Shown here: positions 1-64,000 of the stretch, one piece after another
Position numbering within the stretch: the stretch's first letter is position 1
How the letters are laid out: each line of letters begins with the position of its first letter
Source of the DNA: a bacterium UBP11_UBA4055
GTDB taxonomy: Bacteria > UBA4055
NCBI GenBank assembly: GCA_002382735.1
Contig: DFZN01000059.1
Span: 1 to 64,000 of the forward strand
Reading direction: 5' to 3'
Length of the DNA: 64,000 bases
Notes under the pieces: model-generated
What the model was told of the DNA's origin: nothing
The model's database searches: none
Seen by the model: the letters and a program-made list of their open reading frames with translations, nothing else
Translations under genes and position numbers: made by a program

Positions 1-1307
1 TCACCGTATAGGTATTTGTTCTCTACTGCAAGATCCATTGAGTAATGTGCGAATTGAAGTGACATGCCTGCTGCTGAAGAATAAAAAGACTGCCCTCCCA
101 AAGTAATACCGCTCCTAAGTCTGAACCAGCTCGCAGAATTATGAAACCATTCAAAACCTGTTGAAAATCTGGGAATATATGTGGAATAAAGTCTGTCTGA
201 GAAGCCCTGAATATATGACGATGTCCAGAAAAAATTCTGATTTTTGGGAAAAAGTTTCCATACATAATCGAGTTTCATTTCGACAGGCAGTGAAGTATAG
301 AAATTTCCTATATTTTCGGAGTTTTCATTTTCGGTGAACAACGAATCGTTCCCTTCCAGATCGCTTATTAAAATTCCGTCCATAATGTACTGGTATTTGT
401 AGATTCTGTTGCTCTTGTACCAGTTTATCACGGAATATAAATTATTGAATGTGAGCCCGATCTTCATATTCCCGTTATGTGACAATACACCGGAAAAACC
501 CAGGTCCGACCCAAAACCCATTCCCGCTTCAGAAACTAATATCTCGAACTCTCCTTTTACTACTGTTGACCCTTCGGTGACGCTGCCTGTTGAAATATAA
601 GAATCAATATTTTTCAGTTTTAAATAAGCCGGTCGTAATTTAGTATCACTGCCTTCTTCAAGATCGTCCATCTCTACTCCGGAAGCAGAATGAATGAACC
701 TCAATGTTCCGCCTATTGAAAATTCTTTAAAATACCTGTCTAACCAGGTTTGTTTCACCGGTGCCGCATAAGACATGCCAAAAGAATAAAAGTTCAAAAC
801 TTCAGCGTCAAGTTCTTCCGCATCATATACCTTTCCTAATTCTGAGCCTTTAAGAATAAATTCAAGGAAATCTTCAGGTATGGAAATGTTCTGAATCGAG
901 TTTACCCCAAATGACCAGCCCCTATTGTTTTGGGTAAGACTTATTAAGTCCATACTGACACGGTTTTGTAATCTCCATTTCCCGTTAAGCTGGTCTAAAA
1001 TTCTATTAATATCTGCCGTTGACCACGAATTATCCCCACCTTCTGAAAAATAATCGTTATAAACACTCACAGAAAAAGAATTTTCTGCCATTAAGCTAAA
1101 ATTAGGGAAAGGAAGAAACGCTAAAGTCATTGAAGCGTTAACATTATCTGATAATCCCAGATTGGAGGGATTGTTATTTATAGCATCAATCCCCGCAAGA
1201 ATCGATCCGTTACTCCACGAAGCACCCATAATTTTTGGATTATTTTCGGCGGCGCTTAATTTTAAAATGATAATCAGTGTAAAGAAAAATATATAACCTT
1301 TCATCAT
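1..1307 (-). CDS. Partial CDS (N-terminal >=435 aa; runs off the left edge) encoding a secreted hypothetical protein
   Basis: The minus-strand frame is open from ATG at 1307 down to nt 3. I translated it by hand as MMKGYIFFFTLIIILKLSAAENNPK..., which has a signal-peptide-like N-terminus. The ORF track omits it because no stop lies inside the window. The start is 3 nt from the stop of the upstream gene, suggesting translational coupling. Confidence 0.5.
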   Translation of the reverse strand, partial: MMKGYIFFFTLIIILKLSAAENNPKIMGASWSNGSILAGIDAINNNPSNLGLSDNVNASMTLAFLPFPNFSLMAENSFSVSVYNDYFSEGGDNSWSTADINRILDQLNGKWRLQNRVSMDLISLTQNNRGWSFGVNSIQNISIPEDFLEFILKGSELGKVYDAEELDAEVLNFYSFGMSYAAPVKQTWLDRYFKEFSIGGTLRFIHSASGVEMDDLEEGSDTKLRPAYLKLKNIDSYISTGSVTEGSTVVKGEFEILVSEAGMGFGSDLGFSGVLSHNGNMKIGLTFNNLYSVINWYKSNRIYKYQYIMDGILISDLEGNDSLFTENENSENIGNFYTSLPVEMKLDYVWKLFPKNQNFFWTSSYIQGFSDRLYSTYIPRFSTGFEWFHNSASWFRLRSGITLGGQSFYSSAAGMSLQFAHYSMDLAVENKYLYG

Positions 1308-1310
1308 TTG

Positions 1311-1898
1311 CTACTCACCATCAATTTTTATGACAAAGTGCCCGTATATCGAAACTCTGGATTCAATGTAATCATTTTCACCCAGTACCGGCGCACCTCC
1401 TTCGGATAACCTTAAAGTGCTTTTTAGATAAGAGTCATTTTGAAGCAGCATATCAATAACATCCCCGTCCAAGGTTAATCCTTCGCTGTCGATCTGGAGA
1501 TCCGGATTTTCAGCGATGACTGCGGGATCGTTAAGAAAATAGCCGTCCGTACCTGCGGGATTTTGGATCACCCATATTTTTATAAGCGTCTTGATATCTC
1601 CCGAAAGATCGCCGGAAAATGTAGTATCGGCAGCGGCATTCACCTCAAAAAGGACTTTTGAATACTCCGTCTGATTATTGATAAACGCATTTATCTTTAT
1701 GCTCTTGACTTCCACAACGGTCGCGTCGCTTCCTATAAGCGCATCAACCTGCTTGAGATCATCTGATTCATACCTGTCATTCTCGAAAGAAATACTTAAT
1801 TTGTAATCCTCGATCGTGAAACTGTCTGCCGGTTCGCCGGGCATTGAGCAGGATACTACAATAAAAAATGCCGCTATCAAAGCCAGTCGGATCCTCAT
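1311..1898 (-). CDS. Hypothetical lipoprotein (195 aa)
   Basis: Signal peptide with a lipobox-like FFIVVSCS motif. No recognisable catalytic motif. Sits in tandem between two secreted-protein genes. Confidence 0.5.
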   Translation of the reverse strand: MRIRLALIAAFFIVVSCSMPGEPADSFTIEDYKLSISFENDRYESDDLKQVDALIGSDATVVEVKSIKINAFINNQTEYSKVLFEVNAAADTTFSGDLSGDIKTLIKIWVIQNPAGTDGYFLNDPAVIAENPDLQIDSEGLTLDGDVIDMLLQNDSYLKSTLRLSEGGAPVLGENDYIESRVSIYGHFVIKIDGE

Positions 1899-1940
1899 TT
1901 AAAACCTCCGCCAGTTTCTATTTTGAATGGTTCAGCGTTT

Positions 1941-3344
1941 TCATTTCATCAGGATCATTTTTCGGGTAAGTGACATTCCGTTAGCTTCAAGAGTATAATA
2001 ATAAATTCCGGAATTTAAACTTGAACCGTCAAATTCAACTGAATGGGTCCCTGCAAATAAAGATGAGTTAATTTCCGAGACCTTTTGCCCGGCCGCATTG
2101 TAGATTGTCAGATTCACTTTTGACTCTTCAGGCAGCGCGAACTTTATCTGAGTTACAGGATTAAACGGATTCGGATAATTCTGCTCCAGTTCAAATTTTT
2201 CGGGTATCGGTCCGACGCTTTCAATACCCGACAACATATCAACAAACCTTCCGTAAACATCGCCGTCCGACAGAGTCGAATCTATTTTCGATGCAAAAAC
2301 CGCATAATGGCTTCCTCCAAAACCCACGCCGCCCATAGGAATTTTCTCACCGGAAGATTCAAAAATAACAGCCGGCTCACTTACTGCGACACCGTCCTTA
2401 TCAAAAAACCTTCCCATCAACGAGCCGTTGGAAAATTGTGTCCATGTTATAAAATAATTTGTACCGTCAAAAGCAACCCATGGTATCATCGGGTCATTTA
2501 TCGGTTCGCAAATTGTAAAAGGATCTTGAACTATTCCTGCAGTTGTTATAAAACTACCTGCCAATGTCCATGGGGAATCATAATCAGGTGCTTCATGAAA
2601 AGTCAATAAATATCTTGTACCGTCAAATGCAAGGCTTGTTGGATTATCACTATAATACGGCCCATTATCTATCACAAAATTTGATCCGACCAGTGAACCT
2701 GTACTGCTTACGAATTGTCCGCTAATATCTTTATCTCTTTCAGCAATTACAACGACCCATGCAACAAGATAATTTGAACCGTCGAACGCAATTGAGACTT
2801 CGCGGGAATAATTATTACTGATCTGAAATTCTGCACCGATCAAGTTTCCGCTTTTGTCAATCATCTGTCCGTATAAATGCTCATCGGTCTTGACAAAAAC
2901 TGCCAAGAACGAATTTGAACCGTAAATTATTTTATATGTCATTTCCCTTTCTATCGACACATCGGTACTGATTGAGAAGGGGCTGCCTGTCAGGTTTCCG
3001 GAAGTATTAATATACTGTCCTTTGAGTTCGCCGGTTAATTCGCACCAGATCAACAGATAGTTTGTCCCGTCGAATGCCGCCGCCGGCCATTTACCCTCTG
3101 AGTTTAATGTGATTCTCTCACCCACCAGTGATCCCGGATATGATATCAACTGCGCATTGACTGCTTTCGAACTGACAGAATTCCCTGATAAACAAAGTAA
3201 AAAATTCTCGCCGCCAAACGCTGCCCCGCTACAGAATGTAGAATCAGTACCGACAGCGATCTCGAATTCCTGCGCATTCAAACTGAATGCTGCCAAAATC
3301 ATAATTGACAACACCGCCATGCTTTTTACATTAACCCTGAACAT
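1941..3344 (-). CDS. T9SS C-terminal-sorting-domain secreted protein with a 5-6 bladed propeller-like repeat region
   Basis: The C-terminal roughly 80 aa (NYPNPFNPVTQIKFALPEESKVNLTIYNAAGQKV...GIYYYTLEANG) match the Por secretion tail pattern. An internal repeat recurs about every 45 aa (AFDGTNYLLIW, AFDGSNYLVAW, LAFDGTRYLLTF, VAFDGTNYFITW, GFGGSHYAVF). The likely start is the internal Met at 3344, preceded by GGGAGG, giving MFRVNVKSMAVLSIMILAAFSLNAQ as the signal peptide. Confidence 0.65.
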   Translation of the reverse strand: MFRVNVKSMAVLSIMILAAFSLNAQEFEIAVGTDSTFCSGAAFGGENFLLCLSGNSVSSKAVNAQLISYPGSLVGERITLNSEGKWPAAAFDGTNYLLIWCELTGELKGQYINTSGNLTGSPFSISTDVSIEREMTYKIIYGSNSFLAVFVKTDEHLYGQMIDKSGNLIGAEFQISNNYSREVSIAFDGSNYLVAWVVVIAERDKDISGQFVSSTGSLVGSNFVIDNGPYYSDNPTSLAFDGTRYLLTFHEAPDYDSPWTLAGSFITTAGIVQDPFTICEPINDPMIPWVAFDGTNYFITWTQFSNGSLMGRFFDKDGVAVSEPAVIFESSGEKIPMGGVGFGGSHYAVFASKIDSTLSDGDVYGRFVDMLSGIESVGPIPEKFELEQNYPNPFNPVTQIKFALPEESKVNLTIYNAAGQKVSEINSSLFAGTHSVEFDGSSLNSGIYYYTLEANGMSLTRKMILMK

Positions 3345-3428
3345 TACAGACCTCCCTGTTATTATGTGCTTCATTTTTTTACATATTACTTGTGTAATTT
3401 GCTAAATTATTCCCGTTTTGTCAAGTAT

Positions 3429-3453
3429 AAAAAAGGGAGCAAAATTGCCCCCT
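3429..3453 (-). terminator. Rho-independent terminator after the PKD-lipoprotein gene
   Basis: The minus-strand RNA reads GGGGGCA-AUUUU-UGCUCCC followed by a U-run. It is near-identical to the terminator at 5524-5551. Confidence 0.55.
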
Positions 3454-3476
3454 TTGTGCGTGATATGCTACGATCT

Positions 3477-5426
3477 TTATTTACTCGGCCTTCTGGATTT
3501 AAGATAATTAATCCTGTCTTTCAATGGTCTGGTATTAACTAACTTCTTAATGAAAGTTCCGTCCCCTTCCTTACTAGGAATAGGCATAGGATCGATCATT
3601 TTATATAGCCCGCCGGTATAATAATACCACGGTTCAAAACATTCCATGATCTCAGAAAGATTACCTGTACCGGCCTGGTACGCATACTGATATTCTTCTT
3701 CAGGATCAAACGAAGACGACACATCGTCCCACTCATAGAAGAACTCATCTGAAAGGTTTCCGTATGTGTCGTAACCGAAAGTCGCCTTTTCATTTTTAAT
3801 CCAGACTGATGCATTGTTTTGCAAATTTATATTTTCGATCAATTTATCACCTGAGTAGGCATATTTCGTGCTGTCTTCCCAATAATTATACTCGCTGAAA
3901 CCACCATAAGTATGTTCGCTGGCGATCAGATTATTAACATAAGAATAATCTGAAGTTTCATAATTGAGCCATGTATTTCCGCCATCTTCAGTGTAAGAAG
4001 TTATCATTTTAATCGCTAAGTTTCCGCTATAGATGACTTTAAATTTCGCGAAATCATCGAAAAACACTTCATCCAGTTTGCCGTTAAGATAAGTGAATGT
4101 CTCCTCTTCCTGCCCTACTAATGTGCCGTATTCATATTCTGAAAACTGCGTTTGAGTCATAAGTTCTCCGGAATATAAGCAATCAGCGACACCCTTCCAC
4201 TCTTCGTTCCCATAGTCGTCATATTCAATTTCAGTTATTTTTGTCGGTTTACCGCCTGTATCGTATTCCAACAGAATCTCATAAGAAAGTGTCTCCTGTT
4301 TTGCAGGAGGGGTGGTCACGGGTTCTGTCATTCTGTATGGTTTCTTTGTGGTAGTGTTTGCGTAATGCAAATAGGAAGACCTTTGTTCTCCAACAGCTTC
4401 ACGGGAAACTATTCTGTTGTAGCTGTCATAATTATAGGTTGCTGTACTATTCCATTCAGGGTACAAATAATCTGTATAAATCTCCGATACAACTCTCCAA
4501 ACTGAACCGGGGTCAGGAGATGTTACATTTATCTGAATTAATTCGGCATCGCTGAATTCTCCGTCGCTCACTGTACATGTAATTGTATGAGTCGATACAT
4601 TGTTCGGTGCCGTCCATGTTACGCTTGAACCTGTTGTGGAAGACAAAATACCGCCTGTCTTGGTCCATGTATAAGTCAGGTCGTCCCCGTTAGCATCCGT
4701 CGCCGTACATGTGATCTCCGTAGAGCCGCCTGATACCACTGACGAAGGATCCGCAGTAAGACTTGAAATGACCGGCGCGACATTTTCAGCAACGACGATC
4801 GTCACAGATTTTTCCACAGAAGTTCTTACTGTGGGATCGCTTACCTTACATGTTACAATATATGATCCCTCGGCTGCAGGAGCTGTCCACTGCGCGAACT
4901 GGTTCGCTCCGTAAATTGAGCCGCCGATGGAAGTCCATTCGTATGTCAGAACATCACCGTCCGCATCAGTCGCGTTACAGATCAGATTCGTTGTCGTGGA
5001 AGGTTCAATAGAATAATCGGTCGCCGTCAGACTTATTATTACAGGCGGATTTGTAGGAGTTGCCGTAACTTCAATATTAACTCTTTCATTATCTGAAGAG
5101 GGGCCGTCGCTTACATAAACAGTAATTGTGTAGATCCCGACTTCTGCAGGAGCTGTCCATGTTTTTTGCGCCGTCATTATTCCTGAGAATGTCCCGCTTG
5201 TGCAGGTCCAGTTATAACTTAACGCATCTCCGTCTTCGTCTGTAGCATTGCAATACAGGTCCGATGTGCCGCCCGGCGCGACTTGGACAGCCGTGGAAAT
5301 AAGTTCGCTGATAACAGGCGCATTGTTCGTCGGCGGAGCTGTGGGGTTGCTGTCATCATCTGAACATGACCATACCGTTATGCCCAATAATACCGCTAAG
5401 GCCAACGATGTTAAAGTTTTCCTCAT
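3477..5426 (-). CDS. Lipoprotein with four tandem PKD/Ig-like repeats and a C-terminal YD/RHS-like Tyr/Asp-rich region (649 aa)
   Basis: Lipobox LLGITVWSCSDD. Four repeats each carry NATDxDGDxLxYxWT (the PKD signature). The C-terminal 330 aa are rich in YxYD/YDxxGN-like motifs. SD GGAGG lies 7 nt upstream. Confidence 0.7.
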   Translation of the reverse strand: MRKTLTSLALAVLLGITVWSCSDDDSNPTAPPTNNAPVISELISTAVQVAPGGTSDLYCNATDEDGDALSYNWTCTSGTFSGIMTAQKTWTAPAEVGIYTITVYVSDGPSSDNERVNIEVTATPTNPPVIISLTATDYSIEPSTTTNLICNATDADGDVLTYEWTSIGGSIYGANQFAQWTAPAAEGSYIVTCKVSDPTVRTSVEKSVTIVVAENVAPVISSLTADPSSVVSGGSTEITCTATDANGDDLTYTWTKTGGILSSTTGSSVTWTAPNNVSTHTITCTVSDGEFSDAELIQINVTSPDPGSVWRVVSEIYTDYLYPEWNSTATYNYDSYNRIVSREAVGEQRSSYLHYANTTTKKPYRMTEPVTTPPAKQETLSYEILLEYDTGGKPTKITEIEYDDYGNEEWKGVADCLYSGELMTQTQFSEYEYGTLVGQEEETFTYLNGKLDEVFFDDFAKFKVIYSGNLAIKMITSYTEDGGNTWLNYETSDYSYVNNLIASEHTYGGFSEYNYWEDSTKYAYSGDKLIENINLQNNASVWIKNEKATFGYDTYGNLSDEFFYEWDDVSSSFDPEEEYQYAYQAGTGNLSEIMECFEPWYYYTGGLYKMIDPMPIPSKEGDGTFIKKLVNTRPLKDRINYLKSRRPSK

Positions 5427-5523
5427 GATAAACCTCCTCTTTTATTAACTCTTTTCGAATCTGCGTCTTGCTTTTGGTGAATATGTAGGTGTAATCTGTG
5501 GAATTAATTATGGATTGTCAAGT

Positions 5524-5551
5524 GAAAAAAAAGGGAGCAAAAATGCTCCCT
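5524..5551 (-). terminator. Rho-independent terminator after the 5579..6928 gene
   Basis: The minus-strand RNA reads GGGAGCA-UUUUU-UGCUCCC, a perfect 7-bp stem, followed by UUUUUUUU. Confidence 0.7.
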
Positions 5552-5578
5552 TTGTGCGTAAATAGTGAAAATTGATAC

Positions 5579-6928
5579 CTATTCGAACATGTAAACCAGA
5601 CCAAGTGACATGTTGTCTAAAGGCGCTTCATCAAAACTCAAGGAACTAACATCTGTCTGGAATTCGATCTTGAAGTTGCCATTCTGCAGAGCAACACCTG
5701 TAGTAACATTTACTGTCTCGTATGTAGGATCTGTCTCCTCTGTTTCATAATCATTGTTGTCAGTTTCTTCGTCGTCATATTCGCTACCGCCCCAAAGATT
5801 ATCGAAAGTTTTATTAAATCCTCCCCACAGCTGTACTGAATTAAATCCCCACCAAGTCTTAGGGTCGATCTCTTTGATGAGCTCAACACCCATTCTGTAA
5901 GTCGGCAGAAGTGTCATCCTCGATTCGTACCAGTTATTCGTATATGTATTGATCACATTATCTCTTTCCTGAGCAATACTCTGATATCTGAATTCAAAAT
6001 CGTTATAGACTTTTACACCGTCAGCAGGTTTATAGTGAACGCCTGAACCGAGAGTAAAGTTGAAAACCGATCCGCTGAATTCGTCTGCTTCGAATGTTCC
6101 TGATCCAGGAGGGTTCTCGGTATCTTCCGAAGATTCGAAAGAGAAATAATTAAACTTCAAGTAAGGCGCATAGTCAACCTTTGTTCCGGTAACATAGTAT
6201 CTTCCGTTAAGTCCAAAATTCCAAATACCGTCACAGTTTACAATTCCTGCCTCATACTGGTCATCGCCGTCAACAGTATATTCTGAATCGAAACTCCAAA
6301 AATCGAGATTCATGCTGGCGTCTATGAAGTGGTTATCATCAAGTATCATAGTTCCGCCCCAGGTTGTCTCAAGCCCCCAGAAGCTGTTATTCCAGTCGTA
6401 ATCATTTCCTAAAGTATCATCATCATAATCCTCTTCTTCAGCATTTCCGTTAGAATACATTTTGAGTCCGAGACCGAGAAGCAGGTTGTCTCTTAGACCT
6501 AAAGCGAAATAAGAATTGATTCTGTTCGTGGACTCATAAGCTCCTCCCCACCAGCCGTCAGGGTCGTAATCATTTGCTGCTCCCCAGTCAAGTCCGACAT
6601 GATCGAACACATCGTTTACAGTAACCATTGAGTTCTGCTCTGCCGAGATCTGCCATGCCATCGGCTTCGGGAGGCTCAGGAAGTTGTTCAGGTTGAATCT
6701 TACGAGACCCCAGACATTCCCGTTCGCTCTGCCAAGCCATGCTCCTTCCTGACCGGTAAGTATCCTCTGCGGGAAGTCTGCGTAGTTCGATGTTTCAATG
6801 AGCGAGTAAACTCCGCCCATTGCGTTGACTCTCAGGTTGGGGACTTCATTTGTGAGTCCTTCCTGAAACTGTGCGTTGGCGAGTGAGAACATCGCCAGAA
6901 TTCCCAGAATTGCAAATATCTTTTTCAT
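5579..6928 (-). CDS. Secreted acidic Gly/Trp/Asp-rich hypothetical protein (outer-membrane-like)
   Basis: Signal peptide MKKIFAILGILAMFSLANAQ. Rich in W, G and D with alternating hydrophobic segments. SD AAGGAG precedes the ATG at 6928; the ORF track used GTG at 6934. Confidence 0.5.
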   Translation of the reverse strand: MKKIFAILGILAMFSLANAQFQEGLTNEVPNLRVNAMGGVYSLIETSNYADFPQRILTGQEGAWLGRANGNVWGLVRFNLNNFLSLPKPMAWQISAEQNSMVTVNDVFDHVGLDWGAANDYDPDGWWGGAYESTNRINSYFALGLRDNLLLGLGLKMYSNGNAEEEDYDDDTLGNDYDWNNSFWGLETTWGGTMILDDNHFIDASMNLDFWSFDSEYTVDGDDQYEAGIVNCDGIWNFGLNGRYYVTGTKVDYAPYLKFNYFSFESSEDTENPPGSGTFEADEFSGSVFNFTLGSGVHYKPADGVKVYNDFEFRYQSIAQERDNVINTYTNNWYESRMTLLPTYRMGVELIKEIDPKTWWGFNSVQLWGGFNKTFDNLWGGSEYDDEETDNNDYETEETDPTYETVNVTTGVALQNGNFKIEFQTDVSSLSFDEAPLDNMSLGLVYMFE

Positions 6929-7042
6929 TTCCACTCCTTTTTTAAATTGACATTTTAGGCATAAAATTTACATGTCAACCGTAAATTAATAAATTCTTAA
7001 GGCAAAGTCAAGCTTTTATTCACAAATTATTCACAAAAGAAA

Positions 7043-7537
7043 TTACATGAACTTATAGCCGACCCTTATGCCGAAGTGGTTCGCAGAATCACCGTCTGTC
7101 TGAACCGAATTAAAGAAAGCCGAAAAGTCGAATTTCTCATGCACATATCCGCCTCCGAAAGCGAAAGTCAGCTCTGTCTCATCAGCTTCATCTCCGTCCC
7201 AGTCAACAGTAAACACTGTAAAACCCATTTCAAACAGCCCGTATAACTTGTTCGGGAATTTGTACCTGCCGCCGAACATGAAGGGTATCTCTGAAAAACT
7301 CCAGTCGTCATCCTCACCGGAGATGTAGATATAACCGAGCCTGCCTGTAATATCGATCTCAGGTTTTACGGGATAATAAAGCTTACCTGATATTCCGATG
7401 CCCATACCGGCCGCATCTGCAAAATCTCCCATCGGCAGGGCAAGCTCAACTCCTCCGTCCCACGATACCTGTTTACTTTCCTGAGCAAAGCTCACTGCCA
7501 CAGCGATCATAACGGCGAATAAAACGATCTTCTTCAT
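7043..7537 (-). CDS. Small outer-membrane beta-barrel-like protein (164 aa)
   Basis: Signal peptide MKKIVLFAVMIAVAVSFAQE. Alternating aromatic/Gly strands and a C-terminal YKFM. OmpW/OmpA-barrel-like composition. Confidence 0.5.
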   Translation of the reverse strand: MKKIVLFAVMIAVAVSFAQESKQVSWDGGVELALPMGDFADAAGMGIGISGKLYYPVKPEIDITGRLGYIYISGEDDDWSFSEIPFMFGGRYKFPNKLYGLFEMGFTVFTVDWDGDEADETELTFAFGGGYVHEKFDFSAFFNSVQTDGDSANHFGIRVGYKFM

Positions 7538-7614
7538 GAAATTTCTCCTCTTAAAGATTTAATTTTGTGGTGAATGGTAACAAATTTTTGATATAAAGTC
7601 AAGAAATATAGCTA

Positions 7615-7645
7615 TAAATAAAAAAACCCCGGAAGGACCGGGGTT
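7615..7645 (-). terminator. Bidirectional rho-independent terminator
   Basis: Stem CCCCGG-aaggaC-CGGGG flanked by an A-run and a T-run. It lies just downstream of the minus-strand gene 7667..8674. Confidence 0.6.
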
Positions 7646-7666
7646 TGTAGCTAAGTCGTAAGCGTT

Positions 7667-8674
7667 TTACTTCAGAAAATCAAATTTGTAAACAGCACCT
7701 AAACCATAAGCAATGCCCATATCAGTATCTTCCATTGACATATCCACTGATAAGCCAAGGTCAGCAAAGATGTTAAGTTCAGGCATCACATAATAATTTC
7801 CTCGCGCGCTGACATTCATTTTCCAGAGCATGTCAAGATATTCACCCGCTGCTGCATCGTAAGTTGAATGCTCAGTATCCAGAATATTAAAATTCAGGTC
7901 AGCTTCAAGATTAAACTTTTCGTTAAAATCTTTTGCGAACATACCACCGATTACAACTTCAGTATCTTTGTCAGCAGCATCCTCGTTCAGCTGTGTGATG
8001 AAGCTAAGGTAAGGCTTGATCATCATGTTGCCTTCCATCTGGTGAGCGTAGCATCCCTTTACACCGAAATACATTGGCAGATCATCTGTATCTTCACCAT
8101 CAACAGACTCCAATACGCCCATTTCGAAAACTCCGTAGATAGCCATACCTTTTTCGAATTCATCCCATGGTGTAAGACCATGCTGTTCGATCTCTCTGTT
8201 GTCAAAACCGAAATTTACCCACATGTCAAGTACTTGAACTCCGTAAGCATCCGCATCTTCGTCTTGCTCTGTAAGGTTTACATATGTAAAAGGCAAGCCA
8301 AGCTTAACGAAGAGATTATTGGGCAAATATGCTTTTGCCATCGGTTCTAGAGCTATATACATTGCTTTGGCAAAAACATCTCCGTTTGGTGGCGCATCTC
8401 CGTCGTATGTGTATTTTGACATCATGTACCCTGCGTCTGCATGAAGGTAAAGCTTGAACATATCGTTGGGTTTCGCCTCAAACTGGTAATTCACATTCGG
8501 CACTGTAAAATTCATGAATTGGACTTTAGAATCGTATGCCCACATTCCGTACATTGGTGAATATGAACCCATGCTAAAATCAGCACCCGCGAGAACTTCA
8601 TTTTTTGTGATCTCCATCTGTGAAAACGCCATCGCTGCGATCATTATCATCGCGATTGTAAGAGTTTTTTTCAT
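7667..8674 (-). CDS. Secreted hypothetical protein, outer-membrane-like (335 aa)
   Basis: Signal peptide MKKTLTIAMIMIAAMAFSQ. Acidic, with aromatic-rich amphipathic strands. Its own promoter and terminator are present. Confidence 0.5.
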   Translation of the reverse strand: MKKTLTIAMIMIAAMAFSQMEITKNEVLAGADFSMGSYSPMYGMWAYDSKVQFMNFTVPNVNYQFEAKPNDMFKLYLHADAGYMMSKYTYDGDAPPNGDVFAKAMYIALEPMAKAYLPNNLFVKLGLPFTYVNLTEQDEDADAYGVQVLDMWVNFGFDNREIEQHGLTPWDEFEKGMAIYGVFEMGVLESVDGEDTDDLPMYFGVKGCYAHQMEGNMMIKPYLSFITQLNEDAADKDTEVVIGGMFAKDFNEKFNLEADLNFNILDTEHSTYDAAAGEYLDMLWKMNVSARGNYYVMPELNIFADLGLSVDMSMEDTDMGIAYGLGAVYKFDFLK

Positions 8675-8787
8675 CTTTTCTCCCTTTTTAATTAGTGTTC
8701 CGTTTTTTTATCAAGGCCGTGTTTTTATTGTCATTTCATCAATTGCAAATCCTCTCCATAAACTGTTCACATTTTTTCATTAAGAGT

Positions 8788-8816
8788 ATTTTACTACATA
8801 AAAAAGGCTTTGTCAA
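8788..8816 (-). promoter_or_regulatory. Sigma70-type promoter (TTGACA-N17-TAAAAT) for the 7667..8674 gene
   Basis: On the minus strand the sequence reads TTGACAAAGCCTTTTTTATGTAGTAAAAT. The -35 is perfect, the spacer is 17 nt, and the -10 matches 5/6. The 5'UTR is about 110 nt. Confidence 0.5.
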
Positions 8817-8885
8817 TAGGTAATTTAAAAAAAATTATGCGTATTTGTGCCTGAAGGGTAAAAATATTAGTGTATGAGCTAATTA

Positions 8886-9656
8886 TCATCTCGGATATTT
8901 TATCTTTCCGGCGATCTTTGCGAGTAGCGATTTCGGCAGAAGAAAGGACACGAACCTCAACAGGTTGGTCTGAGATCCGTATATTGAAATATTCTTTCTT
9001 TTCTTCATGTCCCTGACCGCTTTCTCCACTATCTTGACGGGATCTTCGATCTTTAAGTGATTGACTTTCTTCTCTCTGGTCTCAAAGAACTCCGTCTGGG
9101 CAGGACCGGGACAGACCGCCGTTACAGAAATATCCCTTTCTTTCAGCTCTTCTCCGAGAGCGTAAGAAAAATTAAGTATAAAACACTTTGTAGCGGCGTA
9201 AACATTAAAATACGGAAGCGGCGCGAAAGCTGCCGACGACGCCACATTAGCTATCATTGAGCTTTCAGCCATATATTTCAGTAATTTCCTTGTGAGTATC
9301 ACGGGAGCTTTGACATTCACATCTATCATATCGCTGTAGTATTTTTCCTCTCCTTCACTGAACTCTTCGCTACGCCCGAAGCCGGCGTTATTGATGAGGA
9401 CTTTTATGAAAGGGTTTTCTTTTTCAGCCTTGTCCGAGATCAAGTCCAGCCCTTCCTTTGTTGAAAGGTCAGCCTCAATCGGAATACCTTTCACTCTTTC
9501 GAGCTTTGCGGCCAGTTCATCCAGCTTTGCCCCTCTCCTCGCAACAAGCCATATTTCCTCGAGATCGAGATTTTTTTCAAGCTCTTGCGCAAAAAGCCTG
9601 CCGAAGCCTGACGATGCTCCGGTTATTACCGCAACTCTCTTTCTGTCGATCTTCAT
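8886..9656 (-). CDS. SDR-family oxidoreductase
   Basis: TGASSGFG glycine-rich loop, NNAG motif, YAATK catalytic motif, and PG after the active site. Confidence 0.8.
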   Translation of the reverse strand: MKIDRKRVAVITGASSGFGRLFAQELEKNLDLEEIWLVARRGAKLDELAAKLERVKGIPIEADLSTKEGLDLISDKAEKENPFIKVLINNAGFGRSEEFSEGEEKYYSDMIDVNVKAPVILTRKLLKYMAESSMIANVASSAAFAPLPYFNVYAATKCFILNFSYALGEELKERDISVTAVCPGPAQTEFFETREKKVNHLKIEDPVKIVEKAVRDMKKRKNISIYGSQTNLLRFVSFLLPKSLLAKIAGKIKYPR

Positions 9657-9670
9657 ACTTTCCGTTTTTT

Positions 9671-11233
9671 TTAATTCATGTACTTCTTGGTTATATCCTC
9701 TTTTGTCTCAGGAACGAAACATCTGAAATCGTAGAGGCTCAAAGCGTTATTTATGTTGAAATTTATCCTGATCCAGTTCTTTATGAGCATTTCATGCAGC
9801 AGTCTTTTTTCTGTCCTGTTCAAAAAATTATAAAGCTCCTCGTTCATCGAGATATCCACCACCGAGCTCTTTGTGTTGAACTTGTAGTTCTTGAGCCACC
9901 TGTCGAGCTGTACGGCAATACTTTCCTTTGACTTTACGATACCTTTTCCCGCGCAGGTGGGACAGTCCTCGTATATAGTCTGCGTGATGGACGGTTTGAG
10001 CCTCTGCCTCGTCATTTCGACAAGCCCGAACCTGCTGATCTTTTCTATGCTGATCTTTGCCTTATCGGTCTTTAGGAAGTTCTGGAATTCATTCAGCAGT
10101 CTGTCCCTGTGAGCCTGATCCGCCATATCCACGAAATCGATCACTATCAGGCCGCCCAGGTCCCTGAGCCTCAGCTGGCGGGCTACCTCTTTCGCCGCGG
10201 TCAGGTTGAGGTTGAGAATATTCTCTTCCTGGGATTTGTTCCGCATGAACCTCCTGCTGTTCACATCGATCGCCACAAGAGCTTCGGTGTGGTCTATTAC
10301 GATCGAACCGCCCGTTTTGAGGTAAACTTCCCTTGAAAGACTTATGTAATAATCTTTGTTGATATGGTAATATTTGTCGAAAACAGGTTCGCCGCCGTCG
10401 TGAAGGAGAATATTCTTTTCAAGTTCCGGAGCGTTGTTCTTCACATATTCCCTGATCTCCTCATAAAGCTCTTTTGAGTCTATCACCATCCTGGAAACAT
10501 CTTCGGTAAAAATGTCTCTTACAATGCTCGCCGCAAGGTCGTAGTCCTTGTACAGGAGTTTAGGTTTATCGGTCTTCTTATAATCTTTTACGATCTTTTT
10601 CCAGATGTTGAAAGTTGAAATTATGTCGTTCGTGAAAGACGATGATTCCTTGTTCTCCGCAGCCGTCCTTACAATCACGCCGAAATCTTCCGGAATAAGG
10701 TTCTTTACGAGCTTGTTGAGCCTTCTTCTCTCCGAATGATTAGTTATTTTTTTAGATATCTTGACCCCGTGATCGTTGGGTATCAGTACAATATATCTTC
10801 CGGGTATCGTAATGTCGGATGTGACCCTCGGACCTTTTGAGCCTATCGGTTCTTTTATTGCCTGAACAAGCACTTTGTTGCCTTTCTCGAGCCTTCTGTC
10901 CTCTTTTTCCCTTTCAGCCGGCAGGATATCTTCATCCATTGACCTGAATATATACTTCCCAGAAAGAACTTTTTTAGGCATCAGGTCCCTTCTGAACTCG
11001 TCAAGATGTGAAAAGCCGTTCTGTTCCTCGCCCATGTTTATGAAGACCGAATTCATTCCGGGCACCACATTCTCGATATAACCCGCATAAATGTTGCCTA
11101 TCTTCCTTTCGCTGTCGGGCCTCTCAATGAACATCTCGACCAGCCTTTCCTCTTCGACTATGGCGACTCTCGTTTCGTTCGTCGAAACATTGATAAATAT
11201 CTCTTTAAGACCATCTCTCATTAAAATTTCCAT
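9671..11233 (-). CDS. rng: Ribonuclease G/E family endoribonuclease
   Basis: N-terminal S1-like region (GNIYAGYIENVVPGMNSVFINMGEEQNGF). The signature GGLIVIDFVDM. A CPTCAGKG zinc link near the C-terminus. At 520 aa it fits RNase G. Confidence 0.85.
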   Translation of the reverse strand: MEILMRDGLKEIFINVSTNETRVAIVEEERLVEMFIERPDSERKIGNIYAGYIENVVPGMNSVFINMGEEQNGFSHLDEFRRDLMPKKVLSGKYIFRSMDEDILPAEREKEDRRLEKGNKVLVQAIKEPIGSKGPRVTSDITIPGRYIVLIPNDHGVKISKKITNHSERRRLNKLVKNLIPEDFGVIVRTAAENKESSSFTNDIISTFNIWKKIVKDYKKTDKPKLLYKDYDLAASIVRDIFTEDVSRMVIDSKELYEEIREYVKNNAPELEKNILLHDGGEPVFDKYYHINKDYYISLSREVYLKTGGSIVIDHTEALVAIDVNSRRFMRNKSQEENILNLNLTAAKEVARQLRLRDLGGLIVIDFVDMADQAHRDRLLNEFQNFLKTDKAKISIEKISRFGLVEMTRQRLKPSITQTIYEDCPTCAGKGIVKSKESIAVQLDRWLKNYKFNTKSSVVDISMNEELYNFLNRTEKRLLHEMLIKNWIRINFNINNALSLYDFRCFVPETKEDITKKYMN

Positions 11234-11697
11234 TTATTTAAAATATATTCCGCATCGTATTTTCTGTTCGCAGGAAGATCCTGGACGGTGACCTTTACTC
11301 CTCTTTTCATAAGTTCCTCAATCGCTTTAATGTCTTCTTCAAAAAGAAAAACATAGTGAATTATCTCTTTTCTGCCTTCCGAATCATGTATCCCCCCAAT
11401 ATTGAGCCCTGTAAATCCGAATCCCGAATCCAGAAGTCTGAGCGCATCCTGTATTGAACTTAACACGAGAATATAAGATGCTTTTTCTGCTTTGCCAAGA
11501 TAATTTTTTACTTCAGAGACCGGTATCACTGCCCCCTTCACACCGTCAGGTACACCGAGAAGATACAGTTCTGAAGTCCCGGGATCGGAAGCTATCTCGT
11601 CGTTGGCGATAATCATGTACTCTGGATTTATGCGCGTTCCCCAACCGACGGACACCTGACCGTGGATAAGCCTGTCATCTACTCTGATCAGGTTCAT
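11221..11697 (-). CDS. PTS mannose/fructose/sorbose-family EIIB component (orphan)
   Basis: VDDRLIHGQV phospho-histidine motif, and the protein aligns along its whole length with sorbose/mannose IIB. No IIC or IID genes are adjacent. It overlaps the rng start by 13 nt and lies 2 nt from the elbB stop. Confidence 0.8.
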   Translation of the reverse strand: MNLIRVDDRLIHGQVSVGWGTRINPEYMIIANDEIASDPGTSELYLLGVPDGVKGAVIPVSEVKNYLGKAEKASYILVLSSIQDALRLLDSGFGFTGLNIGGIHDSEGRKEIIHYVFLFEEDIKAIEELMKRGVKVTVQDLPANRKYDAEYILNKWKF

Positions 11698-11699
11698 GC

Positions 11700-12362
11700 C
11701 TATATCTTCTCCGAAATGTATTTTACGAGTTTATCGATGCCGGTATAGACCTCATACAAAGACACATTGCCGTTCATGTACGCTGCAGCGGTCACGATGT
11801 TGTTCATCTCGTCCACGCAGATCTCGTCAGACGGCAGTGGGACAGGTACCGCGCCTATAGACTCCAGGTCGGCGGCGGCTTTTGCGGCAAATCCGGGAGT
11901 GACCCTTAATCCCGTCACATCGTCCTTTAACGCCATCGCCACCATTATCGGGGAAATGCAGATCGCGCCTATATATTTGTTCATCTCGTAAAATGACTGT
12001 ATGACCTCTCTGACGGGATCAATCACTATGCCGTCAATACCGTCCGCCGCATAGGTGAAAAGGTTCTTGGCGATGCCGTAACCGCCCGGGATGATCAGCG
12101 CGTCGAAATCGTTCGGGTCGAGCAGAGAAATATCCCTGATCTTACCCCTCGCTATCCTCGCCGCTTCTACGAGCAGATTCCTTTTCCCGTTCGAAGGCTC
12201 TTTTTTCAGATGGTCAATGACATCCTTCTGTTCTGCGTCAACTGAAAAACAGTCATAATCGATATTATATTTCGAAAGAGCAATGAGTGCCGAGACTGAT
12301 TCCTGTATCTCCGATCCGTCCGCCTGACCGCATCCCGCAAGAATGACCGCTGCTGTTTTCAT
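11700..12362 (-). CDS. elbB: ElbB-like DJ-1/PfpI-family glyoxalase
   Basis: AVILAGCGQADGSEIQE, IIPGGYGIAKNL, ICISP and TAAAYM all match E. coli ElbB along the full length. The start was moved to the internal Met at 12362, which has an SD. Confidence 0.85.
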   Translation of the reverse strand: MKTAAVILAGCGQADGSEIQESVSALIALSKYNIDYDCFSVDAEQKDVIDHLKKEPSNGKRNLLVEAARIARGKIRDISLLDPNDFDALIIPGGYGIAKNLFTYAADGIDGIVIDPVREVIQSFYEMNKYIGAICISPIMVAMALKDDVTGLRVTPGFAAKAAADLESIGAVPVPLPSDEICVDEMNNIVTAAAYMNGNVSLYEVYTGIDKLVKYISEKI

Positions 12363-12540
12363 AAGTATCCCCTTTTTTCGATGATAATCATCTTCAGGTA
12401 TAGTATCCGCATTAATATAAGTAATCAATTCCTTAAATACAATAGAACAATAGTATTTTCCCAGATAAAGTTTGTTTGCTTTTTATGAGATTTTATTGTT
12501 ATATTATCCCTCGATCTGGTAGAAGACAAGGTGAGTATCA

Positions 12541-13929
12541 TTGAACATTGAAATCAAACATATATCATCACTTAAAAAACTGATACGCTTTACATCTCCG
12601 AATCAGATGCTGATCTTCTACTACCTGCTTTCAATACTTACGGGCGCGTTCCTGCTTTCAACCAGATTGGCAAGCACTGCCGAACCGCTCAGTTTCATAG
12701 ACAGCCTGTTCACTGCGACTTCCGCTCAGTGCGTTACGGGACTGATCGTGGTTGATACGGGAACGAGATTTACACTTTTCGGACAGGTTGTGATCCTCGC
12801 ACTGATCCAAATCGGCGGACTCGGGATCATGACATTTTCTATTTACCTTTTCGTCTTTCTTAGGAGGAACATCAGTTTCAGAAGCAGAATGATTATTCAG
12901 GACACGCTGATGCACACTCCTGTCAGCGACTGGCAGAATCTGACCGGTAAAGTTATAAAAATGACGATGTTCTTTGAAGGGCTCGGAGCAATTCTGCTGA
13001 GTTTTTATTTCGTGCCGAGATTCGGTTTCTTAAAAGGAGTGTACCATTCTGTATTCCATTCAATATCGGCGTTCTGCAATGCGGGCTTCTCAACTTTTTC
13101 TGACAGCCTTATCAGCTTCAGGGGAAGTGTTTACCTTAATGCTGTTATCATGTTTCTGATTTTCTTTGGCGGCATCGGTTTTCTCGTTATAAACGAAATT
13201 CATGAATATTTTATTTCCAAAAGAAAAAAAATGTTCAGGATCAGTCTTCACACAAAGATAGTTCTTGTTACGACATTCACACTGATTATTACAGGTTTTA
13301 CGATATTTTGGGCACTGGAAGACGGAAATTCTATGGCCTTATTCAGCATTAAAGAAAAATTTCTGTCCAGTATTTTCCAGTCTGTAACTGCAAGAACGGC
13401 AGGATTTAATACCGTGGATATTTCAGGTCTCAGATCTTCTACCAACCTGATGATGATATTCTTAATGTTCATCGGAGGCTCACCGGGATCAGCTGCGGGA
13501 GGTATAAAAACTACCACTCTTGCGATCTTTTTCATTATAATCGGGAACGGTATCAAGGGAAGTGCTAATGCCAATATTTTTAACAGGACTCTCTCAAAAG
13601 AGATAATCATGAAAGCTTTTACTATTACGGCTTTGGCCTTTAGCTTTACTTTTATAGCAGTTTTCTTTCTTCTTATGGCTCAGTCTCCGATACTTGTTCA
13701 GGAAGGGAACAGGGAGTTTCTGAGTTATCTCTTTGAAGCAGTCTCTGCTATAGGCACGGTTGGCCTTTCCATGGGTGTAACATCCAGTCTTACATTTCTT
13801 GGCAAGATCATCATAGTACTGCTTATGTTCACTGGCAGGGTTGGAATACTTACACTGGCGTTTTCAGTAATAAAACGGGAAGAAAAAAATTCAACAAGAT
13901 ATGCTGAAGAAAATATTATGGTAGGATAA
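12541..13929 (+). CDS. ktrB: Trk/Ktr-type potassium uptake membrane subunit (TrkH/KtrB family)
   Basis: Four selectivity-filter-like glycine motifs, including GGSPGSAAGGIKTTT. About 10 TM segments. A TTG start with SD AAGGTGAG. Confidence 0.8.
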   Translation: MNIEIKHISSLKKLIRFTSPNQMLIFYYLLSILTGAFLLSTRLASTAEPLSFIDSLFTATSAQCVTGLIVVDTGTRFTLFGQVVILALIQIGGLGIMTFSIYLFVFLRRNISFRSRMIIQDTLMHTPVSDWQNLTGKVIKMTMFFEGLGAILLSFYFVPRFGFLKGVYHSVFHSISAFCNAGFSTFSDSLISFRGSVYLNAVIMFLIFFGGIGFLVINEIHEYFISKRKKMFRISLHTKIVLVTTFTLIITGFTIFWALEDGNSMALFSIKEKFLSSIFQSVTARTAGFNTVDISGLRSSTNLMMIFLMFIGGSPGSAAGGIKTTTLAIFFIIIGNGIKGSANANIFNRTLSKEIIMKAFTITALAFSFTFIAVFFLLMAQSPILVQEGNREFLSYLFEAVSAIGTVGLSMGVTSSLTFLGKIIIVLLMFTGRVGILTLAFSVIKREEKNSTRYAEENIMVG

Positions 13930-13940
13930 AGGAGTCAACT

Positions 13941-14603
13941 ATGAACAGTTCAAAGAAATTCTGTGTGATAGGCCTTGGAAAATTCGGCCACCACCTGGCT
14001 GTCAACCTTTATGAGAACGGTAACGATGTGATCGCAATCGACTGGGATAAAGATAAAGTACAGAAAATCGCTGATGAATGTACAATACCAATTGTCGGTG
14101 ATGCGAGCGACAAACAGTTTTTGCTTAACAACGGTATTCAGGAAGCCGATGCGGTCTTCGTTTCCGCCGGCGAGAACAGTGATATGACAACTCTTATCAC
14201 ACTTCTCCTCAAAGAAATCGGAGTAAAGAGGATATTTGCAAAAACGAACAGCGAAGAACACAAAAGAATACTGGAAAAAGTCGGAGCTACCGATATAGTA
14301 TTTCCCGAAAAGGATATCGCTGTTAAACTTTCGGTATCGCTGTCACATGAGAACATTGTAGAATATATTCCTCTGACAAAAGAATTCTCAATATCGGAAG
14401 TTGTAGCCCAGTACAGTATAATCGGTAAAAATCTGATGGAGCTTGACCTGAGAAAGAAATTCCATATCAACATCGTTGCTGTCAAAAATACAGAGAAGGA
14501 AAAATTCAGCATCACAGTTGACCCGAACTACAGGATCAAGAGGAACGATGTGCTTATCGTGGTAGGTAAAAATGAGGATATCGAGAAGTTATCGTCAATC
14601 TAA
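13941..14603 (+). CDS. ktrA: Ktr/Trk system NAD-binding regulatory subunit
   Basis: A Rossmann-fold VIGLGKFG motif in the TrkA-N region plus a TrkA-C domain. SD AAGGAG. Confidence 0.85.
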   Translation: MNSSKKFCVIGLGKFGHHLAVNLYENGNDVIAIDWDKDKVQKIADECTIPIVGDASDKQFLLNNGIQEADAVFVSAGENSDMTTLITLLLKEIGVKRIFAKTNSEEHKRILEKVGATDIVFPEKDIAVKLSVSLSHENIVEYIPLTKEFSISEVVAQYSIIGKNLMELDLRKKFHINIVAVKNTEKEKFSITVDPNYRIKRNDVLIVVGKNEDIEKLSSI

Positions 14604-14633
14604 CCGAGAAAATTAATTTCACCGGGATAGTTT

Positions 14634-15959
14634 ATGGAATCATATAAGAATAATATCAATACCTATAATTACTTCTTACAACCTATCCAGCTTCTGCTGC
14701 TGGGTTATCTGCTGGTAGTTCTTTTCGGAACACTTTTTCTTGCATTACCTATCTGCCAAATTAACGATATCAGTTTCCTTGACAATCTTTTTACTTCCAC
14801 TTCCGCAGTATCGACAACAGGACTCGTTACAAAGAGCGTTGCTGATGACTACACCTTTATCGGCAGGCTGGCAATAATAATTATGATCCAGATCGGTGGA
14901 ATCGGATATATGTCTATTGCGTCTTTTGTAGTACTTGGACAGGGCAAAAAACTGAACAGTTCCAAAGAGGAGCTGCTAAGAAACGATTTCAGTCTCCCTA
15001 ATGATTTTAGTATCGAGTCATTTATAAAAAATGTTGTCATATTCTCACTTATAATTGAGACCGCCGGTGCAATGGCATTGTTGCCCTCTTTTAGTCATCT
15101 CGGATTCTGGAACGGGCTGTGGCACTCTTTTTTCCATTCAGTTTCAGCTTTCTGTACCGCAGGATTCGGTCTTTTCAACAACAGTTTTGAAAATTTCAGA
15201 GACGATTTTTCCCTAAACCTTGTTATATCAATATTGAGTTATCTTGGCGCAATAGGTTTTATTGTTTTTACAGATATCTGGGATTTTTTTAGAAGAAAAA
15301 AAGACAGAATAACCTATACTACGGAAATAATACTCAAATTCACATTCTTTCTGAGTATATTCGGAACTGTTTTAATATTTCTGACAGAGCCTTCAGTTGT
15401 TGGACTCCCCGCAGAAAAAAGACTTCTCTCATCATTTTTCCAGTCAATGACCGCAATGACCACTGTGGGATTTAATACTATTCCGGTAGGTTCACTTTCT
15501 TCGAGCGCAATATTTCTGGTAATCCTATTAATGATCGTCGGAGCTTCACCATCGGGTACAGGCGGAGGTATAAAAAGCACTACGGTTACAGCAGTTTACG
15601 CACAAATGTCAAGCGTATTAAAAGGCGGAACCAAAGTCATTTTCAACGGCAGGATCATCCCTAATCACAGACTGGTTACAGCCTCGGCGAACTTCACATT
15701 CTACATAATTTTTCTCTGCGGGGGTATCTACATTCTTCTGCTGACCGAGCAAATGCCTTTTTATCGTGTGTTTTTTGAAGCAGCGTCTGCTTTAGGAACT
15801 GTAGGATTGAGTACTGGAATAACAGGTATCCTCTCTCCTCTCGGAAAAATTACTGTCATATTCTTAATGTTCGCAGGCCGTGTCGGTCCCCTTTCTGTCG
15901 GTACGGCTCTATTTTCGGCAAAAATCAAAGAGGTTGAAGAAGATGATCTCGCGATCTAA
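14634..15959 (+). CDS. Second TrkH/KtrB-family potassium transporter subunit (paralog)
   Basis: GGIGYMS and GASPSGTGGGIKSTT pore motifs. Roughly 30-35% identical to the upstream ktrB by eye. Confidence 0.8.
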   Translation: MESYKNNINTYNYFLQPIQLLLLGYLLVVLFGTLFLALPICQINDISFLDNLFTSTSAVSTTGLVTKSVADDYTFIGRLAIIIMIQIGGIGYMSIASFVVLGQGKKLNSSKEELLRNDFSLPNDFSIESFIKNVVIFSLIIETAGAMALLPSFSHLGFWNGLWHSFFHSVSAFCTAGFGLFNNSFENFRDDFSLNLVISILSYLGAIGFIVFTDIWDFFRRKKDRITYTTEIILKFTFFLSIFGTVLIFLTEPSVVGLPAEKRLLSSFFQSMTAMTTVGFNTIPVGSLSSSAIFLVILLMIVGASPSGTGGGIKSTTVTAVYAQMSSVLKGGTKVIFNGRIIPNHRLVTASANFTFYIIFLCGGIYILLLTEQMPFYRVFFEAASALGTVGLSTGITGILSPLGKITVIFLMFAGRVGPLSVGTALFSAKIKEVEEDDLAI

Positions 15960-18184
15960 CTGAGCTCTTTTTTTATATTATTCATTATTGATCTTATTCT
16001 TTTGCCGTGAGCCAAGGCTCTATGTCCTTTTATTATCAGTCCGTTACAGCTTATACCGTCAATAATGGCATCAGTGATCGAGCCTGTAAAAAAATTCTTT
16101 ATACCCCATTCTCCGCTTGCTCCGAGAATTACAAGGTCGTAATCTTTTGATTCTTTGATCACTGCTGACACTATCGATCTGCTCTTTGATATTTTTGCCT
16201 GCCCGTTAATGCTGAGCTCTTCCATACCGCTCTCAAGCACAGCCTGCATTTCATTGACCTCGTCTTCAGTAGCGTCAGTATCGGCTATTCTTAAAAATGT
16301 TACTTCAACTTGAGTGTCTGCCGTGATACGCTTTATGATTTCGATCGTTAGCTGCGAATGATATCCTCCGCCGTAAGGGTAAAGTATCCGCTTTATTTCT
16401 GATTCATGCCTCAATTTTAATATCGCAACATTTTTCGGAATTATCTCAAGTGCTTTGTAGGCTATACCGCCGAGCATTTTCTTTGAAAGCTGGGACCTGT
16501 TCCAGCCGAGAATAACAAGATCGGCGTCAACTTCATCCGCGGCAGTTTTTATGGCATGAGCAATATCTCTTGACACAACGGCGATCGGTTCCACGAGACA
16601 TTCACAGTATTTATTATACTTTTTTATTTCATCAATTACTTCTTCGTATTTAGTCATTTCCGATTTCGACTGGGCATACTGCGTGTTCAAAGGAATTATA
16701 TCAGGCAGGTTCACCACATGGAGAGGTATCAGTTTACCTTTCTTCGAAACGGCGATCTTTCCACCCAGCTCCAGCAGGAATTTTGTTGTTGACGGACGGG
16801 CTATGGGAACAAGGACATTATATGTTTCTTCATTTTCTTCTGACTTCTCTCTGAACTGAAAATCCGGAATTATCTGTGTCGTCATTCCCTGTGGAGCTTT
16901 TTTCAAGACCGGCAGCACGAACAAATAATAAGCGATTCCGCAAACAATAAAGATCAGAGCAGCTATGAGAGCGGATAAATTAGTCCTTAAAAGGAGACCG
17001 ACGAGGAAAATATTTATTATTATTCCAAGAATAGGCGTTACCGGATAGAATGGTGCTCTGAATGCCCGTTTTTTATCAGGCATTTTTTTTCTGAATATTA
17101 TCAGTGCTACATTGACCAGACTGTATCCGGTTAGAGCAAAGATGCTTGTTACGGTGGAAATGTTCTCGAGATTTTTTAAGGCTGCCGATACTGTCACTAT
17201 CCCTGCTACCGAAAGTATTGAAAATACAGGAGTCTTTGTTTTTTTGTTAATATTCTTGAATACCGAAGGAAGTTTTCTGTCTCTCGCCATCGCGAAAGAT
17301 GTTCTCGAACCGGCCATCATCGCAGTATTGATAGACGATACCGTTGCAAGTATTCCCGCCGCGGCAAAAATATATCCGCCGGCTCTTCCCGCCATTTTAA
17401 TTGAAGTGTCGATAAGCGGAATATTTGTAACAGCAGGTACCAGTTCCTGCCAGTTCATAACTGAAGCCCCGATAAAAAATACGGCTGTCTTTATGACTAT
17501 AACCAGTATCAGGGAAAACATTATTGCCCGGGGAATAGTTTTTTCAGGATCGATCACTTCTTCACTCGCTGTTGTTATAAGCCCGTAGCCGATATAAGTC
17601 ATATACAAAAAGCCCATCGCGCCAAGCATTCCTGACATTTCGTGCGTAAAGAAAGGCCTCTGATTTGAAAGATCCGAATGAAAAATGCCAATGATAATAT
17701 ATGCGGTGAGGATAAGAAGAAGTACCGTCGTGATGATGTTCTGAAGATTGCCCGAATGCTTCATCCCCCTGATGTTCGTGTAAGTAATATATACTATCAA
17801 CCCATAAGCTCCAATTGTCTGAGGGATGAATGGTATTATATAATTCAGGAATGTTCCGAAACCAAGAGCGAAAAGTCCGCATGACATCGAATAGCCGATC
17901 CAGAAACCCCATCCTGTCACGAAAGCGAGGATTCCGCCTCCCGTGGCCTCTCTCACATAAGCATAACCTCCACCGGCAGTAGGAATGATCGTAACAAGTT
18001 CGGCGAACGAAAAAGCAGTTAGCATAGCAGCGATACCTGCCAGAAAAATGCCAAGCGAAGAGCTCGGACCGGCCGCTTCAAAACTCGTCCCCGCAAGAAC
18101 AAATATGGCTGACCCGATCATTGTTCCGGCACTAATATTCACTGCCGAGAAAAAACCCAGTGTCCTGTCGAGTTTCTGCCTCAA
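15956..18184 (-). CDS. APC-superfamily amino-acid/cation permease fused to two C-terminal UspA (universal stress protein) domains
   Basis: The N-terminal roughly 440 aa form about 12 TM segments with APC-like GTMIGSAIFVLAG. The C-terminal half has two Usp folds (DLVILGWNRS... and DLVILGASGEWGIKNFFTGSITD). Its stop codon overlaps the ktrB' stop convergently. Confidence 0.7.
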   Translation of the reverse strand: MRQKLDRTLGFFSAVNISAGTMIGSAIFVLAGTSFEAAGPSSSLGIFLAGIAAMLTAFSFAELVTIIPTAGGGYAYVREATGGGILAFVTGWGFWIGYSMSCGLFALGFGTFLNYIIPFIPQTIGAYGLIVYITYTNIRGMKHSGNLQNIITTVLLLILTAYIIIGIFHSDLSNQRPFFTHEMSGMLGAMGFLYMTYIGYGLITTASEEVIDPEKTIPRAIMFSLILVIVIKTAVFFIGASVMNWQELVPAVTNIPLIDTSIKMAGRAGGYIFAAAGILATVSSINTAMMAGSRTSFAMARDRKLPSVFKNINKKTKTPVFSILSVAGIVTVSAALKNLENISTVTSIFALTGYSLVNVALIIFRKKMPDKKRAFRAPFYPVTPILGIIINIFLVGLLLRTNLSALIAALIFIVCGIAYYLFVLPVLKKAPQGMTTQIIPDFQFREKSEENEETYNVLVPIARPSTTKFLLELGGKIAVSKKGKLIPLHVVNLPDIIPLNTQYAQSKSEMTKYEEVIDEIKKYNKYCECLVEPIAVVSRDIAHAIKTAADEVDADLVILGWNRSQLSKKMLGGIAYKALEIIPKNVAILKLRHESEIKRILYPYGGGYHSQLTIEIIKRITADTQVEVTFLRIADTDATEDEVNEMQAVLESGMEELSINGQAKISKSRSIVSAVIKESKDYDLVILGASGEWGIKNFFTGSITDAIIDGISCNGLIIKGHRALAHGKRIRSIMNNIKKELS

Positions 18185-18214
18185 TTATATATCCTGAATT
18201 TCATAAATTAAATC

Positions 18215-19546
18215 TCAATATTTCTTTTTACCCTTCCATTTTATAGCCAGCCTGTCCTTTATCTGCTTCTCGAGACCCTCCTCCGTGGGAAAATAAAACT
18301 GTCTGCCTTTGAGTGACTCCGGAAGATAGTCCTCAGCTACGAAATGCCCCTCAAAATCGTGCGGATATTTATATTCTTTTCCGAATCCGAACTCCTTCAT
18401 CATCTTTGTTGGCGCGTTACGGAGATGGAGAGGGACTTCGGCCGTATCGCCGTCTTTTTCCACTGCCTCGAAGGCTTTGTTCAGTGCCATGTACGAGGCG
18501 TTGGACTTAGGCTGAGAGGCGAGATAGGTGGTAGCCTGAGCGAGGATGATCCTGGCTTCAGGCATGCCGATAACATGGACGGCATCGAAGCAGGCCTGCG
18601 CAATGACGAGCCCGTTGGGCGAGGCGTTGCCGACATCTTCGGATGCGAAGACGATGAGGCGGCGAGCTATGAATTCCGGCTTCTCGCCGGCGTCGAGCAT
18701 CCGCGCGAGGTAATACACGGCGGCGTCGGGGTCGGAGCCCCTGAGGCTCTTGATGAAAGCGCTGATTATGTCGTAATGGTAGTCGCCCGATTTGTCATAT
18801 TTCTTTCTGCTGTCAGACAGCGCTTTCTTCAGCTCGGCCTGTCCGATCAGAACATCCTTTTCCTGTCCGGACAGTTCGACCGCAAGCTCAAGCGTGTTGA
18901 GCATCTTGCGGGCGTCCCCGCCGCCGGACTCGACGAGAATCTTTCTTGCGTCATCCGCGATGACGACTCCTGCGGCTGATAGTATTGGGTCTGAATTGAG
19001 CGCTTTGTCGAGAATTTTATCCAGCGCTTCCTCGCTGAGAAGATTGAGCTTGAGAACCTTGCTTCTCGACAGGAGCGCTGAATTCACCTCGAACGACGGG
19101 TTCTCCGTCGTCGCGCCTATCAGCCGGATTATCCCCTTCTCGACCGAGTCGAGAAGCGCGTCCTGCTGACCTTTGTTGTACCTGTGGATCTCATCGATGA
19201 ACAGCACAGACCCGTGACCTTTGCGGGCAGCCGCGGCCGACTTCGCTATGATCTCGCGGAGATCCTTCACTCCCGAACTAACCGCGCTTATCTGGTAGAA
19301 CGCAGAACCCGTCTCGGCCGCTATTATCTTAGCGAGAGTCGTTTTTCCGCTGCCCGGAGGACCCCACAGAATAATTGAATAGACTGTTTTATTTTTGATC
19401 ATCCCGTCAATTATTCTGCCTTCGCCCGTCAGGTGCTCCTGCCCGACCACATCCGAGATGTGCTTTGCCCTGATCCGCTCTGCGAGCGGCACGAGTTCCG
19501 GCGCTATGTCTTTCTTATTTTCTGTATTCTCGAAAAGTTCATCCAT
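18215..19546 (-). CDS. rarA: Replication-associated recombination protein A (AAA+ ATPase RarA/MgsA)
   Basis: ILWGPPGSGKTTLA Walker A, LFIDEIHRYNKGQQDALL, and a conserved C-terminal MgsA region. Confidence 0.9.
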   Translation of the reverse strand: MDELFENTENKKDIAPELVPLAERIRAKHISDVVGQEHLTGEGRIIDGMIKNKTVYSIILWGPPGSGKTTLAKIIAAETGSAFYQISAVSSGVKDLREIIAKSAAAARKGHGSVLFIDEIHRYNKGQQDALLDSVEKGIIRLIGATTENPSFEVNSALLSRSKVLKLNLLSEEALDKILDKALNSDPILSAAGVVIADDARKILVESGGGDARKMLNTLELAVELSGQEKDVLIGQAELKKALSDSRKKYDKSGDYHYDIISAFIKSLRGSDPDAAVYYLARMLDAGEKPEFIARRLIVFASEDVGNASPNGLVIAQACFDAVHVIGMPEARIILAQATTYLASQPKSNASYMALNKAFEAVEKDGDTAEVPLHLRNAPTKMMKEFGFGKEYKYPHDFEGHFVAEDYLPESLKGRQFYFPTEEGLEKQIKDRLAIKWKGKKKY

Positions 19547-19604
19547 CTGATCACTACCGCATTTTTGAAGGAAAATAAGCTATTTGCGCCGTTTTTTCAA
19601 CTAA

Positions 19605-19645
19605 ATAAAAAGGGCTGACAGATTATTTTCCGTCCAGCCCTTTTC
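19605..19645 (-). terminator. Terminator-like hairpin about 190 nt downstream of the groEL stop
   Basis: GGGCUGGAC...GUCAGCCC stem followed by UUUUUAUUUAGUU on the minus strand. Confidence 0.4.
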
Positions 19646-19832
19646 TGAGGAGTAAGTGTGAAGTGTTATCTATTTGAAGCGTTATGTCCTATTACCAAGG
19701 TTCAGCCTCGAATTTGTTCCGACCCAACCCGGACTAAACGCATTACTGCAAGGAGGAGCACAGTCCGCGAGAAGGAGCCTGCTTTGACGCAGGTGACTTA
19801 AGCGGACAAGCTCCGACGCCGCAGTCATGCGT

Positions 19833-21503
<1,671 letters not shown>

Positions 21504-21785
21504 TTATTTTACGATCGCAAGTACATCTTCGAATTTCAGGATGAGGTATTTTACTTCGCTGATGGTGACCTCCGTTCCCGAATATTTGGGATAGATTACC
21601 TTGTCGCCGACCTTGATCTCCTTTTTCATGTCTTCGTCGTTACCGACTGCTACGACTTTGCCCATCTGTGGCTTTTCTTTTGATGAAGTATCGGGAAGTA
21701 TGATCCCGCCTTTTGTTTTGTTCTCTGTTTCTTCGATGATCTCAAGAACTACTCTGTCCTTGATAGGTTTAAGATTTACTGCCAT
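21504..21785 (-). CDS. groS: Co-chaperonin GroES
   Basis: 93 aa with a classic GroES sequence (KPIKDRVV...GKVVAVG) and SD AAGGAG. Confidence 0.95.
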
Positions 21786-21804
21786 TTTATTCTCCTTTCG
21801 GTTA

Positions 21805-21835
21805 ATTTTTTGTTTGCTTATATATATTGCAACTA
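21805..21835 (-). promoter_or_regulatory. Promoter upstream of groES
   Basis: On the minus strand TTGGCA-N16-TATAAG gives a sigma70-like -35/-10. The same bases also read TGGCAT-N5-TTGCA (a GG-N10-GC sigma54 pattern). No CIRCE inverted repeat (TTAGCACTC-N9-GAGTGCTAA) is present. Confidence 0.4.
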
Positions 21836-21860
21836 TAATGCCAACACGATCCCCGTGCGT

Positions 21861-21892
21861 AAAAAAAGGGGCCGGTCATACCTGCTGCCCCT
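21861..21892 (-). terminator. Terminator after the 21920..22588 gene
   Basis: GGGGC-N14-GCCCC hairpin, followed by UUUUUUU on the minus strand. Confidence 0.45.
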
Positions 21893-21919
21893 CACCTGTC
21901 ATATTCTGTCAGGACAGTG

Positions 21920-22588
21920 TCAAACCCTGCCCAGTTTCCATCTGCTTATACCTCTGAAGAACATCATTATCGAGAACGGCACTACGAAGTCTGATTCCAT
22001 TATCCTGTTCGCGTTGGAAAGTATCAGCCAGGCTTTATCAAATTCGTTCTTCCTGTAATACTTTAGGAATATAGCCATCAGCTGCTTAGAAAGTTCTCTG
22101 AACCTTTTGTCGTTCATTATTAAAAGCACGGCATTTTTATAGTATTCGGTCCCTTCTTCGGTATGGAACCAGCCTTCCTGCGATACAGGCTCTCCGAGTT
22201 CTTTTATGATATCGTCTGTCTCTTCGTCCGTGAAAGTGAACTCCGAGAATTCTTCCGTACTGAAGAAATTTAAACTGTCGGCCATGAATTTATCAGTGTC
22301 CTTATCGTATTCCTGACCAATCGCGGCGTGAGCGTTCATGAGCCCCATAGATGCTTCCATTATGCTTTTCTGCATGGCCGGGCTGCCGAAGTATGATCCT
22401 GCCGATGTACTTTCCTTTTCCTGTTTTTTCTGAGTGAATTCAGCCGAGGTCTGGTAAAAAACGCATTCCGCGCAGTCTTCGTTCCTTATAGTAGCGCAGC
22501 AGACGGGACAGATCAGAGCACCGTTATTTATCAGGCATTTCCTTTTTCCCGGTTTCGAGCCGCAGTTTACACATTTTTCTTTTGCCAT
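21920..22588 (-). CDS. Hypothetical protein with an N-terminal Cys-rich zinc-ribbon (222 aa)
   Basis: CVNCGSKPGKRKC...CPVCCATIRNEDCAEC gives eight Cys in 45 aa. The remainder is acidic/helical. No family was recognised. Confidence 0.45.
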   Translation of the reverse strand: MAKEKCVNCGSKPGKRKCLINNGALICPVCCATIRNEDCAECVFYQTSAEFTQKKQEKESTSAGSYFGSPAMQKSIMEASMGLMNAHAAIGQEYDKDTDKFMADSLNFFSTEEFSEFTFTDEETDDIIKELGEPVSQEGWFHTEEGTEYYKNAVLLIMNDKRFRELSKQLMAIFLKYYRKNEFDKAWLILSNANRIMESDFVVPFSIMMFFRGISRWKLGRV

Positions 22589-22667
22589 ATCTTTATCCTG
22601 AGTTTACTTATTTCAAGAATGCGGTAATGATATAAAATTATTCGGGTTAAATCAAAGGTTTTTTACC

Positions 22668-22698
22668 AAATAAAAAAGGCTCCGCGATCTGCAGAGCC
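22668..22698 (-). terminator. Rho-independent terminator after the peptidase gene
   Basis: GGCUCUGC-AGAUC-GCGGAGCC followed by UUUUUUAUUU on the minus strand. Confidence 0.6.
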
Positions 22699-22720
22699 TT
22701 AAACTTAACATTATAATTTC

Positions 22721-23548
22721 CTAAGGGATAAGATAATCCGAGTAAGAATCGCTGAAAGAAGGAGTGCAGCGTACACCGTGTGCTTTTCCCCATTTTACCA
22801 TCATGTCGCACGCGTACTGGTTGTCAGCTTCGAAATAGCCGTAACGGTCCCAGCCATCCATCTGATAGTATGTGAATACGCCGTTCTTCATGGTTGAATC
22901 TCCGTCATAGGAATAGTTCTTGGTCCCGGAAGCGACCGCTACGACTCTGCCTTTAGCCTTGCCCAGAGCTGTCTTGAACGCTCCTATATTGCAGGCGTCA
23001 AAAGTAAATCCCATCTTCATGCATGTCGCTTTTGAGAATTTTCCGGCCATCCACGAATAGCTCAGATAATACATATCGGTAGATATCATGTTGCCGTTGT
23101 ATCCGTGTCCTGAATAAACGAAGAATACCTCGTTGCCTGCAACAGATCTGCTCGCCAGAGTGTTCATGGCCGATTCAATTGCGCTTTTTGTGGCTGACAA
23201 GTCTGTTATCTTGGTAACGCTGTAGCCTTTGCTCTGAAGGAAAGCAGCCCAGTCGGCGGCATCGTCATCGCAGTAGTTAAGATCGTTGACTGTTCCGGCA
23301 TAGTTCGAAATACCTATTACCAGAGCGTATTTAGCGCCTTTTGAGGCTGTAGCGTCCAGTTCCACCGGTTCTGAATCAGAAAGTGTGAACTTAGCCTTAA
23401 CTTCTTCGGGTCTGTCATCTACGAATTCAGGTCTCTGATACAGAACACCGTCTCCGCTATCATCAGTTTCGAGCGGACTCTGTTTTGAACAGCTTACGAA
23501 CACGAACACGGACATTGCGATCATCAGCGCGACCATCAGTTTTTTCAT
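22721..23548 (-). CDS. Lipoprotein, clan CD (caspase/legumain-like) cysteine peptidase family
   Basis: Lipobox VFVFVSCS. KYALVIGISNY, VFFVYSGHGYNG (a His-Gly catalytic motif) and FDACNIG (a catalytic Cys) match the caspase-hemoglobinase fold. The start was moved to the internal Met (MKKLMV) with SD GGGAGG. Confidence 0.55.
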   Translation of the reverse strand: MKKLMVALMIAMSVFVFVSCSKQSPLETDDSGDGVLYQRPEFVDDRPEEVKAKFTLSDSEPVELDATASKGAKYALVIGISNYAGTVNDLNYCDDDAADWAAFLQSKGYSVTKITDLSATKSAIESAMNTLASRSVAGNEVFFVYSGHGYNGNMISTDMYYLSYSWMAGKFSKATCMKMGFTFDACNIGAFKTALGKAKGRVVAVASGTKNYSYDGDSTMKNGVFTYYQMDGWDRYGYFEADNQYACDMMVKWGKAHGVRCTPSFSDSYSDYLIP

Positions 23549-23786
23549 GATACCTCCCAATTTTAAAATTTTTTCCGCAATATACACATCTTAAAGCGGC
23601 CTCACTCTGTCTCTTTTCAAAACATGGCTTCTTTAGTTTTTACTTTTCCGGATCATATCAACCCGTAAGGGCTACTGGTCGGCATTTGGTCTTAACTGAC
23701 AAGTAATCTATATTACCTCAAATAATTTGTCAATAGAAATTATATATTTTTTTTTATCGTTCTGGGGCTGCAATATCAGTTCTTCA

Positions 23787-23815
23787 AATAAAAAAGGAAC
23801 CTTTTTGCGGGTCCC
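23787..23815 (-). terminator. Rho-independent terminator after the 35-aa small gene
   Basis: The minus-strand RNA reads GGGACC-CGCAAAAA-GGUUCC (with a G·U wobble pair) followed by UUUUUUAUUU. Confidence 0.5.
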
Positions 23816-23848
23816 TTTTCGTTGAGGAGTGAGTGTTGAGGGGTTCTT

Positions 23849-23956
23849 TTAGAATTTGTGCCTGTTGATGCTTAATTTTCTCCTGAAGTCGAATGTTACC
23901 TGGGTTTTTATCATCTCTTTCAGGTCCTGATTCTTAAATTTTTTATCTATCTTCAT
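23849..23956 (-). CDS. Stand-alone small ORF (35 aa, Lys/Arg-rich): MKIDKKFKNQDLKEMIKTQVTFDFRRKLSINRHKF
   Basis: SD AAGGAG sits 7 nt upstream of the ATG. A TTGGAA-N17-TATATT promoter lies about 60 nt upstream. An intrinsic terminator sits immediately downstream. The ORF is below the ORF-track length cutoff. Confidence 0.35.
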   Translation of the reverse strand: MKIDKKFKNQDLKEMIKTQVTFDFRRKLSINRHKF

Positions 23957-24086
23957 TTTGCGCTCCTTTTTTATCTGTTTATTTCAATTACACAGGTAAT
24001 ATAACTACAGGAACACGGCATTCCAACCTAAGTCCGACGAAATGCATAAATGAGGGTGTGAAAGGTAGTAAAGATGCTATACAGGG

Positions 24087-24102
24087 ATTAATCAGCTGTT
24101 GC
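24087..24102. repeat. 16-bp direct repeat ATTAATCAGCTGTTGC (left copy)
   Basis: Identical to 24988..25003. The two copies bracket the NTase/83-aa cassette, 901 bp apart. Confidence 0.8.
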
Positions 24103-24343
24103 TTTTACGGGAGAGGATCTCTTTGATCTTTCTGAACTGACTTTGAACAAAGATCAGACTTTCTAAATGCTCTTTATGATTTATTTCTAACTTTTCCGAG
24201 GAAAATATCTTCTTTCCGAATTCGTACAAAGCGGCAACTCTTTCAACGCAGACCGAAGGGTCGTAATTCCTCTTTTGCTCCAACTCCCATTCGTTGAACT
24301 TCTTGAGTTTGCTTAAATATTGCCTGACATCTTCAGCGTTCAT
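24092..24343 (-). CDS. Small protein (83 aa) partnered with the upstream nucleotidyltransferase, which it overlaps by 11 nt
   Basis: Translationally coupled to the NTase gene. Helical and charged. No HEPN Rx4-6H motif was found. Confidence 0.4.
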   Translation of the reverse strand: MNAEDVRQYLSKLKKFNEWELEQKRNYDPSVCVERVAALYEFGKKIFSSEKLEINHKEHLESLIFVQSQFRKIKEILSRKSNS

Positions 24344-24887
24344 TTTTCATCTTTTCGATATTTATTACCATCACCGGCCTGTCCAGTATCTCTGAGAAAA
24401 AATTTATCTGTTTTAAAAGATATTTCCAGTCTAAGTTTTTATTGAACTTAATCAGATTTTCTATATCCTGCCAGTCTTTATCTCTTTCTGAAATAGATTT
24501 CTGCACAATAAGATCTTCCACGGAAATCATCTTTAACGATATTCCAAACAATTCCCTCTCGCACGCCCTTGTTATAGATTCAATTTCATACTCCAAACCT
24601 GTAAACACGATGTCGGCTTTAACATTTTCGATCTCTATGGGCAAGACCATTGTAGTCCTGATGAACTGAACAGGGTCTTTAGGCAGAATTGTGGAAACGG
24701 CTGAGAGTTTCTTTACAAGCTCTGCCAGAGAATCTTCGGAAATATCATGCAGAATTTTTATGTCAATATCATAAGTCATCCTCTCGTAACCGTAAACACC
24801 GGTTGCAAGTCCGCCGAAAACCATGTAAGGAATCTTCTCTTTTTCGAAGAATTCTTTAAGCTTTTTCAGCGAAAGTGTCATATCCAT
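24333..24887 (-). CDS. Pol-beta-superfamily nucleotidyltransferase-domain protein (184 aa)
   Basis: VFGGLATGVYGYERMTYDIDIKI gives the GG/GS...[DE]hD NTase signature. The C-terminal roughly 90 aa form a helical domain. The gene sits in an AT-rich island. Confidence 0.6.
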   Translation of the reverse strand: MDMTLSLKKLKEFFEKEKIPYMVFGGLATGVYGYERMTYDIDIKILHDISEDSLAELVKKLSAVSTILPKDPVQFIRTTMVLPIEIENVKADIVFTGLEYEIESITRACERELFGISLKMISVEDLIVQKSISERDKDWQDIENLIKFNKNLDWKYLLKQINFFSEILDRPVMVINIEKMKNER

Positions 24888-24987
24888 TTATCAGCCCTGA
24901 TTTAATTATTAAATATACACAACATCTGAGATAAAATCAAATGTAGTTTTTTTCTTTGTCAGTCGGTATAACTATGTAGTCGCGACG

Positions 24988-25003
24988 AATTAATCAGCTG
25001 TTG
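24988..25003. repeat. 16-bp direct repeat ATTAATCAGCTGTTGC (right copy)
   Basis: A perfect copy of 24087..24102. A degenerate third copy (ATTAAT-TGTTGC) lies at 26777..26788. Confidence 0.8.
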
Positions 25004-25144
25004 CCGAATACAAATGCTTCTGGAATTTGATGAAAGTGTTTCTTATGGCGAAGTATTTGATTTTGAGCAGGTCAGGTATCTTATCTTCAAACAGTTCTTC
25101 TATGCCTGTTTCAATATATTTTGAAAGTACAAATTCTAAAAATT
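24989..25144 (-). pseudogene. Short stop-bounded ORF remnant, possibly the C-terminal stub of a type I restriction enzyme R subunit
   Basis: A 51-codon open frame with no start (EFLEFVLSKYIETGIEELFEDKIPDLLKIKYFAIRNTFIKFQKHLYSATAD*). It lies immediately downstream of the hsdM and DUF1016 remnants. The family assignment is weak and made from memory. Confidence 0.2.
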
Positions 25145-25898
25145 CTTATAGTAATCTTTGTTGTCTATTTGTATTCGTTTTTGCCTCTCAACGAAAGTAA
25201 ATCCTACTCCGAGTTCAAGAATAAATTTCTCAAGTTCTCTTAAAATTGCATCTTCCAAATCCTTTTCAAGATACCTGTCTTTCAAACCGAGGAAATGTAA
25301 GAATATACGGATCTTTTAACAATACTTCGGGTGATGGCTTATTTCCTTTTCTCATTTCTTCCAATTCATAAGCAATCAGTTCTTCAGGCTTCTTTGACAA
25401 AGCAGTCCTTTCAAATAATTGATAATTGATTCTTTCCTGAAGCTGCCGCGTATTCCAACTATGCAGTTTGCACATTTCGATATAGAAATTTCTTTTTAAA
25501 GGATCGTCAATATAAATACACGATCTTATTTGTGTCCATGATAATTGTCTACGCAATGAGTAGAGAATCTTTCTGTCCGGAATTGTCTCAGCAACGCGGA
25601 TACAATGTCGTAAGACTTTCTCACCCCATCCTTCACCATATACAGATGATAAATATTCGGATAATTCAATAATAACATATTTACCATATTCAGCATGTTT
25701 ATTTTGTAAAATTACATTGTTTATTAAATTCCCAATATTCCAGTACAAACTTGTTAATTCTTGATTTGCAGCAGATGCTACGAGTTTTCTTGATTCATCA
25801 ATTAATTTTCTTGCAGAAGTAAATAATTTCTTAATACCTGTTATCTCTTTTTTTTGAAGAGATATTTTCCCGTATTTAATAATTTCTTTTTTCTTCAT
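25140..25898 (-). pseudogene. DUF1016/YhcG-family (PDDEXK-like) gene, frameshifted and C-terminally truncated
   Basis: The 210-aa ORF matches the YhcG N-terminal two thirds (LYWNIGNLI..., SWTQIR, DDPLKRNFYIEMC, DPYILTFPRF). The conserved continuation EKDLEDAILRELEKFILELGVGFTFVERQKRIQIDNKDYY is present, but in another frame and cut by a stop. The remaining C-terminal nuclease core is absent. Confidence 0.65.
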
Positions 25899-26583
25899 AA
25901 AAGCTCCCTGACGGATTTGAGTATTTCTACGCTTTGTTCGTCAAGCTCGGAAATTTCATCGAGGATCTCGACCGGTTCACGCAGAACAGCCTCATCCTTT
26001 TTGTTGGGATTTTTTACGCTCAGATCGCAGGTCTCTGTGTTGATGTCGGCTACTTTGACCGTCCATGAATTAAGAGAATCAGCTTTGGTTTTCTGTAGTT
26101 CGATAAATTCCGCAAGATCATTTTCGTTCAGCGGATTTGTTTTACCCAGGTTCCTGCCCGGATTGAGCTGATAATACCATATCTTTTTCGTTGAAACGCC
26201 TTTGTCTAAGAACAGAACGACATTGTAGCGGTCTTTTTCCTGTATGTCCGAAATATTCTCCGACAGCGTGTTCGTATGAATGATATTGGGCGAATCTATG
26301 CCGTGGAAGATCATATTCATAATGCCGATGATGTATGCGAGCGATTTTTTCTCTTTGCCGTAAAAGGTCTTCTTCTGAAGCGTTTCAAGGTCTTTCGTAG
26401 TCAGATTTTTGCTTGATTTAAGATATTCGTAAGCTTCGCACAAGTCTTTTTGTCCTTCTCGAGGTCGTCAATATACTTTAGGAAAAGGATCCACGAAGTC
26501 TGCTCCACATAGTCAAGCTCGCTGGAACATCCCGCATCTTTCCAGAGCACATCATCAATATTTTTAAAAACCTGTTCGAACAT
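25895..26583 (-). pseudogene. hsdM: Type I R-M methyltransferase (HsdM) remnants in two frames
   Basis: The 26401..26583 ORF is an HsdM N-terminal fragment (LWKDAGCSSELDYVEQTSWILFLKYIDDLE). The 25895..26443 ORF holds AYEYLK...TFYGKE...IMNMIFHGIDSPNIIHTNTLSE...RYNVVL, then jumps straight to the C-terminal IWYYQ...VKNPNKKDE region. The NPPF catalytic motif and about 200 internal residues are missing. Confidence 0.65.
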
Positions 26584-26834
26584 GGCTGTTTTTCCATAGG
26601 ATGAAATATGAAGAGAAAATACGGGTGAATGAAAGGAAAGGCAAGAGACGAAATGCAGAAATGCGTGTCCGAAAGAATGTAAGAAGCCATAAGAAAACTG
26701 TAATCAAAAGGTCATTTATGCGAAGTGAAGTTTTAACAGTATTTAATTGCCCGAATAATAATGTCATTGCCGATTAATTGTTGCTCTGAATTCCATAATA
26801 CTCTATATTTCAACCAAATAAGCGGGGATCTGAG

Positions 26835-27425
26835 ATGGTTCACAGCAGGAGAGTCTCAAAAAAATGCTCGGTTTGCAGGCTGTTCAAAAGCATCTGCGTA
26901 TGCGGGGATATTACGAAATTCGGCTTGAAAACGCGAGTCACGCTCCTGATGCATGTAAAAGAGATCAACAGATCTACCAATACCGGAAAGATCGCGGAAC
27001 TCATGCTGACGAACTCGAAAACAGTGATCGTGGGTGCACCGGAAGGTAAACTTGAACAGTCTGATATAATTTCTGAAGGCTATGAGAATGTCGTACTTTT
27101 TCCCCACACCTCGAACATCTTGGACGATTCTTTCATCTCGAAGCTCGACAGACCTCTAAATCTGATCGTGCCGGACGGGAATTATCATCAGGCGGTCAAG
27201 ATGACCCGGTCTGGTCTTTTGTCGGGCATAAAAAGAGTCAGGCTGCCGTCGGGACAGAAGGGCGAATACGGGCTGAGAGATTCAAAAGACCCTGAAAAAG
27301 TTTCAACTATTGAAGCAGTGATAAAAGCTCTGGAGATACTCGGTGATATTCAGGCTGCCGGATCTATGACTGACATTTTCCGCAAAATGGTCGAAGGGTT
27401 CAATGCCCGCAACGGCAGGCTCTAA
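26835..27425 (+). CDS. DTW-domain protein (tRNA aminocarboxypropyltransferase TapT/YfiP-like)
   Basis: N-terminal CSVCRLFKSICVCG Cys cluster and a DTW-like IVPDGNYHQA motif. About 196 aa. Confidence 0.6.
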   Translation: MVHSRRVSKKCSVCRLFKSICVCGDITKFGLKTRVTLLMHVKEINRSTNTGKIAELMLTNSKTVIVGAPEGKLEQSDIISEGYENVVLFPHTSNILDDSFISKLDRPLNLIVPDGNYHQAVKMTRSGLLSGIKRVRLPSGQKGEYGLRDSKDPEKVSTIEAVIKALEILGDIQAAGSMTDIFRKMVEGFNARNGRL

Positions 27426-27431
27426 TAAATT

Positions 27432-28886
27432 TTATTTTATCCTTTCTAATGCACGGGCTAAAGCCTGTTGAAGCATGGATTCTTCGGGTTGTTTGATGAA
27501 ACCGTTCTTCATCAGTGAATCCGTCAGGTTCCTTGAATATTCTATATCGGCTTTAGCCTTGTCGTAGGCTTCCTGCCATGTCAGTTTTATTCTGGCGACC
27601 CCATCCTTTATCGCCTGTACTGCTACATCGGCAGCTTCTATAGGGAACACATCAGCCTCGTCCATGGTCGGAACTATATTTTCTGGATTGATACCTCTTT
27701 TTTCAGCGTAATCTGCAAGAGAATGAGCAGCGGCTATGGCCATATTGTCCGTTATCTTTTTTGCTCTGACAAGAAGCGCTCCCTTTAGAATTCCGGGAAA
27801 TCCGATCGAATTATTCACCTGATTCGGAAAATCTCCCCTTCCCGTAGCTACGATAAAAGCTCCCGCCTCTTTTGCCGCATAAGGATATATCTCAGGGATC
27901 GGATTGGCGCAGGTAAACACTATCGCTTTTTCAGCCATCGAAGCGATCCACTCTTTTTTAACGGTATCGGGTCCGGGAGTGGAAAGAGCGATAAGGACAT
28001 CCGCACCCTTCATAGCCTCTTCTATAGTTATAATCTGATCTTTGTTAGTAGTCTGACAGAGCTCCCACTTCCGGTTGTACCTCGTGTCGGCTTCGATGTC
28101 GGCGCGGCCTTTGTTGAGCGACCCGCGCGAGTCAAAGATGACCATCTTTTCCAAATCACCGCCGTCCGCAGCTATCAGGCGCGCTATTGTCGTGTTCGAG
28201 GCGCCGGCGCCGAGAAGAACGATCCTCACGCCGCCTATCTTTTTCCCGGCGAGCTTGAGCGCATTGATAAGACCCGCAAGGGTAACGCTCGCCGTGCCCT
28301 GTGCGTCGTCGTGCCAGACGGGAATGTCGCATTCTTCGCGGAGAACATCGAGTACCTTGAAGCAGTTGGGCTGGGAAATATCCTCAAGATTTACCGCACC
28401 GAAAGAATGCTGGACCATCTTGACGAACTCGATGATCTTGTACGGATCGTTCTTCCCCGCTATGTCCCTGCTGTCAATGCAGAGGGGCACGGCGTCCACT
28501 CCGCCCAGATATTTCATGAGGAACGCCTTCCCTTCCATGACACCGAGACCTCCGGGCGGAGTGCAGTCGCCGTCGCCGAGAACGCGCGTGGAGTCCGACA
28601 CCACCGCGACGAGATTACCCCTGTTGGACAGCTCGAAGGAAGAGTCATTGCCGTCCCTGATGTCCGTTGATATCTTTGATACTCCGGGCGTATAGTAAAC
28701 ATTGAACCAGTTGAAGCCGAAAACGCCGGCCTTGGGTACGGTCTGGATCTTTCCCTGATAGAATTTGTGGGCAGATAATGACAGTTCCTTCAGAAATACT
28801 GTTTTCGCAGCAGCGATCTGCTCCTCTGTAAAATCATCGGGGAACGCCCTGTCAAGATTTGAAAGGTCAAGTTTTATTTTTTCCAT
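27432..28886 (-). CDS. maeB: NAD(P)-dependent malic enzyme (small bacterial type)
   Basis: VYYTPGVS, GLGVMEGKAF, a GAGASN Rossmann motif and a GTASV motif. The start is the internal Met MEKIKLD, with SD GGAAGGAG. Confidence 0.85.
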   Translation of the reverse strand: MEKIKLDLSNLDRAFPDDFTEEQIAAAKTVFLKELSLSAHKFYQGKIQTVPKAGVFGFNWFNVYYTPGVSKISTDIRDGNDSSFELSNRGNLVAVVSDSTRVLGDGDCTPPGGLGVMEGKAFLMKYLGGVDAVPLCIDSRDIAGKNDPYKIIEFVKMVQHSFGAVNLEDISQPNCFKVLDVLREECDIPVWHDDAQGTASVTLAGLINALKLAGKKIGGVRIVLLGAGASNTTIARLIAADGGDLEKMVIFDSRGSLNKGRADIEADTRYNRKWELCQTTNKDQIITIEEAMKGADVLIALSTPGPDTVKKEWIASMAEKAIVFTCANPIPEIYPYAAKEAGAFIVATGRGDFPNQVNNSIGFPGILKGALLVRAKKITDNMAIAAAHSLADYAEKRGINPENIVPTMDEADVFPIEAADVAVQAIKDGVARIKLTWQEAYDKAKADIEYSRNLTDSLMKNGFIKQPEESMLQQALARALERIK

Positions 28887-29425
28887 TTTTCCACTCCTTC
28901 CGTAAATATGTCGTTCCCGTAAATGTCGTTCGCGACAATGCACGGAAAATTTTCAACTTCGAGCTTTCTGACAGCTTCATGACCGAGTTCTTCAAAAGCA
29001 ATAACTTCGCTGGACTTTACTGATCTCGAAATAACCACTGCCGCGCCGCCGACCGCTACAAGATAAACAGCTCTCCTTCTGACCATCGATTCGACCACGG
29101 ATTTATCCCTTGGGCCTTTTCCGATCGTTGCTTTCAATCCCTTTTCGAGAAGCTGCGGCGTGTAGGTGTCCATTCTGTAGCTCGAAGTCGGCCCTGCCGA
29201 GCCGATCGGTTTCCCTTCCGGTGCAGGAGCCGGTCCTGTATAATAAATTATCTGACCTTTAAGTTCAAAAGGCAGAGGTTCATCTTTTATGATCTTGTAT
29301 ATAAATCTCTTGTGAGCCTCGTCGCGCATCGCATAAACCGTTCCGGTAATAAAGACCCTGTCGCCTGTCCTCATGCTTGTAATGTCTTTGAGTTTTAATG
29401 GAGTATTTATGTAATGCGTTTTCAT
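28874..29425 (-). CDS. fumB: Class I (Fe-S) fumarate hydratase, beta subunit
   Basis: Matches the C-terminal domain of FumA/TtdB (ITGTVYAMRDEAHKR..., GPTSSYRMD, VAVGGAAV). Confidence 0.8.
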   Translation of the reverse strand: MKTHYINTPLKLKDITSMRTGDRVFITGTVYAMRDEAHKRFIYKIIKDEPLPFELKGQIIYYTGPAPAPEGKPIGSAGPTSSYRMDTYTPQLLEKGLKATIGKGPRDKSVVESMVRRRAVYLVAVGGAAVVISRSVKSSEVIAFEELGHEAVRKLEVENFPCIVANDIYGNDIFTEGVEKWKK

Positions 29426-29435
29426 TTTGCTTACC

Positions 29436-30284
29436 TTAAAGCGTTACCGTTCTGTGACGGTTGGCGTGGCACTGGATGTTAACGGCTACAGGCAGGCAGG
29501 CTATATGGCACGGCTCGACGAGGATGTGCACAGCAAGAGCGGTCACATTTCCGCCCAGCCCCTGAGGGCCTATTCCCGTCCGGTTGATATCTTCTAAGAT
29601 ATCGCTTTCGACCTTGGCCCAGTTCCTGTCGGTGCTCGGTTTGCCTATGTCTCTCAGTAGTGCAATCTTTGAAAGTATCGCGCTCCTTTCAAGATTTCCG
29701 CCTACGCCGATCCCCACGATTATGGGCGGGCAGGGTTTTCCGCCGCCCAAAACAACTTTCTCGAGAACGAATTTTTTTATCTCTTTAAGGCCGTCCGAAG
29801 CTCTGAGCATCCTGACTTCGCTCATGTTCTCGGCTCCGCTGCCTTTCGGCATCATCGTGATCTCCAGCTTTTTCCCCGATACTATCCTTGTATGTATCAC
29901 AGCGGGAGTATTGTCTTTAGTGTTTATCCTCTTGAAAACAGGGTCTTTTATCAGGGACTTTCTCAGACAACCTTCGGAATAGCCCTGCCTGACCCCTTCG
30001 TTAAGGGCTTCGTAGAAATTCCCTCCCGTTATGTGAACATCCTGACCGATCCTGACAAACAGGACCGCGACGCCGGTATCCTGACAGACGGCCATTCTCT
30101 CCTTTGCCGCCAGATCGTAATTCTCCAGTATTACCGAAAGGATCTCTTTTCCTGTTTCCGATTCTTCGATCTCAGAAAATTTTCTGATGCTGTCTTTGAG
30201 GTCTTCACCTACAAAATAATTGGCATCCATGCAGAGTTTTTTTACAGCGGCCGTTACTTCTCTGGATTTGATCTCTCTTCTCAC
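29436..30284 (-). CDS. fumA: Class I (Fe-S) fumarate hydratase, alpha subunit
   Basis: The CQDTGVAV cluster-ligand motif, plus a GIGPQGLGG motif. A two-subunit architecture as in Thermotoga and archaea. Confidence 0.8.
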   Translation of the reverse strand: MRREIKSREVTAAVKKLCMDANYFVGEDLKDSIRKFSEIEESETGKEILSVILENYDLAAKERMAVCQDTGVAVLFVRIGQDVHITGGNFYEALNEGVRQGYSEGCLRKSLIKDPVFKRINTKDNTPAVIHTRIVSGKKLEITMMPKGSGAENMSEVRMLRASDGLKEIKKFVLEKVVLGGGKPCPPIIVGIGVGGNLERSAILSKIALLRDIGKPSTDRNWAKVESDILEDINRTGIGPQGLGGNVTALAVHILVEPCHIACLPVAVNIQCHANRHRTVTL

Positions 30285-31162
30285 AGAACTTTCCCCGTAT
30301 TCTTTTTTCTCATTATGAGCCAGCTTCCCGCCGAAGAAAGCAGAAGACCGGCGAACAGGTTCGGCCTTATCTCTTCAGACAGAAAAACCACCGCGAATAT
30401 AGTCGCGACGGCGGGTTTGAACAAAAATACGAGAGACGAGGCTACAGGCCCTATTTTTTTAATGGCGGTAAGGAATGTGATATAGCTGATTGCCGTTACG
30501 AATATTCCAAGATAAAGCAGTTTAATTATCCTTACACCTGAATCGAACAGCTCGGGAGAAATGTTCAAAGACCCCGATATAAATAAATACAAAGCGATGA
30601 AAGCCGTACCGAACGCGAAAGAATAAATGTTCACGATTATAGGTCTCCGTTCTCTTACCGCTCTTTTATTAATGATCGTGAAGAATGCGAAGGAAACTGC
30701 TCCCGCCAGTGCGAAAAGCGAACCCTTTTCTATAACAAAACTGCTGAAATCCTTTATCACGACCGCTGCAATTCCAAGTATCCCGAGTATAAAACCTGCA
30801 GTTCTCCTGAAGGATATCGTTTCGTGTTTTCTTATCAGAGAAAGTATGTAAACAAATATAGGATTAGATGAGATTATCAATGCCACGACTGCCGGCTCCC
30901 CATATTTGATGGCGTATTGAAGCATGGTCATCGAAAAAAAGATATTTATGAACCCCAGTAAAGCGAAAAGCGAATAATCTTTATATTTAAGACCCTTAAG
31001 ATCTTTTGCCGCACCTGTAAAAAAGGCATAGATCAATAGGCCTATAAGCCCGATGAAGAACCTGAAGAAAGTCATCTCGAACGGCCCCAGGTAACTCATG
31101 AGATCCTTCGACACGACTTCTATCGAACTGAAGAATATTAAGGTTACAAGAAAATAGAACAA
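30281..31162 (-). CDS. DMT-superfamily (EamA-like) transporter
   Basis: About 10 TM segments in two EamA repeats. Overlaps the fumA start by 4 nt, so it is co-transcribed with fumarase and malic enzyme. Confidence 0.7.
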   Translation of the reverse strand: MFYFLVTLIFFSSIEVVSKDLMSYLGPFEMTFFRFFIGLIGLLIYAFFTGAAKDLKGLKYKDYSLFALLGFINIFFSMTMLQYAIKYGEPAVVALIISSNPIFVYILSLIRKHETISFRRTAGFILGILGIAAVVIKDFSSFVIEKGSLFALAGAVSFAFFTIINKRAVRERRPIIVNIYSFAFGTAFIALYLFISGSLNISPELFDSGVRIIKLLYLGIFVTAISYITFLTAIKKIGPVASSLVFLFKPAVATIFAVVFLSEEIRPNLFAGLLLSSAGSWLIMRKKNTGKVL

Positions 31163-31280
31163 TTAATACCTCTTGAAAATTAAACCTTAAAAGTAATACA
31201 AAAAAACATATAATTCAATTTCTTTATTTACGAAAAAAACTTATATTAACGGGAGAATAAAACACAAAAAGGAGGACTTT

Positions 31281-32180
31281 ATGGCAGTCAGCGGATTTAA
31301 ACAATTCAAGGTAGCACTCATTGTTCTGGTAGTACTGATAGTTGTACTTTTCGGTAAAAGATTTTTTATCAGTATAGAAGCGGGGCATGTCGGTGTCGCC
31401 ACTCTATTCGGTGAAGTTCAGGAAAAAGTATATGATGAAGGACTTAACATACCCGTTAACCCTCTTTACAGGTGGAATATATACGATGTGAGGGAAAAAA
31501 CTCACCTTGAACAGGCACAGGTACCTACACAGGACCAGCTGCAGACAAGCGTCGATGTGAGCGTTCAGTTCAGGCTCATGGCTGAAAGTACTCCGGAAAT
31601 TATGAGGTCTACCGGTCAGTTCGAGGATGTTCTGAGGATACATATCGTACCGAAGCTTCGTTCGATCATAAGGGAGCAGGGAAAATCAATCAAAAGAGCT
31701 GAAGACTTTTTTACGGACGAGACCCAGACATTTCTTGAAACATCTCTTCTGTCCGGCCTCAGAGAATATCTTGAGCCAAAAGGAGTTGAGGTAAGCGCAG
31801 TGCTTATAAGGGATATCACCCTTCCAAAGTTCATTACGATAGCGATAGAGAAGAAAAAGGAAAGAGAACAGGAAGTAGAAAAACAGAAAGCAGAGCTCGA
31901 AAGATTCAAGACCGAGCAGCAGCAGAAGATCGCTCAGGCGGAAGCGGAAAGAACAGCTGCTTCAATGGACGCTGAAAAGATCATACTTCTGGCAGATGCC
32001 GAAGCCTACAGGATCTCCGCAATAAATAAATCAATAGCCAATAACACCAATTACATCAAACTTCAGGCTCTCGAAGCTTTAAAGGCGATCTCTAAAGACG
32101 ACAATGCTAAAATTTATTTCCTGAACGGGGACAGTCCCAACCCGCTCCCTTTGATGAACATCGGCGATACAAAAAAATGA
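31281..32180 (+). CDS. SPFH/band-7 (prohibitin/stomatin-like) membrane protein
   Basis: N-terminal TM segment, an SPFH core (HVGVATLFGEV...) and a C-terminal coiled coil (EKKKEREQEVEKQKAELERFKTEQQQKIAQAEAE). Confidence 0.75.
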   Translation: MAVSGFKQFKVALIVLVVLIVVLFGKRFFISIEAGHVGVATLFGEVQEKVYDEGLNIPVNPLYRWNIYDVREKTHLEQAQVPTQDQLQTSVDVSVQFRLMAESTPEIMRSTGQFEDVLRIHIVPKLRSIIREQGKSIKRAEDFFTDETQTFLETSLLSGLREYLEPKGVEVSAVLIRDITLPKFITIAIEKKKEREQEVEKQKAELERFKTEQQQKIAQAEAERTAASMDAEKIILLADAEAYRISAINKSIANNTNYIKLQALEALKAISKDDNAKIYFLNGDSPNPLPLMNIGDTKK

Positions 32181-32365
32181 GACTGACAAAATCTAAAAAG
32201 AACTCAATGCTCTTCGGAGTATGCGGCGGAATAGCGGAATGGCTCGACTGGGATCCGACCGTGGTAAGGATAGGTTATGTTCTGGCATCGATATTCAGTG
32301 CGGCTTTTCCAGGCATTCTGATATATATACTGCTGATATTCATTATGCCCGAGTCGGACGAATAA
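32177..32365 (+). CDS. PspC-domain small membrane protein
   Basis: LFGVCGGIAEWLDWDPTVVRIGYVL matches the PspC N-terminal domain. One C-terminal TM segment. Overlaps the SPFH gene by 4 nt. Confidence 0.6.
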   Translation: MRLTKSKKNSMLFGVCGGIAEWLDWDPTVVRIGYVLASIFSAAFPGILIYILLIFIMPESDE

Positions 32366-32472
32366 CATACGGGTTTCTCACATATATTATAATTAAATAA
32401 TTTCTTGACTAAAACCGTCAAAAAAATTATTTTTGGTAACTTTATCGGAATAATTATTTAACGGAGCCTGAA

Positions 32473-33378
32473 ATGCCTATCACAAAACTTGAACAGATGT
32501 TCGAGATCCTCAAATCAAAACCAAAGAAAAGACTTGTCGCGGCATATGCTGTTGATGCTCACACGATCGAAGCAGTTAATGCTGCAGTTGAACTTGGAAT
32601 AATCGAAGCGACTCTAGTCGGAACCCGCGCAGAAATAGAAAAAGTCTGCAAATCTGAAGGAATTGATGTCAACAAATTCCGGATAGTAGAAGAAAGCGAT
32701 GAGATGAAAGCGACCATGAAAGCAGTTTCTCTGATAAACGAGGGAAAAGCAGATTTTATAATGAAAGGCCTGGTCAGCTCTGATAAATACATGAGAGCGA
32801 TCCTCAACAAGGAACAGGGACTTCTGCCTCCAAAAGCTATTTTGAGCCATGTAACAGTTATCGAAGTCCCGACTTACCATAAGCTTATAACGGTAGGCGA
32901 TGTGGCTATTATTCCCGCTCCCGACCTGTCCCAAAAGGTCGCGATCACGAACTATGTCATAAATACGGCTCACGCTCTTGGGATTGAGAAACCTAAGGTC
33001 GCTATGATCGCTGCCACCGAGCAGATGTCGGTCGGTATGCCGGCGGTCGTTGATGCGGCGATAATATCAAAAATGTGCGACCGCGGTCAGATAAAGAATG
33101 CTTTAGTTGATGGTCCTTTGGCGCTTGATGTGGCTCTTGACGAGGAGAGCGTTAAGATCAAAAAACTGGTGAGTTCTGTAGCAGGCGATGCCGACTGCCT
33201 GGTTTTCCCGAACATCGAGTCCGGAAATGTGTTCTTCAAGACCTGCACCAAACTTGCCGGAGGCGAACTTGCCGCACTGGTAGTCGGAGCTAAATGCCCC
33301 GCAGTTCTTACATCGAGAGGCGACAGCGCAAAGACAAAGACATATTCTATCGCGCTTGCATGCATGATGGTGAAATAA
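32473..33378 (+). CDS. ptb: Phosphate butyryltransferase
   Basis: A roughly 300-aa PTA/PTB-fold protein aligned along its length with Ptb (KRLVAAYAVD..., FIMKG, SHV..IEV, NISGN-like region). Confidence 0.8.
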   Translation: MPITKLEQMFEILKSKPKKRLVAAYAVDAHTIEAVNAAVELGIIEATLVGTRAEIEKVCKSEGIDVNKFRIVEESDEMKATMKAVSLINEGKADFIMKGLVSSDKYMRAILNKEQGLLPPKAILSHVTVIEVPTYHKLITVGDVAIIPAPDLSQKVAITNYVINTAHALGIEKPKVAMIAATEQMSVGMPAVVDAAIISKMCDRGQIKNALVDGPLALDVALDEESVKIKKLVSSVAGDADCLVFPNIESGNVFFKTCTKLAGGELAALVVGAKCPAVLTSRGDSAKTKTYSIALACMMVK

Positions 33379-33404
33379 ATTTGAAAATAAATAAGGGAGA
33401 GGAA

Positions 33405-34481
33405 ATGCAAATTAACAGGATCCTGGCAATAAACCCGGGCTCAACATCAACAAAGATCGCAGTTTATGACGGTGAAAAACTCGTGTTTCTGAAAAATATC
33501 AAGCACTCAGTGGATGATCTCGCGCCTTTCAAAAAAATTATTGACCAGTATGATTTCAGAAAAGAAGTGATACTTAAAGAGCTCAAGGACGCAGAAATTG
33601 AATTGGATAAGATCAAGATCGTGGTCGGCAGAGGCGGACTGGTCAAACCTGTGCCCTCGGGAGTTTTCAAAGTGAACGAGCAGATGAAAGCGGATATAAA
33701 GAGCAGCAACAAGGACCACGCTTCGAATCTCGGATGTTTCATAGCGGAAGATATTGCCCGGTCACTTAAGAACGGAGCCATAGCCGTAATAGCCGATCCG
33801 GTAGTTGTTGATGAGTTGGACGATGTTGCAAGAATAGCCGGCCATCCTCTGTTTAAAAGAGTGTCAATATTTCACGCCCTGAACCAGAAAGCCGTAGCAA
33901 GAAGATATGCTAAGAGCGTGAACAAAAAATACGAAGAAGTGAATGTGATCGTCGCACACCTCGGCGGAGGAATTTCGGTAGGCGCGCACAGAAAAGGAAG
34001 GGTAGTCGATGTGAACCAGGCTCTTGACGGCGAAGGACCTTTCAGCCCAGAAAGAAGCGGGACACTTCCCGCCGGCGATGTCTGCGCAATGGCTTTCAGC
34101 GGAAAATACACTCATGAGGAAATGAAGCTGATGTTCAAGGGCAAAGGCGGATTCGCGGCATATCTCGGTACAAATGATGCCTATGAAGTGGAAAAAAGAT
34201 GCCTCGCAGGAGACAAAGAAGCAATAAAGATACATGACGCTCTGGTCTATCAGGTCGCAAAATCCATCGGAGAACTTTCAACTGTACTTAAAGGTGAAGT
34301 TGACGCCATCATTCTTACGGGCGGGATAGCTTTTAACCCCGATTTCAACAAACAGATCGAGGAAAGAACTGCTTGGATCGCTCCGGTAGTCGTTTATCCC
34401 GGAGAAGATGAAATGGGCGCTCTTGCAAGTAACGGGCTGATGGTCATCAATAAAGAAGTGGAACCTATTGACTATAAATGA
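33405..34481 (+). CDS. buk: Butyrate kinase
   Basis: ILAINPGSTSTKIAVYDG is the ASKHA N-terminal motif. VAHLGGGISV and ILTGGIAFN are also present. The start is ATG 33405 with SD AAGGGAGAGG; the ORF-track start is further upstream. Confidence 0.9.
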   Translation: MQINRILAINPGSTSTKIAVYDGEKLVFLKNIKHSVDDLAPFKKIIDQYDFRKEVILKELKDAEIELDKIKIVVGRGGLVKPVPSGVFKVNEQMKADIKSSNKDHASNLGCFIAEDIARSLKNGAIAVIADPVVVDELDDVARIAGHPLFKRVSIFHALNQKAVARRYAKSVNKKYEEVNVIVAHLGGGISVGAHRKGRVVDVNQALDGEGPFSPERSGTLPAGDVCAMAFSGKYTHEEMKLMFKGKGGFAAYLGTNDAYEVEKRCLAGDKEAIKIHDALVYQVAKSIGELSTVLKGEVDAIILTGGIAFNPDFNKQIEERTAWIAPVVVYPGEDEMGALASNGLMVINKEVEPIDYK

Positions 34482-34526
34482 TTTTAAGATCAGACTTTTT
34501 ATGCCCCGGAATCCGGGGCTTTTTTA

Positions 34527-37500
34527 TTACCGCACGGCGAGCTTGAAATTCGCCCAGTAATAAGGGTGAGGATCGAAGTATGTCCTCACATCCCGTTTTG
34601 CCTGAGCGAGTGCTTCAGGCACAGGGAGGCCGGCCGCGACATTCCTGAAATAGCGCTTCATCAGAACAGAAGCTGCCAAGTCGTCCGTGCGCCATTTGCT
34701 TGAAATGACGCTCTTTGCGCCGGCTTCAAAGAAGGCGGCCGTCAGGTCGAAGTGTGAATAATATTCATCTCCCGACCTTCCGCCGGTATCGCATCCCGAC
34801 AGGATGACCGTTTTACCGTTCATATCGGATTGGCTTATCTCTTTCCAGTCAGTCTTGCCGTCGTTATTGTCGTCGGCCGAAAGCTGAATGTAGCTCGACC
34901 TTCCTGAAGCCGCGAGGGAGTCTTTTTTCAGAACGAAACTGTGTACGGGAAGGTGGATCATTCCGTACTGTTCTGCGGCGGCCGATCTTAAAAGCGATTC
35001 CGTCGCATCCGTCCCAGTGACGAGTTTTGTATTGTTCAGAAAATCCGACAACGATCCTGCTTCCCTTTTTGCGAAAACAAGGTCGCTTTCGGCAGTAAAA
35101 GGGTCAAATAAAGATAATGCATGAGTGGTCATGTCGGATTCAGGGAATTTTTTTCCGGATGATAATCTGTCTGTCTCAGTCAGGCTGAATCTGTCGCACA
35201 GGAACATTTTTCCGTCGTATAAGGCGTCAAAGGGATAGTTTTTGAGGCTTCCGGTGGAATATATTATCAGGTTCGTTATTCCGGACAGATTGTCTGTTGC
35301 TTCTTTGACGAATATCCTTTCATAGACTTTTTTTGATGCGCTTAAAAATTCCCCCTTTGATTCGATATTTGCCGGCAGATCCCCGAATTCTTTTGTTATG
35401 GAAAGTCCGAAAGACACCACCTTATTTCGAGTAATGACAACAGTGATCCCTTCCTTCCCGTGAGGCTGGAGTATGAGCAGCGCAGTTTTATTATCGAGCG
35501 ATGCCTGTATTTCTCCGATGCCGGATGTATTTTCATCTTTCGACGATATTTTTGGTGAAAGGGAAAAATATTTCAGATCGTTCGATCTTATCAGCCTGTC
35601 ACGGGCGCTCATTTCCGAAACAGCTTCATCGATTTTTGAATCCTTAAGCAGCAGGTATATTTTTTTCTCATAACCCTTAAGTATGACCGGCATCTGATCT
35701 GAAGGAAGCTGATTTACACTGCGGCTGACGAGACTGTCGGCTTTTTCTGTCAGCTTATCCAGGATCGAAAGAGCCGTCTCAGGCGATCTTTTTTCGTTAA
35801 GCCCGGCCAGGCTGAGCGCGGACTCGAGGAACACATCGCTAAATCCTGACTTTTCTGAAAGTTCCAGGCTTTTTTCAATGTAAACCATACCTGAGTCCGT
35901 TCTGTTCAGGGCAAGTAACGATGAGCCTTTGCCGTAAAGTGCTCTGGCCGTAAAATAACCGTCCCCGGCATCTTTTGAAAGTCCGATGCAATTTGAGTAG
36001 CTTATAAGAGCACTGTCAGGCATATTTTTAAGATCAAGAGCTATCTCGCCCCTGTAAAACTCCGCTGATATCACGGCCTGAACATTATCTGTCTTGAGTG
36101 CCAGTTCGATGCTTTTTGAAAGATTCTTTTGCGCGCCTGTAACATCATTCTCGAGTATCATAATCTTGGCCAAGTTCACTCTTGCTGTGCTTTCAGTGAA
36201 CTCATCTGAATTCTCTATCGTTTTCTCGAGCGCTTTATAGGAATAAGTCCTTGCGGCGGGAATATTATTGAGTTTTACCTCTACCAGGCTGCGGGTATTG
36301 TATATTCTCATTTTCTCGCCGTCGTCCGCTGCGCTTTTTTCTGCCAGCGCGAGATATTTCAGCGCGGAAGAAAGCCTGTCGGTATAATAACAAACATCAG
36401 CTATACTTATATAAACAGGTACTTTCCGCGCTTCGCTGTCAAAATACTCCAGAGATTCAAAAAAAAGCTCTTCGGCTTTGGAGTATTCCGGTATTTTCAT
36501 ATAGCACAGCCCCGCCGACACAAGAAGTTCGCCGAAGGACTCCGCGCTCACATCTTCGAAAAGTTCAAGGTTGCTGTTTATCGAGTTGTAAACTGACAGT
36601 GCGGAATCCGTCTCGTTCGCCCTGTAATAGCTTACCATGATGTTCCTGAGAGAATTGAACAGCAGTTCGCTCTCTTTTGCGCCTGCTTCATCCGGAAGAA
36701 TATCTAGTTCTCCCGAGCTGAGAAGGCCTGTTCTTTCAAGGTATTTCCTTTTGTACTCGATACTTCTTTTATGATCGCCTTTGTACGAATATATCACAGA
36801 AAGCATATCGAAGACCGCATTTTTATCCTCATCCTGAGCTGAAGGATCGGAAATTATCATATTCTGGAACTCAATACTTTTGTCGTAATCCTTATTCCTG
36901 AAATAATCCTTCGACACGGAATCGTAAGCCTGTATCTTCTCTTTGTCGAGTGAATTATCTTCAGCGTATTTTATAAGCTCAAACCCGTAACTTACAGCCC
37001 TTTTATAGTCTTTGATCTTAGAAAGAGAACTTATGAGTGTTTTAAGTATGTTCAGTTCCTGTTTGTCGCCGACATTCCTTGCCATCGCGAGAGCCTGTAT
37101 AAAATGTACGGCCGCTTTTTCATAGACCCTGCTGTTGTAATATCTTACTGCGTCCATAAGTGAACTTCTGAGGTTGGATGAGGCGAATTCCTTCTGCTCT
37201 TCTTTGTCCATTCCCGAAAGGCCGAAGACAGTGCATTCTATCCCGCTCTCCTTAATGATCGCAGCAATACTCTTTTCCGCTGCTTCTGTCCGGAGTTTCT
37301 CAGCCAGCACGGCCGCGTTCCCGTCTGCACTGTCCGTGCACATAATGACCGTCTGCACGCCGGCGAATATCATGCTGTTGGCCATTATAAGCTTTTCCAT
37401 ACAGTCCTTTCCTGTCTCGCCTGTTAAAACGGCATATGCGGGTATTTTGTACTTCAGAATATCTTTAACCCTGATAGTGTTGCCTCCGAATGACAGGGAC

Positions 37501-40500
37501 TTTTCAAGCGCGTTCACTGCACCTGACCCTACAGGATCGTCAAAGTAAATGATACCGCCGTTCTCGAATGCGGGAGCCATGTCTTCGCTTTTAACCCTTA
37601 TCTCCGATGCTTTCTTGAACTCGGAATAGTTGATATTGGCGTTCTCCGTAACAGTCTTTAAGCTCCTGACGGTAGGAATAAGAGTCACTATCAGGTGGTC
37701 AGGAATATATCCCGAGCTCATTGAGTGACCCGCGAACGAACCGTTGTCAGGATCCGGTATTATGAAAAGGTGTTCAGTTTCTTCAAGCTCGCTCGAGAAT
37801 ATCTCATAGATCTTTTCAGCCTCGCCGGGCGCGGTTTCAGCGAATCTGGTATATCCTGCCCTCCTCAGAAAATAAAGGTCTCTGTCAGGCATCGAGTAAA
37901 TGCTCAGAACAGCTTTGTATTCCCCCGTTATCTCATCAAGGGCATCTTCGTCTATGTCCTCTATGCTGACGAACTGAAGCAGCCTCTCATCGTTCGATCT
38001 TTTTATCTGGCTGAATATCTCATCAAGCTCTTTTTCATAAAAATCAGCCTGTTTTTCGTATTCTTCAATAGTTTTTGCATATTTTACGGGATCTTTATTC
38101 CTCATAATTTCCGCATTCTGCCTGTAACGGATTATCTCTTCGTTGTTGAACCTGATCTTTTTAATATGGATCTGATGGAGCTGTTCTTTATAGTCGATAT
38201 ACCTGCTGGAGTAATAATTGAGAAGGATCCTGCTTTTATACCTTTCGGCGAAGTTCATAGCGGCGAACATATCGTTCTTTTTTAAATATCCCGATATCAG
38301 CCTGTCATAAAGAGGTCTTATGTCTTCTCTCCAGCCGGTCACGAGCTCATAATCCGCGGTAGAAGGAAGATATTCCGAGAGAAGTTTTTCTGATCCTGCC
38401 CAGTATTCGAGCTTTCGATCAGGTTCAGATGCTATGTCGCCCGCCCTAAGCAGATATCTCCATTTAAGAAGTTTATCACGCGTGAGGTCTGAATATGCCC
38501 TTCCGTTCACAAAAACCTTAATAGAACGCTCAAGGTCGCCGCTTTCGTGAAGAGCTGCGGCAAGGTTGAACAGTATCGCCGCGGAGATCCTGTTCTTCCG
38601 TTCGGACGATCTTTTTACGGCTGATATGACAGAGTCAGCAGCCGTCAGGTCCCTTATTGATCTGTCAAGATATTTGAAAGCCTGATATTTTTCTGCAGGC
38701 TGTCCCGTGATCAGAGTTTTGAACAGCGAGTAATTCATGACACCTTTAAGGTTCAGATTCTCTGCCCTGCTGAAAACATCCGAGGCTGTCTTTGAGACCG
38801 AAAGGACTGTCGTATCGGACGCTGCGGAGGAAAGACCGGATAATTTCATTATTTGTGATCCGCTCAGCATAGCCTTCAGGATATTATTCTCGTTCTCCAG
38901 TGCGGCACCGTAGAGCTCAAGTTCAAGGCAGGCTTTTTTCGAATTCTCGAACCTCTTTACGCTCTCTTCCCAGTTCTTTCTGTAATATTCAACGATACCG
39001 AGCCTGTTCTCTATCAGGCTGAGCGCTAGTCTGTTTCCCTTTTTTCTGAACACTTCGGCTTTATTTTTGAGATATTCGCTGACTTTGTTGAAGTCTTTTA
39101 TGAAATGATAGTTCGACGCCTGCATGGCGTATAAGAGCGCAAGTTCGTCCGTTCCTTCAAATCCTTCTGAATACTGCGAACCTATGACCAGATCCAGCTT
39201 CCATACCGGGATATCAAGTCCCAGAAAATTCAGTACTATCATGTTATTTCTGGTTCTTTCATCAGTAAAATCCGGCTCGTTGTCAAATATTTCATCTATG
39301 ATCTTTGCTGAGGCTGTATATTCCTGATCGACAAGCTTCGCGAAGGCGCTGTTCCTCTTTATCAGGCTGACCGCCTCAGGATTGTCCTCGCTTTTCAGCT
39401 TGAGAATTATCTCGGAATACCTGTTGAAAGCTTCGTCACCGCCTATCATGTCGCCCTCCTTATCCTCTTTAGTGAGATAAAGAAGCGCCGTTCTCATTGA
39501 TACTCTAAGCTCGCCTTTCCTGTCGTTGATATTCCCGTACAGCTCAAGCGCTTTGTCATAATATTCGACTGCAGCGTCATCATCGGCGGTGAACATGCAA
39601 TGTCCCGTCCGTTCATAGATCATCGCTTTCTGCAGAGAGGACGAAAATTCATATCCGCCGTTTATGACTTCCAGATAATAGAAAAGAGCCTGCTTCCTGG
39701 CGTATTCACCCATATTATAATAATTGTTGGCCAGATTGAGCTTCATTTTCATTTCAAGTTCCCTGTCGCTTTCTTTCTGACAGAGGATAAGGCCTTTTCC
39801 GAGAAGGGTTATAGCGGTCTCCGTATGGTCTGTATCCGTATCTTCGATAATATTGACTGTTTCAAGAATAAATTTGAACGGTCCGGTTATGTAGTCCAGC
39901 GTTTTTAGAAAAAAGTTCCTGTCATCACCGTCCGACTCCTCCTTCATCCTGATCAGATGAAGAGCCTCGTGGCAGAATGAAAGTGTGAGATAGGCATGCT
40001 TAAGGCCGCTGTCGAGTTCGAGTGCTCTGTTCAGGTAATTCACGGCTTCGTTCATGTCCCTTTTTACCGCACCTTTGAGCGAGTAAGAGTAGCCCATCGC
40101 ATAATTCAAATACGCATCGTTGGTGTTCCTGTTGTATAGATTTGAAAAGAACCTGATCGCTTCATCCGTTTTGTTGAGGTTTGAGTACGAGTCAGCTATA
40201 CCTCTGATGATCTCTGCGTTCCTGTTGTCCAGTTCATAGGCTGTTGTGTAGGTTAGAAGTGCGTTGTCGTAAAGCTTGCGGGAGTTGAATTTCTCTGCTC
40301 GTTCCAGATATATTTCAGAGAGCTTTATTCCTGCGGCGATCGAATAGAGGTCATAGTCGATCCCTCTATAACTGGCCGTCATATATTTCAGCAGGCCTTC
40401 CGATTCGTCCTCATAACCGTTTTCTGCCAGAATTTCGGAAAGTTTCAGATCTGCCCGGGCGGAAAATCTCTTCAGCGTAACATTATCGGGTCTTTTAACA

Positions 40501-42224
40501 TAATACTTCTTAACTTCCCTATAAGCTGAAGCTCTATCCTCGAAGTTCGCTTTGATATCACCGTCCTTAAGAGCGGCGTAAGACCTGATCTCCTCAGAGA
40601 TACTTTCATTCGTGATTATGTTGTAGATCCTGTTTCTTATCGTACCGGTCCGCTCAGATAATTCGAAGTAGGAACTTATATACCTTTCCCGGTCTTCAGG
40701 ACTGCCTGCCTGCCTGACGGATATGTCAAGCATGCTTTCCGAGGCAGTCGCGTTCCCTTCACCCAAGGTCGAAAGTGAGTGGCTGAACAGGCTTTCAGGA
40801 TCATCTGTCCCGTCCGCATTCGTTCTGCACCTCAAAAAATAGCTTCCCGCCGTTGTGTATCTTCCGAGAAAGAAATATATCCTCCCGATCTTGAGGTAAA
40901 TGCTGTTCAGAGCGTCTTTCGAGCTGTACTTTTCTTCCAGAGAATTTAAGTATCTGATATATTCGTCTATCTCGTATCCGTAAACATTTTCGGGGATATT
41001 TCTTCTCTTTAATTCAACGCTGATCCTTTTTATTTCAGCCTGAGAGGATATGATCTCGTCGTCCGCGTACCTGCTTATGATGATCCTGTATATGGATTCA
41101 GCCTGCGCATATTTTTTCTGGATCTCATATATTTCCGCTATCCTGAAATATACTTCAGCGCGGGCGTCGTTACTGCCGCTTTGGAATGAGATCGTCCTGT
41201 TGTATGACAGAAGCGCGCTGCTCAGAAGTTCGCCGTACTGAGTACCGGAAGAACCTGTTATGGCGGAAAGTGCTGATTTCGCCTTGTATTCGTCAAAAAG
41301 CCTCTCCGACAGTTCAGCCTGAGCGATAAAATCTTTGAGATCGGGGATTATTCCTTCGTTCCCGCATGACCATATATCGCTGCTGCCCATCCTGTCCGAG
41401 ATAAAACAGATCCTGCCTTCGGGCGTAACGACCGGATCTTTCGACGAATATGATTCGGGAGTCAGCTGCATCGGGTCGGAATAGTATTCCCCGTCCTTAT
41501 TGATTCTGTAAAGAACGGAATTGTCCTTTATATCAAGCAGCAGGTCGCCGTTGGTATCGCCGGTTATTGCGGAATAGACAATATATGAGCCGTCATGCGG
41601 AGCGCTCAACCCTGTTATGATCTTTGTACCGAAGGTAGCCTGCACCGGCTCGGATAATTTCCCTTTCTCAAGTCTGGAAACATAAATATTGGAAAATCCG
41701 TAAATATCTCCTGAAGCCGAATAGATAATATCTCTGCCCGACAGCAAGGCTTTTTCTCCTATATCTGAACCTGTGAATGAAGGCTTTTTCCCGGATCTTT
41801 TTATTACACCCAGCTTCCCGCCGGAAGTGAAATACAAGTCTGACCCGTTCAGGAATGGACTTTTTTCCGCACCGACCGAGTGATAAAGCAGTCTTTGCGA
41901 ACCGTTATCTTCAAGCTCGTAAATATTGCCGTGAATGTCCGTTTCGTCCGAGATCATTAATAGTTTTTTGCCGTAAAATACAGGATATTCGTTCGATGGC
42001 TGCGTAGTTATGCGGGTAACTTTTTCTGTTTTCAGGTCTTTTTTGAACACATCGAAATTCCCGTACCTGTCGGAAGCGAAATAGATTTCATTTGAGTTTT
42101 TTACTGCCAAAGAAGTTTCCGCCGAAGGTTCGGTCGTTATCTGAACAGCCTCATAACTTTCTGTATCGATGCCTGAAAGCAGAGTGACAAGGGTGGCCAG
42201 AAGTATTATGAGTTTTTTCCCCAT
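34527..42224 (-). CDS. Giant secreted TPR/CHAT-domain protein (2565 aa): signal peptide, PD40/TolB-like propeller, TPR arrays, a degenerate CHAT-like domain, more TPRs, and a C-terminal CHAT peptidase domain
   Basis: N-terminal signal peptide MGKKLIILLATLVTLLSG. PD40-like repeats (YFASDRYGNFDVF, YVSRLEKGK, ICFISDRMGSSDIWS). Many TPR-like helical repeats. The C-terminal CHAT has HLPVHSF...ILSGCDTG...PHPYYWANFKLAV, giving a His/Cys dyad and the terminal hPyyWAxF signature. The central CHAT-like segment (AGHSMSSGYIPDH...AVLTGETGKD) has Glu in place of the catalytic Cys. Confidence 0.8.
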   Translation of the reverse strand: MGKKLIILLATLVTLLSGIDTESYEAVQITTEPSAETSLAVKNSNEIYFASDRYGNFDVFKKDLKTEKVTRITTQPSNEYPVFYGKKLLMISDETDIHGNIYELEDNGSQRLLYHSVGAEKSPFLNGSDLYFTSGGKLGVIKRSGKKPSFTGSDIGEKALLSGRDIIYSASGDIYGFSNIYVSRLEKGKLSEPVQATFGTKIITGLSAPHDGSYIVYSAITGDTNGDLLLDIKDNSVLYRINKDGEYYSDPMQLTPESYSSKDPVVTPEGRICFISDRMGSSDIWSCGNEGIIPDLKDFIAQAELSERLFDEYKAKSALSAITGSSGTQYGELLSSALLSYNRTISFQSGSNDARAEVYFRIAEIYEIQKKYAQAESIYRIIISRYADDEIISSQAEIKRISVELKRRNIPENVYGYEIDEYIRYLNSLEEKYSSKDALNSIYLKIGRIYFFLGRYTTAGSYFLRCRTNADGTDDPESLFSHSLSTLGEGNATASESMLDISVRQAGSPEDRERYISSYFELSERTGTIRNRIYNIITNESISEEIRSYAALKDGDIKANFEDRASAYREVKKYYVKRPDNVTLKRFSARADLKLSEILAENGYEDESEGLLKYMTASYRGIDYDLYSIAAGIKLSEIYLERAEKFNSRKLYDNALLTYTTAYELDNRNAEIIRGIADSYSNLNKTDEAIRFFSNLYNRNTNDAYLNYAMGYSYSLKGAVKRDMNEAVNYLNRALELDSGLKHAYLTLSFCHEALHLIRMKEESDGDDRNFFLKTLDYITGPFKFILETVNIIEDTDTDHTETAITLLGKGLILCQKESDRELEMKMKLNLANNYYNMGEYARKQALFYYLEVINGGYEFSSSLQKAMIYERTGHCMFTADDDAAVEYYDKALELYGNINDRKGELRVSMRTALLYLTKEDKEGDMIGGDEAFNRYSEIILKLKSEDNPEAVSLIKRNSAFAKLVDQEYTASAKIIDEIFDNEPDFTDERTRNNMIVLNFLGLDIPVWKLDLVIGSQYSEGFEGTDELALLYAMQASNYHFIKDFNKVSEYLKNKAEVFRKKGNRLALSLIENRLGIVEYYRKNWEESVKRFENSKKACLELELYGAALENENNILKAMLSGSQIMKLSGLSSAASDTTVLSVSKTASDVFSRAENLNLKGVMNYSLFKTLITGQPAEKYQAFKYLDRSIRDLTAADSVISAVKRSSERKNRISAAILFNLAAALHESGDLERSIKVFVNGRAYSDLTRDKLLKWRYLLRAGDIASEPDRKLEYWAGSEKLLSEYLPSTADYELVTGWREDIRPLYDRLISGYLKKNDMFAAMNFAERYKSRILLNYYSSRYIDYKEQLHQIHIKKIRFNNEEIIRYRQNAEIMRNKDPVKYAKTIEEYEKQADFYEKELDEIFSQIKRSNDERLLQFVSIEDIDEDALDEITGEYKAVLSIYSMPDRDLYFLRRAGYTRFAETAPGEAEKIYEIFSSELEETEHLFIIPDPDNGSFAGHSMSSGYIPDHLIVTLIPTVRSLKTVTENANINYSEFKKASEIRVKSEDMAPAFENGGIIYFDDPVGSGAVNALEKSLSFGGNTIRVKDILKYKIPAYAVLTGETGKDCMEKLIMANSMIFAGVQTVIMCTDSADGNAAVLAEKLRTEAAEKSIAAIIKESGIECTVFGLSGMDKEEQKEFASSNLRSSLMDAVRYYNSRVYEKAAVHFIQALAMARNVGDKQELNILKTLISSLSKIKDYKRAVSYGFELIKYAEDNSLDKEKIQAYDSVSKDYFRNKDYDKSIEFQNMIISDPSAQDEDKNAVFDMLSVIYSYKGDHKRSIEYKRKYLERTGLLSSGELDILPDEAGAKESELLFNSLRNIMVSYYRANETDSALSVYNSINSNLELFEDVSAESFGELLVSAGLCYMKIPEYSKAEELFFESLEYFDSEARKVPVYISIADVCYYTDRLSSALKYLALAEKSAADDGEKMRIYNTRSLVEVKLNNIPAARTYSYKALEKTIENSDEFTESTARVNLAKIMILENDVTGAQKNLSKSIELALKTDNVQAVISAEFYRGEIALDLKNMPDSALISYSNCIGLSKDAGDGYFTARALYGKGSSLLALNRTDSGMVYIEKSLELSEKSGFSDVFLESALSLAGLNEKRSPETALSILDKLTEKADSLVSRSVNQLPSDQMPVILKGYEKKIYLLLKDSKIDEAVSEMSARDRLIRSNDLKYFSLSPKISSKDENTSGIGEIQASLDNKTALLILQPHGKEGITVVITRNKVVSFGLSITKEFGDLPANIESKGEFLSASKKVYERIFVKEATDNLSGITNLIIYSTGSLKNYPFDALYDGKMFLCDRFSLTETDRLSSGKKFPESDMTTHALSLFDPFTAESDLVFAKREAGSLSDFLNNTKLVTGTDATESLLRSAAAEQYGMIHLPVHSFVLKKDSLAASGRSSYIQLSADDNNDGKTDWKEISQSDMNGKTVILSGCDTGGRSGDEYYSHFDLTAAFFEAGAKSVISSKWRTDDLAASVLMKRYFRNVAAGLPVPEALAQAKRDVRTYFDPHPYYWANFKLAVR

Positions 42225-42233
42225 CTGATAACT

Positions 42234-44867
42234 TTACAGAAAGTTCTCGATATTATTTTTTAGTTTGGCGATAGACTCGATATTATTATTCAGTTTTTCC
42301 TTTTCCTTGCTGATAACAGCCTCAGGCGCATTCGAAACGAACTGCTCATTTGACAGTTTCTTGTTTATGCCCGTATTTATCCCTTCAAGCCTCGCGATCT
42401 CTTTTTCGATCTTTTCTTTTTCTGCACCGAGGTCGATTACGCCTTCGAGCGGTATGAAAAGCTCAATACCGTTAACCATCTCGGAAGCCGAGAGTTTAGG
42501 TTTGTCCGCATTTTTATCGAAAACTATATCCTCGATCTTAGCCAGGAACATTATAACCGAAGTGAACTTTTTAAGATCTTCGTTCTCTGTTTTAAGAACA
42601 AGCTTGAGCGTCTTTGAAGGAGGAATTGAATTTTCAGCCCTGATAACCCTTATCTTACTGATCAGTTCTTTTACTGTTTCCATAACCCCTTCGGATTCCT
42701 CGTCAATTAGCTTTCTGTCTGCTTCAGGTATGGATGAGAGCATGATAGAATCTCTTTCCTTCCTCTCTTCGATCCCGTGCCAGAGTTCTTCTGTAATGAA
42801 CGGCATGAACGGATGAAGCAGCCTGAGCGCAATATCAAAATTATAGAAAGCGTTCTCGAGAACAGATCTTCTTTCCTCTTCATTTTCGGACTGAAACCTT
42901 GATTTTGCCATCTCGATATACCAATCACAGAAATCGTTCCATAAAAATTCATAAATCGCTTTCAGTGCCTCGTTGAGCTGGAATGTTTTGAATTTTTCTT
43001 CAACTGTCTCTATCGTATGATTCAGCCTCGAATTGATCCATTTATCTTCGATGAAGTCAGTGTGACATATCTGTTTAACATCCGGATTTTTCTCTTTGTT
43101 CATCATCAGAAATCTTGCCGCGTTCCAGATCTTGTTCGCGAAACTTCGGCCTATCTCACACTTGTCTGTCGAGAAAAGAATGTCGTTTCCTACAGGTGTC
43201 AGCCTGATCATAGTGAACCTCAATGCATCAGCGCCGTACTCTTTTATAACATTCAGCGGATCAGGTGAGTTACCGAGAGATTTAGACATTTTTCTGCCCT
43301 TTTCGTCCCTTACCATTCCGTTGAAATAAACATCTCTGAAAGGAATTTCATGCTTATATTCCATTCCTGCTATAATCATCCTTGCAACCCAAGGAAAAAG
43401 AATATCGGGTCCTGTTATGAGAATGTTTGTCGGATAGAAATAGTCCTGCTCCTCTTGGGTTCTGAAAACCTCGTAAGGCCAGATCCAGCTTGAAGCCCAT
43501 GTGTCGAGAACATCATTGTCCTGATGAATATGATCGGATGATCCGCATTTTATACATTTGTCAGGTTTAGAAGATTCGCACATTTTTACGGTTTCGCATC
43601 CTTTGTTTGAGCAGTAATAGATCGGTATTCTATGTCCCCACCATAGTTGGCGAGATAAACACCAGTCTTGAATATTGTTAAGCCAGTGGTTGTATGTCTT
43701 TATCCACTTTTCGGGATGGAATTTTATAGTTCCGTTATTCACGACCTCGAGAGCAGGTTTTACAAGTTCGGACATTTTCAGGTACCACTGCTCCGACATC
43801 AGATACTCGATCGGCTCTTTCCCGCGCTGGCTCACGCTGAGCTGGTTTATATGCGGCTCTATCTTGTCGACAAGCCCGAGTTCCTGAAGTTCCGCAACGA
43901 CTTTCTTACGCGCTACGAATCTGTCTAAGCCTCTGAACCTTTCGGGTACATTGTCATTAAGTGTTGCGTTCGGGTTCATGATGTTTATGACCGCAAGCCC
44001 GTGCCTCTGCCCCACAAGATTATCGTTCGGGTCATGACCCGGCGTGATCTTGACGGCGCCCGTACCCTTTTCCGGATCGGCGTGCGTATCCGCTATGATC
44101 GGGATCTCGCGGCCGACGATCGGCAGTACCGCCGTCCTGCCGATCAGGTGATTAAGTCTGGCGTTGTCGGGATGAATCGCGACCGCCGTATCGCCGAACA
44201 TCGTCTCCGGCCTCGTAGTCGCTACTGTTACGAACTCGTTCGAGTCCTTGATCGGGTATTTAAAATACCACAGGTGTCCCTTATTCTCGATAAACTCGAC
44301 TTCCTCGTCAGAGATCACCGACATCGAGGCCGGGCACCAGTTAACCAGCCTGTATCCTTTGTAGATGAGACCTTTTTTATAAAGATCGACAAATGTGTCT
44401 ATAACGGCTTTATAATAGTCATCGTCCATGGTAAAACGCTCACGCTCCCAGTCGCATGCGCAGCCGAGTTTCTTGAGCTGCTGAATTATGATCCCGCCGT
44501 ATTTATCCTTCCACTCCTTCGCCTTAAGAAGAAATTCTTCCCTGCCCAGATCCTTTTTATCAATTCCCTGATCTTTAAGCATAGCCGTGACTTTTGATTC
44601 TGTAGCGATGGAAGCATGATCCGTTCCGGGCACCCAGCAGGTCTCGAACCCTTTAAGCTTATGGTATCTGATGAACACATCCTGAAGAGTATTATTGAGC
44701 ACATGGCCTATCGTAAGCATACCTGTAACATTCGGCGGCGGTATCACTATCGTGTAAGGTTTTTTATCTTTATTGACTTTGCTTTTGAAATAGCCCTTCT
44801 TCAGCCATTCCGCATAGATCCTGTCCTCTATCAGTGTAGGATCGTAGGTTTTGGATATTTCGCTCAT
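42234..44867 (-). CDS. valS: Valine--tRNA ligase
   Basis: HIGH-type GHVLNNT motif, KMSKS motif, conserved editing and anticodon-binding regions, and a C-terminal coiled coil. 877 aa. Confidence 0.95.
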   Translation of the reverse strand: MSEISKTYDPTLIEDRIYAEWLKKGYFKSKVNKDKKPYTIVIPPPNVTGMLTIGHVLNNTLQDVFIRYHKLKGFETCWVPGTDHASIATESKVTAMLKDQGIDKKDLGREEFLLKAKEWKDKYGGIIIQQLKKLGCACDWERERFTMDDDYYKAVIDTFVDLYKKGLIYKGYRLVNWCPASMSVISDEEVEFIENKGHLWYFKYPIKDSNEFVTVATTRPETMFGDTAVAIHPDNARLNHLIGRTAVLPIVGREIPIIADTHADPEKGTGAVKITPGHDPNDNLVGQRHGLAVINIMNPNATLNDNVPERFRGLDRFVARKKVVAELQELGLVDKIEPHINQLSVSQRGKEPIEYLMSEQWYLKMSELVKPALEVVNNGTIKFHPEKWIKTYNHWLNNIQDWCLSRQLWWGHRIPIYYCSNKGCETVKMCESSKPDKCIKCGSSDHIHQDNDVLDTWASSWIWPYEVFRTQEEQDYFYPTNILITGPDILFPWVARMIIAGMEYKHEIPFRDVYFNGMVRDEKGRKMSKSLGNSPDPLNVIKEYGADALRFTMIRLTPVGNDILFSTDKCEIGRSFANKIWNAARFLMMNKEKNPDVKQICHTDFIEDKWINSRLNHTIETVEEKFKTFQLNEALKAIYEFLWNDFCDWYIEMAKSRFQSENEEERRSVLENAFYNFDIALRLLHPFMPFITEELWHGIEERKERDSIMLSSIPEADRKLIDEESEGVMETVKELISKIRVIRAENSIPPSKTLKLVLKTENEDLKKFTSVIMFLAKIEDIVFDKNADKPKLSASEMVNGIELFIPLEGVIDLGAEKEKIEKEIARLEGINTGINKKLSNEQFVSNAPEAVISKEKEKLNNNIESIAKLKNNIENFL

Positions 44868-45060
44868 CTCATTGTTTCCGTTGGTTAATTAACTTGTTTT
44901 CTACCGTTTACTTGAAGAGTATTGAATATAATAAATATTACGCTGTTTAGTCAAGAATATTTAAGCTGATAATGCTTTTACGGAATTTGAATTTAAAAAT
45001 AATCGAATCATTAATTATATAATTGTTTTACCGTAAACTACCGATATTTTAACTATTTAT

Positions 45061-45089
45061 TTGACTTTGCGACATTTTTTAATTATATT
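45061..45089 (+). promoter_or_regulatory. Sigma70-type promoter for fic (TTGACT-N17-TATATT)
   Basis: Seen in sequence about 30 nt upstream of the fic ATG. The 5'UTR carries a GGAG SD. Confidence 0.35.
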
Positions 45090-45120
45090 TCACAGATGAT
45101 AATTGTTTTACGGAGTTTGA

Positions 45121-46647
45121 ATGGAAACGAACCGTCCGGAATATAGAATTGCAGGCTATTCTTTCCTGATCAGTAAATACGGCATTGATACATTTCCCCT
45201 TAAGCACATTTCGAAGATATCTCACCACAGTGAACGCCGTACCGTAATGAATGGTGAAGTAACGGAAGATATATATCCTCATAAGTACTGGCCGGGACAT
45301 GACACAAAAGACCATCTTGAGTTCGCTTTGAAATACGACGGCGTCGATCTTCTCTGCTTAAATTTAATTTTTGATGCAGCGGGCGAGAATGAGATACTCG
45401 ACTATATCGGATCGAAACCCACAGGAAAATATTCGCGCCGCATTTGGTTCTTTTATGAATTTTTCAAAGGTGTCCGGCTGCCTTTAGCAGACCTGGAAAG
45501 CGGAAATTATATAGAAGCTCTTGAGAGCGGACTCTATTACACTGTGTCTCCGGGAGCAAGAAGTCAGAGACACCGTGTCTTAAATAACCTTTTAGGTAAT
45601 AGGGATTTCTGCCCGACGGTCAGAAAAACTGAAAAGCTTAAAATATTCGAATCGGTAGAACTGAAGAAATTGTGCGAAAATGTTCTCCGGTCATATCCTC
45701 CTGAACTTATAAAAAGAGCCTTGAGTTATTTTTACAACAAAGAAACAAAATCATCTTTTGAGATCGAGAACATCAAACCCGGTTTTTCGAGAACGGAAAA
45801 ATTTATATCTCTGCTCGAATCAGCCGGACAGGAAGATTTTTGCAGTAAAGAAAAACTTATTGAGCTGCAGAACAGGACAGTTGATCCCAGATTCGCTGAC
45901 TCCGGCTTCCGTAGCTCACAGAACTATGTTGGACAGACCGTATCTTATCAGAAGGAGATCGTCCACTATATATCTCCCAAACCTGATGATCTGATCAGCA
46001 TGATGAAAGGCCTTGAAGCTGCTCACCTGAATATGATGAAAGGAAAAGTTCCCGCGGTAGTTCATGCAGGGATTATTTCATACGGATTTGTATTCCTGCA
46101 CCCTTTCGAAGACGGTAACGGAAGGATCCACAGGTTTCTGATCCATAATATCTTATCTATCAGGGGGCTTGTACCTGACGGGCTTATTTTTCCCGTATCT
46201 GCGGTAATATTAAAAAATCCTTCGGATTACAATGATTCTCTTGAGTCCTTCTCAAAAAAGATCATGAAGCTGACCGAATACAGCCTTGACGAAAAAGGAA
46301 TAATGACCGTTCTGAACAGCACGGATAAATTTTACAGATTCACCGATATGACAGTTCAGGCTGAATATCTTTATGACTTTGTTATCCGTACGATCGAAAA
46401 TGAACTTACCGAAGAACTGGACTTTCTTGTTAATTATGACCGTGCCAAAAATGCCGTTAAGGATATAATCGATATGCCGGACAGGCTTATAGATCTATTC
46501 ATTCAGTTATGCGTTCAAAATGAGGGCAGGATATCTTTCAGGAAAAGAAAAAATCACTTTGATTTCCTGACAGATGACGAACTTTCCGCTATGGAGGCAG
46601 CTGTCGGAGAAATATATAAATTGAAACTGTCATCGGAGGAGAAATGA
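45121..46647 (+). CDS. fic: Fic/Doc-family protein (AMPylation-type) with a long N-terminal domain
   Basis: The canonical Fic motif [14 protein letters not shown]. 508 aa. Confidence 0.85.
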
Positions 46648-47060
46648 AGTCATACAGAAAGGAATTGTGGTTCAGCACGACGCAGAGAAGGGAGTTTATC
46701 AATATTACGCATGAAGTTCAGAGATCGATAGACGAAAGCGGCATAAAAGAGGGGCTTGTGCTTGTCAACGCAATGCATATCACGGCTTCAGTTTTTATCA
46801 ACGACGACGAATCAGGGCTGCATCACGACTACGAAGTCTGGCTCGAAAAGCTCGCGCCCGAAAAACCGCACTCGCAGTACAGGCATAACGGCTATGAGGA
46901 CAATGCAGACGCTCACATGAAAAGACAGGTCATGGGCAGAGAGGTCGTCTGCGCCGTCACGAACGGGCAGCTGGATTTCGGACCGTGGGAGCAGATATTT
47001 TACGGGGAGTTCGACGGTAAGAGAAAGAAACGCGTGCTCGTTAAAGTGATCGGCGAATAG
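46644..47060 (+). CDS. YjbQ/UPF0047-family protein (secondary thiamine-phosphate synthase-like)
   Basis: The family pattern matches along the full length (NITHEV...[21 protein letters not shown]...[20 protein letters not shown]...[29 protein letters not shown]). Overlaps fic by 4 nt. Confidence 0.8.
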
Positions 47061-47098
47061 GAATATACTTACCACTGACATATTTTACCGGAATGACC

Positions 47099-47326
47099 TT
47101 ATTTGTTTTCATTTTTCTTCCGTCTTGCGATCATGACAACAGTCAGCCCGACAAGAAAAAGAACGGCATGCACTCCGAGAAGGTGCCACATCGGATATTC
47201 ACCCATACCGAGTTCAATATCAGGTATCTGACTTGTCAGATTTTTATTTACATAAGCCAGTATCCCGTTATAAAAGGCTGAAGCCATCAGTACATAACCG
47301 ATGAATAAGAGTATTTTCTTTCCCAT
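47099..47326 (-). CDS. Small two-TM membrane protein (75 aa)
   Basis: Two hydrophobic helices. Lies 9 nt downstream of the VWA gene in the same operon. Confidence 0.35.
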   Translation of the reverse strand: MGKKILLFIGYVLMASAFYNGILAYVNKNLTSQIPDIELGMGEYPMWHLLGVHAVLFLVGLTVVMIARRKKNENK

Positions 47327-47335
47327 TTTTCCCCC

Positions 47336-48319
47336 TTAAGGGTTTTTGAGAAATATAGTGTTTTCAAGCAGCAATGCAAGCAAAAATAAAAATATCGCCG
47401 GCAGAAGGAACAGATGATATTTTTCGTGGAACCGCTTGTATGATTTAATTTCGATCTTCGTTTTTTCCAGCTCGTCTATCTCTTTGTATATCTTGGCGAG
47501 TTTATCTTTATCGGTTGCTCTGTAGAATTTTCCGCCGGTAGTCGATGCGACCTTAGTCATCATCTCCTCGTCTATCTTGAACTCGACCTCGCGAAGCACA
47601 GTCTGGCCGAACGGCGTCTGGAAAGGGTACGGCGCTCTGGATCTGCCTATGCCGATGGTATAAATTTTCATTTCCATAGCCGAGGCAACTTCCGCCGCCG
47701 TTTCCGGGCTCACCTCGCCCTTGTTGTTGTCGCCGTCCGTCAAAAGTATTATGACCTTGCTCTTGGCGTCGCTGCCCTTCAGTCTGTTGACCGAGGTGAT
47801 GATGCCCGACCCTATCGCCGTCCCGTCCTCGATCACACCCGTCTTGATGTTGCGCGTCAGCTCGTTCAGTATCCCGTAATCCGTCGTGAGCGGGCACTGT
47901 GTATATGCTTCTCCCGCAAAAAGCACCATGCCTATCCTGTCGTTCTTTCGTCCGTTGATGAACTCCCGGGCAACATCAAGTGACGCCTCGAACCTGTTGG
48001 GCTGAAAATCCTGAGCGAGCATTGAGGTCGAGATGTCCAGCGCGAGCATGATGTCGATACCCTCGGTCGTGGTCTCGGACGACTCTGAAGTGGACTGAGG
48101 CCGTGCGAGCGCAAGGATCATCAGGGCGGCCGCGATGAACTTGAGCACATAAGGCGTTTCGATCAGCCTGACCCTCAAAGTCTTCTTTATGCCGGAAAAA
48201 GTTTCTGAGCCGGAAAATCTTATATACGCCCGTTTCTGCTTTATGAAATGGTATAACAGTGCGATAACAGGCACGAATAACAAATACAGATAATGAGGGT
48301 CGGCGAATTTGAATATCAT
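47336..48319 (-). CDS. BatA-like von Willebrand factor A domain membrane protein
   Basis: Two N-terminal TM helices, then a VWA domain with MIDAS residues (LALDISTSM...). C-terminal TM segment. Confidence 0.8.
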   Translation of the reverse strand: MIFKFADPHYLYLLFVPVIALLYHFIKQKRAYIRFSGSETFSGIKKTLRVRLIETPYVLKFIAAALMILALARPQSTSESSETTTEGIDIMLALDISTSMLAQDFQPNRFEASLDVAREFINGRKNDRIGMVLFAGEAYTQCPLTTDYGILNELTRNIKTGVIEDGTAIGSGIITSVNRLKGSDAKSKVIILLTDGDNNKGEVSPETAAEVASAMEMKIYTIGIGRSRAPYPFQTPFGQTVLREVEFKIDEEMMTKVASTTGGKFYRATDKDKLAKIYKEIDELEKTKIEIKSYKRFHEKYHLFLLPAIFLFLLALLLENTIFLKNP

Positions 48320-49287
48320 TTTTTCTTACCGTTCGTTTCTTCTTTCAGTTTATCTACAGCCTTATATGCGAACTCGATGAACGATTTAAGCTCTCCTTCA
48401 AGCGGAATGAATTTTGCGTATTTCACAAAGTCCGTCACCTCTAAAAGCTTATCTGAATTCTCTATCGTTTCGGCGTCCGTCACTCTTGATCTTATCTCTG
48501 ACTTGAGCTCCTCTGTAGGCAGCTCGGCTCCCGGAAAATCGAACCTGTCCTCCAGAAAATTCCTGAAGATCAGCGATAATTCCGCCGCGAAGTCCTTGAA
48601 CTCTCCCCGCTCAAGATATTTCTTCTCCTTAAGCTTATCGAGCATCTGAAACGCTATGACATGAGCCGGGATCTTCTTTTCTATAACGATCTCTTCCGCG
48701 CCGTTCTTCTTCCGCTTTCTTTTTGCCATGAACCACACCGTCAGTACGAGCAGAACGACAAAAGCTAAGAATGTGCCCAGATACCACTTCTCCCGGGCCG
48801 ACATTTTATAAACAGCTATATCCTTGATCGGCAGAACCATGCCTAACGAGTCTAAAGACACCTCTTTCTGATTGCCCAGAGAATCGACCACCGTTACTTT
48901 AGCTTCCTTTATTATAGACTTCACATTGACCCTGATCGAATCGCTTTTGAACTCGAAAACATCCTCGCCTTTCACGAATGAATATTCAAGCGGTCCGAAA
49001 TAATGCTCGCCCTCTTTGGCGAAAACGGCGTAATCGTTCTGAAATACCTCATGCACAAGCCCCGCATCCTTTCCCTGCGACTTCACGACCGACTCCACCA
49101 GCTCGAAATCCTCCGACTGCGTGTTCTGTATCCTGCTCAGGTCAACGGTCGATCCCTCAGGGTAGTCAAGTTCGATCGTTATCCGAAGCCTCTCGCCGGT
49201 ATAAAGTTCGGTCCTGTTCGTGAATATTTTGATCTCCGCGCTCAATGCAAAGGTCAACGCCAGTATTAAAAATATAAATTTCTTCAC
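48316..49287 (-). CDS. Hypothetical membrane protein of the MoxR/DUF58/VWA operon
   Basis: Signal peptide, an extracytoplasmic roughly 170-aa domain, a single TM (WYLGTFLAFVVLLVLTVWFMAKRKRKK) and a cytoplasmic tail. Overlaps both neighbours by 4 nt. Confidence 0.5.
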   Translation of the reverse strand: MKKFIFLILALTFALSAEIKIFTNRTELYTGERLRITIELDYPEGSTVDLSRIQNTQSEDFELVESVVKSQGKDAGLVHEVFQNDYAVFAKEGEHYFGPLEYSFVKGEDVFEFKSDSIRVNVKSIIKEAKVTVVDSLGNQKEVSLDSLGMVLPIKDIAVYKMSAREKWYLGTFLAFVVLLVLTVWFMAKRKRKKNGAEEIVIEKKIPAHVIAFQMLDKLKEKKYLERGEFKDFAAELSLIFRNFLEDRFDFPGAELPTEELKSEIRSRVTDAETIENSDKLLEVTDFVKYAKFIPLEGELKSFIEFAYKAVDKLKEETNGKKK

Positions 49288-50171
49288 TTTTTCGTTTTCC
49301 TCTTTTTGAAAAATGCCACGAGCGGGTGAATGTAGGGTTTATTGATCTCCATGCTGATGCTTTCGACCTTATTCTTCCTGAACAGCTTCGACTTGAGCGC
49401 AGTTTTTTTATCTATATTGGCTTTAATTATCCCGCGGTTGGCTTTACTGCTCAGATCGACCAGCATAGTTTTGCCTGTTTCGTTGTCGAAGAACTCGTAC
49501 AGTCCTTTTTCGGGAAGTTCGCGCTCTCTTTTATCGTAAAGGTCTATAGCTATAAGATCGTGCTTTTTTGAAACTATCTGCATGCCCTTTTCGTAGCCGT
49601 CGTCCATAAAGTCGGATATCAAAAAAGAAATGGCTTTTTTCTTCTGTACATTGTTCAGATATTCGAGCGCGGTCTCGATTGAAGTGCCTGTAGAGGAAGC
49701 TTTGAAGAACAAAAGTTCCCTGATTATCCTGAACACATGACTTCTGCCTTTTTTGGGAGGTATGAACTTTTCTATCTTGTCGGAGAACAGGATCAGCCCG
49801 ACCTTATCGTTGTTCTTGACGGCCGAGAATGCGAGAAGGGCCGCGATCTCCGCAGCGATCTCTCTTTTGAAACTCTCTTCCGAGCCGAAACTGCCGCTCG
49901 CGGATATATCGACGACAAGCATGAGTATAAGCTCGCGCTCCTCTTCAAAAACCTTCACGAAAGGCTTTCTCATCCTCGCCGTCACATTCCAGTCAATAGA
50001 CCTTATGTCGTCTCCGTATGAATACTCCCGCACCTGCGAGAAATTCATCCCGCGTCCCTTGAATACGGAATGGTACTCTCCGCCGAAGAGCTCGTTGACA
50101 GCCTTACGGGTCTTGAGGTCGATGAACCTGACCTTTTTTAGTATTTCCTTCTGCTTTTCTCTTTCTTCCAT
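49284..50171 (-). CDS. DUF58-domain protein (MoxR partner)
   Basis: VREYSYGDDIRSIDW is the conserved DUF58 motif. A VWA-like fold follows. Confidence 0.8.
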   Translation of the reverse strand: MEEREKQKEILKKVRFIDLKTRKAVNELFGGEYHSVFKGRGMNFSQVREYSYGDDIRSIDWNVTARMRKPFVKVFEEERELILMLVVDISASGSFGSEESFKREIAAEIAALLAFSAVKNNDKVGLILFSDKIEKFIPPKKGRSHVFRIIRELLFFKASSTGTSIETALEYLNNVQKKKAISFLISDFMDDGYEKGMQIVSKKHDLIAIDLYDKRERELPEKGLYEFFDNETGKTMLVDLSSKANRGIIKANIDKKTALKSKLFRKNKVESISMEINKPYIHPLVAFFKKRKTKK

Positions 50172-50177
50172 AGCTGT

Positions 50178-51167
50178 TTACGGTATTTCGACAGTATCGA
50201 ATATTTTTTTAACGATATCTTCCGAAGTGATCTCTTCCGCTTCGGCTTCGTAAGTCACGCCTATCCTGTGGCGGAGAACATCCATTCCGATAGATCTGAC
50301 ATCCTCCGGAGTCACGAAACCTCTGCGCTTCATGAAAGCCTGAGCCTTGGCCGCCATCACGAGGTAGATCGATGCCCTCGGCGAAGCAGCGTATCCGATG
50401 AGCGAAGCAACATCCTTGAGCCCGTATTTCTCCGGCGTCCTTGTCGCGTTGACTATATCTATGATGTACTTTTCGACTTTCTCGTCAATGTATATCTCTT
50501 TTACGATCTCCCTTACCCTCCTGATCTCTTCCGGAGAAATTACAGGCTTGATATCCGCCTTTTTCTGAGCGGTCACCCTTCTCATGATCTCAAGCTCTTC
50601 CGCCGGAGTGGGATAAGTGATCTTCAACTTGAGCATGAACCTGTCCACCTGAGCTTCGGGCAGCGGATAAGTTCCCTCCTGCTCGATCGGGTTCTGCGTT
50701 GCGAGCACGAGGAACGGTTCTTCGAGATAAAAAGTGTTCTCGCCGATAGTAACATGCTTTTCCTGCATAGCCTCGAGCAGCGCTGACTGCACCTTTGCCG
50801 GCGACCTGTTGATCTCGTCCGCAAGAATTATATTGGCAAATATCGGCCCCTTTTTAGTCTCGAAATTATTCGTGTTCTGATTGTATATCATCGTACCGAT
50901 AAGGTCGGCGGGAAGAAGGTCGGGCGTGAACTGGATCCTCTGATACTTCACATCCACAGCCTTCGCGAGAGTTTTTACCGTTTCGGTCTTTGCAAGCCCG
51001 GGAACACCTTCGAGAAGCACATGCCCGCCCGTAAAAAGACTCGTCAACAGCCTGTCCACCATATATTTCTGACCCACGATCACCTTGCCGATCTCCATCG
51101 ACAGAATATCAAGGAATTTGCTTTCCCTTTCGACTTTCTCCGTTATTTCCCTGATGTCCGAATTCAT
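50178..51167 (-). CDS. MoxR-family AAA+ ATPase
   Basis: GHVLLEGVPGLAKT Walker A, ILADEINR Walker B, plus the conserved MoxR C-terminal region. Confidence 0.9.
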   Translation of the reverse strand: MNSDIREITEKVERESKFLDILSMEIGKVIVGQKYMVDRLLTSLFTGGHVLLEGVPGLAKTETVKTLAKAVDVKYQRIQFTPDLLPADLIGTMIYNQNTNNFETKKGPIFANIILADEINRSPAKVQSALLEAMQEKHVTIGENTFYLEEPFLVLATQNPIEQEGTYPLPEAQVDRFMLKLKITYPTPAEELEIMRRVTAQKKADIKPVISPEEIRRVREIVKEIYIDEKVEKYIIDIVNATRTPEKYGLKDVASLIGYAASPRASIYLVMAAKAQAFMKRRGFVTPEDVRSIGMDVLRHRIGVTYEAEAEEITSEDIVKKIFDTVEIP

Positions 51168-51223
51168 AGCCGCTCCTTTATGCTTAAATTTAAATATTTT
51201 TCGTGACTTATACTATGCCTGAG

Positions 51224-51514
51224 TCAATTTGTTCTGTAAGAACATGGAGAAAATTTACTATACATAATTACCGGTAATTTTTCCGACCTGACCCGCAAGA
51301 TAGTATGGAATATTAAGCAGCCTGACCTTTCTTCCGACGCTTCAAGAAACTCGGAAAAACTGATATCTTCTTTCTCCAGTGCTATCTCAAGGAGTGAACC
51401 TGCACCGACAACAAAAATATCCGGATGCTTTTCATAAAAACACCTCAGCATCTTAACTGCCTGCGACGAATTCTGTATCTCGTCAATACCGTATTCTTTT
51501 TTAAATACCTGCAT
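51224..51514 (-). pseudogene. Remnant of a COG1373/DUF4143-type AAA ATPase gene
   Basis: A 96-aa ORF retains GIDEIQ (Walker B) and FVVGAGSLLEIALEKEDISFSEF, which resembles xITGSSS...LSFREF. The N-terminal P-loop and the whole C-terminal domain are missing. A hairpin follows at about 51530-51550. Confidence 0.35.
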
Positions 51515-51648
51515 ATCCGAATGAACAACCCCGAGGCAAGCCTCGAGGAATTCTTTTGATTAAAACAGAGGGACATTACAGTTTATGATCTATTGATTTA
51601 ATCCTGACATTATCTTATATTTACATCCGAAAATTTCCTGGGAGAAAA

Positions 51649-53175
51649 ATGGCAAACTCAAAGATCATCGGCTTCGACAACGAAAAATACCTGAAAGAAC
51701 AGACTTCCGCTATTCTTGAGAGAGTGGGCAGGTTCAACGATAAACTGTACCTGGAGTTCGGCGGCAAGATCCTCTACGACTATCACGCGGCCAGAGTGCT
51801 TCCCGGCTTCGATCCGAATGTAAAAATGAGACTGCTGCAGCTTTTAAAGGATAAAATAGATGTAATCCTCTGCATCCATGCGGGCGACATTGAAAGGAAC
51901 AAGATCAGGGCTGACTTCGGCATTACCTACGATGTGGACGCCGTCAAAACGATCGACGATTTCAGGGACTGGGGAATAAACATCACCGCAGTAGTGATCA
52001 CCCGCTACACGAACCAGCCTTCAGCCAATGCCTTCAAGAACAAACTTGAGCGAAGAGGCGTAAAAGTCTATCTCCACAAGCCCACAAAAGGCTACCCCAC
52101 CGATGTCGATCTGATAGTTAGCGACGAAGGATACGGTCAGAACGAGCACATCATCACCACCAAACCGATCGTAATAGTAACAGGACCCGGACCCGGCAGC
52201 GGAAAGCTCGGAACATGCCTGTCCAACCTGTATCACGAATATAAAAAAGGCATCAAGGCGGGCTATGCGAAATTCGAGACATTCCCGATATGGGACATTC
52301 CGCTGGATCATATGGTCAATATAGCTTATGAAGCCGCGACCGCCGACCTGAGAGACGAGAACCTGATCGACACGCACCATCTGAAAGCGTACGGCGTTGA
52401 GGTTGTGAATTACAACCGCGACATCGAAGCTTTCCATCTTCTCAAGAGGATACTTGAGAAGATTACCGGCGGCGAGTCGATGTACAGATCGCCGACGGAC
52501 ATGGGCGTGAACAGAGCCAGCGCGGGCATAGTTGACGACGCGGTCATAACCGAAGCAGCGCGCCAGGAGATCGTCCGCAGGCACTTCAGATGCGCGGTCG
52601 AATACGCCATGGGCCTGACCGACAAAGGAACTTTAGACCACGCATACAAGATCATGGATAAGGTAGGCGCGAAACCTGAGGACAGGAAGGTCGTGATGCC
52701 CGCGAGACAGGCCGCCGGAGAGGCCGAAGAAAGCGGTAAAGGCAACGAAGGCGCTTTCTGCGGCGCGGCGATAGAGCTCCAAGACGGCACGATCATCACG
52801 GGGAAGAATTCCCCGCTGCTTCACTCGTCATCCAGCCTGATACTCAACGCTACGAAACATCTTGCCGGTCTGCCGGACAACATGTTCCTGCTGCCGCAGA
52901 GCATAATCGACTCTGTGACACATTTGAAGAAAAATATTCTTAACGGTAAAATGGCGAGTCTGGATGTCGAGGAAACACTGATAGTCCTGTCCGTCAGCGC
53001 CCTGTTCAATCCCGCGGCTCAGATGTCGATTGAAAAGCTCAAAGAACTTCATGACTGCGAAGTTCATCTGACCCACATACCCACACCGGGAGACGAAGCG
53101 GGATGGAGAAAGCTTGAGGTCAATCTGACCTGCGATCCTGAATATTCCGGAAAAACTCTTTTTATCGGAAGGTGA
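51649..53175 (+). CDS. DUF1846/UPF0371-family protein
   Basis: N-terminal IGFDNEKYLKEQTSAILERV...KLYLEFGGKILYDYHAARV matches the UPF0371 family hallmark. 508 aa. Confidence 0.7.
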   Translation: MANSKIIGFDNEKYLKEQTSAILERVGRFNDKLYLEFGGKILYDYHAARVLPGFDPNVKMRLLQLLKDKIDVILCIHAGDIERNKIRADFGITYDVDAVKTIDDFRDWGINITAVVITRYTNQPSANAFKNKLERRGVKVYLHKPTKGYPTDVDLIVSDEGYGQNEHIITTKPIVIVTGPGPGSGKLGTCLSNLYHEYKKGIKAGYAKFETFPIWDIPLDHMVNIAYEAATADLRDENLIDTHHLKAYGVEVVNYNRDIEAFHLLKRILEKITGGESMYRSPTDMGVNRASAGIVDDAVITEAARQEIVRRHFRCAVEYAMGLTDKGTLDHAYKIMDKVGAKPEDRKVVMPARQAAGEAEESGKGNEGAFCGAAIELQDGTIITGKNSPLLHSSSSLILNATKHLAGLPDNMFLLPQSIIDSVTHLKKNILNGKMASLDVEETLIVLSVSALFNPAAQMSIEKLKELHDCEVHLTHIPTPGDEAGWRKLEVNLTCDPEYSGKTLFIGR

Positions 53176-53179
53176 TGAC

Positions 53180-54379
53180 TTATTTCACAGGGAATATATT
53201 GATCCGCTCTCCCCTGTTATCATAGTCGAATTCCTTCCCGTAAACCTTTTCCTCAAGCTGATCGCCGATGGAATTTATATAATCGTCAATAGAATTCGTG
53301 ATCCAAATCTGATATTCCTCGTAAGTGACCTTCCTGACTTCTTTCGCGCCTGAAGAAACCACATCGAGAAGTATCTGTTTGTATTCCCTTCCCTGAGGCA
53401 GATCGGAGAACATCAGAATGTACTCCTTACCCTTATCGAGCTGCTCTTTCCAGTAGCCCTTCACCTGATTCATAATTAGCGGCATCAGTTTTTTGATAGC
53501 CTGGTCGATGTTGGCGTCATAGGCAGTATTATTTCCCCATATCTCATCCGAATATCCGTTCTGAACACCCAGCAGTTTAGCAGTCGAAGCATTGAATATC
53601 TTAGCCGTCGCCTTTGCCTTCTTCTTACCGTTTCCGAGGTCTTCAAGTATTATCGCGACAGTAACATAAATATCTGCCTTCAACTTCTTAGCCAGTATCT
53701 CGGCCATATCGACATCCTCACCCGGAGCGATCTGTTTCATGCTCATATCATCCTCTATCATCGCGTTCAGCTGGTCGAGATCATAGACATCGTAACGATT
53801 GACCGTAAAATACTGATTGATGTTGTTGATAGCCTGTTCTGTGTATCTCTGATCATACTGCACTCCCATTGGAGCATAGAAGACCACCATCGAAGGGTTC
53901 CCGAGCTGTGAAAGAAGGATGCCCAGAGCCTCAAGGTCATTCAGCACAATGTCCTTTGTCACAGCCGCCATGATGGTCACCGCCCAGCTTCCGTCGGCCT
54001 CTCTCGCCTGATTTAGTATGGAATAAGATTTAACAAAACCCTCGCTCTTTGCCAGAACCTGATCCTTTACTGTCATATAGTTCTGCATTTCCTGTTCGGA
54101 TACCAGATATGTACCGATGGCGGTCGAAATCGCATTCCTCTGGGCATCCCTTATTGCGGCGTCCCTGTCCGCTCCGATCCCCTGAGCCTCGACTTCGGTA
54201 ATGTTATGGTCGTTCGAAAACTGGCTGATCTTATTTCCCGCAGGGAGTTTAGGATCAGCTGTTTTTTCAGTAACAGCAGACTGATCATTTTCATTCCCAA
54301 AAGGTGTTACATACTTTACGGAAACACATGATGATAAAAACAGCATAAGCGTAATAATTACAGATAACCTGATCTTCAT
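53180..54379 (-). CDS. Lipoprotein with an LPP20/FlgP-like N-domain plus a conserved roughly 250-aa C-domain (paralog 1)
   Basis: Lipobox FLSSCVSV. The segment EAQGIGADRDAAIRDAQRNAISTAIGTYLVSEQ... matches the LPP20 pattern. Across the core it is about 85% identical to 54481..55593. Confidence 0.5.
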   Translation of the reverse strand: MKIRLSVIITLMLFLSSCVSVKYVTPFGNENDQSAVTEKTADPKLPAGNKISQFSNDHNITEVEAQGIGADRDAAIRDAQRNAISTAIGTYLVSEQEMQNYMTVKDQVLAKSEGFVKSYSILNQAREADGSWAVTIMAAVTKDIVLNDLEALGILLSQLGNPSMVVFYAPMGVQYDQRYTEQAINNINQYFTVNRYDVYDLDQLNAMIEDDMSMKQIAPGEDVDMAEILAKKLKADIYVTVAIILEDLGNGKKKAKATAKIFNASTAKLLGVQNGYSDEIWGNNTAYDANIDQAIKKLMPLIMNQVKGYWKEQLDKGKEYILMFSDLPQGREYKQILLDVVSSGAKEVRKVTYEEYQIWITNSIDDYINSIGDQLEEKVYGKEFDYDNRGERINIFPVK

Positions 54380-54442
54380 GATACTCTCCTGTTTAGTTCA
54401 CCGATGCAATATGCTAAATAATTTCTAAATTTTCAACTAAAT

Positions 54443-54470
54443 AAAAAAAGGGCGGTTCAATTCCGCCCTT
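54443..54470 (-). terminator. Bidirectional rho-independent terminator between the two lipoprotein paralogs
   Basis: GGGCGG-UUCAAUU-CCGCCC stem flanked by an A-run and a T-run. Confidence 0.65.
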
Positions 54471-54480
54471 AAATGTATGT

Positions 54481-55593
54481 CTATTTGACAGGGAATATGT
54501 CTATACGGTCTCCCCTGTTCTTGTAGTCGAAATCGCTTCCGTAAATTTCCTCGATCGCATCGCCTATCGAATCTATGTATGTATCTATATCGGAATTTAC
54601 CCAGACCTGATATTCGCTTCCGGCGGTGACTACTTTCACTTCCTTGGCTCCGTTCTGAAGCGCAGCGAGCACCGCGCTCTTTACTTTTCTTCCCTCAGGG
54701 AGTTTGCTGAAAAGTATCACATACTGCTTTCCCTTGTCGAGCTGCTCTTTCCAGTAGCCCTTGACCTGGTTCATAATGAGCGGCATAAGCTTCTTACATG
54801 CCTGATCGATGTTGGCGTCATAAGCGGTAACATTTCCGAATATCTCGTCGGAATATCCATTCTGTACACCGAGAAGTTTGGCCGTTGACGCGTTGAATAT
54901 CTTAGCTGTGGCTTTTGCCTTCTTCTTGCCGTTACCCAGATCTTCAAGTATCAGCGAAACAGTAACATAAATGTCGGACTTCAACTTCTTGGCCAGTATC
55001 TGGGCCATGTCAACATCCTCGCCGATAGAGATCTGCTTCATGCTCATATCGTCCTCAATCATCGCGTTAAGCTGGTCAAGGTCATACACATCGTACCTGT
55101 TCGTTGTAAAATACTGGTTTATCATATTAATTCCCTGCTCAGTGAACCTCTGGTCGTACGGTTCGCCTTTAGGCGCGTAGAAAACGACTATTGAAGGATT
55201 GTCGAGCTGTGACAAAAGTATCCCGAGAGCTTCAAGATCGTTCATGATGATATCCTTTGTGACTGCCGCTTTTATAGTCACTGTCCAGGCACCGTCAGGT
55301 CCTTTGGACTTATCTAACAGTTCATACGACTTTACGAACCCTTCGCTCTTGGCCAGAACCTGATCCTTAACGGTCATATAGTTCTGCATTTCCTGTTCGG
55401 ACACAAGGTATGTTCCTATGGCTGTTTCGATCGCGTTCCTTTTTGCGACATTTATCGCCGCCTGCATGTTCATTCCCGTACCTTGAACTTCTACTTCGGT
55501 AATGTTATGGTCGTGCATATACTCGCTTGCCTGTGCAAATATCATCGGGCATACAGCTATCAGTATCCCTAACAATACAGTTCTGAATTTCAT
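54481..55593 (-). CDS. LPP20/FlgP-like secreted protein (paralog 2)
   Basis: Signal peptide with no lipobox Cys directly before the mature region (MIFAQAS). Core nearly identical to paralog 1. Confidence 0.5.
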   Translation of the reverse strand: MKFRTVLLGILIAVCPMIFAQASEYMHDHNITEVEVQGTGMNMQAAINVAKRNAIETAIGTYLVSEQEMQNYMTVKDQVLAKSEGFVKSYELLDKSKGPDGAWTVTIKAAVTKDIIMNDLEALGILLSQLDNPSIVVFYAPKGEPYDQRFTEQGINMINQYFTTNRYDVYDLDQLNAMIEDDMSMKQISIGEDVDMAQILAKKLKSDIYVTVSLILEDLGNGKKKAKATAKIFNASTAKLLGVQNGYSDEIFGNVTAYDANIDQACKKLMPLIMNQVKGYWKEQLDKGKQYVILFSKLPEGRKVKSAVLAALQNGAKEVKVVTAGSEYQVWVNSDIDTYIDSIGDAIEEIYGSDFDYKNRGDRIDIFPVK

Positions 55594-55616
55594 ATCAACT
55601 CCGCTTTTGTTTTAAA

Positions 55617-56351
55617 TTATAATCTCACGCCCAGACCGATCTTGACAGAAAGTCCTCCGGGCACAAGATATTCGTTCTTTTCCACATCTTCTATCGGAAA
55701 ATTCGGGAAAATGTTCTCGCTGTCGGCAGTAGTAAAGACCTTTTCACCGTCTTCGTTCATCAAAGCTCCCGCTGCTGTGTATGAAAGCTGCAGATCGAAG
55801 AACCAGACTTTGTCTATCATGTAATTGATGCCGAACAAACCTTTAAAATTTCGTGAATAAAGTTTATAAGTCTCGTCATACGAATCGCTTGTTTTATCGA
55901 GGCTCATAGATTCGTGAAGATATGCGCCTCCGAAATAGATACCGAAACCGTCGAAATAGAACTTTTTGACAAGCCCGTACTCAAAGAAAAAGGTGGTATG
56001 CGAATGCTCGAAGAACATAGTTTTACCTTCTGAATCAAGCATGCTGCTTCCGTCATCGTTATATCTTCCGATCTTGCCGATCTGAGTTATAGGGTAATCT
56101 GAACCGATATAAACGCATGTATAGGGAAATCCGACGAACTGACCCAGATCGTACTCGATCCTCATTCCGATCAGACCTGCGCCCGGGATGTCGTCAAGAT
56201 TATCCTCAACATCAGGATAGTTCTCCCAGCTCTTCATCATATTGAATCCGCCCCCGAACACAATGTTGAGACCGATTTTATTATTTTCCTTTTCATCCTG
56301 GGCGAACAAGGCTAATGTGAACGACAGGACAATGATTAGTAATTTCTTCAT
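55617..56351 (-). CDS. Outer-membrane beta-barrel-like protein (244 aa), 'LMNEDG' family
   Basis: Signal peptide. Homologous to the C-terminal domain of 56372..57916 (ALMNEDGEKVF vs ELMNEDGNEVF). Ends ...IGLGVRL. Confidence 0.5.
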   Translation of the reverse strand: MKKLLIIVLSFTLALFAQDEKENNKIGLNIVFGGGFNMMKSWENYPDVEDNLDDIPGAGLIGMRIEYDLGQFVGFPYTCVYIGSDYPITQIGKIGRYNDDGSSMLDSEGKTMFFEHSHTTFFFEYGLVKKFYFDGFGIYFGGAYLHESMSLDKTSDSYDETYKLYSRNFKGLFGINYMIDKVWFFDLQLSYTAAGALMNEDGEKVFTTADSENIFPNFPIEDVEKNEYLVPGGLSVKIGLGVRL

Positions 56352-56371
56352 ACTTCAACTCTCCAAAATTA

Positions 56372-57916
56372 TTACAGGGTATAACCCAGTCCTACTTTGA
56401 CTACGAATCCGGAAGGTGTGAGCCAGCCTTCACCTTCCATATCTCCGGCTCCTTCAAATACTTCGTTTCCGTCTTCATTCATAAGTTCGCCGTAGAACCT
56501 GAAACCTGCTCCGGCATCAAAATAGAGATTCTTGCTGAGCAGATAGTTCATGCCGCCTTTAATTTTCCCGCCGACAGAATAAAAATCGCCATCCAGCTCA
56601 GGAAAAGTTTCACATGAGGAAGTTAAGGCCATATAACCGATATCCCCCCCTATATACCAGCCCAACTTCCTTGTAAAAAATTTCTTTGTTAAGCCTAATT
56701 CGATTATTGCCGTTGATGTTTCGAATTCCAAAATATCCGCGCCAAAAGTAACTTCCCCAGGTTGTGCCGCAAGTATATCTGCATTTACACTCAAATATAG
56801 TTCGGGAATATTTATAAATTTGGCAATGTCGTATTCAATACCAAGACCGAATGAACCACTTATATTCTCTTCAGTCAGTTCAGATTCGACATTGAGATCC
56901 GTATCCCCCCAGTACTTGAAGCTTGAGACTCCGCCGCCGACCATAATGTTCAGCCCCACCAGCGGATATTCATAAACCTGATCGTATTCGTTGAAAATAT
57001 CTTCCTCTTTCTCATTCTTAGGGTTAGTCACGATAAGAAGCTGAGACTCCGATTCGTTGTCTTTTATTTTCCTGACTTTCATAAATCCAGTCTCAACGAA
57101 CTTCTCTTTGCCTTTGTCGTCCTTCTGGAAATAGCCTACGGTATATGCGTCGTCCATGTTCACGCCCACATTTTTACCGAAATTGAACGATATTTTATCT
57201 ATTTTCGGCTCTGCTTTTGTTACAAGGGCTTTGATCGTGAAGGCATCGATCTTTCTTACTTCTTTTTCCAGGAACATAAGCATTCCGTTCGTCGATGATT
57301 TGACGGCTTCGGTTCTTTTGTCCTTCTTTTTTCCGCCGAGACCGATGTCGAACAGGTTACCCAGAGCGTTCGACCCGGTGGCTCTTACCGTATTTTCCAG
57401 CTTCGGCTGCCAGTCAGGCGCATCAGTAGTACCTTTGTTCTCGGCCGAGTAAATTTCAAGTATCACGCTCAAAGTACAGGTAAAATCGTCGCTGTCCTTT
57501 TTTTTCGTGACCACAAAAGTCTCAAGCGTCGGGAAGAATATGAACGCTCCGTTCAGTATCTTGTCGACATTCTCGCCTGTCACGAAATTCGTTCCGTAAT
57601 ATTCGTTCTTGATGTCCCACTGTTTTGCCGCTCTCTCCTCTATCTTGGTAGCAGTATATTCTTTTACGATCGCAAAAAGCTGAGCCGGATCTGTAACACC
57701 GGCGGGTATCGGATTGTAGTCGAACCTGCCCATCCCTGTGAACTTGTCGAATATCATCTTATAGACCAAATCAACATCCTGCTGCGAGGCCATAGCCGCC
57801 CCGGGCTGAATTACATCCAGTTTGAAAACGGAGATCGACTTCCTGTCGTATTCATCCATAGCCGCACTCAGACTGAAGACCGTTAAAGCCAAACACATTA
57901 TCACGAACTTCTTCAT
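56372..57916 (-). CDS. Secreted protein with an N-terminal periplasmic domain and a C-terminal beta-barrel-like domain (514 aa)
   Basis: Signal peptide MKKFVIMCLALTVFSLSAA. The C-terminal roughly 190 aa are paralogous to 55617..56351. Confidence 0.5.
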   Translation of the reverse strand: MKKFVIMCLALTVFSLSAAMDEYDRKSISVFKLDVIQPGAAMASQQDVDLVYKMIFDKFTGMGRFDYNPIPAGVTDPAQLFAIVKEYTATKIEERAAKQWDIKNEYYGTNFVTGENVDKILNGAFIFFPTLETFVVTKKKDSDDFTCTLSVILEIYSAENKGTTDAPDWQPKLENTVRATGSNALGNLFDIGLGGKKKDKRTEAVKSSTNGMLMFLEKEVRKIDAFTIKALVTKAEPKIDKISFNFGKNVGVNMDDAYTVGYFQKDDKGKEKFVETGFMKVRKIKDNESESQLLIVTNPKNEKEEDIFNEYDQVYEYPLVGLNIMVGGGVSSFKYWGDTDLNVESELTEENISGSFGLGIEYDIAKFINIPELYLSVNADILAAQPGEVTFGADILEFETSTAIIELGLTKKFFTRKLGWYIGGDIGYMALTSSCETFPELDGDFYSVGGKIKGGMNYLLSKNLYFDAGAGFRFYGELMNEDGNEVFEGAGDMEGEGWLTPSGFVVKVGLGYTL

Positions 57917-58004
57917 ACCCTACCCCCCCTTATATTATTTAATTCTGTCGAACCTAAAGGCCGAACAAATGCCAAAATAACTAAATTTTCACAACTTGGC
58001 AAGA

Positions 58005-59477
58005 TTAATAATTAATTCTGCGGTTGAATATGATCATGTCATGGCCGATAACCGGTTGAACATTATCCCTTTCAGCAACCATGCCGTAATAAGAATTTTC
58101 GCTGAATTTCTTAACTTCTCCCGCATTAGTTCCCAAAGCACCGTATGAAAGCCTGTAACTGTTGTTGAAAGTGTACTGAAAATCCTGGTAAAGACCCGCA
58201 TAATATATTCTCAGAGTATCCTTCATTCCCGGTTCTATATCTCTCGTTATTACTTTCGTGTATCGGTAATTCCTGCTTTTCATTGAGTAATAATTCTCCA
58301 GACTGCCGTATTCTTCGAACCGTCTTTTTGATCTCATTTCTATTTTAAATGTCCTCTTTTCTCCGGATGTGTTGTTGAGGATCATATATTTAACATAATC
58401 CCCACCGAAATATCGCGGTATAAGCTCCTCTAATTTTTCGTTGACCCCGATATAATCTGATGTAATATCTTCCCCGGTAGTCTTGTCAATAACGGAATAC
58501 AGCGGGGAATGCATGAGCTTTTTATAAATTATCGAATCGTTGAACAATATTAGAGTATCTCCTGAACACCCTGCAAAGTAATCTCTTTCCTGCAAGCCGT
58601 CGCTGAGGTCAAATCCCGCAAAATAATTCCTGGGTTTGATTCCGCAGAGGTTCAAAAGAGTCCTGGACATATCCGTCACTGCCACATTTAGGCAGTCGGT
58701 ATAAGGTTCGGTGTTAAATCCGCTGAATACCGTTAAAGTTTTTGACAGAGGAACTGTCTGAGATGTGGAGATCAGTACCGTTTTTAATTTTATACCTGAT
58801 CTTTCAGAAAGCCTTAAAGACAATCTTTCCATAAGGTCATTAATTCTTCTCAGATAGTACTTACCCGCACTTTTATCTGTCAGGTCGGCATAGTAAAGTA
58901 TATCATTCCCTATGTCCGCGGCAACTGATTTGTATAACGCTTCAATTCTCTTTTCATCCGAAAGCAATACTTCTGAGGTCATAAAATATTTACCGAAAAT
59001 TTTCTGTGAAAGAGTATCTTTAAAAAAGGCTCTTGTGATATATCCGGCATCTCTGAACTGTCCCGCAATCGAACTGTTCCTCATATCTTTGCTGATAAGC
59101 AATTTAAGATCCTTATACGGTCCTTTCTCACTATAGAGCTTATAAGGCGGCAGGCATTCAAAAAAACTTTTAAGCGAAACATTTCTTTCGGGCGAAAGGT
59201 TGTATGTTGAAGTATAGTTCTGTGAATTAGACAACATCCTGCTTAAAAAAGGCATTCCGGTGCTGTCCGATATCCCGATCATGCTCAGATCGGAGATGTC
59301 AAAGATCACAACCCTGTTCTTTTTCAGTATCTTAATGTCTGATGTTTTTTCTGAATATATGCCATCATCTGAAAATTCAAGAACAGGAGCTGCGTATTCA
59401 GATGCCGTCCTGTCTCTAAGGAACACATACAGAACGGAGAAGATCAGCGTAAAAACAAGTATAACAAAATATTTCAT
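58005..59477 (-). CDS. Membrane-anchored hypothetical protein (490 aa)
   Basis: Single N-terminal TM (FVILVFTLIFSVLYVFL). A weak resemblance to alkaline-phosphatase-superfamily N-termini (RVVIFDISDLSMIG), which is not conclusive. Confidence 0.4.
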   Translation of the reverse strand: MKYFVILVFTLIFSVLYVFLRDRTASEYAAPVLEFSDDGIYSEKTSDIKILKKNRVVIFDISDLSMIGISDSTGMPFLSRMLSNSQNYTSTYNLSPERNVSLKSFFECLPPYKLYSEKGPYKDLKLLISKDMRNSSIAGQFRDAGYITRAFFKDTLSQKIFGKYFMTSEVLLSDEKRIEALYKSVAADIGNDILYYADLTDKSAGKYYLRRINDLMERLSLRLSERSGIKLKTVLISTSQTVPLSKTLTVFSGFNTEPYTDCLNVAVTDMSRTLLNLCGIKPRNYFAGFDLSDGLQERDYFAGCSGDTLILFNDSIIYKKLMHSPLYSVIDKTTGEDITSDYIGVNEKLEELIPRYFGGDYVKYMILNNTSGEKRTFKIEMRSKRRFEEYGSLENYYSMKSRNYRYTKVITRDIEPGMKDTLRIYYAGLYQDFQYTFNNSYRLSYGALGTNAGEVKKFSENSYYGMVAERDNVQPVIGHDMIIFNRRINY

Positions 59478-59488
59478 CCGTCATTATC

Positions 59489-60031
59489 TCAGAATTGGAA
59501 TATAATACCGACCGAATGCATGGGGCTGACATCTTCGTCAAGGTCGAATTCAAGAGGCATTCTGGCCTTCATCGAATAAAACACTCCCATATCAAATGGG
59601 AAAATATATTCGGCGTTAAATCTGCCAGTAAGATGATTCAGCCTGAAGCCCTTGGAGATATTATCGTAATCCTCCACATCGTCGTTGGCTGAGAATCCGA
59701 GCCCACCCGTAAAAATCCATGTCCTCGCTCTTTTGGTAAAACGGTAAGCTATGCCTGTAGATATATCGGCTTTTTCTTCAAATGAGCTTCCCGATTCGGA
59801 ATAAGCGCTTTCTATAAAAAATCCTACTTTTTTACCCAGATAACGGGTAAATTCAACAGACCCGTTCTTCAGGTCCGCAGGAAAAAGTGTATAAGAAGCG
59901 CATACTTTGTTCGCCTTGTGATCCCTGAATACCGATTCGTCCGCTTCCTGCCTTTCTTCAAAAAGATCAAACTCCCCCGGAAAAAGGGAAGCGAACAGAA
60001 AAAATAGTAAAATGCCTGTCAGAGACCTCAT
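59489..60031 (-). CDS. Small outer-membrane beta-barrel-like protein (180 aa)
   Basis: Signal peptide, aromatic-rich strands, ends IIFQF (a C-terminal Phe). Confidence 0.5.
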   Translation of the reverse strand: MRSLTGILLFFLFASLFPGEFDLFEERQEADESVFRDHKANKVCASYTLFPADLKNGSVEFTRYLGKKVGFFIESAYSESGSSFEEKADISTGIAYRFTKRARTWIFTGGLGFSANDDVEDYDNISKGFRLNHLTGRFNAEYIFPFDMGVFYSMKARMPLEFDLDEDVSPMHSVGIIFQF

Positions 60032-60039
60032 CTATTCCC

Positions 60040-61206
60040 CTAAGAGTGAAGCTTATTTACCATATCAAGTTTCTCCCATGAGAACCCGTCTCTCCCGAAA
60101 TGACCGTAGGCTGCTGTAGCTTTGAATACGGGCTTGCGAAGTCCGAGTTTTTTAATGATGCCTGAAGGAGTAAGGTCGAAATGCTTTCTTATCAGTTTAA
60201 CTATCTCTTCACCGGATATCTTTCCAGTCCTGAAAGTTTCAGCCATGATGGATACAGGCTCAGGTACGCCGATCGCGTAAGCGAGCTGTATCTCCAGCTT
60301 CTGAGCAAATCCGGCGGCCACTAGATTTTTTGCAATATATCTGGCCATATAAGCCGCGGACCTGTCCACTTTTGTGGCATCCTTACCGCTGAACGCTCCT
60401 CCGCCGTGCCTTGCATATCCGCCGTATGTGTCAACGATGATCTTTCTGCCTGTAAGTCCTGTATCACCCATTGGCCCGCCTGTCACGAACCTTCCTGTAG
60501 GATTTATGTGAGTTGTGTATTTCCCTTTCACCAGATTCTCCGGAAGCACAGGTCTTATGACTTTCTCAAGTATCTCTTTTTCAATTAAAGCATGCTCTTT
60601 TTTCAATTGGGTTGCTGTAGTATGATCTCCGTCGAAAAGCGGATCGTGCTGGGTCGAGATCACGACCGTGTCCACCGAGTCGGGTATCCAGTTCTTGTAA
60701 TTTATGGTGACCTGTGATTTCCCGTCCGGCCTTAAGAATTCTATCAGCCCTTTTTTCCTGCACTCAGTCAGTCTATGGGTAAGCTGGTGGGCAAGAGTTA
60801 TCGGGAGAGGCATGAATTCAGGGGTCTCGTCGCATGCGAAACCGAACATCATTCCCTGGTCCCCGGCGCCGTCCCTGTCAACGCCCATAGCAATGTCGTC
60901 GCTCTGCCGGTCGATCGTCGAAATGACGCCGCAGGTGTTGTAGTCAAAACCTTTATAGGAATGATCGTAACCGATCTCCTTCACAGTGTTCCTGACCACT
61001 AAAGGTATGTCAATATATGTATCGGTCGTCATTTCTCCTCCGACGACCACAAGTCCTGTGGTTACGAATGTTTCGATCGCAACCCTGCTCTTAGGGTCGT
61101 CTTTCAGCGCCGCATCAAGGATCGAGTCCGATATCTGATCGGCTATCTTGTCCGGATGACCTTCGGTCACCGATTCGCTTGAGAATAAAAAATTGCCGTA
61201 CTTCAT
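60040..61206 (-). CDS. metK: S-adenosylmethionine synthetase
   Basis: [28 protein letters not shown], [16 protein letters not shown]. Confidence 0.95.
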
Positions 61207-61235
61207 TTGTTTTTCCCTTTTTATTGAATTATCAG

Positions 61236-61931
61236 TTATCTTATAAAAAATCTTACGCCGACCCTAGACATAATACCGCTCATGTCATATTCTCTTTCGA
61301 GAGTGTAGTCCACTCCGCCTATCTCGTCCTCGTATTCATAGCTGGGCTTCGAGTAATGGTAAGCCAGCTCGCCGAAAACTTCCGATCTTGCTCCCAGATT
61401 GTACATGATCCCGCCTCCGAGCCTCCAGTTAAAATCGAAAGCAAACTCAGATTTTTCATCTATCTCATCGCTGTCATAAGAATTATATGAGGCATAGAGC
61501 ATTTCTGCGCCCAGTCCTCCCATAGCGAACCATTTCAGCTTGTTGTTTATCGGGAATTTTGCGGTAACTGATACCATTACGGGAAAATCGTAAATTATCG
61601 TTTCGCTGAGTTTGGCTACCTGGTCCGCAGTAAGACCCGGAATATCTTCGTACTCGCCTTTCGCAGCTTTGTCCTCATAGTCTTTTTTGAACCAGTCGAG
61701 GCTGACTCCCACATCAAGATTCGTATCAATATGGTATCCGTACTCGAATCCGAGGTCAAAACCTCCGTCACAGGCCTGCGGAAAAAACATCCCTGCCTTT
61801 ATAGCTCCCATATTCTTCTGCCCTAAGACTCCGAACGCGGCGGTCATCACTATCATCACAAGCATCTTTTTCATAATCATCCTCCGGATTTTTTCAGTCA
61901 GCAAATATAACACATTTAGGATATATTTCAA
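61236..61931 (-). CDS. Outer-membrane beta-barrel-like hypothetical protein (231 aa)
   Basis: Signal peptide [19 protein letters not shown]. Amphipathic strands. Ends VRFFIR. Confidence 0.45.
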
Positions 61932-61964
61932 ACTGTTTTTAAACTTAATATACCCGCGGCAGAC

Positions 61965-62306
61965 CTAAAAGTTCGATTCAGCCGCAACGAATTCAATATT
62001 TTTTAGGGCGGAAGGCTTTTTTACAGTCACTTTTGCCGATACTATCCTGCCGTCGTTTCTGAAGATTTCGAGTATCTTCTCTGAAAGACTCTCAAGAAGA
62101 TAGAATCTGTTCTCTTTGGCTGTTCGGATCACTTTTCTTACCACTTCCGAATAATCATAGGCGTACTGTAGATCATCAGAGGCGGAAGCCTTAGCTGCGT
62201 CGTATTCGAATTCAATATCGACGAATATACCCTGACAGTTTGTTCTTTCGTGGTCCTGCGTACCTACTTTTGCCTGTATCTCAATTCCTTTGAGTATTAT
62301 CTTCAT
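61965..62306 (-). CDS. folB: Dihydroneopterin aldolase
   Basis: 113 aa. MKIILKGIEIQAKVG...FVDIEFEYD...SDDLQYAYDY fits the FolB pattern. Confidence 0.7.
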   Translation of the reverse strand: MKIILKGIEIQAKVGTQDHERTNCQGIFVDIEFEYDAAKASASDDLQYAYDYSEVVRKVIRTAKENRFYLLESLSEKILEIFRNDGRIVSAKVTVKKPSALKNIEFVAAESNF

Positions 62307-62318
62307 CCTGTTATCCGG

Positions 62319-63047
62319 TTATTTAATGTTTTCCCCGCCGTCAACGAAAATGGTCTGACCGGTTATGAAATTGTTCTTAAGAAGGAACATTGCAGAGGAT
62401 ACAATATCTTCCGGCGAACCTGATCTTCCGAGAAGATTTCTGTCTTCAAGCCTTCTTACATATTCCTGCGTCTCATCCTCTGCAGGCAGAACGATCCCGG
62501 GACATATACCGTTGACCCGAATGTCAGGCGCGAATTCAACCGCAGCCATAGAGGTCAGCTCCTTAAGCGCCGTTCTGGAAATAATGTAAGCGGCGTAAAC
62601 ATTCTGATATACCGAGACCTTCGTGTCCAGAATGTTTATGATATTTCCCCCGGTGCAAAACTTCGCGAACCCCTTTATCATGAAGAACGGCGCGCGGTAA
62701 TTAACGCTGATAAGTTCGTCGAACATCTTCAGGTCAGTACCTTTGATCGGCCCTCGTTTGAATAAGGACGCCGAATTTATCAGAACTGACAGGTGCGGAA
62801 AAGAATCAAAGGCTGCCCTTAAAAGCTCCTGAATGAAATTTATATCCCTGAGGTCGCCTTTGAACATAGCACACTCCCTGCCCAGTAACCTTATCTTTCC
62901 GCTGGTCTCTATAGCTTCGGTCTCCGAAGTGTTGTAGTGCAGCGCTATGTCGTAGCCTTCAGCCGCAAGCCCGATCGCCAGGTAGGCTCCGATCCTTTTC
63001 GCTCCTCCGGTTATCAGAGCCGCTTTTTTTTCAGCCGTTCTTTCCAT
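62319..63047 (-). CDS. Pteridine reductase-like SDR (PTR1/FolM-like)
   Basis: ALITGGAKRIGAYLAIGLAAEGYDIALHY matches the PTR1/FolM N-terminus (AxxTGxAKRIG...HY). An SDR YxxxK motif is present. Flanked by folE and folB. Confidence 0.65.
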   Translation of the reverse strand: MERTAEKKAALITGGAKRIGAYLAIGLAAEGYDIALHYNTSETEAIETSGKIRLLGRECAMFKGDLRDINFIQELLRAAFDSFPHLSVLINSASLFKRGPIKGTDLKMFDELISVNYRAPFFMIKGFAKFCTGGNIINILDTKVSVYQNVYAAYIISRTALKELTSMAAVEFAPDIRVNGICPGIVLPAEDETQEYVRRLEDRNLLGRSGSPEDIVSSAMFLLKNNFITGQTIFVDGGENIK

Positions 63048-63048
63048 A

Positions 63049-63615
63049 TCATTTACCTATCAGGCTCAAGAATTCGGCTCTTGTAGCTCCGTCGTCCCTG
63101 AAGCTCCCCAGCATGCAGGATGTGGTCATCACAGAGTTCTGCTTTTCAACGCCCCTCATCATCATGCAGAGGTGCTGAGCTTCGATGACGACGCCGACGC
63201 CTTCGGCGGAAGTGTATTTCATTACTGTTTCCGCGATCTGTCTCACAAGGTTCTCCTGTATCTGTAACCGGCGCGAAAAGACATCCACCAGTCTTGCGAT
63301 CTTGGACAGACCTATTACTTTACCTTTTGGAATGTAAGCAACATGACACTTCCCGAAAAAAGGCAGAAGATGATGTTCGCACATAGAATACAGTTCAATG
63401 TCCTTCACGATGACCATGTCGTCATTATCTGTGGAGAATACAGCTCCGTTAACCACTGAATTGATATCCTCCCCATAACCTTTAGTAAGGAAACCGAATG
63501 CCTTAGCAGCTCTTGCCGGCGTTTTTAACAGGCCTTCCCTTTCTCTGTCCTCGCCGACAGTATCTAATATTTTACCCATTATCTCCGTTAAATCTTTTAT
63601 TTTCCCGTCGTTCAT
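63049..63615 (-). CDS. folE: GTP cyclohydrolase I
   Basis: [18 protein letters not shown] and the [15 protein letters not shown] motif. Confidence 0.9.
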
Positions 63616-63772
63616 ATTTTATATCTCCTGATTTGTTGCAATTTAATTATACTCTGCTCTTTTTACAAATCAATTTTTTCGAATATTCGAGTAATAAATT
63701 AATTATTTATGTTGTATTATCAGCCAATCATACTTAAATTCTACGGGTTATATTATAATGGGAGTTTTTACC

Positions 63773-64000
63773 ATGAACAGAACTCTTCCGGTCTCTCAGT
63801 TCATAAAGCATATTCAGCATGTTATAAACCTGAAGACCGTCTCCGACAACAACTACTCGAACGGAAGATCAATAGCCAATTCGATCCTCAACAAACCGGG
63901 TCTGGCTTTAACGGGGTACTTTAAGGATTTCAACAGCTCCAGCCTTCAGCTTCTCGCATCCACGGAAATAAGTTTCATTAACGATCAGTATGAGGCAAAA
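63773..64000 (+). CDS. hprK: HPr kinase/phosphorylase, N-terminal 76 aa (partial; runs off the right edge)
   Basis: MNRTLPVSQFIKH...RSIANSILNKPGLALTGYFKDFNSSSLQLLASTEISF aligns with the HprK N-domain (RP.I..S.LSRPGIEIAGYF.......QLLGKTELSF). The ORF track omits it because no stop lies inside the window. Confidence 0.7.
   Translation, partial: MNRTLPVSQFIKHIQHVINLKTVSDNNYSNGRSIANSILNKPGLALTGYFKDFNSSSLQLLASTEISFINDQYEAK

Follow-up and report, generated by a model that had tools for sequence, protein, structure and literature searches.

Two overlapping genes on the minus strand of the 64,000-nt stretch of DNA analysed here (the window) encode a nucleotidyltransferase (NTase) of 184 aa (24333..24887) and a partner protein of 83 aa (24092..24343). 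The pair is conserved yet unstudied and, as modelled, the NTase is built like MenT1, the tRNA-blocking toxin of tuberculosis. We hold with moderate confidence that the pair is a toxin-antitoxin (TA)-like module of the MenT/AbiEii kind, and that the two identical 16-bp sequences around it are two hsdR 3' termini joined by illegitimate recombination. The NTase would act as the toxin, presumably on tRNA, and the partner would bind and neutralise it by occlusion of the active site and/or by triggered auto-phosphorylation of T38, the counterpart of MenT1 T39. The module has its own predicted promoter, lies among decaying defence genes (type I restriction-modification (R-M), YhcG) and has relocated repeatedly between islands of this kind. 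Research on NTase toxins of the MenT/AbiEii kind is active; their action is to block the acceptor ends of tRNAs, and an auto-phosphorylation induced by the antitoxin controls them.

The nucleotidyltransferase

The NTase matched the Pfam families DUF6036 (38.4 bits, cut-off 23.6, 1.4e-9) and DUF2204 (25.9 bits, cut-off 20.3, 9e-6), both above the gathering threshold. Against Pfam AbiEii (PF08843) it scored 14.5 bits (0.034), below the cut-off of 22.5, and by sequence it is not a member of this family; a MenT1 fragment passes the AbiEii profile with 34.2 bits. The PADLOC AbiEii profile gave a weak match (3e-4). In a literature search DUF6036 was mentioned nowhere and DUF2204 once, in an irrelevant context. 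A tblastn search of plasmids and phages with the NTase matched no phage; its one hit was a distant Calothrix protein of different build.

The AF2 model of the NTase (pLDDT 93.8, pTM 0.87) consists of a beta-sheet NTase lobe and a helical bundle, the bi-lobed fold described for MenT proteins (PMC10435456). The best five PDB matches found by Foldseek were all MenT1 (8an5/8an4/8rr5, E ~1e-8), with TM scores of 0.68-0.76 over 176-198 columns, that is, over the full length. In a PDB profile search AbiGii (9hlo) and MenT1 came first. Alignment of the NTase family (A1) revealed the invariant residues G25-G26, T38, D40, D42, D92, K130, D138 and D141. Pol-beta motifs I and II (hG[GS] ... DxD) are present, with a Thr two residues before the first Asp, as is the C-terminal toxin-specific motif formed by the catalytic Lys and a distal Asp (K130, D141). 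The residues T38, D40, D42, K130 and D141 aligned in the PDB profile search with T39, D41, D43, K137 and D152 of MenT1, respectively (K137 and D152 in the numbering of the paper, K136 and D151 in the PDB chain index). Functionally tested residues of MenT1 are T39, D41, K137 and D152 (PMC11375011). Comparison of A1 with a single MenT1 fragment by hhalign was weak (13% probability), so the link to MenT1 rests on structure and aligned residues, not on profile statistics.

The closest described system is MenA1-MenT1 of Mycobacterium tuberculosis (Rv0078B-Rv0078A). The two NTases are of similar size (184 aa versus about 190 for MenT1), both have an alpha/beta NTase lobe and a C-terminal four-helix bundle, and no structure matches better than MenT1 (TM up to 0.76); conservation extends to the GG...T-x-D-x-D loop and to the catalytic Lys and distal Asp. 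In the MenT1 system, too, a protein that is short and helical brings about neutralisation (PMC10435456), and both partners lack a DNA-binding domain. The two systems differ in that sequence identity is ~20% and the NTase of the window belongs to DUF6036/DUF2204, below the Pfam AbiEii threshold. The partner is also unrelated to MenA1, being a basic three-helix protein with an FNxWE motif whose gene follows and overlaps the NTase gene instead of preceding it. These observations designate the NTase as a putative MenT1-like toxin, and the uncharacterised families DUF6036 and DUF2204 include enzymes that resemble MenT1 and share its catalytic and phospho-acceptor residues. Initially it had been suggested that the module may be an uncharacterised two-gene defence or TA-like system; the conserved pair is indeed unstudied, but its kind is known, since the NTase matches MenT1 in structure and in catalytic residues.

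Foldseek also matched the NTase to ANT(2'')-Ia, LnuA and TM1012 (TM 0.46-0.63), which could point to a non-toxic two-subunit enzyme in which the NTase and a basic nucleic-acid-binding or regulatory subunit modify RNA or a small molecule; it could act in the manner of an antibiotic NTase or as an accessory to the R-M system. An acidic NTase (pI 5.0) beside a basic partner (pI 9.1; family median 9.5), the reverse of the usual charge pattern and a point against the TA reading, would suit it, as would the location of some distant DUF6036 genes next to housekeeping genes, isocitrate dehydrogenase among them, and the position of the pair within an R-M operon in one related locus (L124). Nevertheless, we consider this explanation improbable. 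MenT1 stands clearly above the resistance NTases among the structural matches, and no resistance family of NCBIfam matched the NTase; it is not a Lnu/ANT resistance gene, which the initial annotation had named as a finding that would speak against its proposal. The survival of the partner without the NTase, described below, is not predicted for a two-subunit enzyme. TA or defence modules typically show the traits seen here, namely a patchy distribution, many genomic contexts, AT-rich islands and neighbouring MNT-HepT pairs.

The partner and the decay of the pair

The partner gene overlaps the NTase stop by 11 nt (ATGAACGCTGA), and the description of the two ORFs as a translationally coupled pair is supported. 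The partner lies downstream of the NTase in about 50 loci, with overlaps of 4, 11 or 14 nt. Counted over the close-family loci that extend past the NTase, every intact NTase with an evaluable 3' flank has the partner behind it. The pair was found in Delongbacteria, Cloacimonadota, Marinimicrobia, Chlorobium, Calditrichota, Desulfobacteraceae and one gammaproteobacterium. It shows the generic characteristics of a TA system, namely a conserved two-gene operon, coupled translation and a cognate partner that is always present.

The partner family is new. It comprises about 129 clusters at 50% identity and about 75 conserved residues in three helices, also seen in the AF2 model; N17, E20 and L39 are invariant in the partner alignment (A3), and the tails are variable beyond ...(K/R)IK. 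No match to the partner was obtained in Pfam, NCBIfam, PADLOC or among known folds. The initial annotation had named lack of conservation of the small ORF as an argument against a module; its retention in about 50 loci and 129 clusters shows the opposite. In distant DUF6036 NTases the partner belongs to other families and its gene lies upstream, which is partner swapping of the TA type. A MenT1-like NTase is combined here with an unrelated downstream partner family, and further partners again are found in other branches of DUF6036. These natural, putative toxin-partner combinations form a set on which it can be tested whether induced auto-phosphorylation is general and whether such pairs act in phage defence beside R-M systems.

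In seven loci (L123, L126/127, L128, L033, L035, L036 and L067) the NTase is truncated or frameshifted while the partner is intact, although some of the frameshifted NTases may be MAG assembly errors. The reverse, an intact NTase with a broken partner, was not found among the evaluated loci. L123 and L126 carry independent internal NTase deletions that left the promoter and the coupling site in place. Survival of the partner only, and never of the NTase only, fits an NTase toxin and a partner that is probably its antitoxin.

The opposite polarity, known from MNT-HepT (type VII TA), would make the NTase an antitoxin that modifies, e.g., AMPylates, a small helical toxin. MNT-HepT has the same two-gene layout, in which the gene of a Pol-beta-type NTase precedes that of a small helical protein, canonical MNT-HepT pairs adjoin the module in L005-L007 and L126, and the partner is basic, as are many toxins. 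However, the partner gave no Pfam HEPN/HepT match, has no HEPN fold, and no Arg or His is invariant in A3, which leaves it without the Rx4-6H motif. Moreover, the NTase differs from MNT by features of the MenT/AbiEii type, a K...D motif and an additional helical bundle at the C-terminus, and matches MenT1 over its full length. Finally, a toxic partner predicts decay opposite to that seen in the seven loci. This polarity is therefore very unlikely.

COG5340-family antitoxins are DNA-binding regulators. The NTases AbiEii and AbiGii are paired with an upstream antitoxin of this family (PMC10435456; PMC11375011). They share the NTase superfamily, weak profile matches and a defence-island setting with the module described here, but are larger (about 240-300 aa according to profile and chain lengths, versus 184 aa), and the module has no upstream COG5340-type antitoxin. 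The pair fits neither MNT-HepT nor AbiEi-AbiEii, as had been proposed from the sequence.

A promoter-like site (TTGATT-17-TATATT, minus strand, 24912..24940) was found by a promoter scan in front of the NTase, and the 53-60 nt before the NTase ATG are conserved in L005, L126/127 and L043/44 (blastn; left junctions compared). The pair occurs in at least seven different genomic neighbourhoods, indicating that the module relocates between defence islands. The view that it moves as a unit is thus well founded, given a self-contained pair with its own predicted promoter. In L124 the pair is embedded between R-M genes, immediately upstream of hsdR, and in L128 a homologue of the partner stands behind hsdS and a DUF488 gene. 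Both arrangements recall PrrC, a tRNA-targeting anticodon nuclease whose gene lies inside the EcoprrI hsd operon (type I R-M). Unlike PrrC, the module encodes an NTase and not an anticodon nuclease, and its link with R-M is one of gene position.

The defence island and the 16-bp repeats

The module lies in an island (23590-26830) with 36% G+C, compared with 47-48% in the flanks. The AT-rich island with a decayed type I R-M system recognised initially is real, and it contains decayed hsdM and yhcG/DUF1016 genes. The hsdM gene is present as two fragments (minus strand, 25895..26583; Pfam N6_Mtase and HsdM_N; PADLOC MTase_I 3.5e-40) and is longer, 274 aa, in the strain contig L003. The decayed yhcG gene (minus strand, 25136..25898; Pfam DUF1016_N 4.7e-34 and YhcG_C 1.3e-12; PADLOC PDC-S02 3e-63) consists of an N-terminal part (25266-25898) and a frameshifted PD-(D/E)xK fragment (25136-25285). 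The module was said to sit where hsdR would be expected. The gene is not simply missing, because its final 51 codons persist at 24990-25145 (minus strand), joined upstream to the truncated yhcG. This type I remnant gave a weak Pfam EcoEI_R_C match and a tblastn hit to the hsdR of L124 (E 3e-23). An Rfam scan of 23500-25400 returned sub-threshold snoRNA noise only.

The 16-mer ATTAATCAGCTGTTGC (plus strand) is present in two exact copies, at 24087-24102 and 24989-25004, with a spacing of 902. Copy 1 had been placed correctly and both copies are perfect, whereas copy 2 had been given as 24988-25003 and the spacing as 901. None of 100 dinucleotide shuffles contained two copies of the 16-mer (expected 0.03), and ~0.05 pairs of exact 16-mers at most 3 kb apart are expected per 64 kb, as estimated from the window length. 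Read on the minus strand, the copies supply, in differing frames, the last codons and the stop of two ORFs, as first described. Copy 1 encodes the end of the partner (...KSNS-stop) and is the same as the last 16 nt of hsdR, and copy 2 is the native end of the hsdR remnant (...SATAD-stop). The hsdR of L124 terminates in ...FIKFQKHLYSATAD-stop, with GCCACAGCTGATTAAA matching 14/16 of the 16-mer, and its final 57 nt are 93% identical to the remnant in the window.

Exact and three-mismatch searches of all fetched loci recovered the 16-mer from contigs of the same locus and, as one copy, from the sister species L008; diverged versions occur in L123 and at the end of the L124 hsdR, and no other locus had it. 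L008 carries one exact copy at the same place, the partner stop, and no copy 2; L123 likewise has copy 1 only, with 13/16 positions at the partner stop. This confinement to a few related loci indicates that the 16-mer is no family-wide site. The flanking repeats of other cassettes are heterogeneous, and none of them is conserved. The initial annotation had regarded the repeats as a bracket and mobility signature, and had named their absence from homologous cassettes as evidence to the contrary. That absence was found; together with the single copy of the sister species and the native hsdR end in copy 2, it leaves the signature unsupported. The 16-mers are leftover 3' ends of two hsdR genes.

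According to the favoured reading, copy 2 is the 3' terminus of the decayed upstream hsdR, and copy 1 is a 16-nt hsdR stub fused onto the variable C-terminal tail of the partner. The fusion may have been inherited from an ancestor with the pair directly upstream of hsdR, the arrangement still present in L124. The copies would have been brought side by side by illegitimate recombination, with ATTA microhomology at the left junction, and not by a transposition-type target duplication; the order of these rearrangements is the one we infer.

It is alternatively conceivable that the repeats are a target-site duplication or a pair of attachment sites, produced when an 886-bp cassette was inserted at the hsdR 3' end, and thus a direct footprint of mobility. 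The direct repeats are exact (16/16) around the module, the hsdR of L124 ends in the 16-mer sequence with the separator 5' box (see below) directly after it and so looks like an empty site, and unique-sequence duplications flank several homologous cassettes (L006, L007 and L048). In a variant, the last 16 nt of hsdR were duplicated in a common ancestor and the left copy was then lost in L008 and L123, for which exact identity would be natural. We nonetheless regard a duplication as rather doubtful. Neither a transposase nor, judged by eye, inverted terminal repeats are present in the cassette, no recombinase is nearby, with none within +-10 kb of the array in L133, and other cassettes share no conserved repeat. 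With its two encoded genes and a 16-mer absent from other cassettes, it does not qualify as a transposon or IS with target-site duplication. The duplications produced by transposition are usually shorter than 16 bp. Furthermore, copy 1 stands alone in L008 and L123, and the 'repeat' downstream in L006/L007 departs from the end of the upstream gene at synonymous sites only, which identifies it as the stub of a paralogue rather than a recent duplication.

Copy 2 also adjoins the stub of a third, convergent gene (plus strand, 24946..24993, start approximate; ...VFFFVSRYNYVVATN-stop). This stub of ~50 nt separates copy 2 from the cassette promoter, and its positions 24973-24992 are identical (20/20 nt) to the end of a 381-aa gene in L126 (...FYYVVATN-stop). 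Its stop codon lies within the repeat, so that the junction looks like a microhomology join, against a duplication. A perfect 16-bp bracket can come from gene 3'-end remnants in a decaying island, which calls for caution when mobile cassettes are called from repeats.

The separator element

In the clade of the window the module adjoins a recurrent mini-gene separator. The element (minus strand, 23781..24090, ~300 nt) follows directly after the partner gene, and nhmmer detected 19-21 copies of it in related loci; in L124 its 5' box comes straight after the hsdR end. It begins with this conserved 5' box (CACACCC...GCATTTCGTCGGACTT; alignment A2), followed by a promoter-like site identified by the promoter scan (TTGGAA-17-TATATT, 24026-23998) with an SD behind it, a mini-ORF of 35 aa (23849-23956), the CTCACTCCTCAACG box and a terminator at about 23790-23819. 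The terminator was recognised by eye and by compensatory changes in the stem; the terminator scan did not call it. Searches of Pfam and NCBIfam with the mini-ORF peptides returned nothing, and a search for the separator core in viral contigs yielded four chance matches, none with the element.

It is a speculative and rather unlikely idea that the separator is the repeat unit of a cassette-array system that works without an integrase and has not been described before, in Candidatus Delongbacteria-like bacteria. Each unit would comprise the conserved 5' box, the promoter, a basic mini-ORF of 35-40 aa, the conserved 3' box and the terminator. If this were true, recombination between separators would shuffle defence and TA cassettes, the MenT1-like pair included, among chromosomal hot spots, and a role in this recombination, or in insulating the cassettes, would fall to the mini-protein or the boxes. 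Inspection of the 16-mer and the separator by eye revealed neither R''/R' cores (RYYYAAC/GTTRRRY) nor a palindrome as in integron attC sites. The Cloacimonadota and Chlorobium loci contain lineage-specific hairpin repeats.

The two-gene cassette and its AT-rich island

The 16-mer ATTAATCAGCTGTTGC is present twice in the window in exact form, at 24087-24102 and 24989-25004, whereas two copies were found in 0 of 100 shuffles. This agrees with the initial annotation, except for a one-base shift in the position of the second copy, which brings the spacing to 902 rather than 901. A 184-aa nucleotidyltransferase ORF (NTase; 24333-24887, minus strand) and an 83-aa partner ORF (24092-24343, minus strand) overlap by 11 nt (ATGAACGCTGA). 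As had been proposed, copy 1 provides the final codons and stop of the partner (...KSNS*), and copy 2 those of an ORF ending ...FIKFQKHLYSATAD* in a different frame. The predicted AT-rich island was likewise recovered, with 36% G+C at 23590-26830 vs 47-48% in both flanks. The window derives from a Candidatus Delongbacteria-like organism.

Read from upstream to downstream on the minus strand, the island starts with two fragments of a type I hsdM, followed by a frameshifted and truncated yhcG/DUF1016 gene (25136-25898, minus strand), which hits PDC-S02, a candidate defence family of PADLOC, at 3e-63, and by an hsdR remnant of 51 C-terminal codons (24990-25145). A 3' stub of about 50 nt from a convergent gene (24946-24993, plus strand, ...YNYVVATN*) has a stop codon that overlaps copy 2, and over its last 20 nt it matches exactly the 3' end of a 381-aa gene in the related locus L126. 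A promoter-like TTGATT-17-TATATT lies between this stub and the NTase. The partner is followed by a separator element of about 300 nt (23781-24090, minus strand) with a 35-aa mini-ORF and a terminator, and then by a caspase-like gene, a zinc-ribbon-like ORF and groES/groEL. The caspase-like Peptidase_C14 gene (22721-23587, minus strand), which has a signal-peptide-like N-terminus, is missing at the syntenic site of the sister species (L008), indicating another variable insert at a hot spot. In strain contig L003 hsdM is longer (274 aa), which indicates that the decay of this R-M system varies within the population.

Origin of the 16-bp repeats

Contigs of this one locus (L001-L004) were the only ones with the exact pair of 16-mers. 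The syntenic locus of the sister species, whose NTase is 94% identical, has one exact 16-mer at the partner stop and nothing upstream, and in the related locus L123 a 13/16 match is found at the partner stop; copy 1 was thus inherited within the 3' end of the partner in a small clade. Copy 2 represents the native hsdR terminus. In L124, an independent hsdR likewise terminates in ...FIKFQKHLYSATAD* (coding sequence GCCACAGCTGATTAA); its last 57 nt are 93% identical, and the separator 5' box follows directly.

The simplest history of the two copies is a deletion within hsdR followed by the arrival of a second hsdR upstream. In an ancestral NTase-partner-hsdR-separator arrangement, the deletion would have spared only the last 16 nt of hsdR, which would have become the non-conserved tail of the partner. 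Another hsdR of the same lineage would later have been placed upstream of the pair, joined to the convergent-gene stub through ATTA microhomology. It is rather unlikely that, instead, an insertion in the common ancestor created a second copy of 16 nt from the end of hsdR. Under either history the 16-mer does not serve the cassette family as a site of recombination. It was not found in other cassettes of the family and no transposase or recombinase linked to it was found, so that the proposal of repeats bracketing a mobile cassette is not supported. The bracket probably came about by chance as the island decayed.

A MenT1-like nucleotidyltransferase and its partner

The NTase scored above the Pfam thresholds of DUF6036 and DUF2204 and below that of AbiEii (14.5 bits vs a cut-off of 22.5); DUF6036 was not mentioned in the literature searched. 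The alignment of 12 homologues revealed invariant residues G25-G26, R36, T38, D40, D42, D92, E124-D125, K130, S133, R135, K137-D138-W139 and D141. In the confident AF2 model (pLDDT 93.8, pTM 0.87), a four-helix bundle follows an alpha/beta lobe. Its top five structure matches in the PDB were all MenT1 (Rv0078A) of M. tuberculosis (E ~1e-8, TM 0.68-0.76, full length), followed by ANT(2'')-Ia, LnuA and TM1012 (TM 0.46-0.63). A PDB sequence profile search, independent of the structure search, ranked AbiGii and MenT1 first. In the alignment from this search T38, D40, K130 and D141 correspond to T39, D41, K137 and D152 of MenT1 (papers' numbering). MenT1 activity requires D41, K137 and D152, and T39 is its auto-phosphorylation site, as probed experimentally (PMC11375011). 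Since MenT1 itself is a member of Pfam AbiEii and the NTase falls below the cut-off, the NTase is MenT1-like by fold and active site and belongs to a sister sequence family.

The partner had no match in Pfam, NCBIfam or PADLOC. Nevertheless, among close-family loci whose contig reaches past the NTase gene, an ORF of 70-97 aa overlaps or abuts the stop of every intact NTase homologue with at least about 38% identity. The pair was found in Delongbacteria, Cloacimonadota, Marinimicrobia, Chlorobium, Calditrichota, Desulfobacteraceae and one gammaproteobacterium. In the partner family alignment N17, E20 and L39 are invariant, W19, L60 and L63 near-invariant (motif (R/K)(F/Y)NxWE ... EHL) and the C-terminal tail is completely variable; a conserved Rx4-6H was not found there. 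One partner homologue (L128, region 1207-2400) stands without the NTase, directly after a DUF488 gene and downstream of hsdS, and a whole pair (L124, region 259-3407) lies immediately upstream of the independent hsdR, positions that recall PrrC-like toxins inside type I R-M operons.

The NTase is truncated or frameshifted beside an intact partner in seven distinct loci, although some of these frameshifts may be assembly errors, whereas an intact NTase without partner was found in no locus. Two of the seven, L123 and L126, have lost internal parts of the NTase independently of each other and retain the promoter as well as the starts of the NTase and of the coupled partner. Such NTase-only decay is expected if an unopposed NTase is harmful and the partner protective, a polarity opposite to the MNT-HepT arrangement. 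Distant DUF6036 NTases also form two-gene units, with other partner families encoded upstream, which is the partner swapping typical of toxin-antitoxin families. MenT1, moreover, is controlled by a short helical protein through sequestration and induced auto-phosphorylation (PMC10435456, PMC11375011), a control to which the proposed one of the NTase by its partner can be likened. Given the decay asymmetry, the partner swapping and the MenT1 analogy, the pair is best explained as a MenT-type toxin-antitoxin or abortive-infection module. On this reading it would be an NTase toxin system of the MenT/AbiEii type whose antitoxin candidate is novel and whose gene order is reversed. The NTase may block translation by extending tRNA 3' ends, and the partner may neutralise it by binding, possibly also via T38 phosphorylation. 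Two properties fit this reading less well: similarity of the NTase to MenT1 is weak at the profile level, and the charges, with a pI of 5.0 for the acidic NTase and a family median of 9.5 for the basic partner, run counter to the usual toxin/antitoxin pattern.

Different conserved upstream-encoded partners were observed beside the distant DUF6036 NTases of L069-L111 (high-GC), L039, L040, L064 and L074. One type has about 150-190 aa and ends ...EPLxFPPLARL..., the other 68-74 aa and ends ...DPLEGLDVNIRM...; many of the high-GC NTases adjoin an isocitrate-dehydrogenase-like gene.

Relocation of the cassette and the separator element

The suggestion that the cassette moves holds on an evolutionary scale, as it occupies several contexts, but its flanks do not fit a dedicated mobility mechanism. 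Pairs of 65-94% identity were located at least upstream either of groES (window, L008, L123) or of a V-ATPase operon (L005, L133), within a type I R-M operon (L124), next to LamG-type and type II/IIL R-M genes (L006, L007, L046, L009) and in further settings (L010, L043, L047, L048). The conserved unit extends from about 55-60 nt before the ATG, promoter included, to the partner stop. Direct repeats flank the cassette on both sides in about a dozen independent loci and are heterogeneous: separator copies in L005, a paralogue 3' stub with terminator in L006/L007, a 186-nt duplication of a neighbouring gene in L048 and lineage-specific hairpin or low-complexity repeats in other phyla. These flanks fit flanking-homology recombination together with illegitimate joins in repeat-rich islands.

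In the sister-clade cassette (L006 5833-5925 / 6776-6917; L007, L046, L047, L009), AAACCTT occurs at both bounds and a conserved terminator hairpin (GCCCGA...TCGGGC) upstream; the 21-nt stub (YVVAVN*) after the cassette in L006/L007 differs from the end of the upstream gene at synonymous sites only. The L048 copies (3733-3918 / 4870-5055) are 97% identical and derive from the 5' part of the downstream gene, a second DUF6036-like ORF (5023-5451) starting within the downstream copy; this layout resembles a single-crossover (Campbell-type) integration. Lineage-specific repeated hairpins flank the pair in Cloacimonadota, Chlorobium and Calditrichota (L012 594-684 / 1537-1611; L015 3933-3977 / 4793-4837; L014, L022; L025), for example a 45-nt imperfect palindrome CAATCATTCCCAACTCACG...CGAGTCGGGCCTGATTGG; these hairpins may be attC-like sites or REP-like elements.

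The separator was found in 19-21 copies in related loci (L126 5468-10514; L005 510-3055; L123 2987-4029; L008 3792-3942 and 4791-5088), where separators divide the gene cassettes of defence-type arrays. L126/L133 contain five copies within 5 kb, one between every cassette, and the orientation is constant even where cassette genes are reversed. Each copy is built from a 5' box that is conserved, a site resembling a promoter, a mini-ORF with a strong SD, a CTCACTCCTCAACG box and a terminator in whose stem compensatory changes are seen. The mini-ORF encodes a basic peptide of 35-40 codons (consensus ...K.I.K.D..FKFR....HR..F) and is intact in 13 distinct versions, every indel being a multiple of three. 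The peptide, hypothetical in the source annotation, had no match in Pfam or NCBIfam. The separator was not found in viral contigs, and no recombinase was found within 10 kb of the separator array.

Elsewhere in the window, at about 53436-55500, many exact matches of 14-27 nt lie a constant 1301 nt apart, which indicates that a segment of about 1.3 kb was duplicated in tandem and has diverged; the copies are probably two paralogous genes.

Follow-up and report, generated by a model that had tools for sequence, protein, structure and literature searches.

The window analysed here, a stretch of 64,000 nucleotides (64 kb), carries a giant gene of 7.7 kb on its reverse strand (34527..42224, -), which runs from an ATG through 2565 codons to a stop codon at 34527-34529 and has no internal stop when its frame is read on the - strand. 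Its neighbours are valS, Fic, yjbQ, a Bat operon, ptb and buk. The valS gene (42234..44867, -; NCBIfam valine--tRNA ligase, 1148 bits) lies upstream on the same strand across a gap of 9 bp, while ptb-buk (+) lies downstream in convergent orientation; the original prediction had named the same neighbours on the correct strands, but had reversed their positions. A promoter-like site occurs at 44954-44925 (-) and none within the 9-bp gap, and valS is probably the first gene of a valS-giant transcription unit. At the other end, the convergent buk and giant genes lie 45 bp apart, and this gap contains a GC-rich hairpin, GCCCCGGAATCCGGGGC (34503..34519, no strand assigned), for which a terminator scan finds seven G-C pairs and, after them on the + strand, a run of T, and which is probably a terminator shared by both genes. 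The MoxR-DUF58-BatA operon was considered as a functional partner and rejected, as divergent and variable genes separate it from valS; in the non-Delongbacteria loci that we examined, the annotation of the 8-kb flanks shows no operon of this kind.

The unusual length of the open reading frame, and the fact that Pfam reports only one CHAT domain where two were proposed, might suggest an assembly or annotation artefact in which at least two genes had been fused through sequencing error. Yet there is no stop or frame break, an identical and a 92%-identical protein are present on contigs represented in the protein collection, another 15 full-length relatives match the window protein in length, and 110 clusters of collinear relatives share its length and domain order. 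Because these identical, near-identical and same-length relatives exist, we reject fusion or frameshift as exceedingly improbable, and the claim that this is one gene holds.

The domain order of the product is likewise as first proposed, that is, a signal peptide (judged by hand), a propeller, a TPR region, a dead CHAT module, a second TPR region and a live CHAT module, and the four motifs quoted in support are all found where they were said to be (VLTGETG at residue 1599, HLPVHS at 2424, LSGCDTG at 2475 and PHPYYWANF at 2552). The protein is in effect a duplicated TPR-CHAT unit, its first copy inactivated, placed behind a propeller. Its N-terminus (residues 1-18, MGKK / LIILLATLVTLL / SG; 42171..42224, -) reads by hand as a Sec-type signal peptide with n-, h- and c-regions, with a hydropathy peak of 3.0 at residues 5-16 and no second transmembrane-like segment anywhere in the protein. 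The cleavage site, LSG|ID, is weak on the same manual reading, and so an uncleaved signal anchor is possible in place of a cleaved peptide. An N-terminal hydrophobic segment is present in 29 of 30 homologues, the exception (P0028) having a long N-terminal extension with a hydrophobic run from about residue 38; distant homologues have AXA-type cleavage sites and one, P0020, a lipobox-like LFSC. Across the larger set of giants, 83 of 110 pass a strict hydropathy threshold, and in most of the others the N-terminus resembles a signal peptide or the start is mis-called. The periplasm is the usual location of PD40/TolB propellers, and an OMP beta-barrel protein encoded in the window shows the organism to be diderm. 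We therefore predict that the protein, of roughly 290 kDa, would be exported by the Sec pathway to the periplasm of this diderm bacterium, a member of Candidatus Delongbacteria.

Residues 19-300 (41325..42170, -) form a six-bladed PD40/TolB-like beta-propeller by the combined evidence of Pfam, the family profile, AF2 and Foldseek. When the N-terminus is scanned alone, PD40 scores 24.3 bits against the Pfam cut-off of 20.9, and the family profile matches TolB at E 2e-25 when compared with PDB sequences. The AF2 model (pLDDT 91, pTM 0.89) retrieves TolB structures in Foldseek (4r40_C, 3iax_A and 2hqs_A; E about 1e-8, TMq 0.67-0.70), as well as the six-bladed designed 'Pizza6' proteins (TMt about 0.75), so that both score and fold place it among the PD40/six-bladed TolB-like propellers. 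TolB of the Tol-Pal system, a periplasmic protein with a six-bladed PD40 propeller, is the best match for this region in fold and in sequence profile alike. However, the TolB equivalog comprises an N-terminal alpha/beta domain and a propeller, and the window protein matches the propeller part alone: TIGR02800 scores 22.9 bits against a cut-off of 343.15, over residues 19-123 and positions 264-371 of a 418-position model. We therefore reject an identity with TolB in favour of a propeller of the same superfamily, and no tol-pal genes were seen among the scanned neighbours of the giant gene.

Two helical scaffolds follow. The first, of about 1100 aa (residues 301-1394; 38043..41324, -), is matched by TPR_12, TPR_8, TPR_2, TPR_1, TPR_6 and TPR_19 of Pfam between residues 356 and 902, carries motifs conserved in the family along its whole length, and ends as a helical linker (about 1300-1394) leading into the central module. 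The second (residues 1676-2237, about 560 aa; 35514..37199, -) is recognised by Pfam through TPR_MalT (1977-2063) and the TPR-like Cohesin_load (2115-2165), and by the family profile, in which positions 1768-2199 match engineered TPR proteins, kinesin light chain and the TPRs of LGN. A specific Cohesin_load identity for 2115-2165 is rejected and we read the match as generic TPR-like similarity.

The C-terminal module (residues 2238-2565; 34530..35513, -) is a CHAT domain of the caspase/separase fold with an intact dyad, His2428 (codon 34941-34943, -) and Cys2478 (codon 34791-34793, -). Pfam CHAT (PF12770) matches residues 2301-2562 at E 2e-37 and 129.6 bits, against a cut-off of 24, covering positions 8-286 of the 289 in the profile. 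H2424, H2428 and C2478 are invariant in a 16-sequence clade alignment, and among 110 giants the dyad His is kept in 102 and the Cys in 101. On these sequence features the C-terminal module is apparently a live protease.

The central module (residues 1395-1675; 37200..38042, -) is far more diverged. Pfam CHAT does not match this segment alone even at E<=10, BLASTP finds no significant similarity between the central and C-terminal modules, and hhalign with shallow 16-sequence clade alignments of the two failed in global mode and reached E 0.11 in local mode. Significance came only once distant orthologues had joined the alignments, when the central profile matched the central modules of those orthologues (Prob 98.8, E 7e-17) and the C-terminal CHAT profile (Prob 93.2, E 3e-7). 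On Pfam alone the proposed pair of CHAT domains would fall, with one domain reported, but the profile comparisons rescue the central one, which has the homology and fold of a CHAT/separase-type caspase-like domain while scoring below the Pfam gathering threshold. In the window protein it has neither His nor Cys at the aligned dyad positions; none of the 23 central modules aligned has the Cys, and among the 56 of 110 giants in which a central module is detectable, one has the His and none the Cys. By alignment, then, this is a pseudo-protease that has lost both dyad residues. The original prediction had described a replacement of Cys by Glu, at what is E1603 of VLTGETG (codon 37416-37418, -), and was right about the loss; the Glu itself is alignment-dependent and varies among relatives, which have D, G, F, L or a gap there, and the conserved trait is the absence of both dyad residues.

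The window protein is one member of a family comprising at least 110 clusters of collinear relatives of 2.4-2.9 kaa (counting relatives of at least 2400 aa), the whole layout being conserved throughout, and so it is not a one-off oddity. Relatives with a named source come from Delongbacteria, KSB1, Nitrospinaceae, Desulfobacterales and Thermodesulfobacteriota. The identity of collinear full-length homologues is 40-92% for those from Delongbacteria MAGs and 17-23% for those from other phyla, and a cross-phylum alignment of 20 sequences lacks any conserved stretch of 7-10 columns. We found no literature combining 'CHAT domain' with 'PD40', and none linking CHAT to AsmA or DUF1318. The family is a large, collinear and previously unstudied group of exported proteins, and a natural example of an inactivated and an active CHAT module paired within a single chain. 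The window protein itself, a well-supported member from an uncultured phylum with no partner genes beside it, is of more modest value.

A survey for conserved neighbours, suggested with the original prediction, shows that adjacency to valS is conserved in Delongbacteria: wherever a Delongbacteria locus includes upstream sequence, valS (43-93% identity) is the gene immediately before the giant, and the spacing is 9-10 bp in all closer relatives. The position of the giant gene behind valS suggests constitutive, housekeeping-type expression in this lineage. In one Delongbacteria locus (L001), identities to the window are 84% for valS, 94% for yjbQ, BatA and buk, and 52-56% for the giant, which thus diverges much faster than the products of neighbouring genes. 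The genome scan with the clade alignment returned Delongbacteria loci only, and its result applies to that lineage.

A different arrangement is found in other lineages. In six loci (L005, L007, L023, L024, L025 and L027), an AsmA-like gene (AsmA/DUF748/YhdP/TamB_N-like) and a DUF1318 gene directly precede the giant gene, with junctions that overlap by 4-29 bp or are spaced by 23-42 bp, and genes for SH3 and Peptidase_M48 proteins adjoin the giant gene in four of the six (L023, L024, L025 and L027). The orthologues are translationally coupled to the AsmA-like and DUF1318 lipoprotein genes. The AsmA-like proteins have N-terminal transmembrane anchors and the DUF1318 proteins lipobox-like motifs, the latter being lipoproteins of about 190 aa with an extra N-terminal half, in which no similarity to YnbE was detected. 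The Nitrospinaceae-type loci L004 and L006 lack partners of all four kinds, a local HMM search found no AsmA-like or DUF1318 gene in the 64-kb window or the examined Delongbacteria flanks, and SH3/M48 partner genes are likewise absent from the window and all of those flanks. The statement that no partner gene sits nearby is thus true of this window but fails for its orthologues.

There is a parallel to this gene pair in E. coli, where YdbL modulates the lipid bridge that YdbH-YnbE forms between the membranes (PMC11126948; PMC13464000). The ydbL gene in that organism's ydbH-ynbE-ydbL operon is annotated as 'DUF1318 domain-containing protein YdbL', and E. coli YdbL aligns with the DUF1318 proteins over its whole mature length (E 3e-4). 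The likeness lies in the AsmA-like and DUF1318 (YdbL-family) genes that precede the giant gene in the six loci; E. coli itself has no giant CHAT protein. Because in other lineages the orthologous gene is co-operonic with genes for an AsmA-like protein of the bridge-like lipid transport type, anchored in the inner membrane, and for a DUF1318 lipoprotein, and often with SH3 and M48 genes, the process controlled by the giant protein is most likely outer-membrane or envelope homeostasis. Since these partners are absent from the window and from Delongbacteria, where the giant gene would have moved behind valS, the link to envelope lipids is transferred from orthologues of 17-23% identity and may not hold here.

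CHAT and caspase-fold proteases are tightly gated intracellular switches, such as separase in mitosis and craspase and SAVED-CHAT in immunity, and to our knowledge DdvA is the only periplasmic CHAT example that has been characterised. At rest, the dyad of the TPR-CHAT proteases separase, craspase and DdvA is misaligned, and a ligand or partner switches them on. The CHAT regions of separase and craspase have, moreover, each been described as a pseudo-protease and an active protease domain, so that such a pairing is not exceptional in itself, as had been supposed; what is distinctive here is that two full CHAT modules stand about 560 aa of TPR apart. Nor is a location outside the cytoplasm novel, although CHAT proteases were said to be normally cytoplasmic, given that DdvA, an anti-sigma factor of M. 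xanthus, is a solved periplasmic TPR-CHAT protein with a resting dyad and a proposed signal-induced cleavage (PMC11506125). DdvA (PDB 8ROT), a transmembrane protein of 991 aa, combines a cytoplasmic zinc anti-sigma domain with one transmembrane helix and only one CHAT, and its partner is an ECF sigma factor controlling defence genes, whereas in the window protein a signal peptide and a propeller accompany two TPR-CHAT units, one of them dead, and a sigma partner is lacking. A DdvA-like anti-sigma factor is therefore rejected, the signal peptide leading into a propeller with no other transmembrane segment and no sigma gene being present among the scanned neighbours. Csx29, the TPR-CHAT protein of the type III-E craspase (PDB 7Y9X, 7Y83 and 7ZOQ), is cytoplasmic, about 700 aa long and bound to Cas7-11/gRAMP; membership of this group is also rejected, there being no cas gene among the scanned neighbours and no PADLOC match.

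The best reading of the protein as a whole, which we hold with moderate confidence, is that of a latent periplasmic TPR-CHAT protease of envelope homeostasis. The periplasmic or envelope proteolytic switch put forward originally is thus retained, and synteny in other phyla strengthens it. We propose that the protein would be a cysteine endopeptidase held in a resting state as in separase, craspase and DdvA. The TolB propeller binds the lipoprotein Pal, and the propeller and TPR arrays of the giant could similarly serve as docking or sensing surfaces for envelope partners. By analogy, we infer that the dead CHAT may assist the live one, either as a regulator or by presenting substrate. Once activated, the protein would cleave an envelope protein, either itself or a partner.

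It is also conceivable, though unlikely, that the giant is a non-catalytic periplasmic platform or ruler of TPR and propeller, in which both CHAT modules are binding domains and the dyad is vestigial or rarely used. Against this, about 92% of the 110 clusters, which share only 17-23% identity elsewhere, retain the C-terminal His and Cys, while the same positions have been freely lost from the central module, and we take this pattern to reflect purifying selection on catalysis. Another reading is that of a fully secreted or cell-surface protein, such as an extracellular protease, adhesin or toxin; a signal peptide, a very large size, fast sequence divergence and the lipobox-like motif of P0020 are all compatible with a location beyond the periplasm, and CHAT domains do occur in some secreted TpsA-like proteins. 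We regard this as very unlikely, however, as Pfam finds no T9SS (Por_Secre_tail), T1SS, T5SS or other signal for outer-membrane translocation, the protein ends in its CHAT domain, none of the adjacent genes belongs to a secretion system, and the N-terminus is closest in fold to periplasmic TolB.

Defence signalling is the role of most bacterial CHAT proteins that have been characterised, and, with DdvA being periplasmic, the giant might instead be an immune or conflict sensor located in the envelope, in which a periplasmic invader or damage signal would trigger proteolysis, as in DdvA, craspase or SAVED-CHAT. The low identity of the giant in L001 beside that of its neighbours would accord with such a role. 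Against it, a PADLOC defence search has no match, and there is no adjacent sigma or anti-sigma factor, transmembrane signalling domain or effector gene. Throughout Delongbacteria the locus is also stable, keeping its synteny with housekeeping genes. Collinearity of the layout extends over several lineages, unlike in patchy defence islands, and the partners in other lineages are genes of envelope biogenesis and not of defence. Such a sensor therefore seems improbable, and a latent protease of envelope homeostasis remains our preferred reading.

A bolder form of that preferred reading, which we offer as speculation and think rather unlikely as it stands, is that the family is a 'periplasmic separase', ligand-gated and dedicated to an AsmA-like/YdbL-like lipid bridge or, in a wider sense, to the biogenesis of the outer membrane. 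It would cut the DUF1318 lipoprotein, the AsmA-like protein or itself, and thereby set the number or activity of bridges; the dead CHAT would be the allosteric or substrate-presenting half, and the propeller would anchor the protein to the outer membrane or peptidoglycan. The Delongbacteria gene would then have been uncoupled from the operon and attached to valS. If true, this would be the first proteolytic regulator of bacterial bridge-like lipid transport. The regulation of phospholipid flow to the Gram-negative outer membrane is under active study, and a giant protease in the operon is a testable candidate regulator. Separase (Peptidase C50; PDB 5FC2, 5U1T and 7NJ0) is eukaryotic and nuclear or cytoplasmic, while the dead and live modules of the window protein are complete CHAT units with about 560 aa of TPR between them, and we reject its assignment to the separases since it has no match to Peptidase_C50 (PF03568). 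A distant orthologue, P0019, does match the Peptidase_C50 profile, at 37.9 bits against a cut-off of 27.8.

The gene at 34527-42224 on the minus strand is a single open reading frame of 2565 codons that starts with ATG and runs without an internal stop, and the motifs quoted in the original prediction lie intact at residues 1599 (VLTGETG), 2424 (HLPVHS), 2475 (LSGCDTG) and 2552 (PHPYYWANF). Contigs in the protein collection carry an identical homologue (P0001) and another of 92% identity (P0002), and 15 further full-length relatives of 2556-2664 aa have 40-60% identity; given these full-length relatives and the uninterrupted frame, an artefactual fusion of two ORFs is ruled out. When one genome per GTDB species was scanned, the gene was recovered at 15 loci, 11 of them in Candidatus Delongbacteria MAGs (including the best match, at 92% identity) and four labelled 'uncultured Bacteroidia', 'uncultured bacterium' or 'bacterium'; an origin of the window in this uncultured phylum is very likely. 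Pfam identifies many TPR families and one CHAT domain (residues 2301-2562, E 2e-37), in agreement with the predicted TPR arrays and C-terminal CHAT. The predicted TolB/PD40-like propeller is also borne out: the N-terminal 310 aa, scanned alone, pass the PD40 cut-off, a cross-phylum family profile matches TolB sequences (E 2e-25), and residues 19-300, modelled with AlphaFold (pLDDT 91, pTM 0.89), find their best match among TolB propellers (E ~1e-8, TM 0.67-0.70) and superpose on six-bladed designer propellers as well. Identity as TolB itself was rejected, the equivalog model scoring 23 bits where its cut-off is 343, and only over its propeller positions.

The crux of the predicted architecture is the central module (residues 1395-1675), because the profile search found one CHAT only, which is formally the result set beforehand as counting against a paired arrangement. 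Pfam returns no CHAT match in residues 1330-1680, even at E<=10; BLASTP between the central and C-terminal modules is not significant, and profile comparison with the close clade alone gives E 0.11 for the central module. The gap is bridged by distant orthologues. An HMM of the C-terminal CHATs of 29 homologues matches the central region in P0019 (E 3.5e-21), P0020 (7e-21), P0018 (2e-17), P0025 (4e-13) and P0017 (3e-4), and an HMM of distant central modules matches Delongbacteria central regions (for example, P0017 at 1.6e-10 and P0015 at 8e-8). In profile-profile comparisons, the clade central region aligns with distant central modules over 292 columns (Prob 98.8, E 7e-17) and with the C-terminal CHAT profile (Prob 93.2, E 3e-7). 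The central module is thus, judged from its profiles, a genuine CHAT-fold domain that has drifted past the reach of Pfam, and its homology was confirmed again when an exhaustive search with its profile retrieved 17,178 proteins at E<=1e-3 that are generic CHAT proteins. Both the His and the Cys of the dyad are absent from it by alignment; none of 23 aligned central modules has the Cys and only some distant lineages keep a His, so that the module is predicted to be catalytically dead. The claim that Glu of VLTGETG occupies the catalytic Cys position therefore holds as regards loss of the dyad, but not as regards the Glu, which is ambiguously aligned and gives way in relatives to D, G, F, L or a gap.

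Among the best 150 of those 17,178 matches are many proteins of 2.4-2.9 kaa, matched either centrally or C-terminally. All retrieved clusters of at least 2400 aa, 110 in number, were taken as giants. Their C-terminal modules retain the His in 102/110 and the Cys in 101/110, while the 56 central modules detected by HMM among them have the His in one case and the Cys in none. With identity among distant giants of only 17-23%, this pattern speaks at the sequence level for selection on catalysis at the C-terminal site, and for an early origin and lasting retention of the dead module. Members with a source name belong to Candidatus Delongbacteria, candidate division KSB1, Nitrospinaceae, Desulfobacterales and Thermodesulfobacteriota; the source organisms are uncultured, and no annotation of these proteins goes beyond 'CHAT domain-containing' or 'TPR repeat' protein.

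The N-terminus, MGKK-LIILLATLVTLL-SG, is laid out in n-, h- and c-regions like a Sec signal peptide, and an equivalent hydrophobic segment is present in 29 of 30 homologues, in line with the predicted signal peptide. Distant homologues show AXA-type sites and, in one, a lipobox-like LFSC; a strict hydropathy threshold is passed by 83 of the 110 giants, most others looking like signal peptides or mis-called starts. The protein contains no further TM-like segment, and its export is well supported as judged by hydropathy and layout. A periplasm is to be expected, since the window encodes a small OMP beta-barrel protein (7043-7537, minus strand); together with a 649-aa PKD/Big_9/cadherin-like repeat protein (3477-5426, minus strand), it indicates a diderm envelope with surface proteins.

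Gene order around the giant gene was originally described in reverse. Since the gene is on the minus strand, valS (42234-44867, minus strand; valS equivalog, 1148 bits) is upstream, across a 9-bp gap, and ptb-buk (32473-34481, plus strand) lies downstream in convergent orientation; the 45 bp between buk and the giant gene contain a GC-rich hairpin. Only one promoter-like site stands out, and it precedes valS. Among relatives, valS is directly upstream at L001, L003, L008, L009, L011, L012, L014, L015 and L020, that is, at every Delongbacteria locus with upstream sequence at 43-93% identity, but it is absent from this position in the 40% clade (L002/L018). The adjacency seems to reflect synteny within the lineage and not a functional tie, but implies constitutive co-transcription of the giant gene with a housekeeping gene. 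The giant protein is diverging much faster than its flanks within the same genome pairs (L001, L003, L009, L015 and L020).

That no cognate partner sits nearby is correct for the window, where neither AsmA-like nor DUF1318 genes were found in the 64 kb (nor in Delongbacteria flanks), but not for six loci of other lineages. In these, a gene of AsmA/DUF748/YhdP/TamB_N-like type (958-1357 aa) is followed by a DUF1318 gene (~190 aa) and then the giant gene, the last two overlapping by 4-29 bp or separated by 23-42 bp (L005:4227-16190, L007:4228-16166, L023:3113-18242, L024:2475-15833, L025:3687-17289 and L027:239-14016). SH3 and Peptidase_M48 genes adjoin in L023, L024, L025 and L027, the M48 protein being nearest to BepA, under that model's cut-off. 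In L025 the AsmA-like and DUF1318 genes are separated by an additional gene, of 241 aa and unknown family. The six represent all but one of the seven loci that are of neither Delongbacteria nor Nitrospinaceae type, and the seventh, L026, starts too close to the gene (190 bp before it) to be informative; the Nitrospinaceae-type loci L004 and L006 lack these neighbours. The AsmA-like proteins carry a membrane anchor at the N-terminus; the DUF1318 proteins combine lipobox-like motifs with a YdbL-like C-terminal half and an unexplained conserved N-terminal half. In E. coli, ydbL, annotated 'DUF1318 domain-containing protein YdbL', lies within ydbH-ynbE-ydbL, and its product matches the C-terminal half of the L005 DUF1318 protein over its whole mature length (E 3e-4). 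YdbH-YnbE forms an intermembrane phospholipid bridge whose assembly is modulated by YdbL (PMC11126948; PMC13464000).

We found no published description of the giants in a literature search. Within searchable limits, what is new is the conserved layout of signal peptide, propeller, TPR, dead CHAT, TPR and live CHAT, its spread across several lineages, and its coupling to a cluster of AsmA-like/YdbL-like genes, which SH3 and M48 genes often join. In separase and craspase, the CHAT region is described as pairing a pseudo-protease domain with an active one. With the periplasmic TPR-CHAT precedent DdvA, this weakens two grounds for the surprise originally expressed, at a non-cytoplasmic CHAT and at the pseudo-/active-protease pairing. 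In characterised TPR-CHAT enzymes, the resting dyad is misaligned and a partner or ligand activates it: target RNA in the case of craspase, removal of securin in separase and a proposed periplasmic signal in DdvA (PMC11506125). The giant protein would resemble these proteases in its working; its C-terminal part makes it a bona fide CHAT-domain protein, and its middle is a CHAT-fold pseudo-enzyme. Membership of the Csx29/craspase, DdvA-type anti-sigma factor and separase groups was rejected in each case.

We propose that it is a latent periplasmic cysteine endopeptidase, in which the propeller and two TPR superhelices would provide sensing and docking surfaces, and the dead CHAT would regulate the live one or present substrate to it; the pseudo/active logic of separase and craspase would here be built from a duplicated whole unit. 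Its target would be an envelope protein, plausibly of the AsmA-like/DUF1318 system where that operon exists. The predicted periplasmic or envelope proteolytic switch is favoured by the exported-looking chain, the conserved C-terminal dyad and the envelope operon elsewhere, although we infer both proteolysis and location. The architecture we regard as very probable and the periplasmic location as probable; a regulated protease in envelope homeostasis is an even proposition, and a specific role as lipid-bridge regulator seems rather unlikely. A purely structural scaffold would hardly explain why the C-terminal dyad has been selectively kept among 110 giants, and a fully secreted or surface protein finds no outer-membrane export signal by Pfam. 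The usual roles of CHAT suggest a defence sensor, as does rapid divergence relative to neighbours (in L001, 52-56% identity for the giant against 84% for valS and 94% for yjbQ, BatA and buk), but PADLOC returned no match, the locus keeps its synteny and has a housekeeping character, and the partners found in other lineages are envelope genes. The giants constitute a real family without prior study, and the latent endopeptidase a testable envelope hypothesis, resting on computation.

Farther upstream, yjbQ (UPF0047; 46644-47060, plus strand) is divergent from valS, and between them lies a 508-aa Fic-domain gene (45121-46647, plus strand), whose syntenic spot holds AAA_14/DUF4143 in L001 and DUF4160/DUF2442 in L003, and looks like a small variable insertion hotspot. 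Beyond is an operon of Bat/aerotolerance type (47336-51167, minus strand) encoding MoxR (AAA_3), DUF58, a 323-aa protein without a Pfam match and BatA-VWA, which is kept upstream in the Delongbacteria relatives L001, L003, L009 and L015. As in the window, a yjbQ gene lies within ~5 kb of the giant gene at L001:4793-5209, L003:4794-5210, L005:17724-18137 and L007:17048-17461; in Delongbacteria it is divergent from valS, and in the unrelated P0018/P0019 lineage it comes downstream, behind a gene for an inositol phosphatase. The recurrence may be chance or an old linkage. At L001:15708-17752, from a 56%-identical relative, the giant gene is followed by three extra same-strand genes, for a 354-aa protein (weak HEAT_2) and then 188-aa and 136-aa proteins of unknown family, which are absent from the window, where it abuts convergent buk.

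Elsewhere in the window, a GC trough (24001-26443; 0.35 against ~0.44) contains DUF6036/DUF2204 nucleotidyltransferase-like and DUF1016 N-terminal domain ORFs and a 182-aa fragment matching part of N6_Mtase only, and is probably what is left of a decayed restriction-modification or mobile element. GC peaks at 28001-30000 (0.51), overlapping malic enzyme and fumarate hydratase genes, and at 18001-20000 (0.52), overlapping unannotated ORFs at 18215-19546 and 19833-21479.
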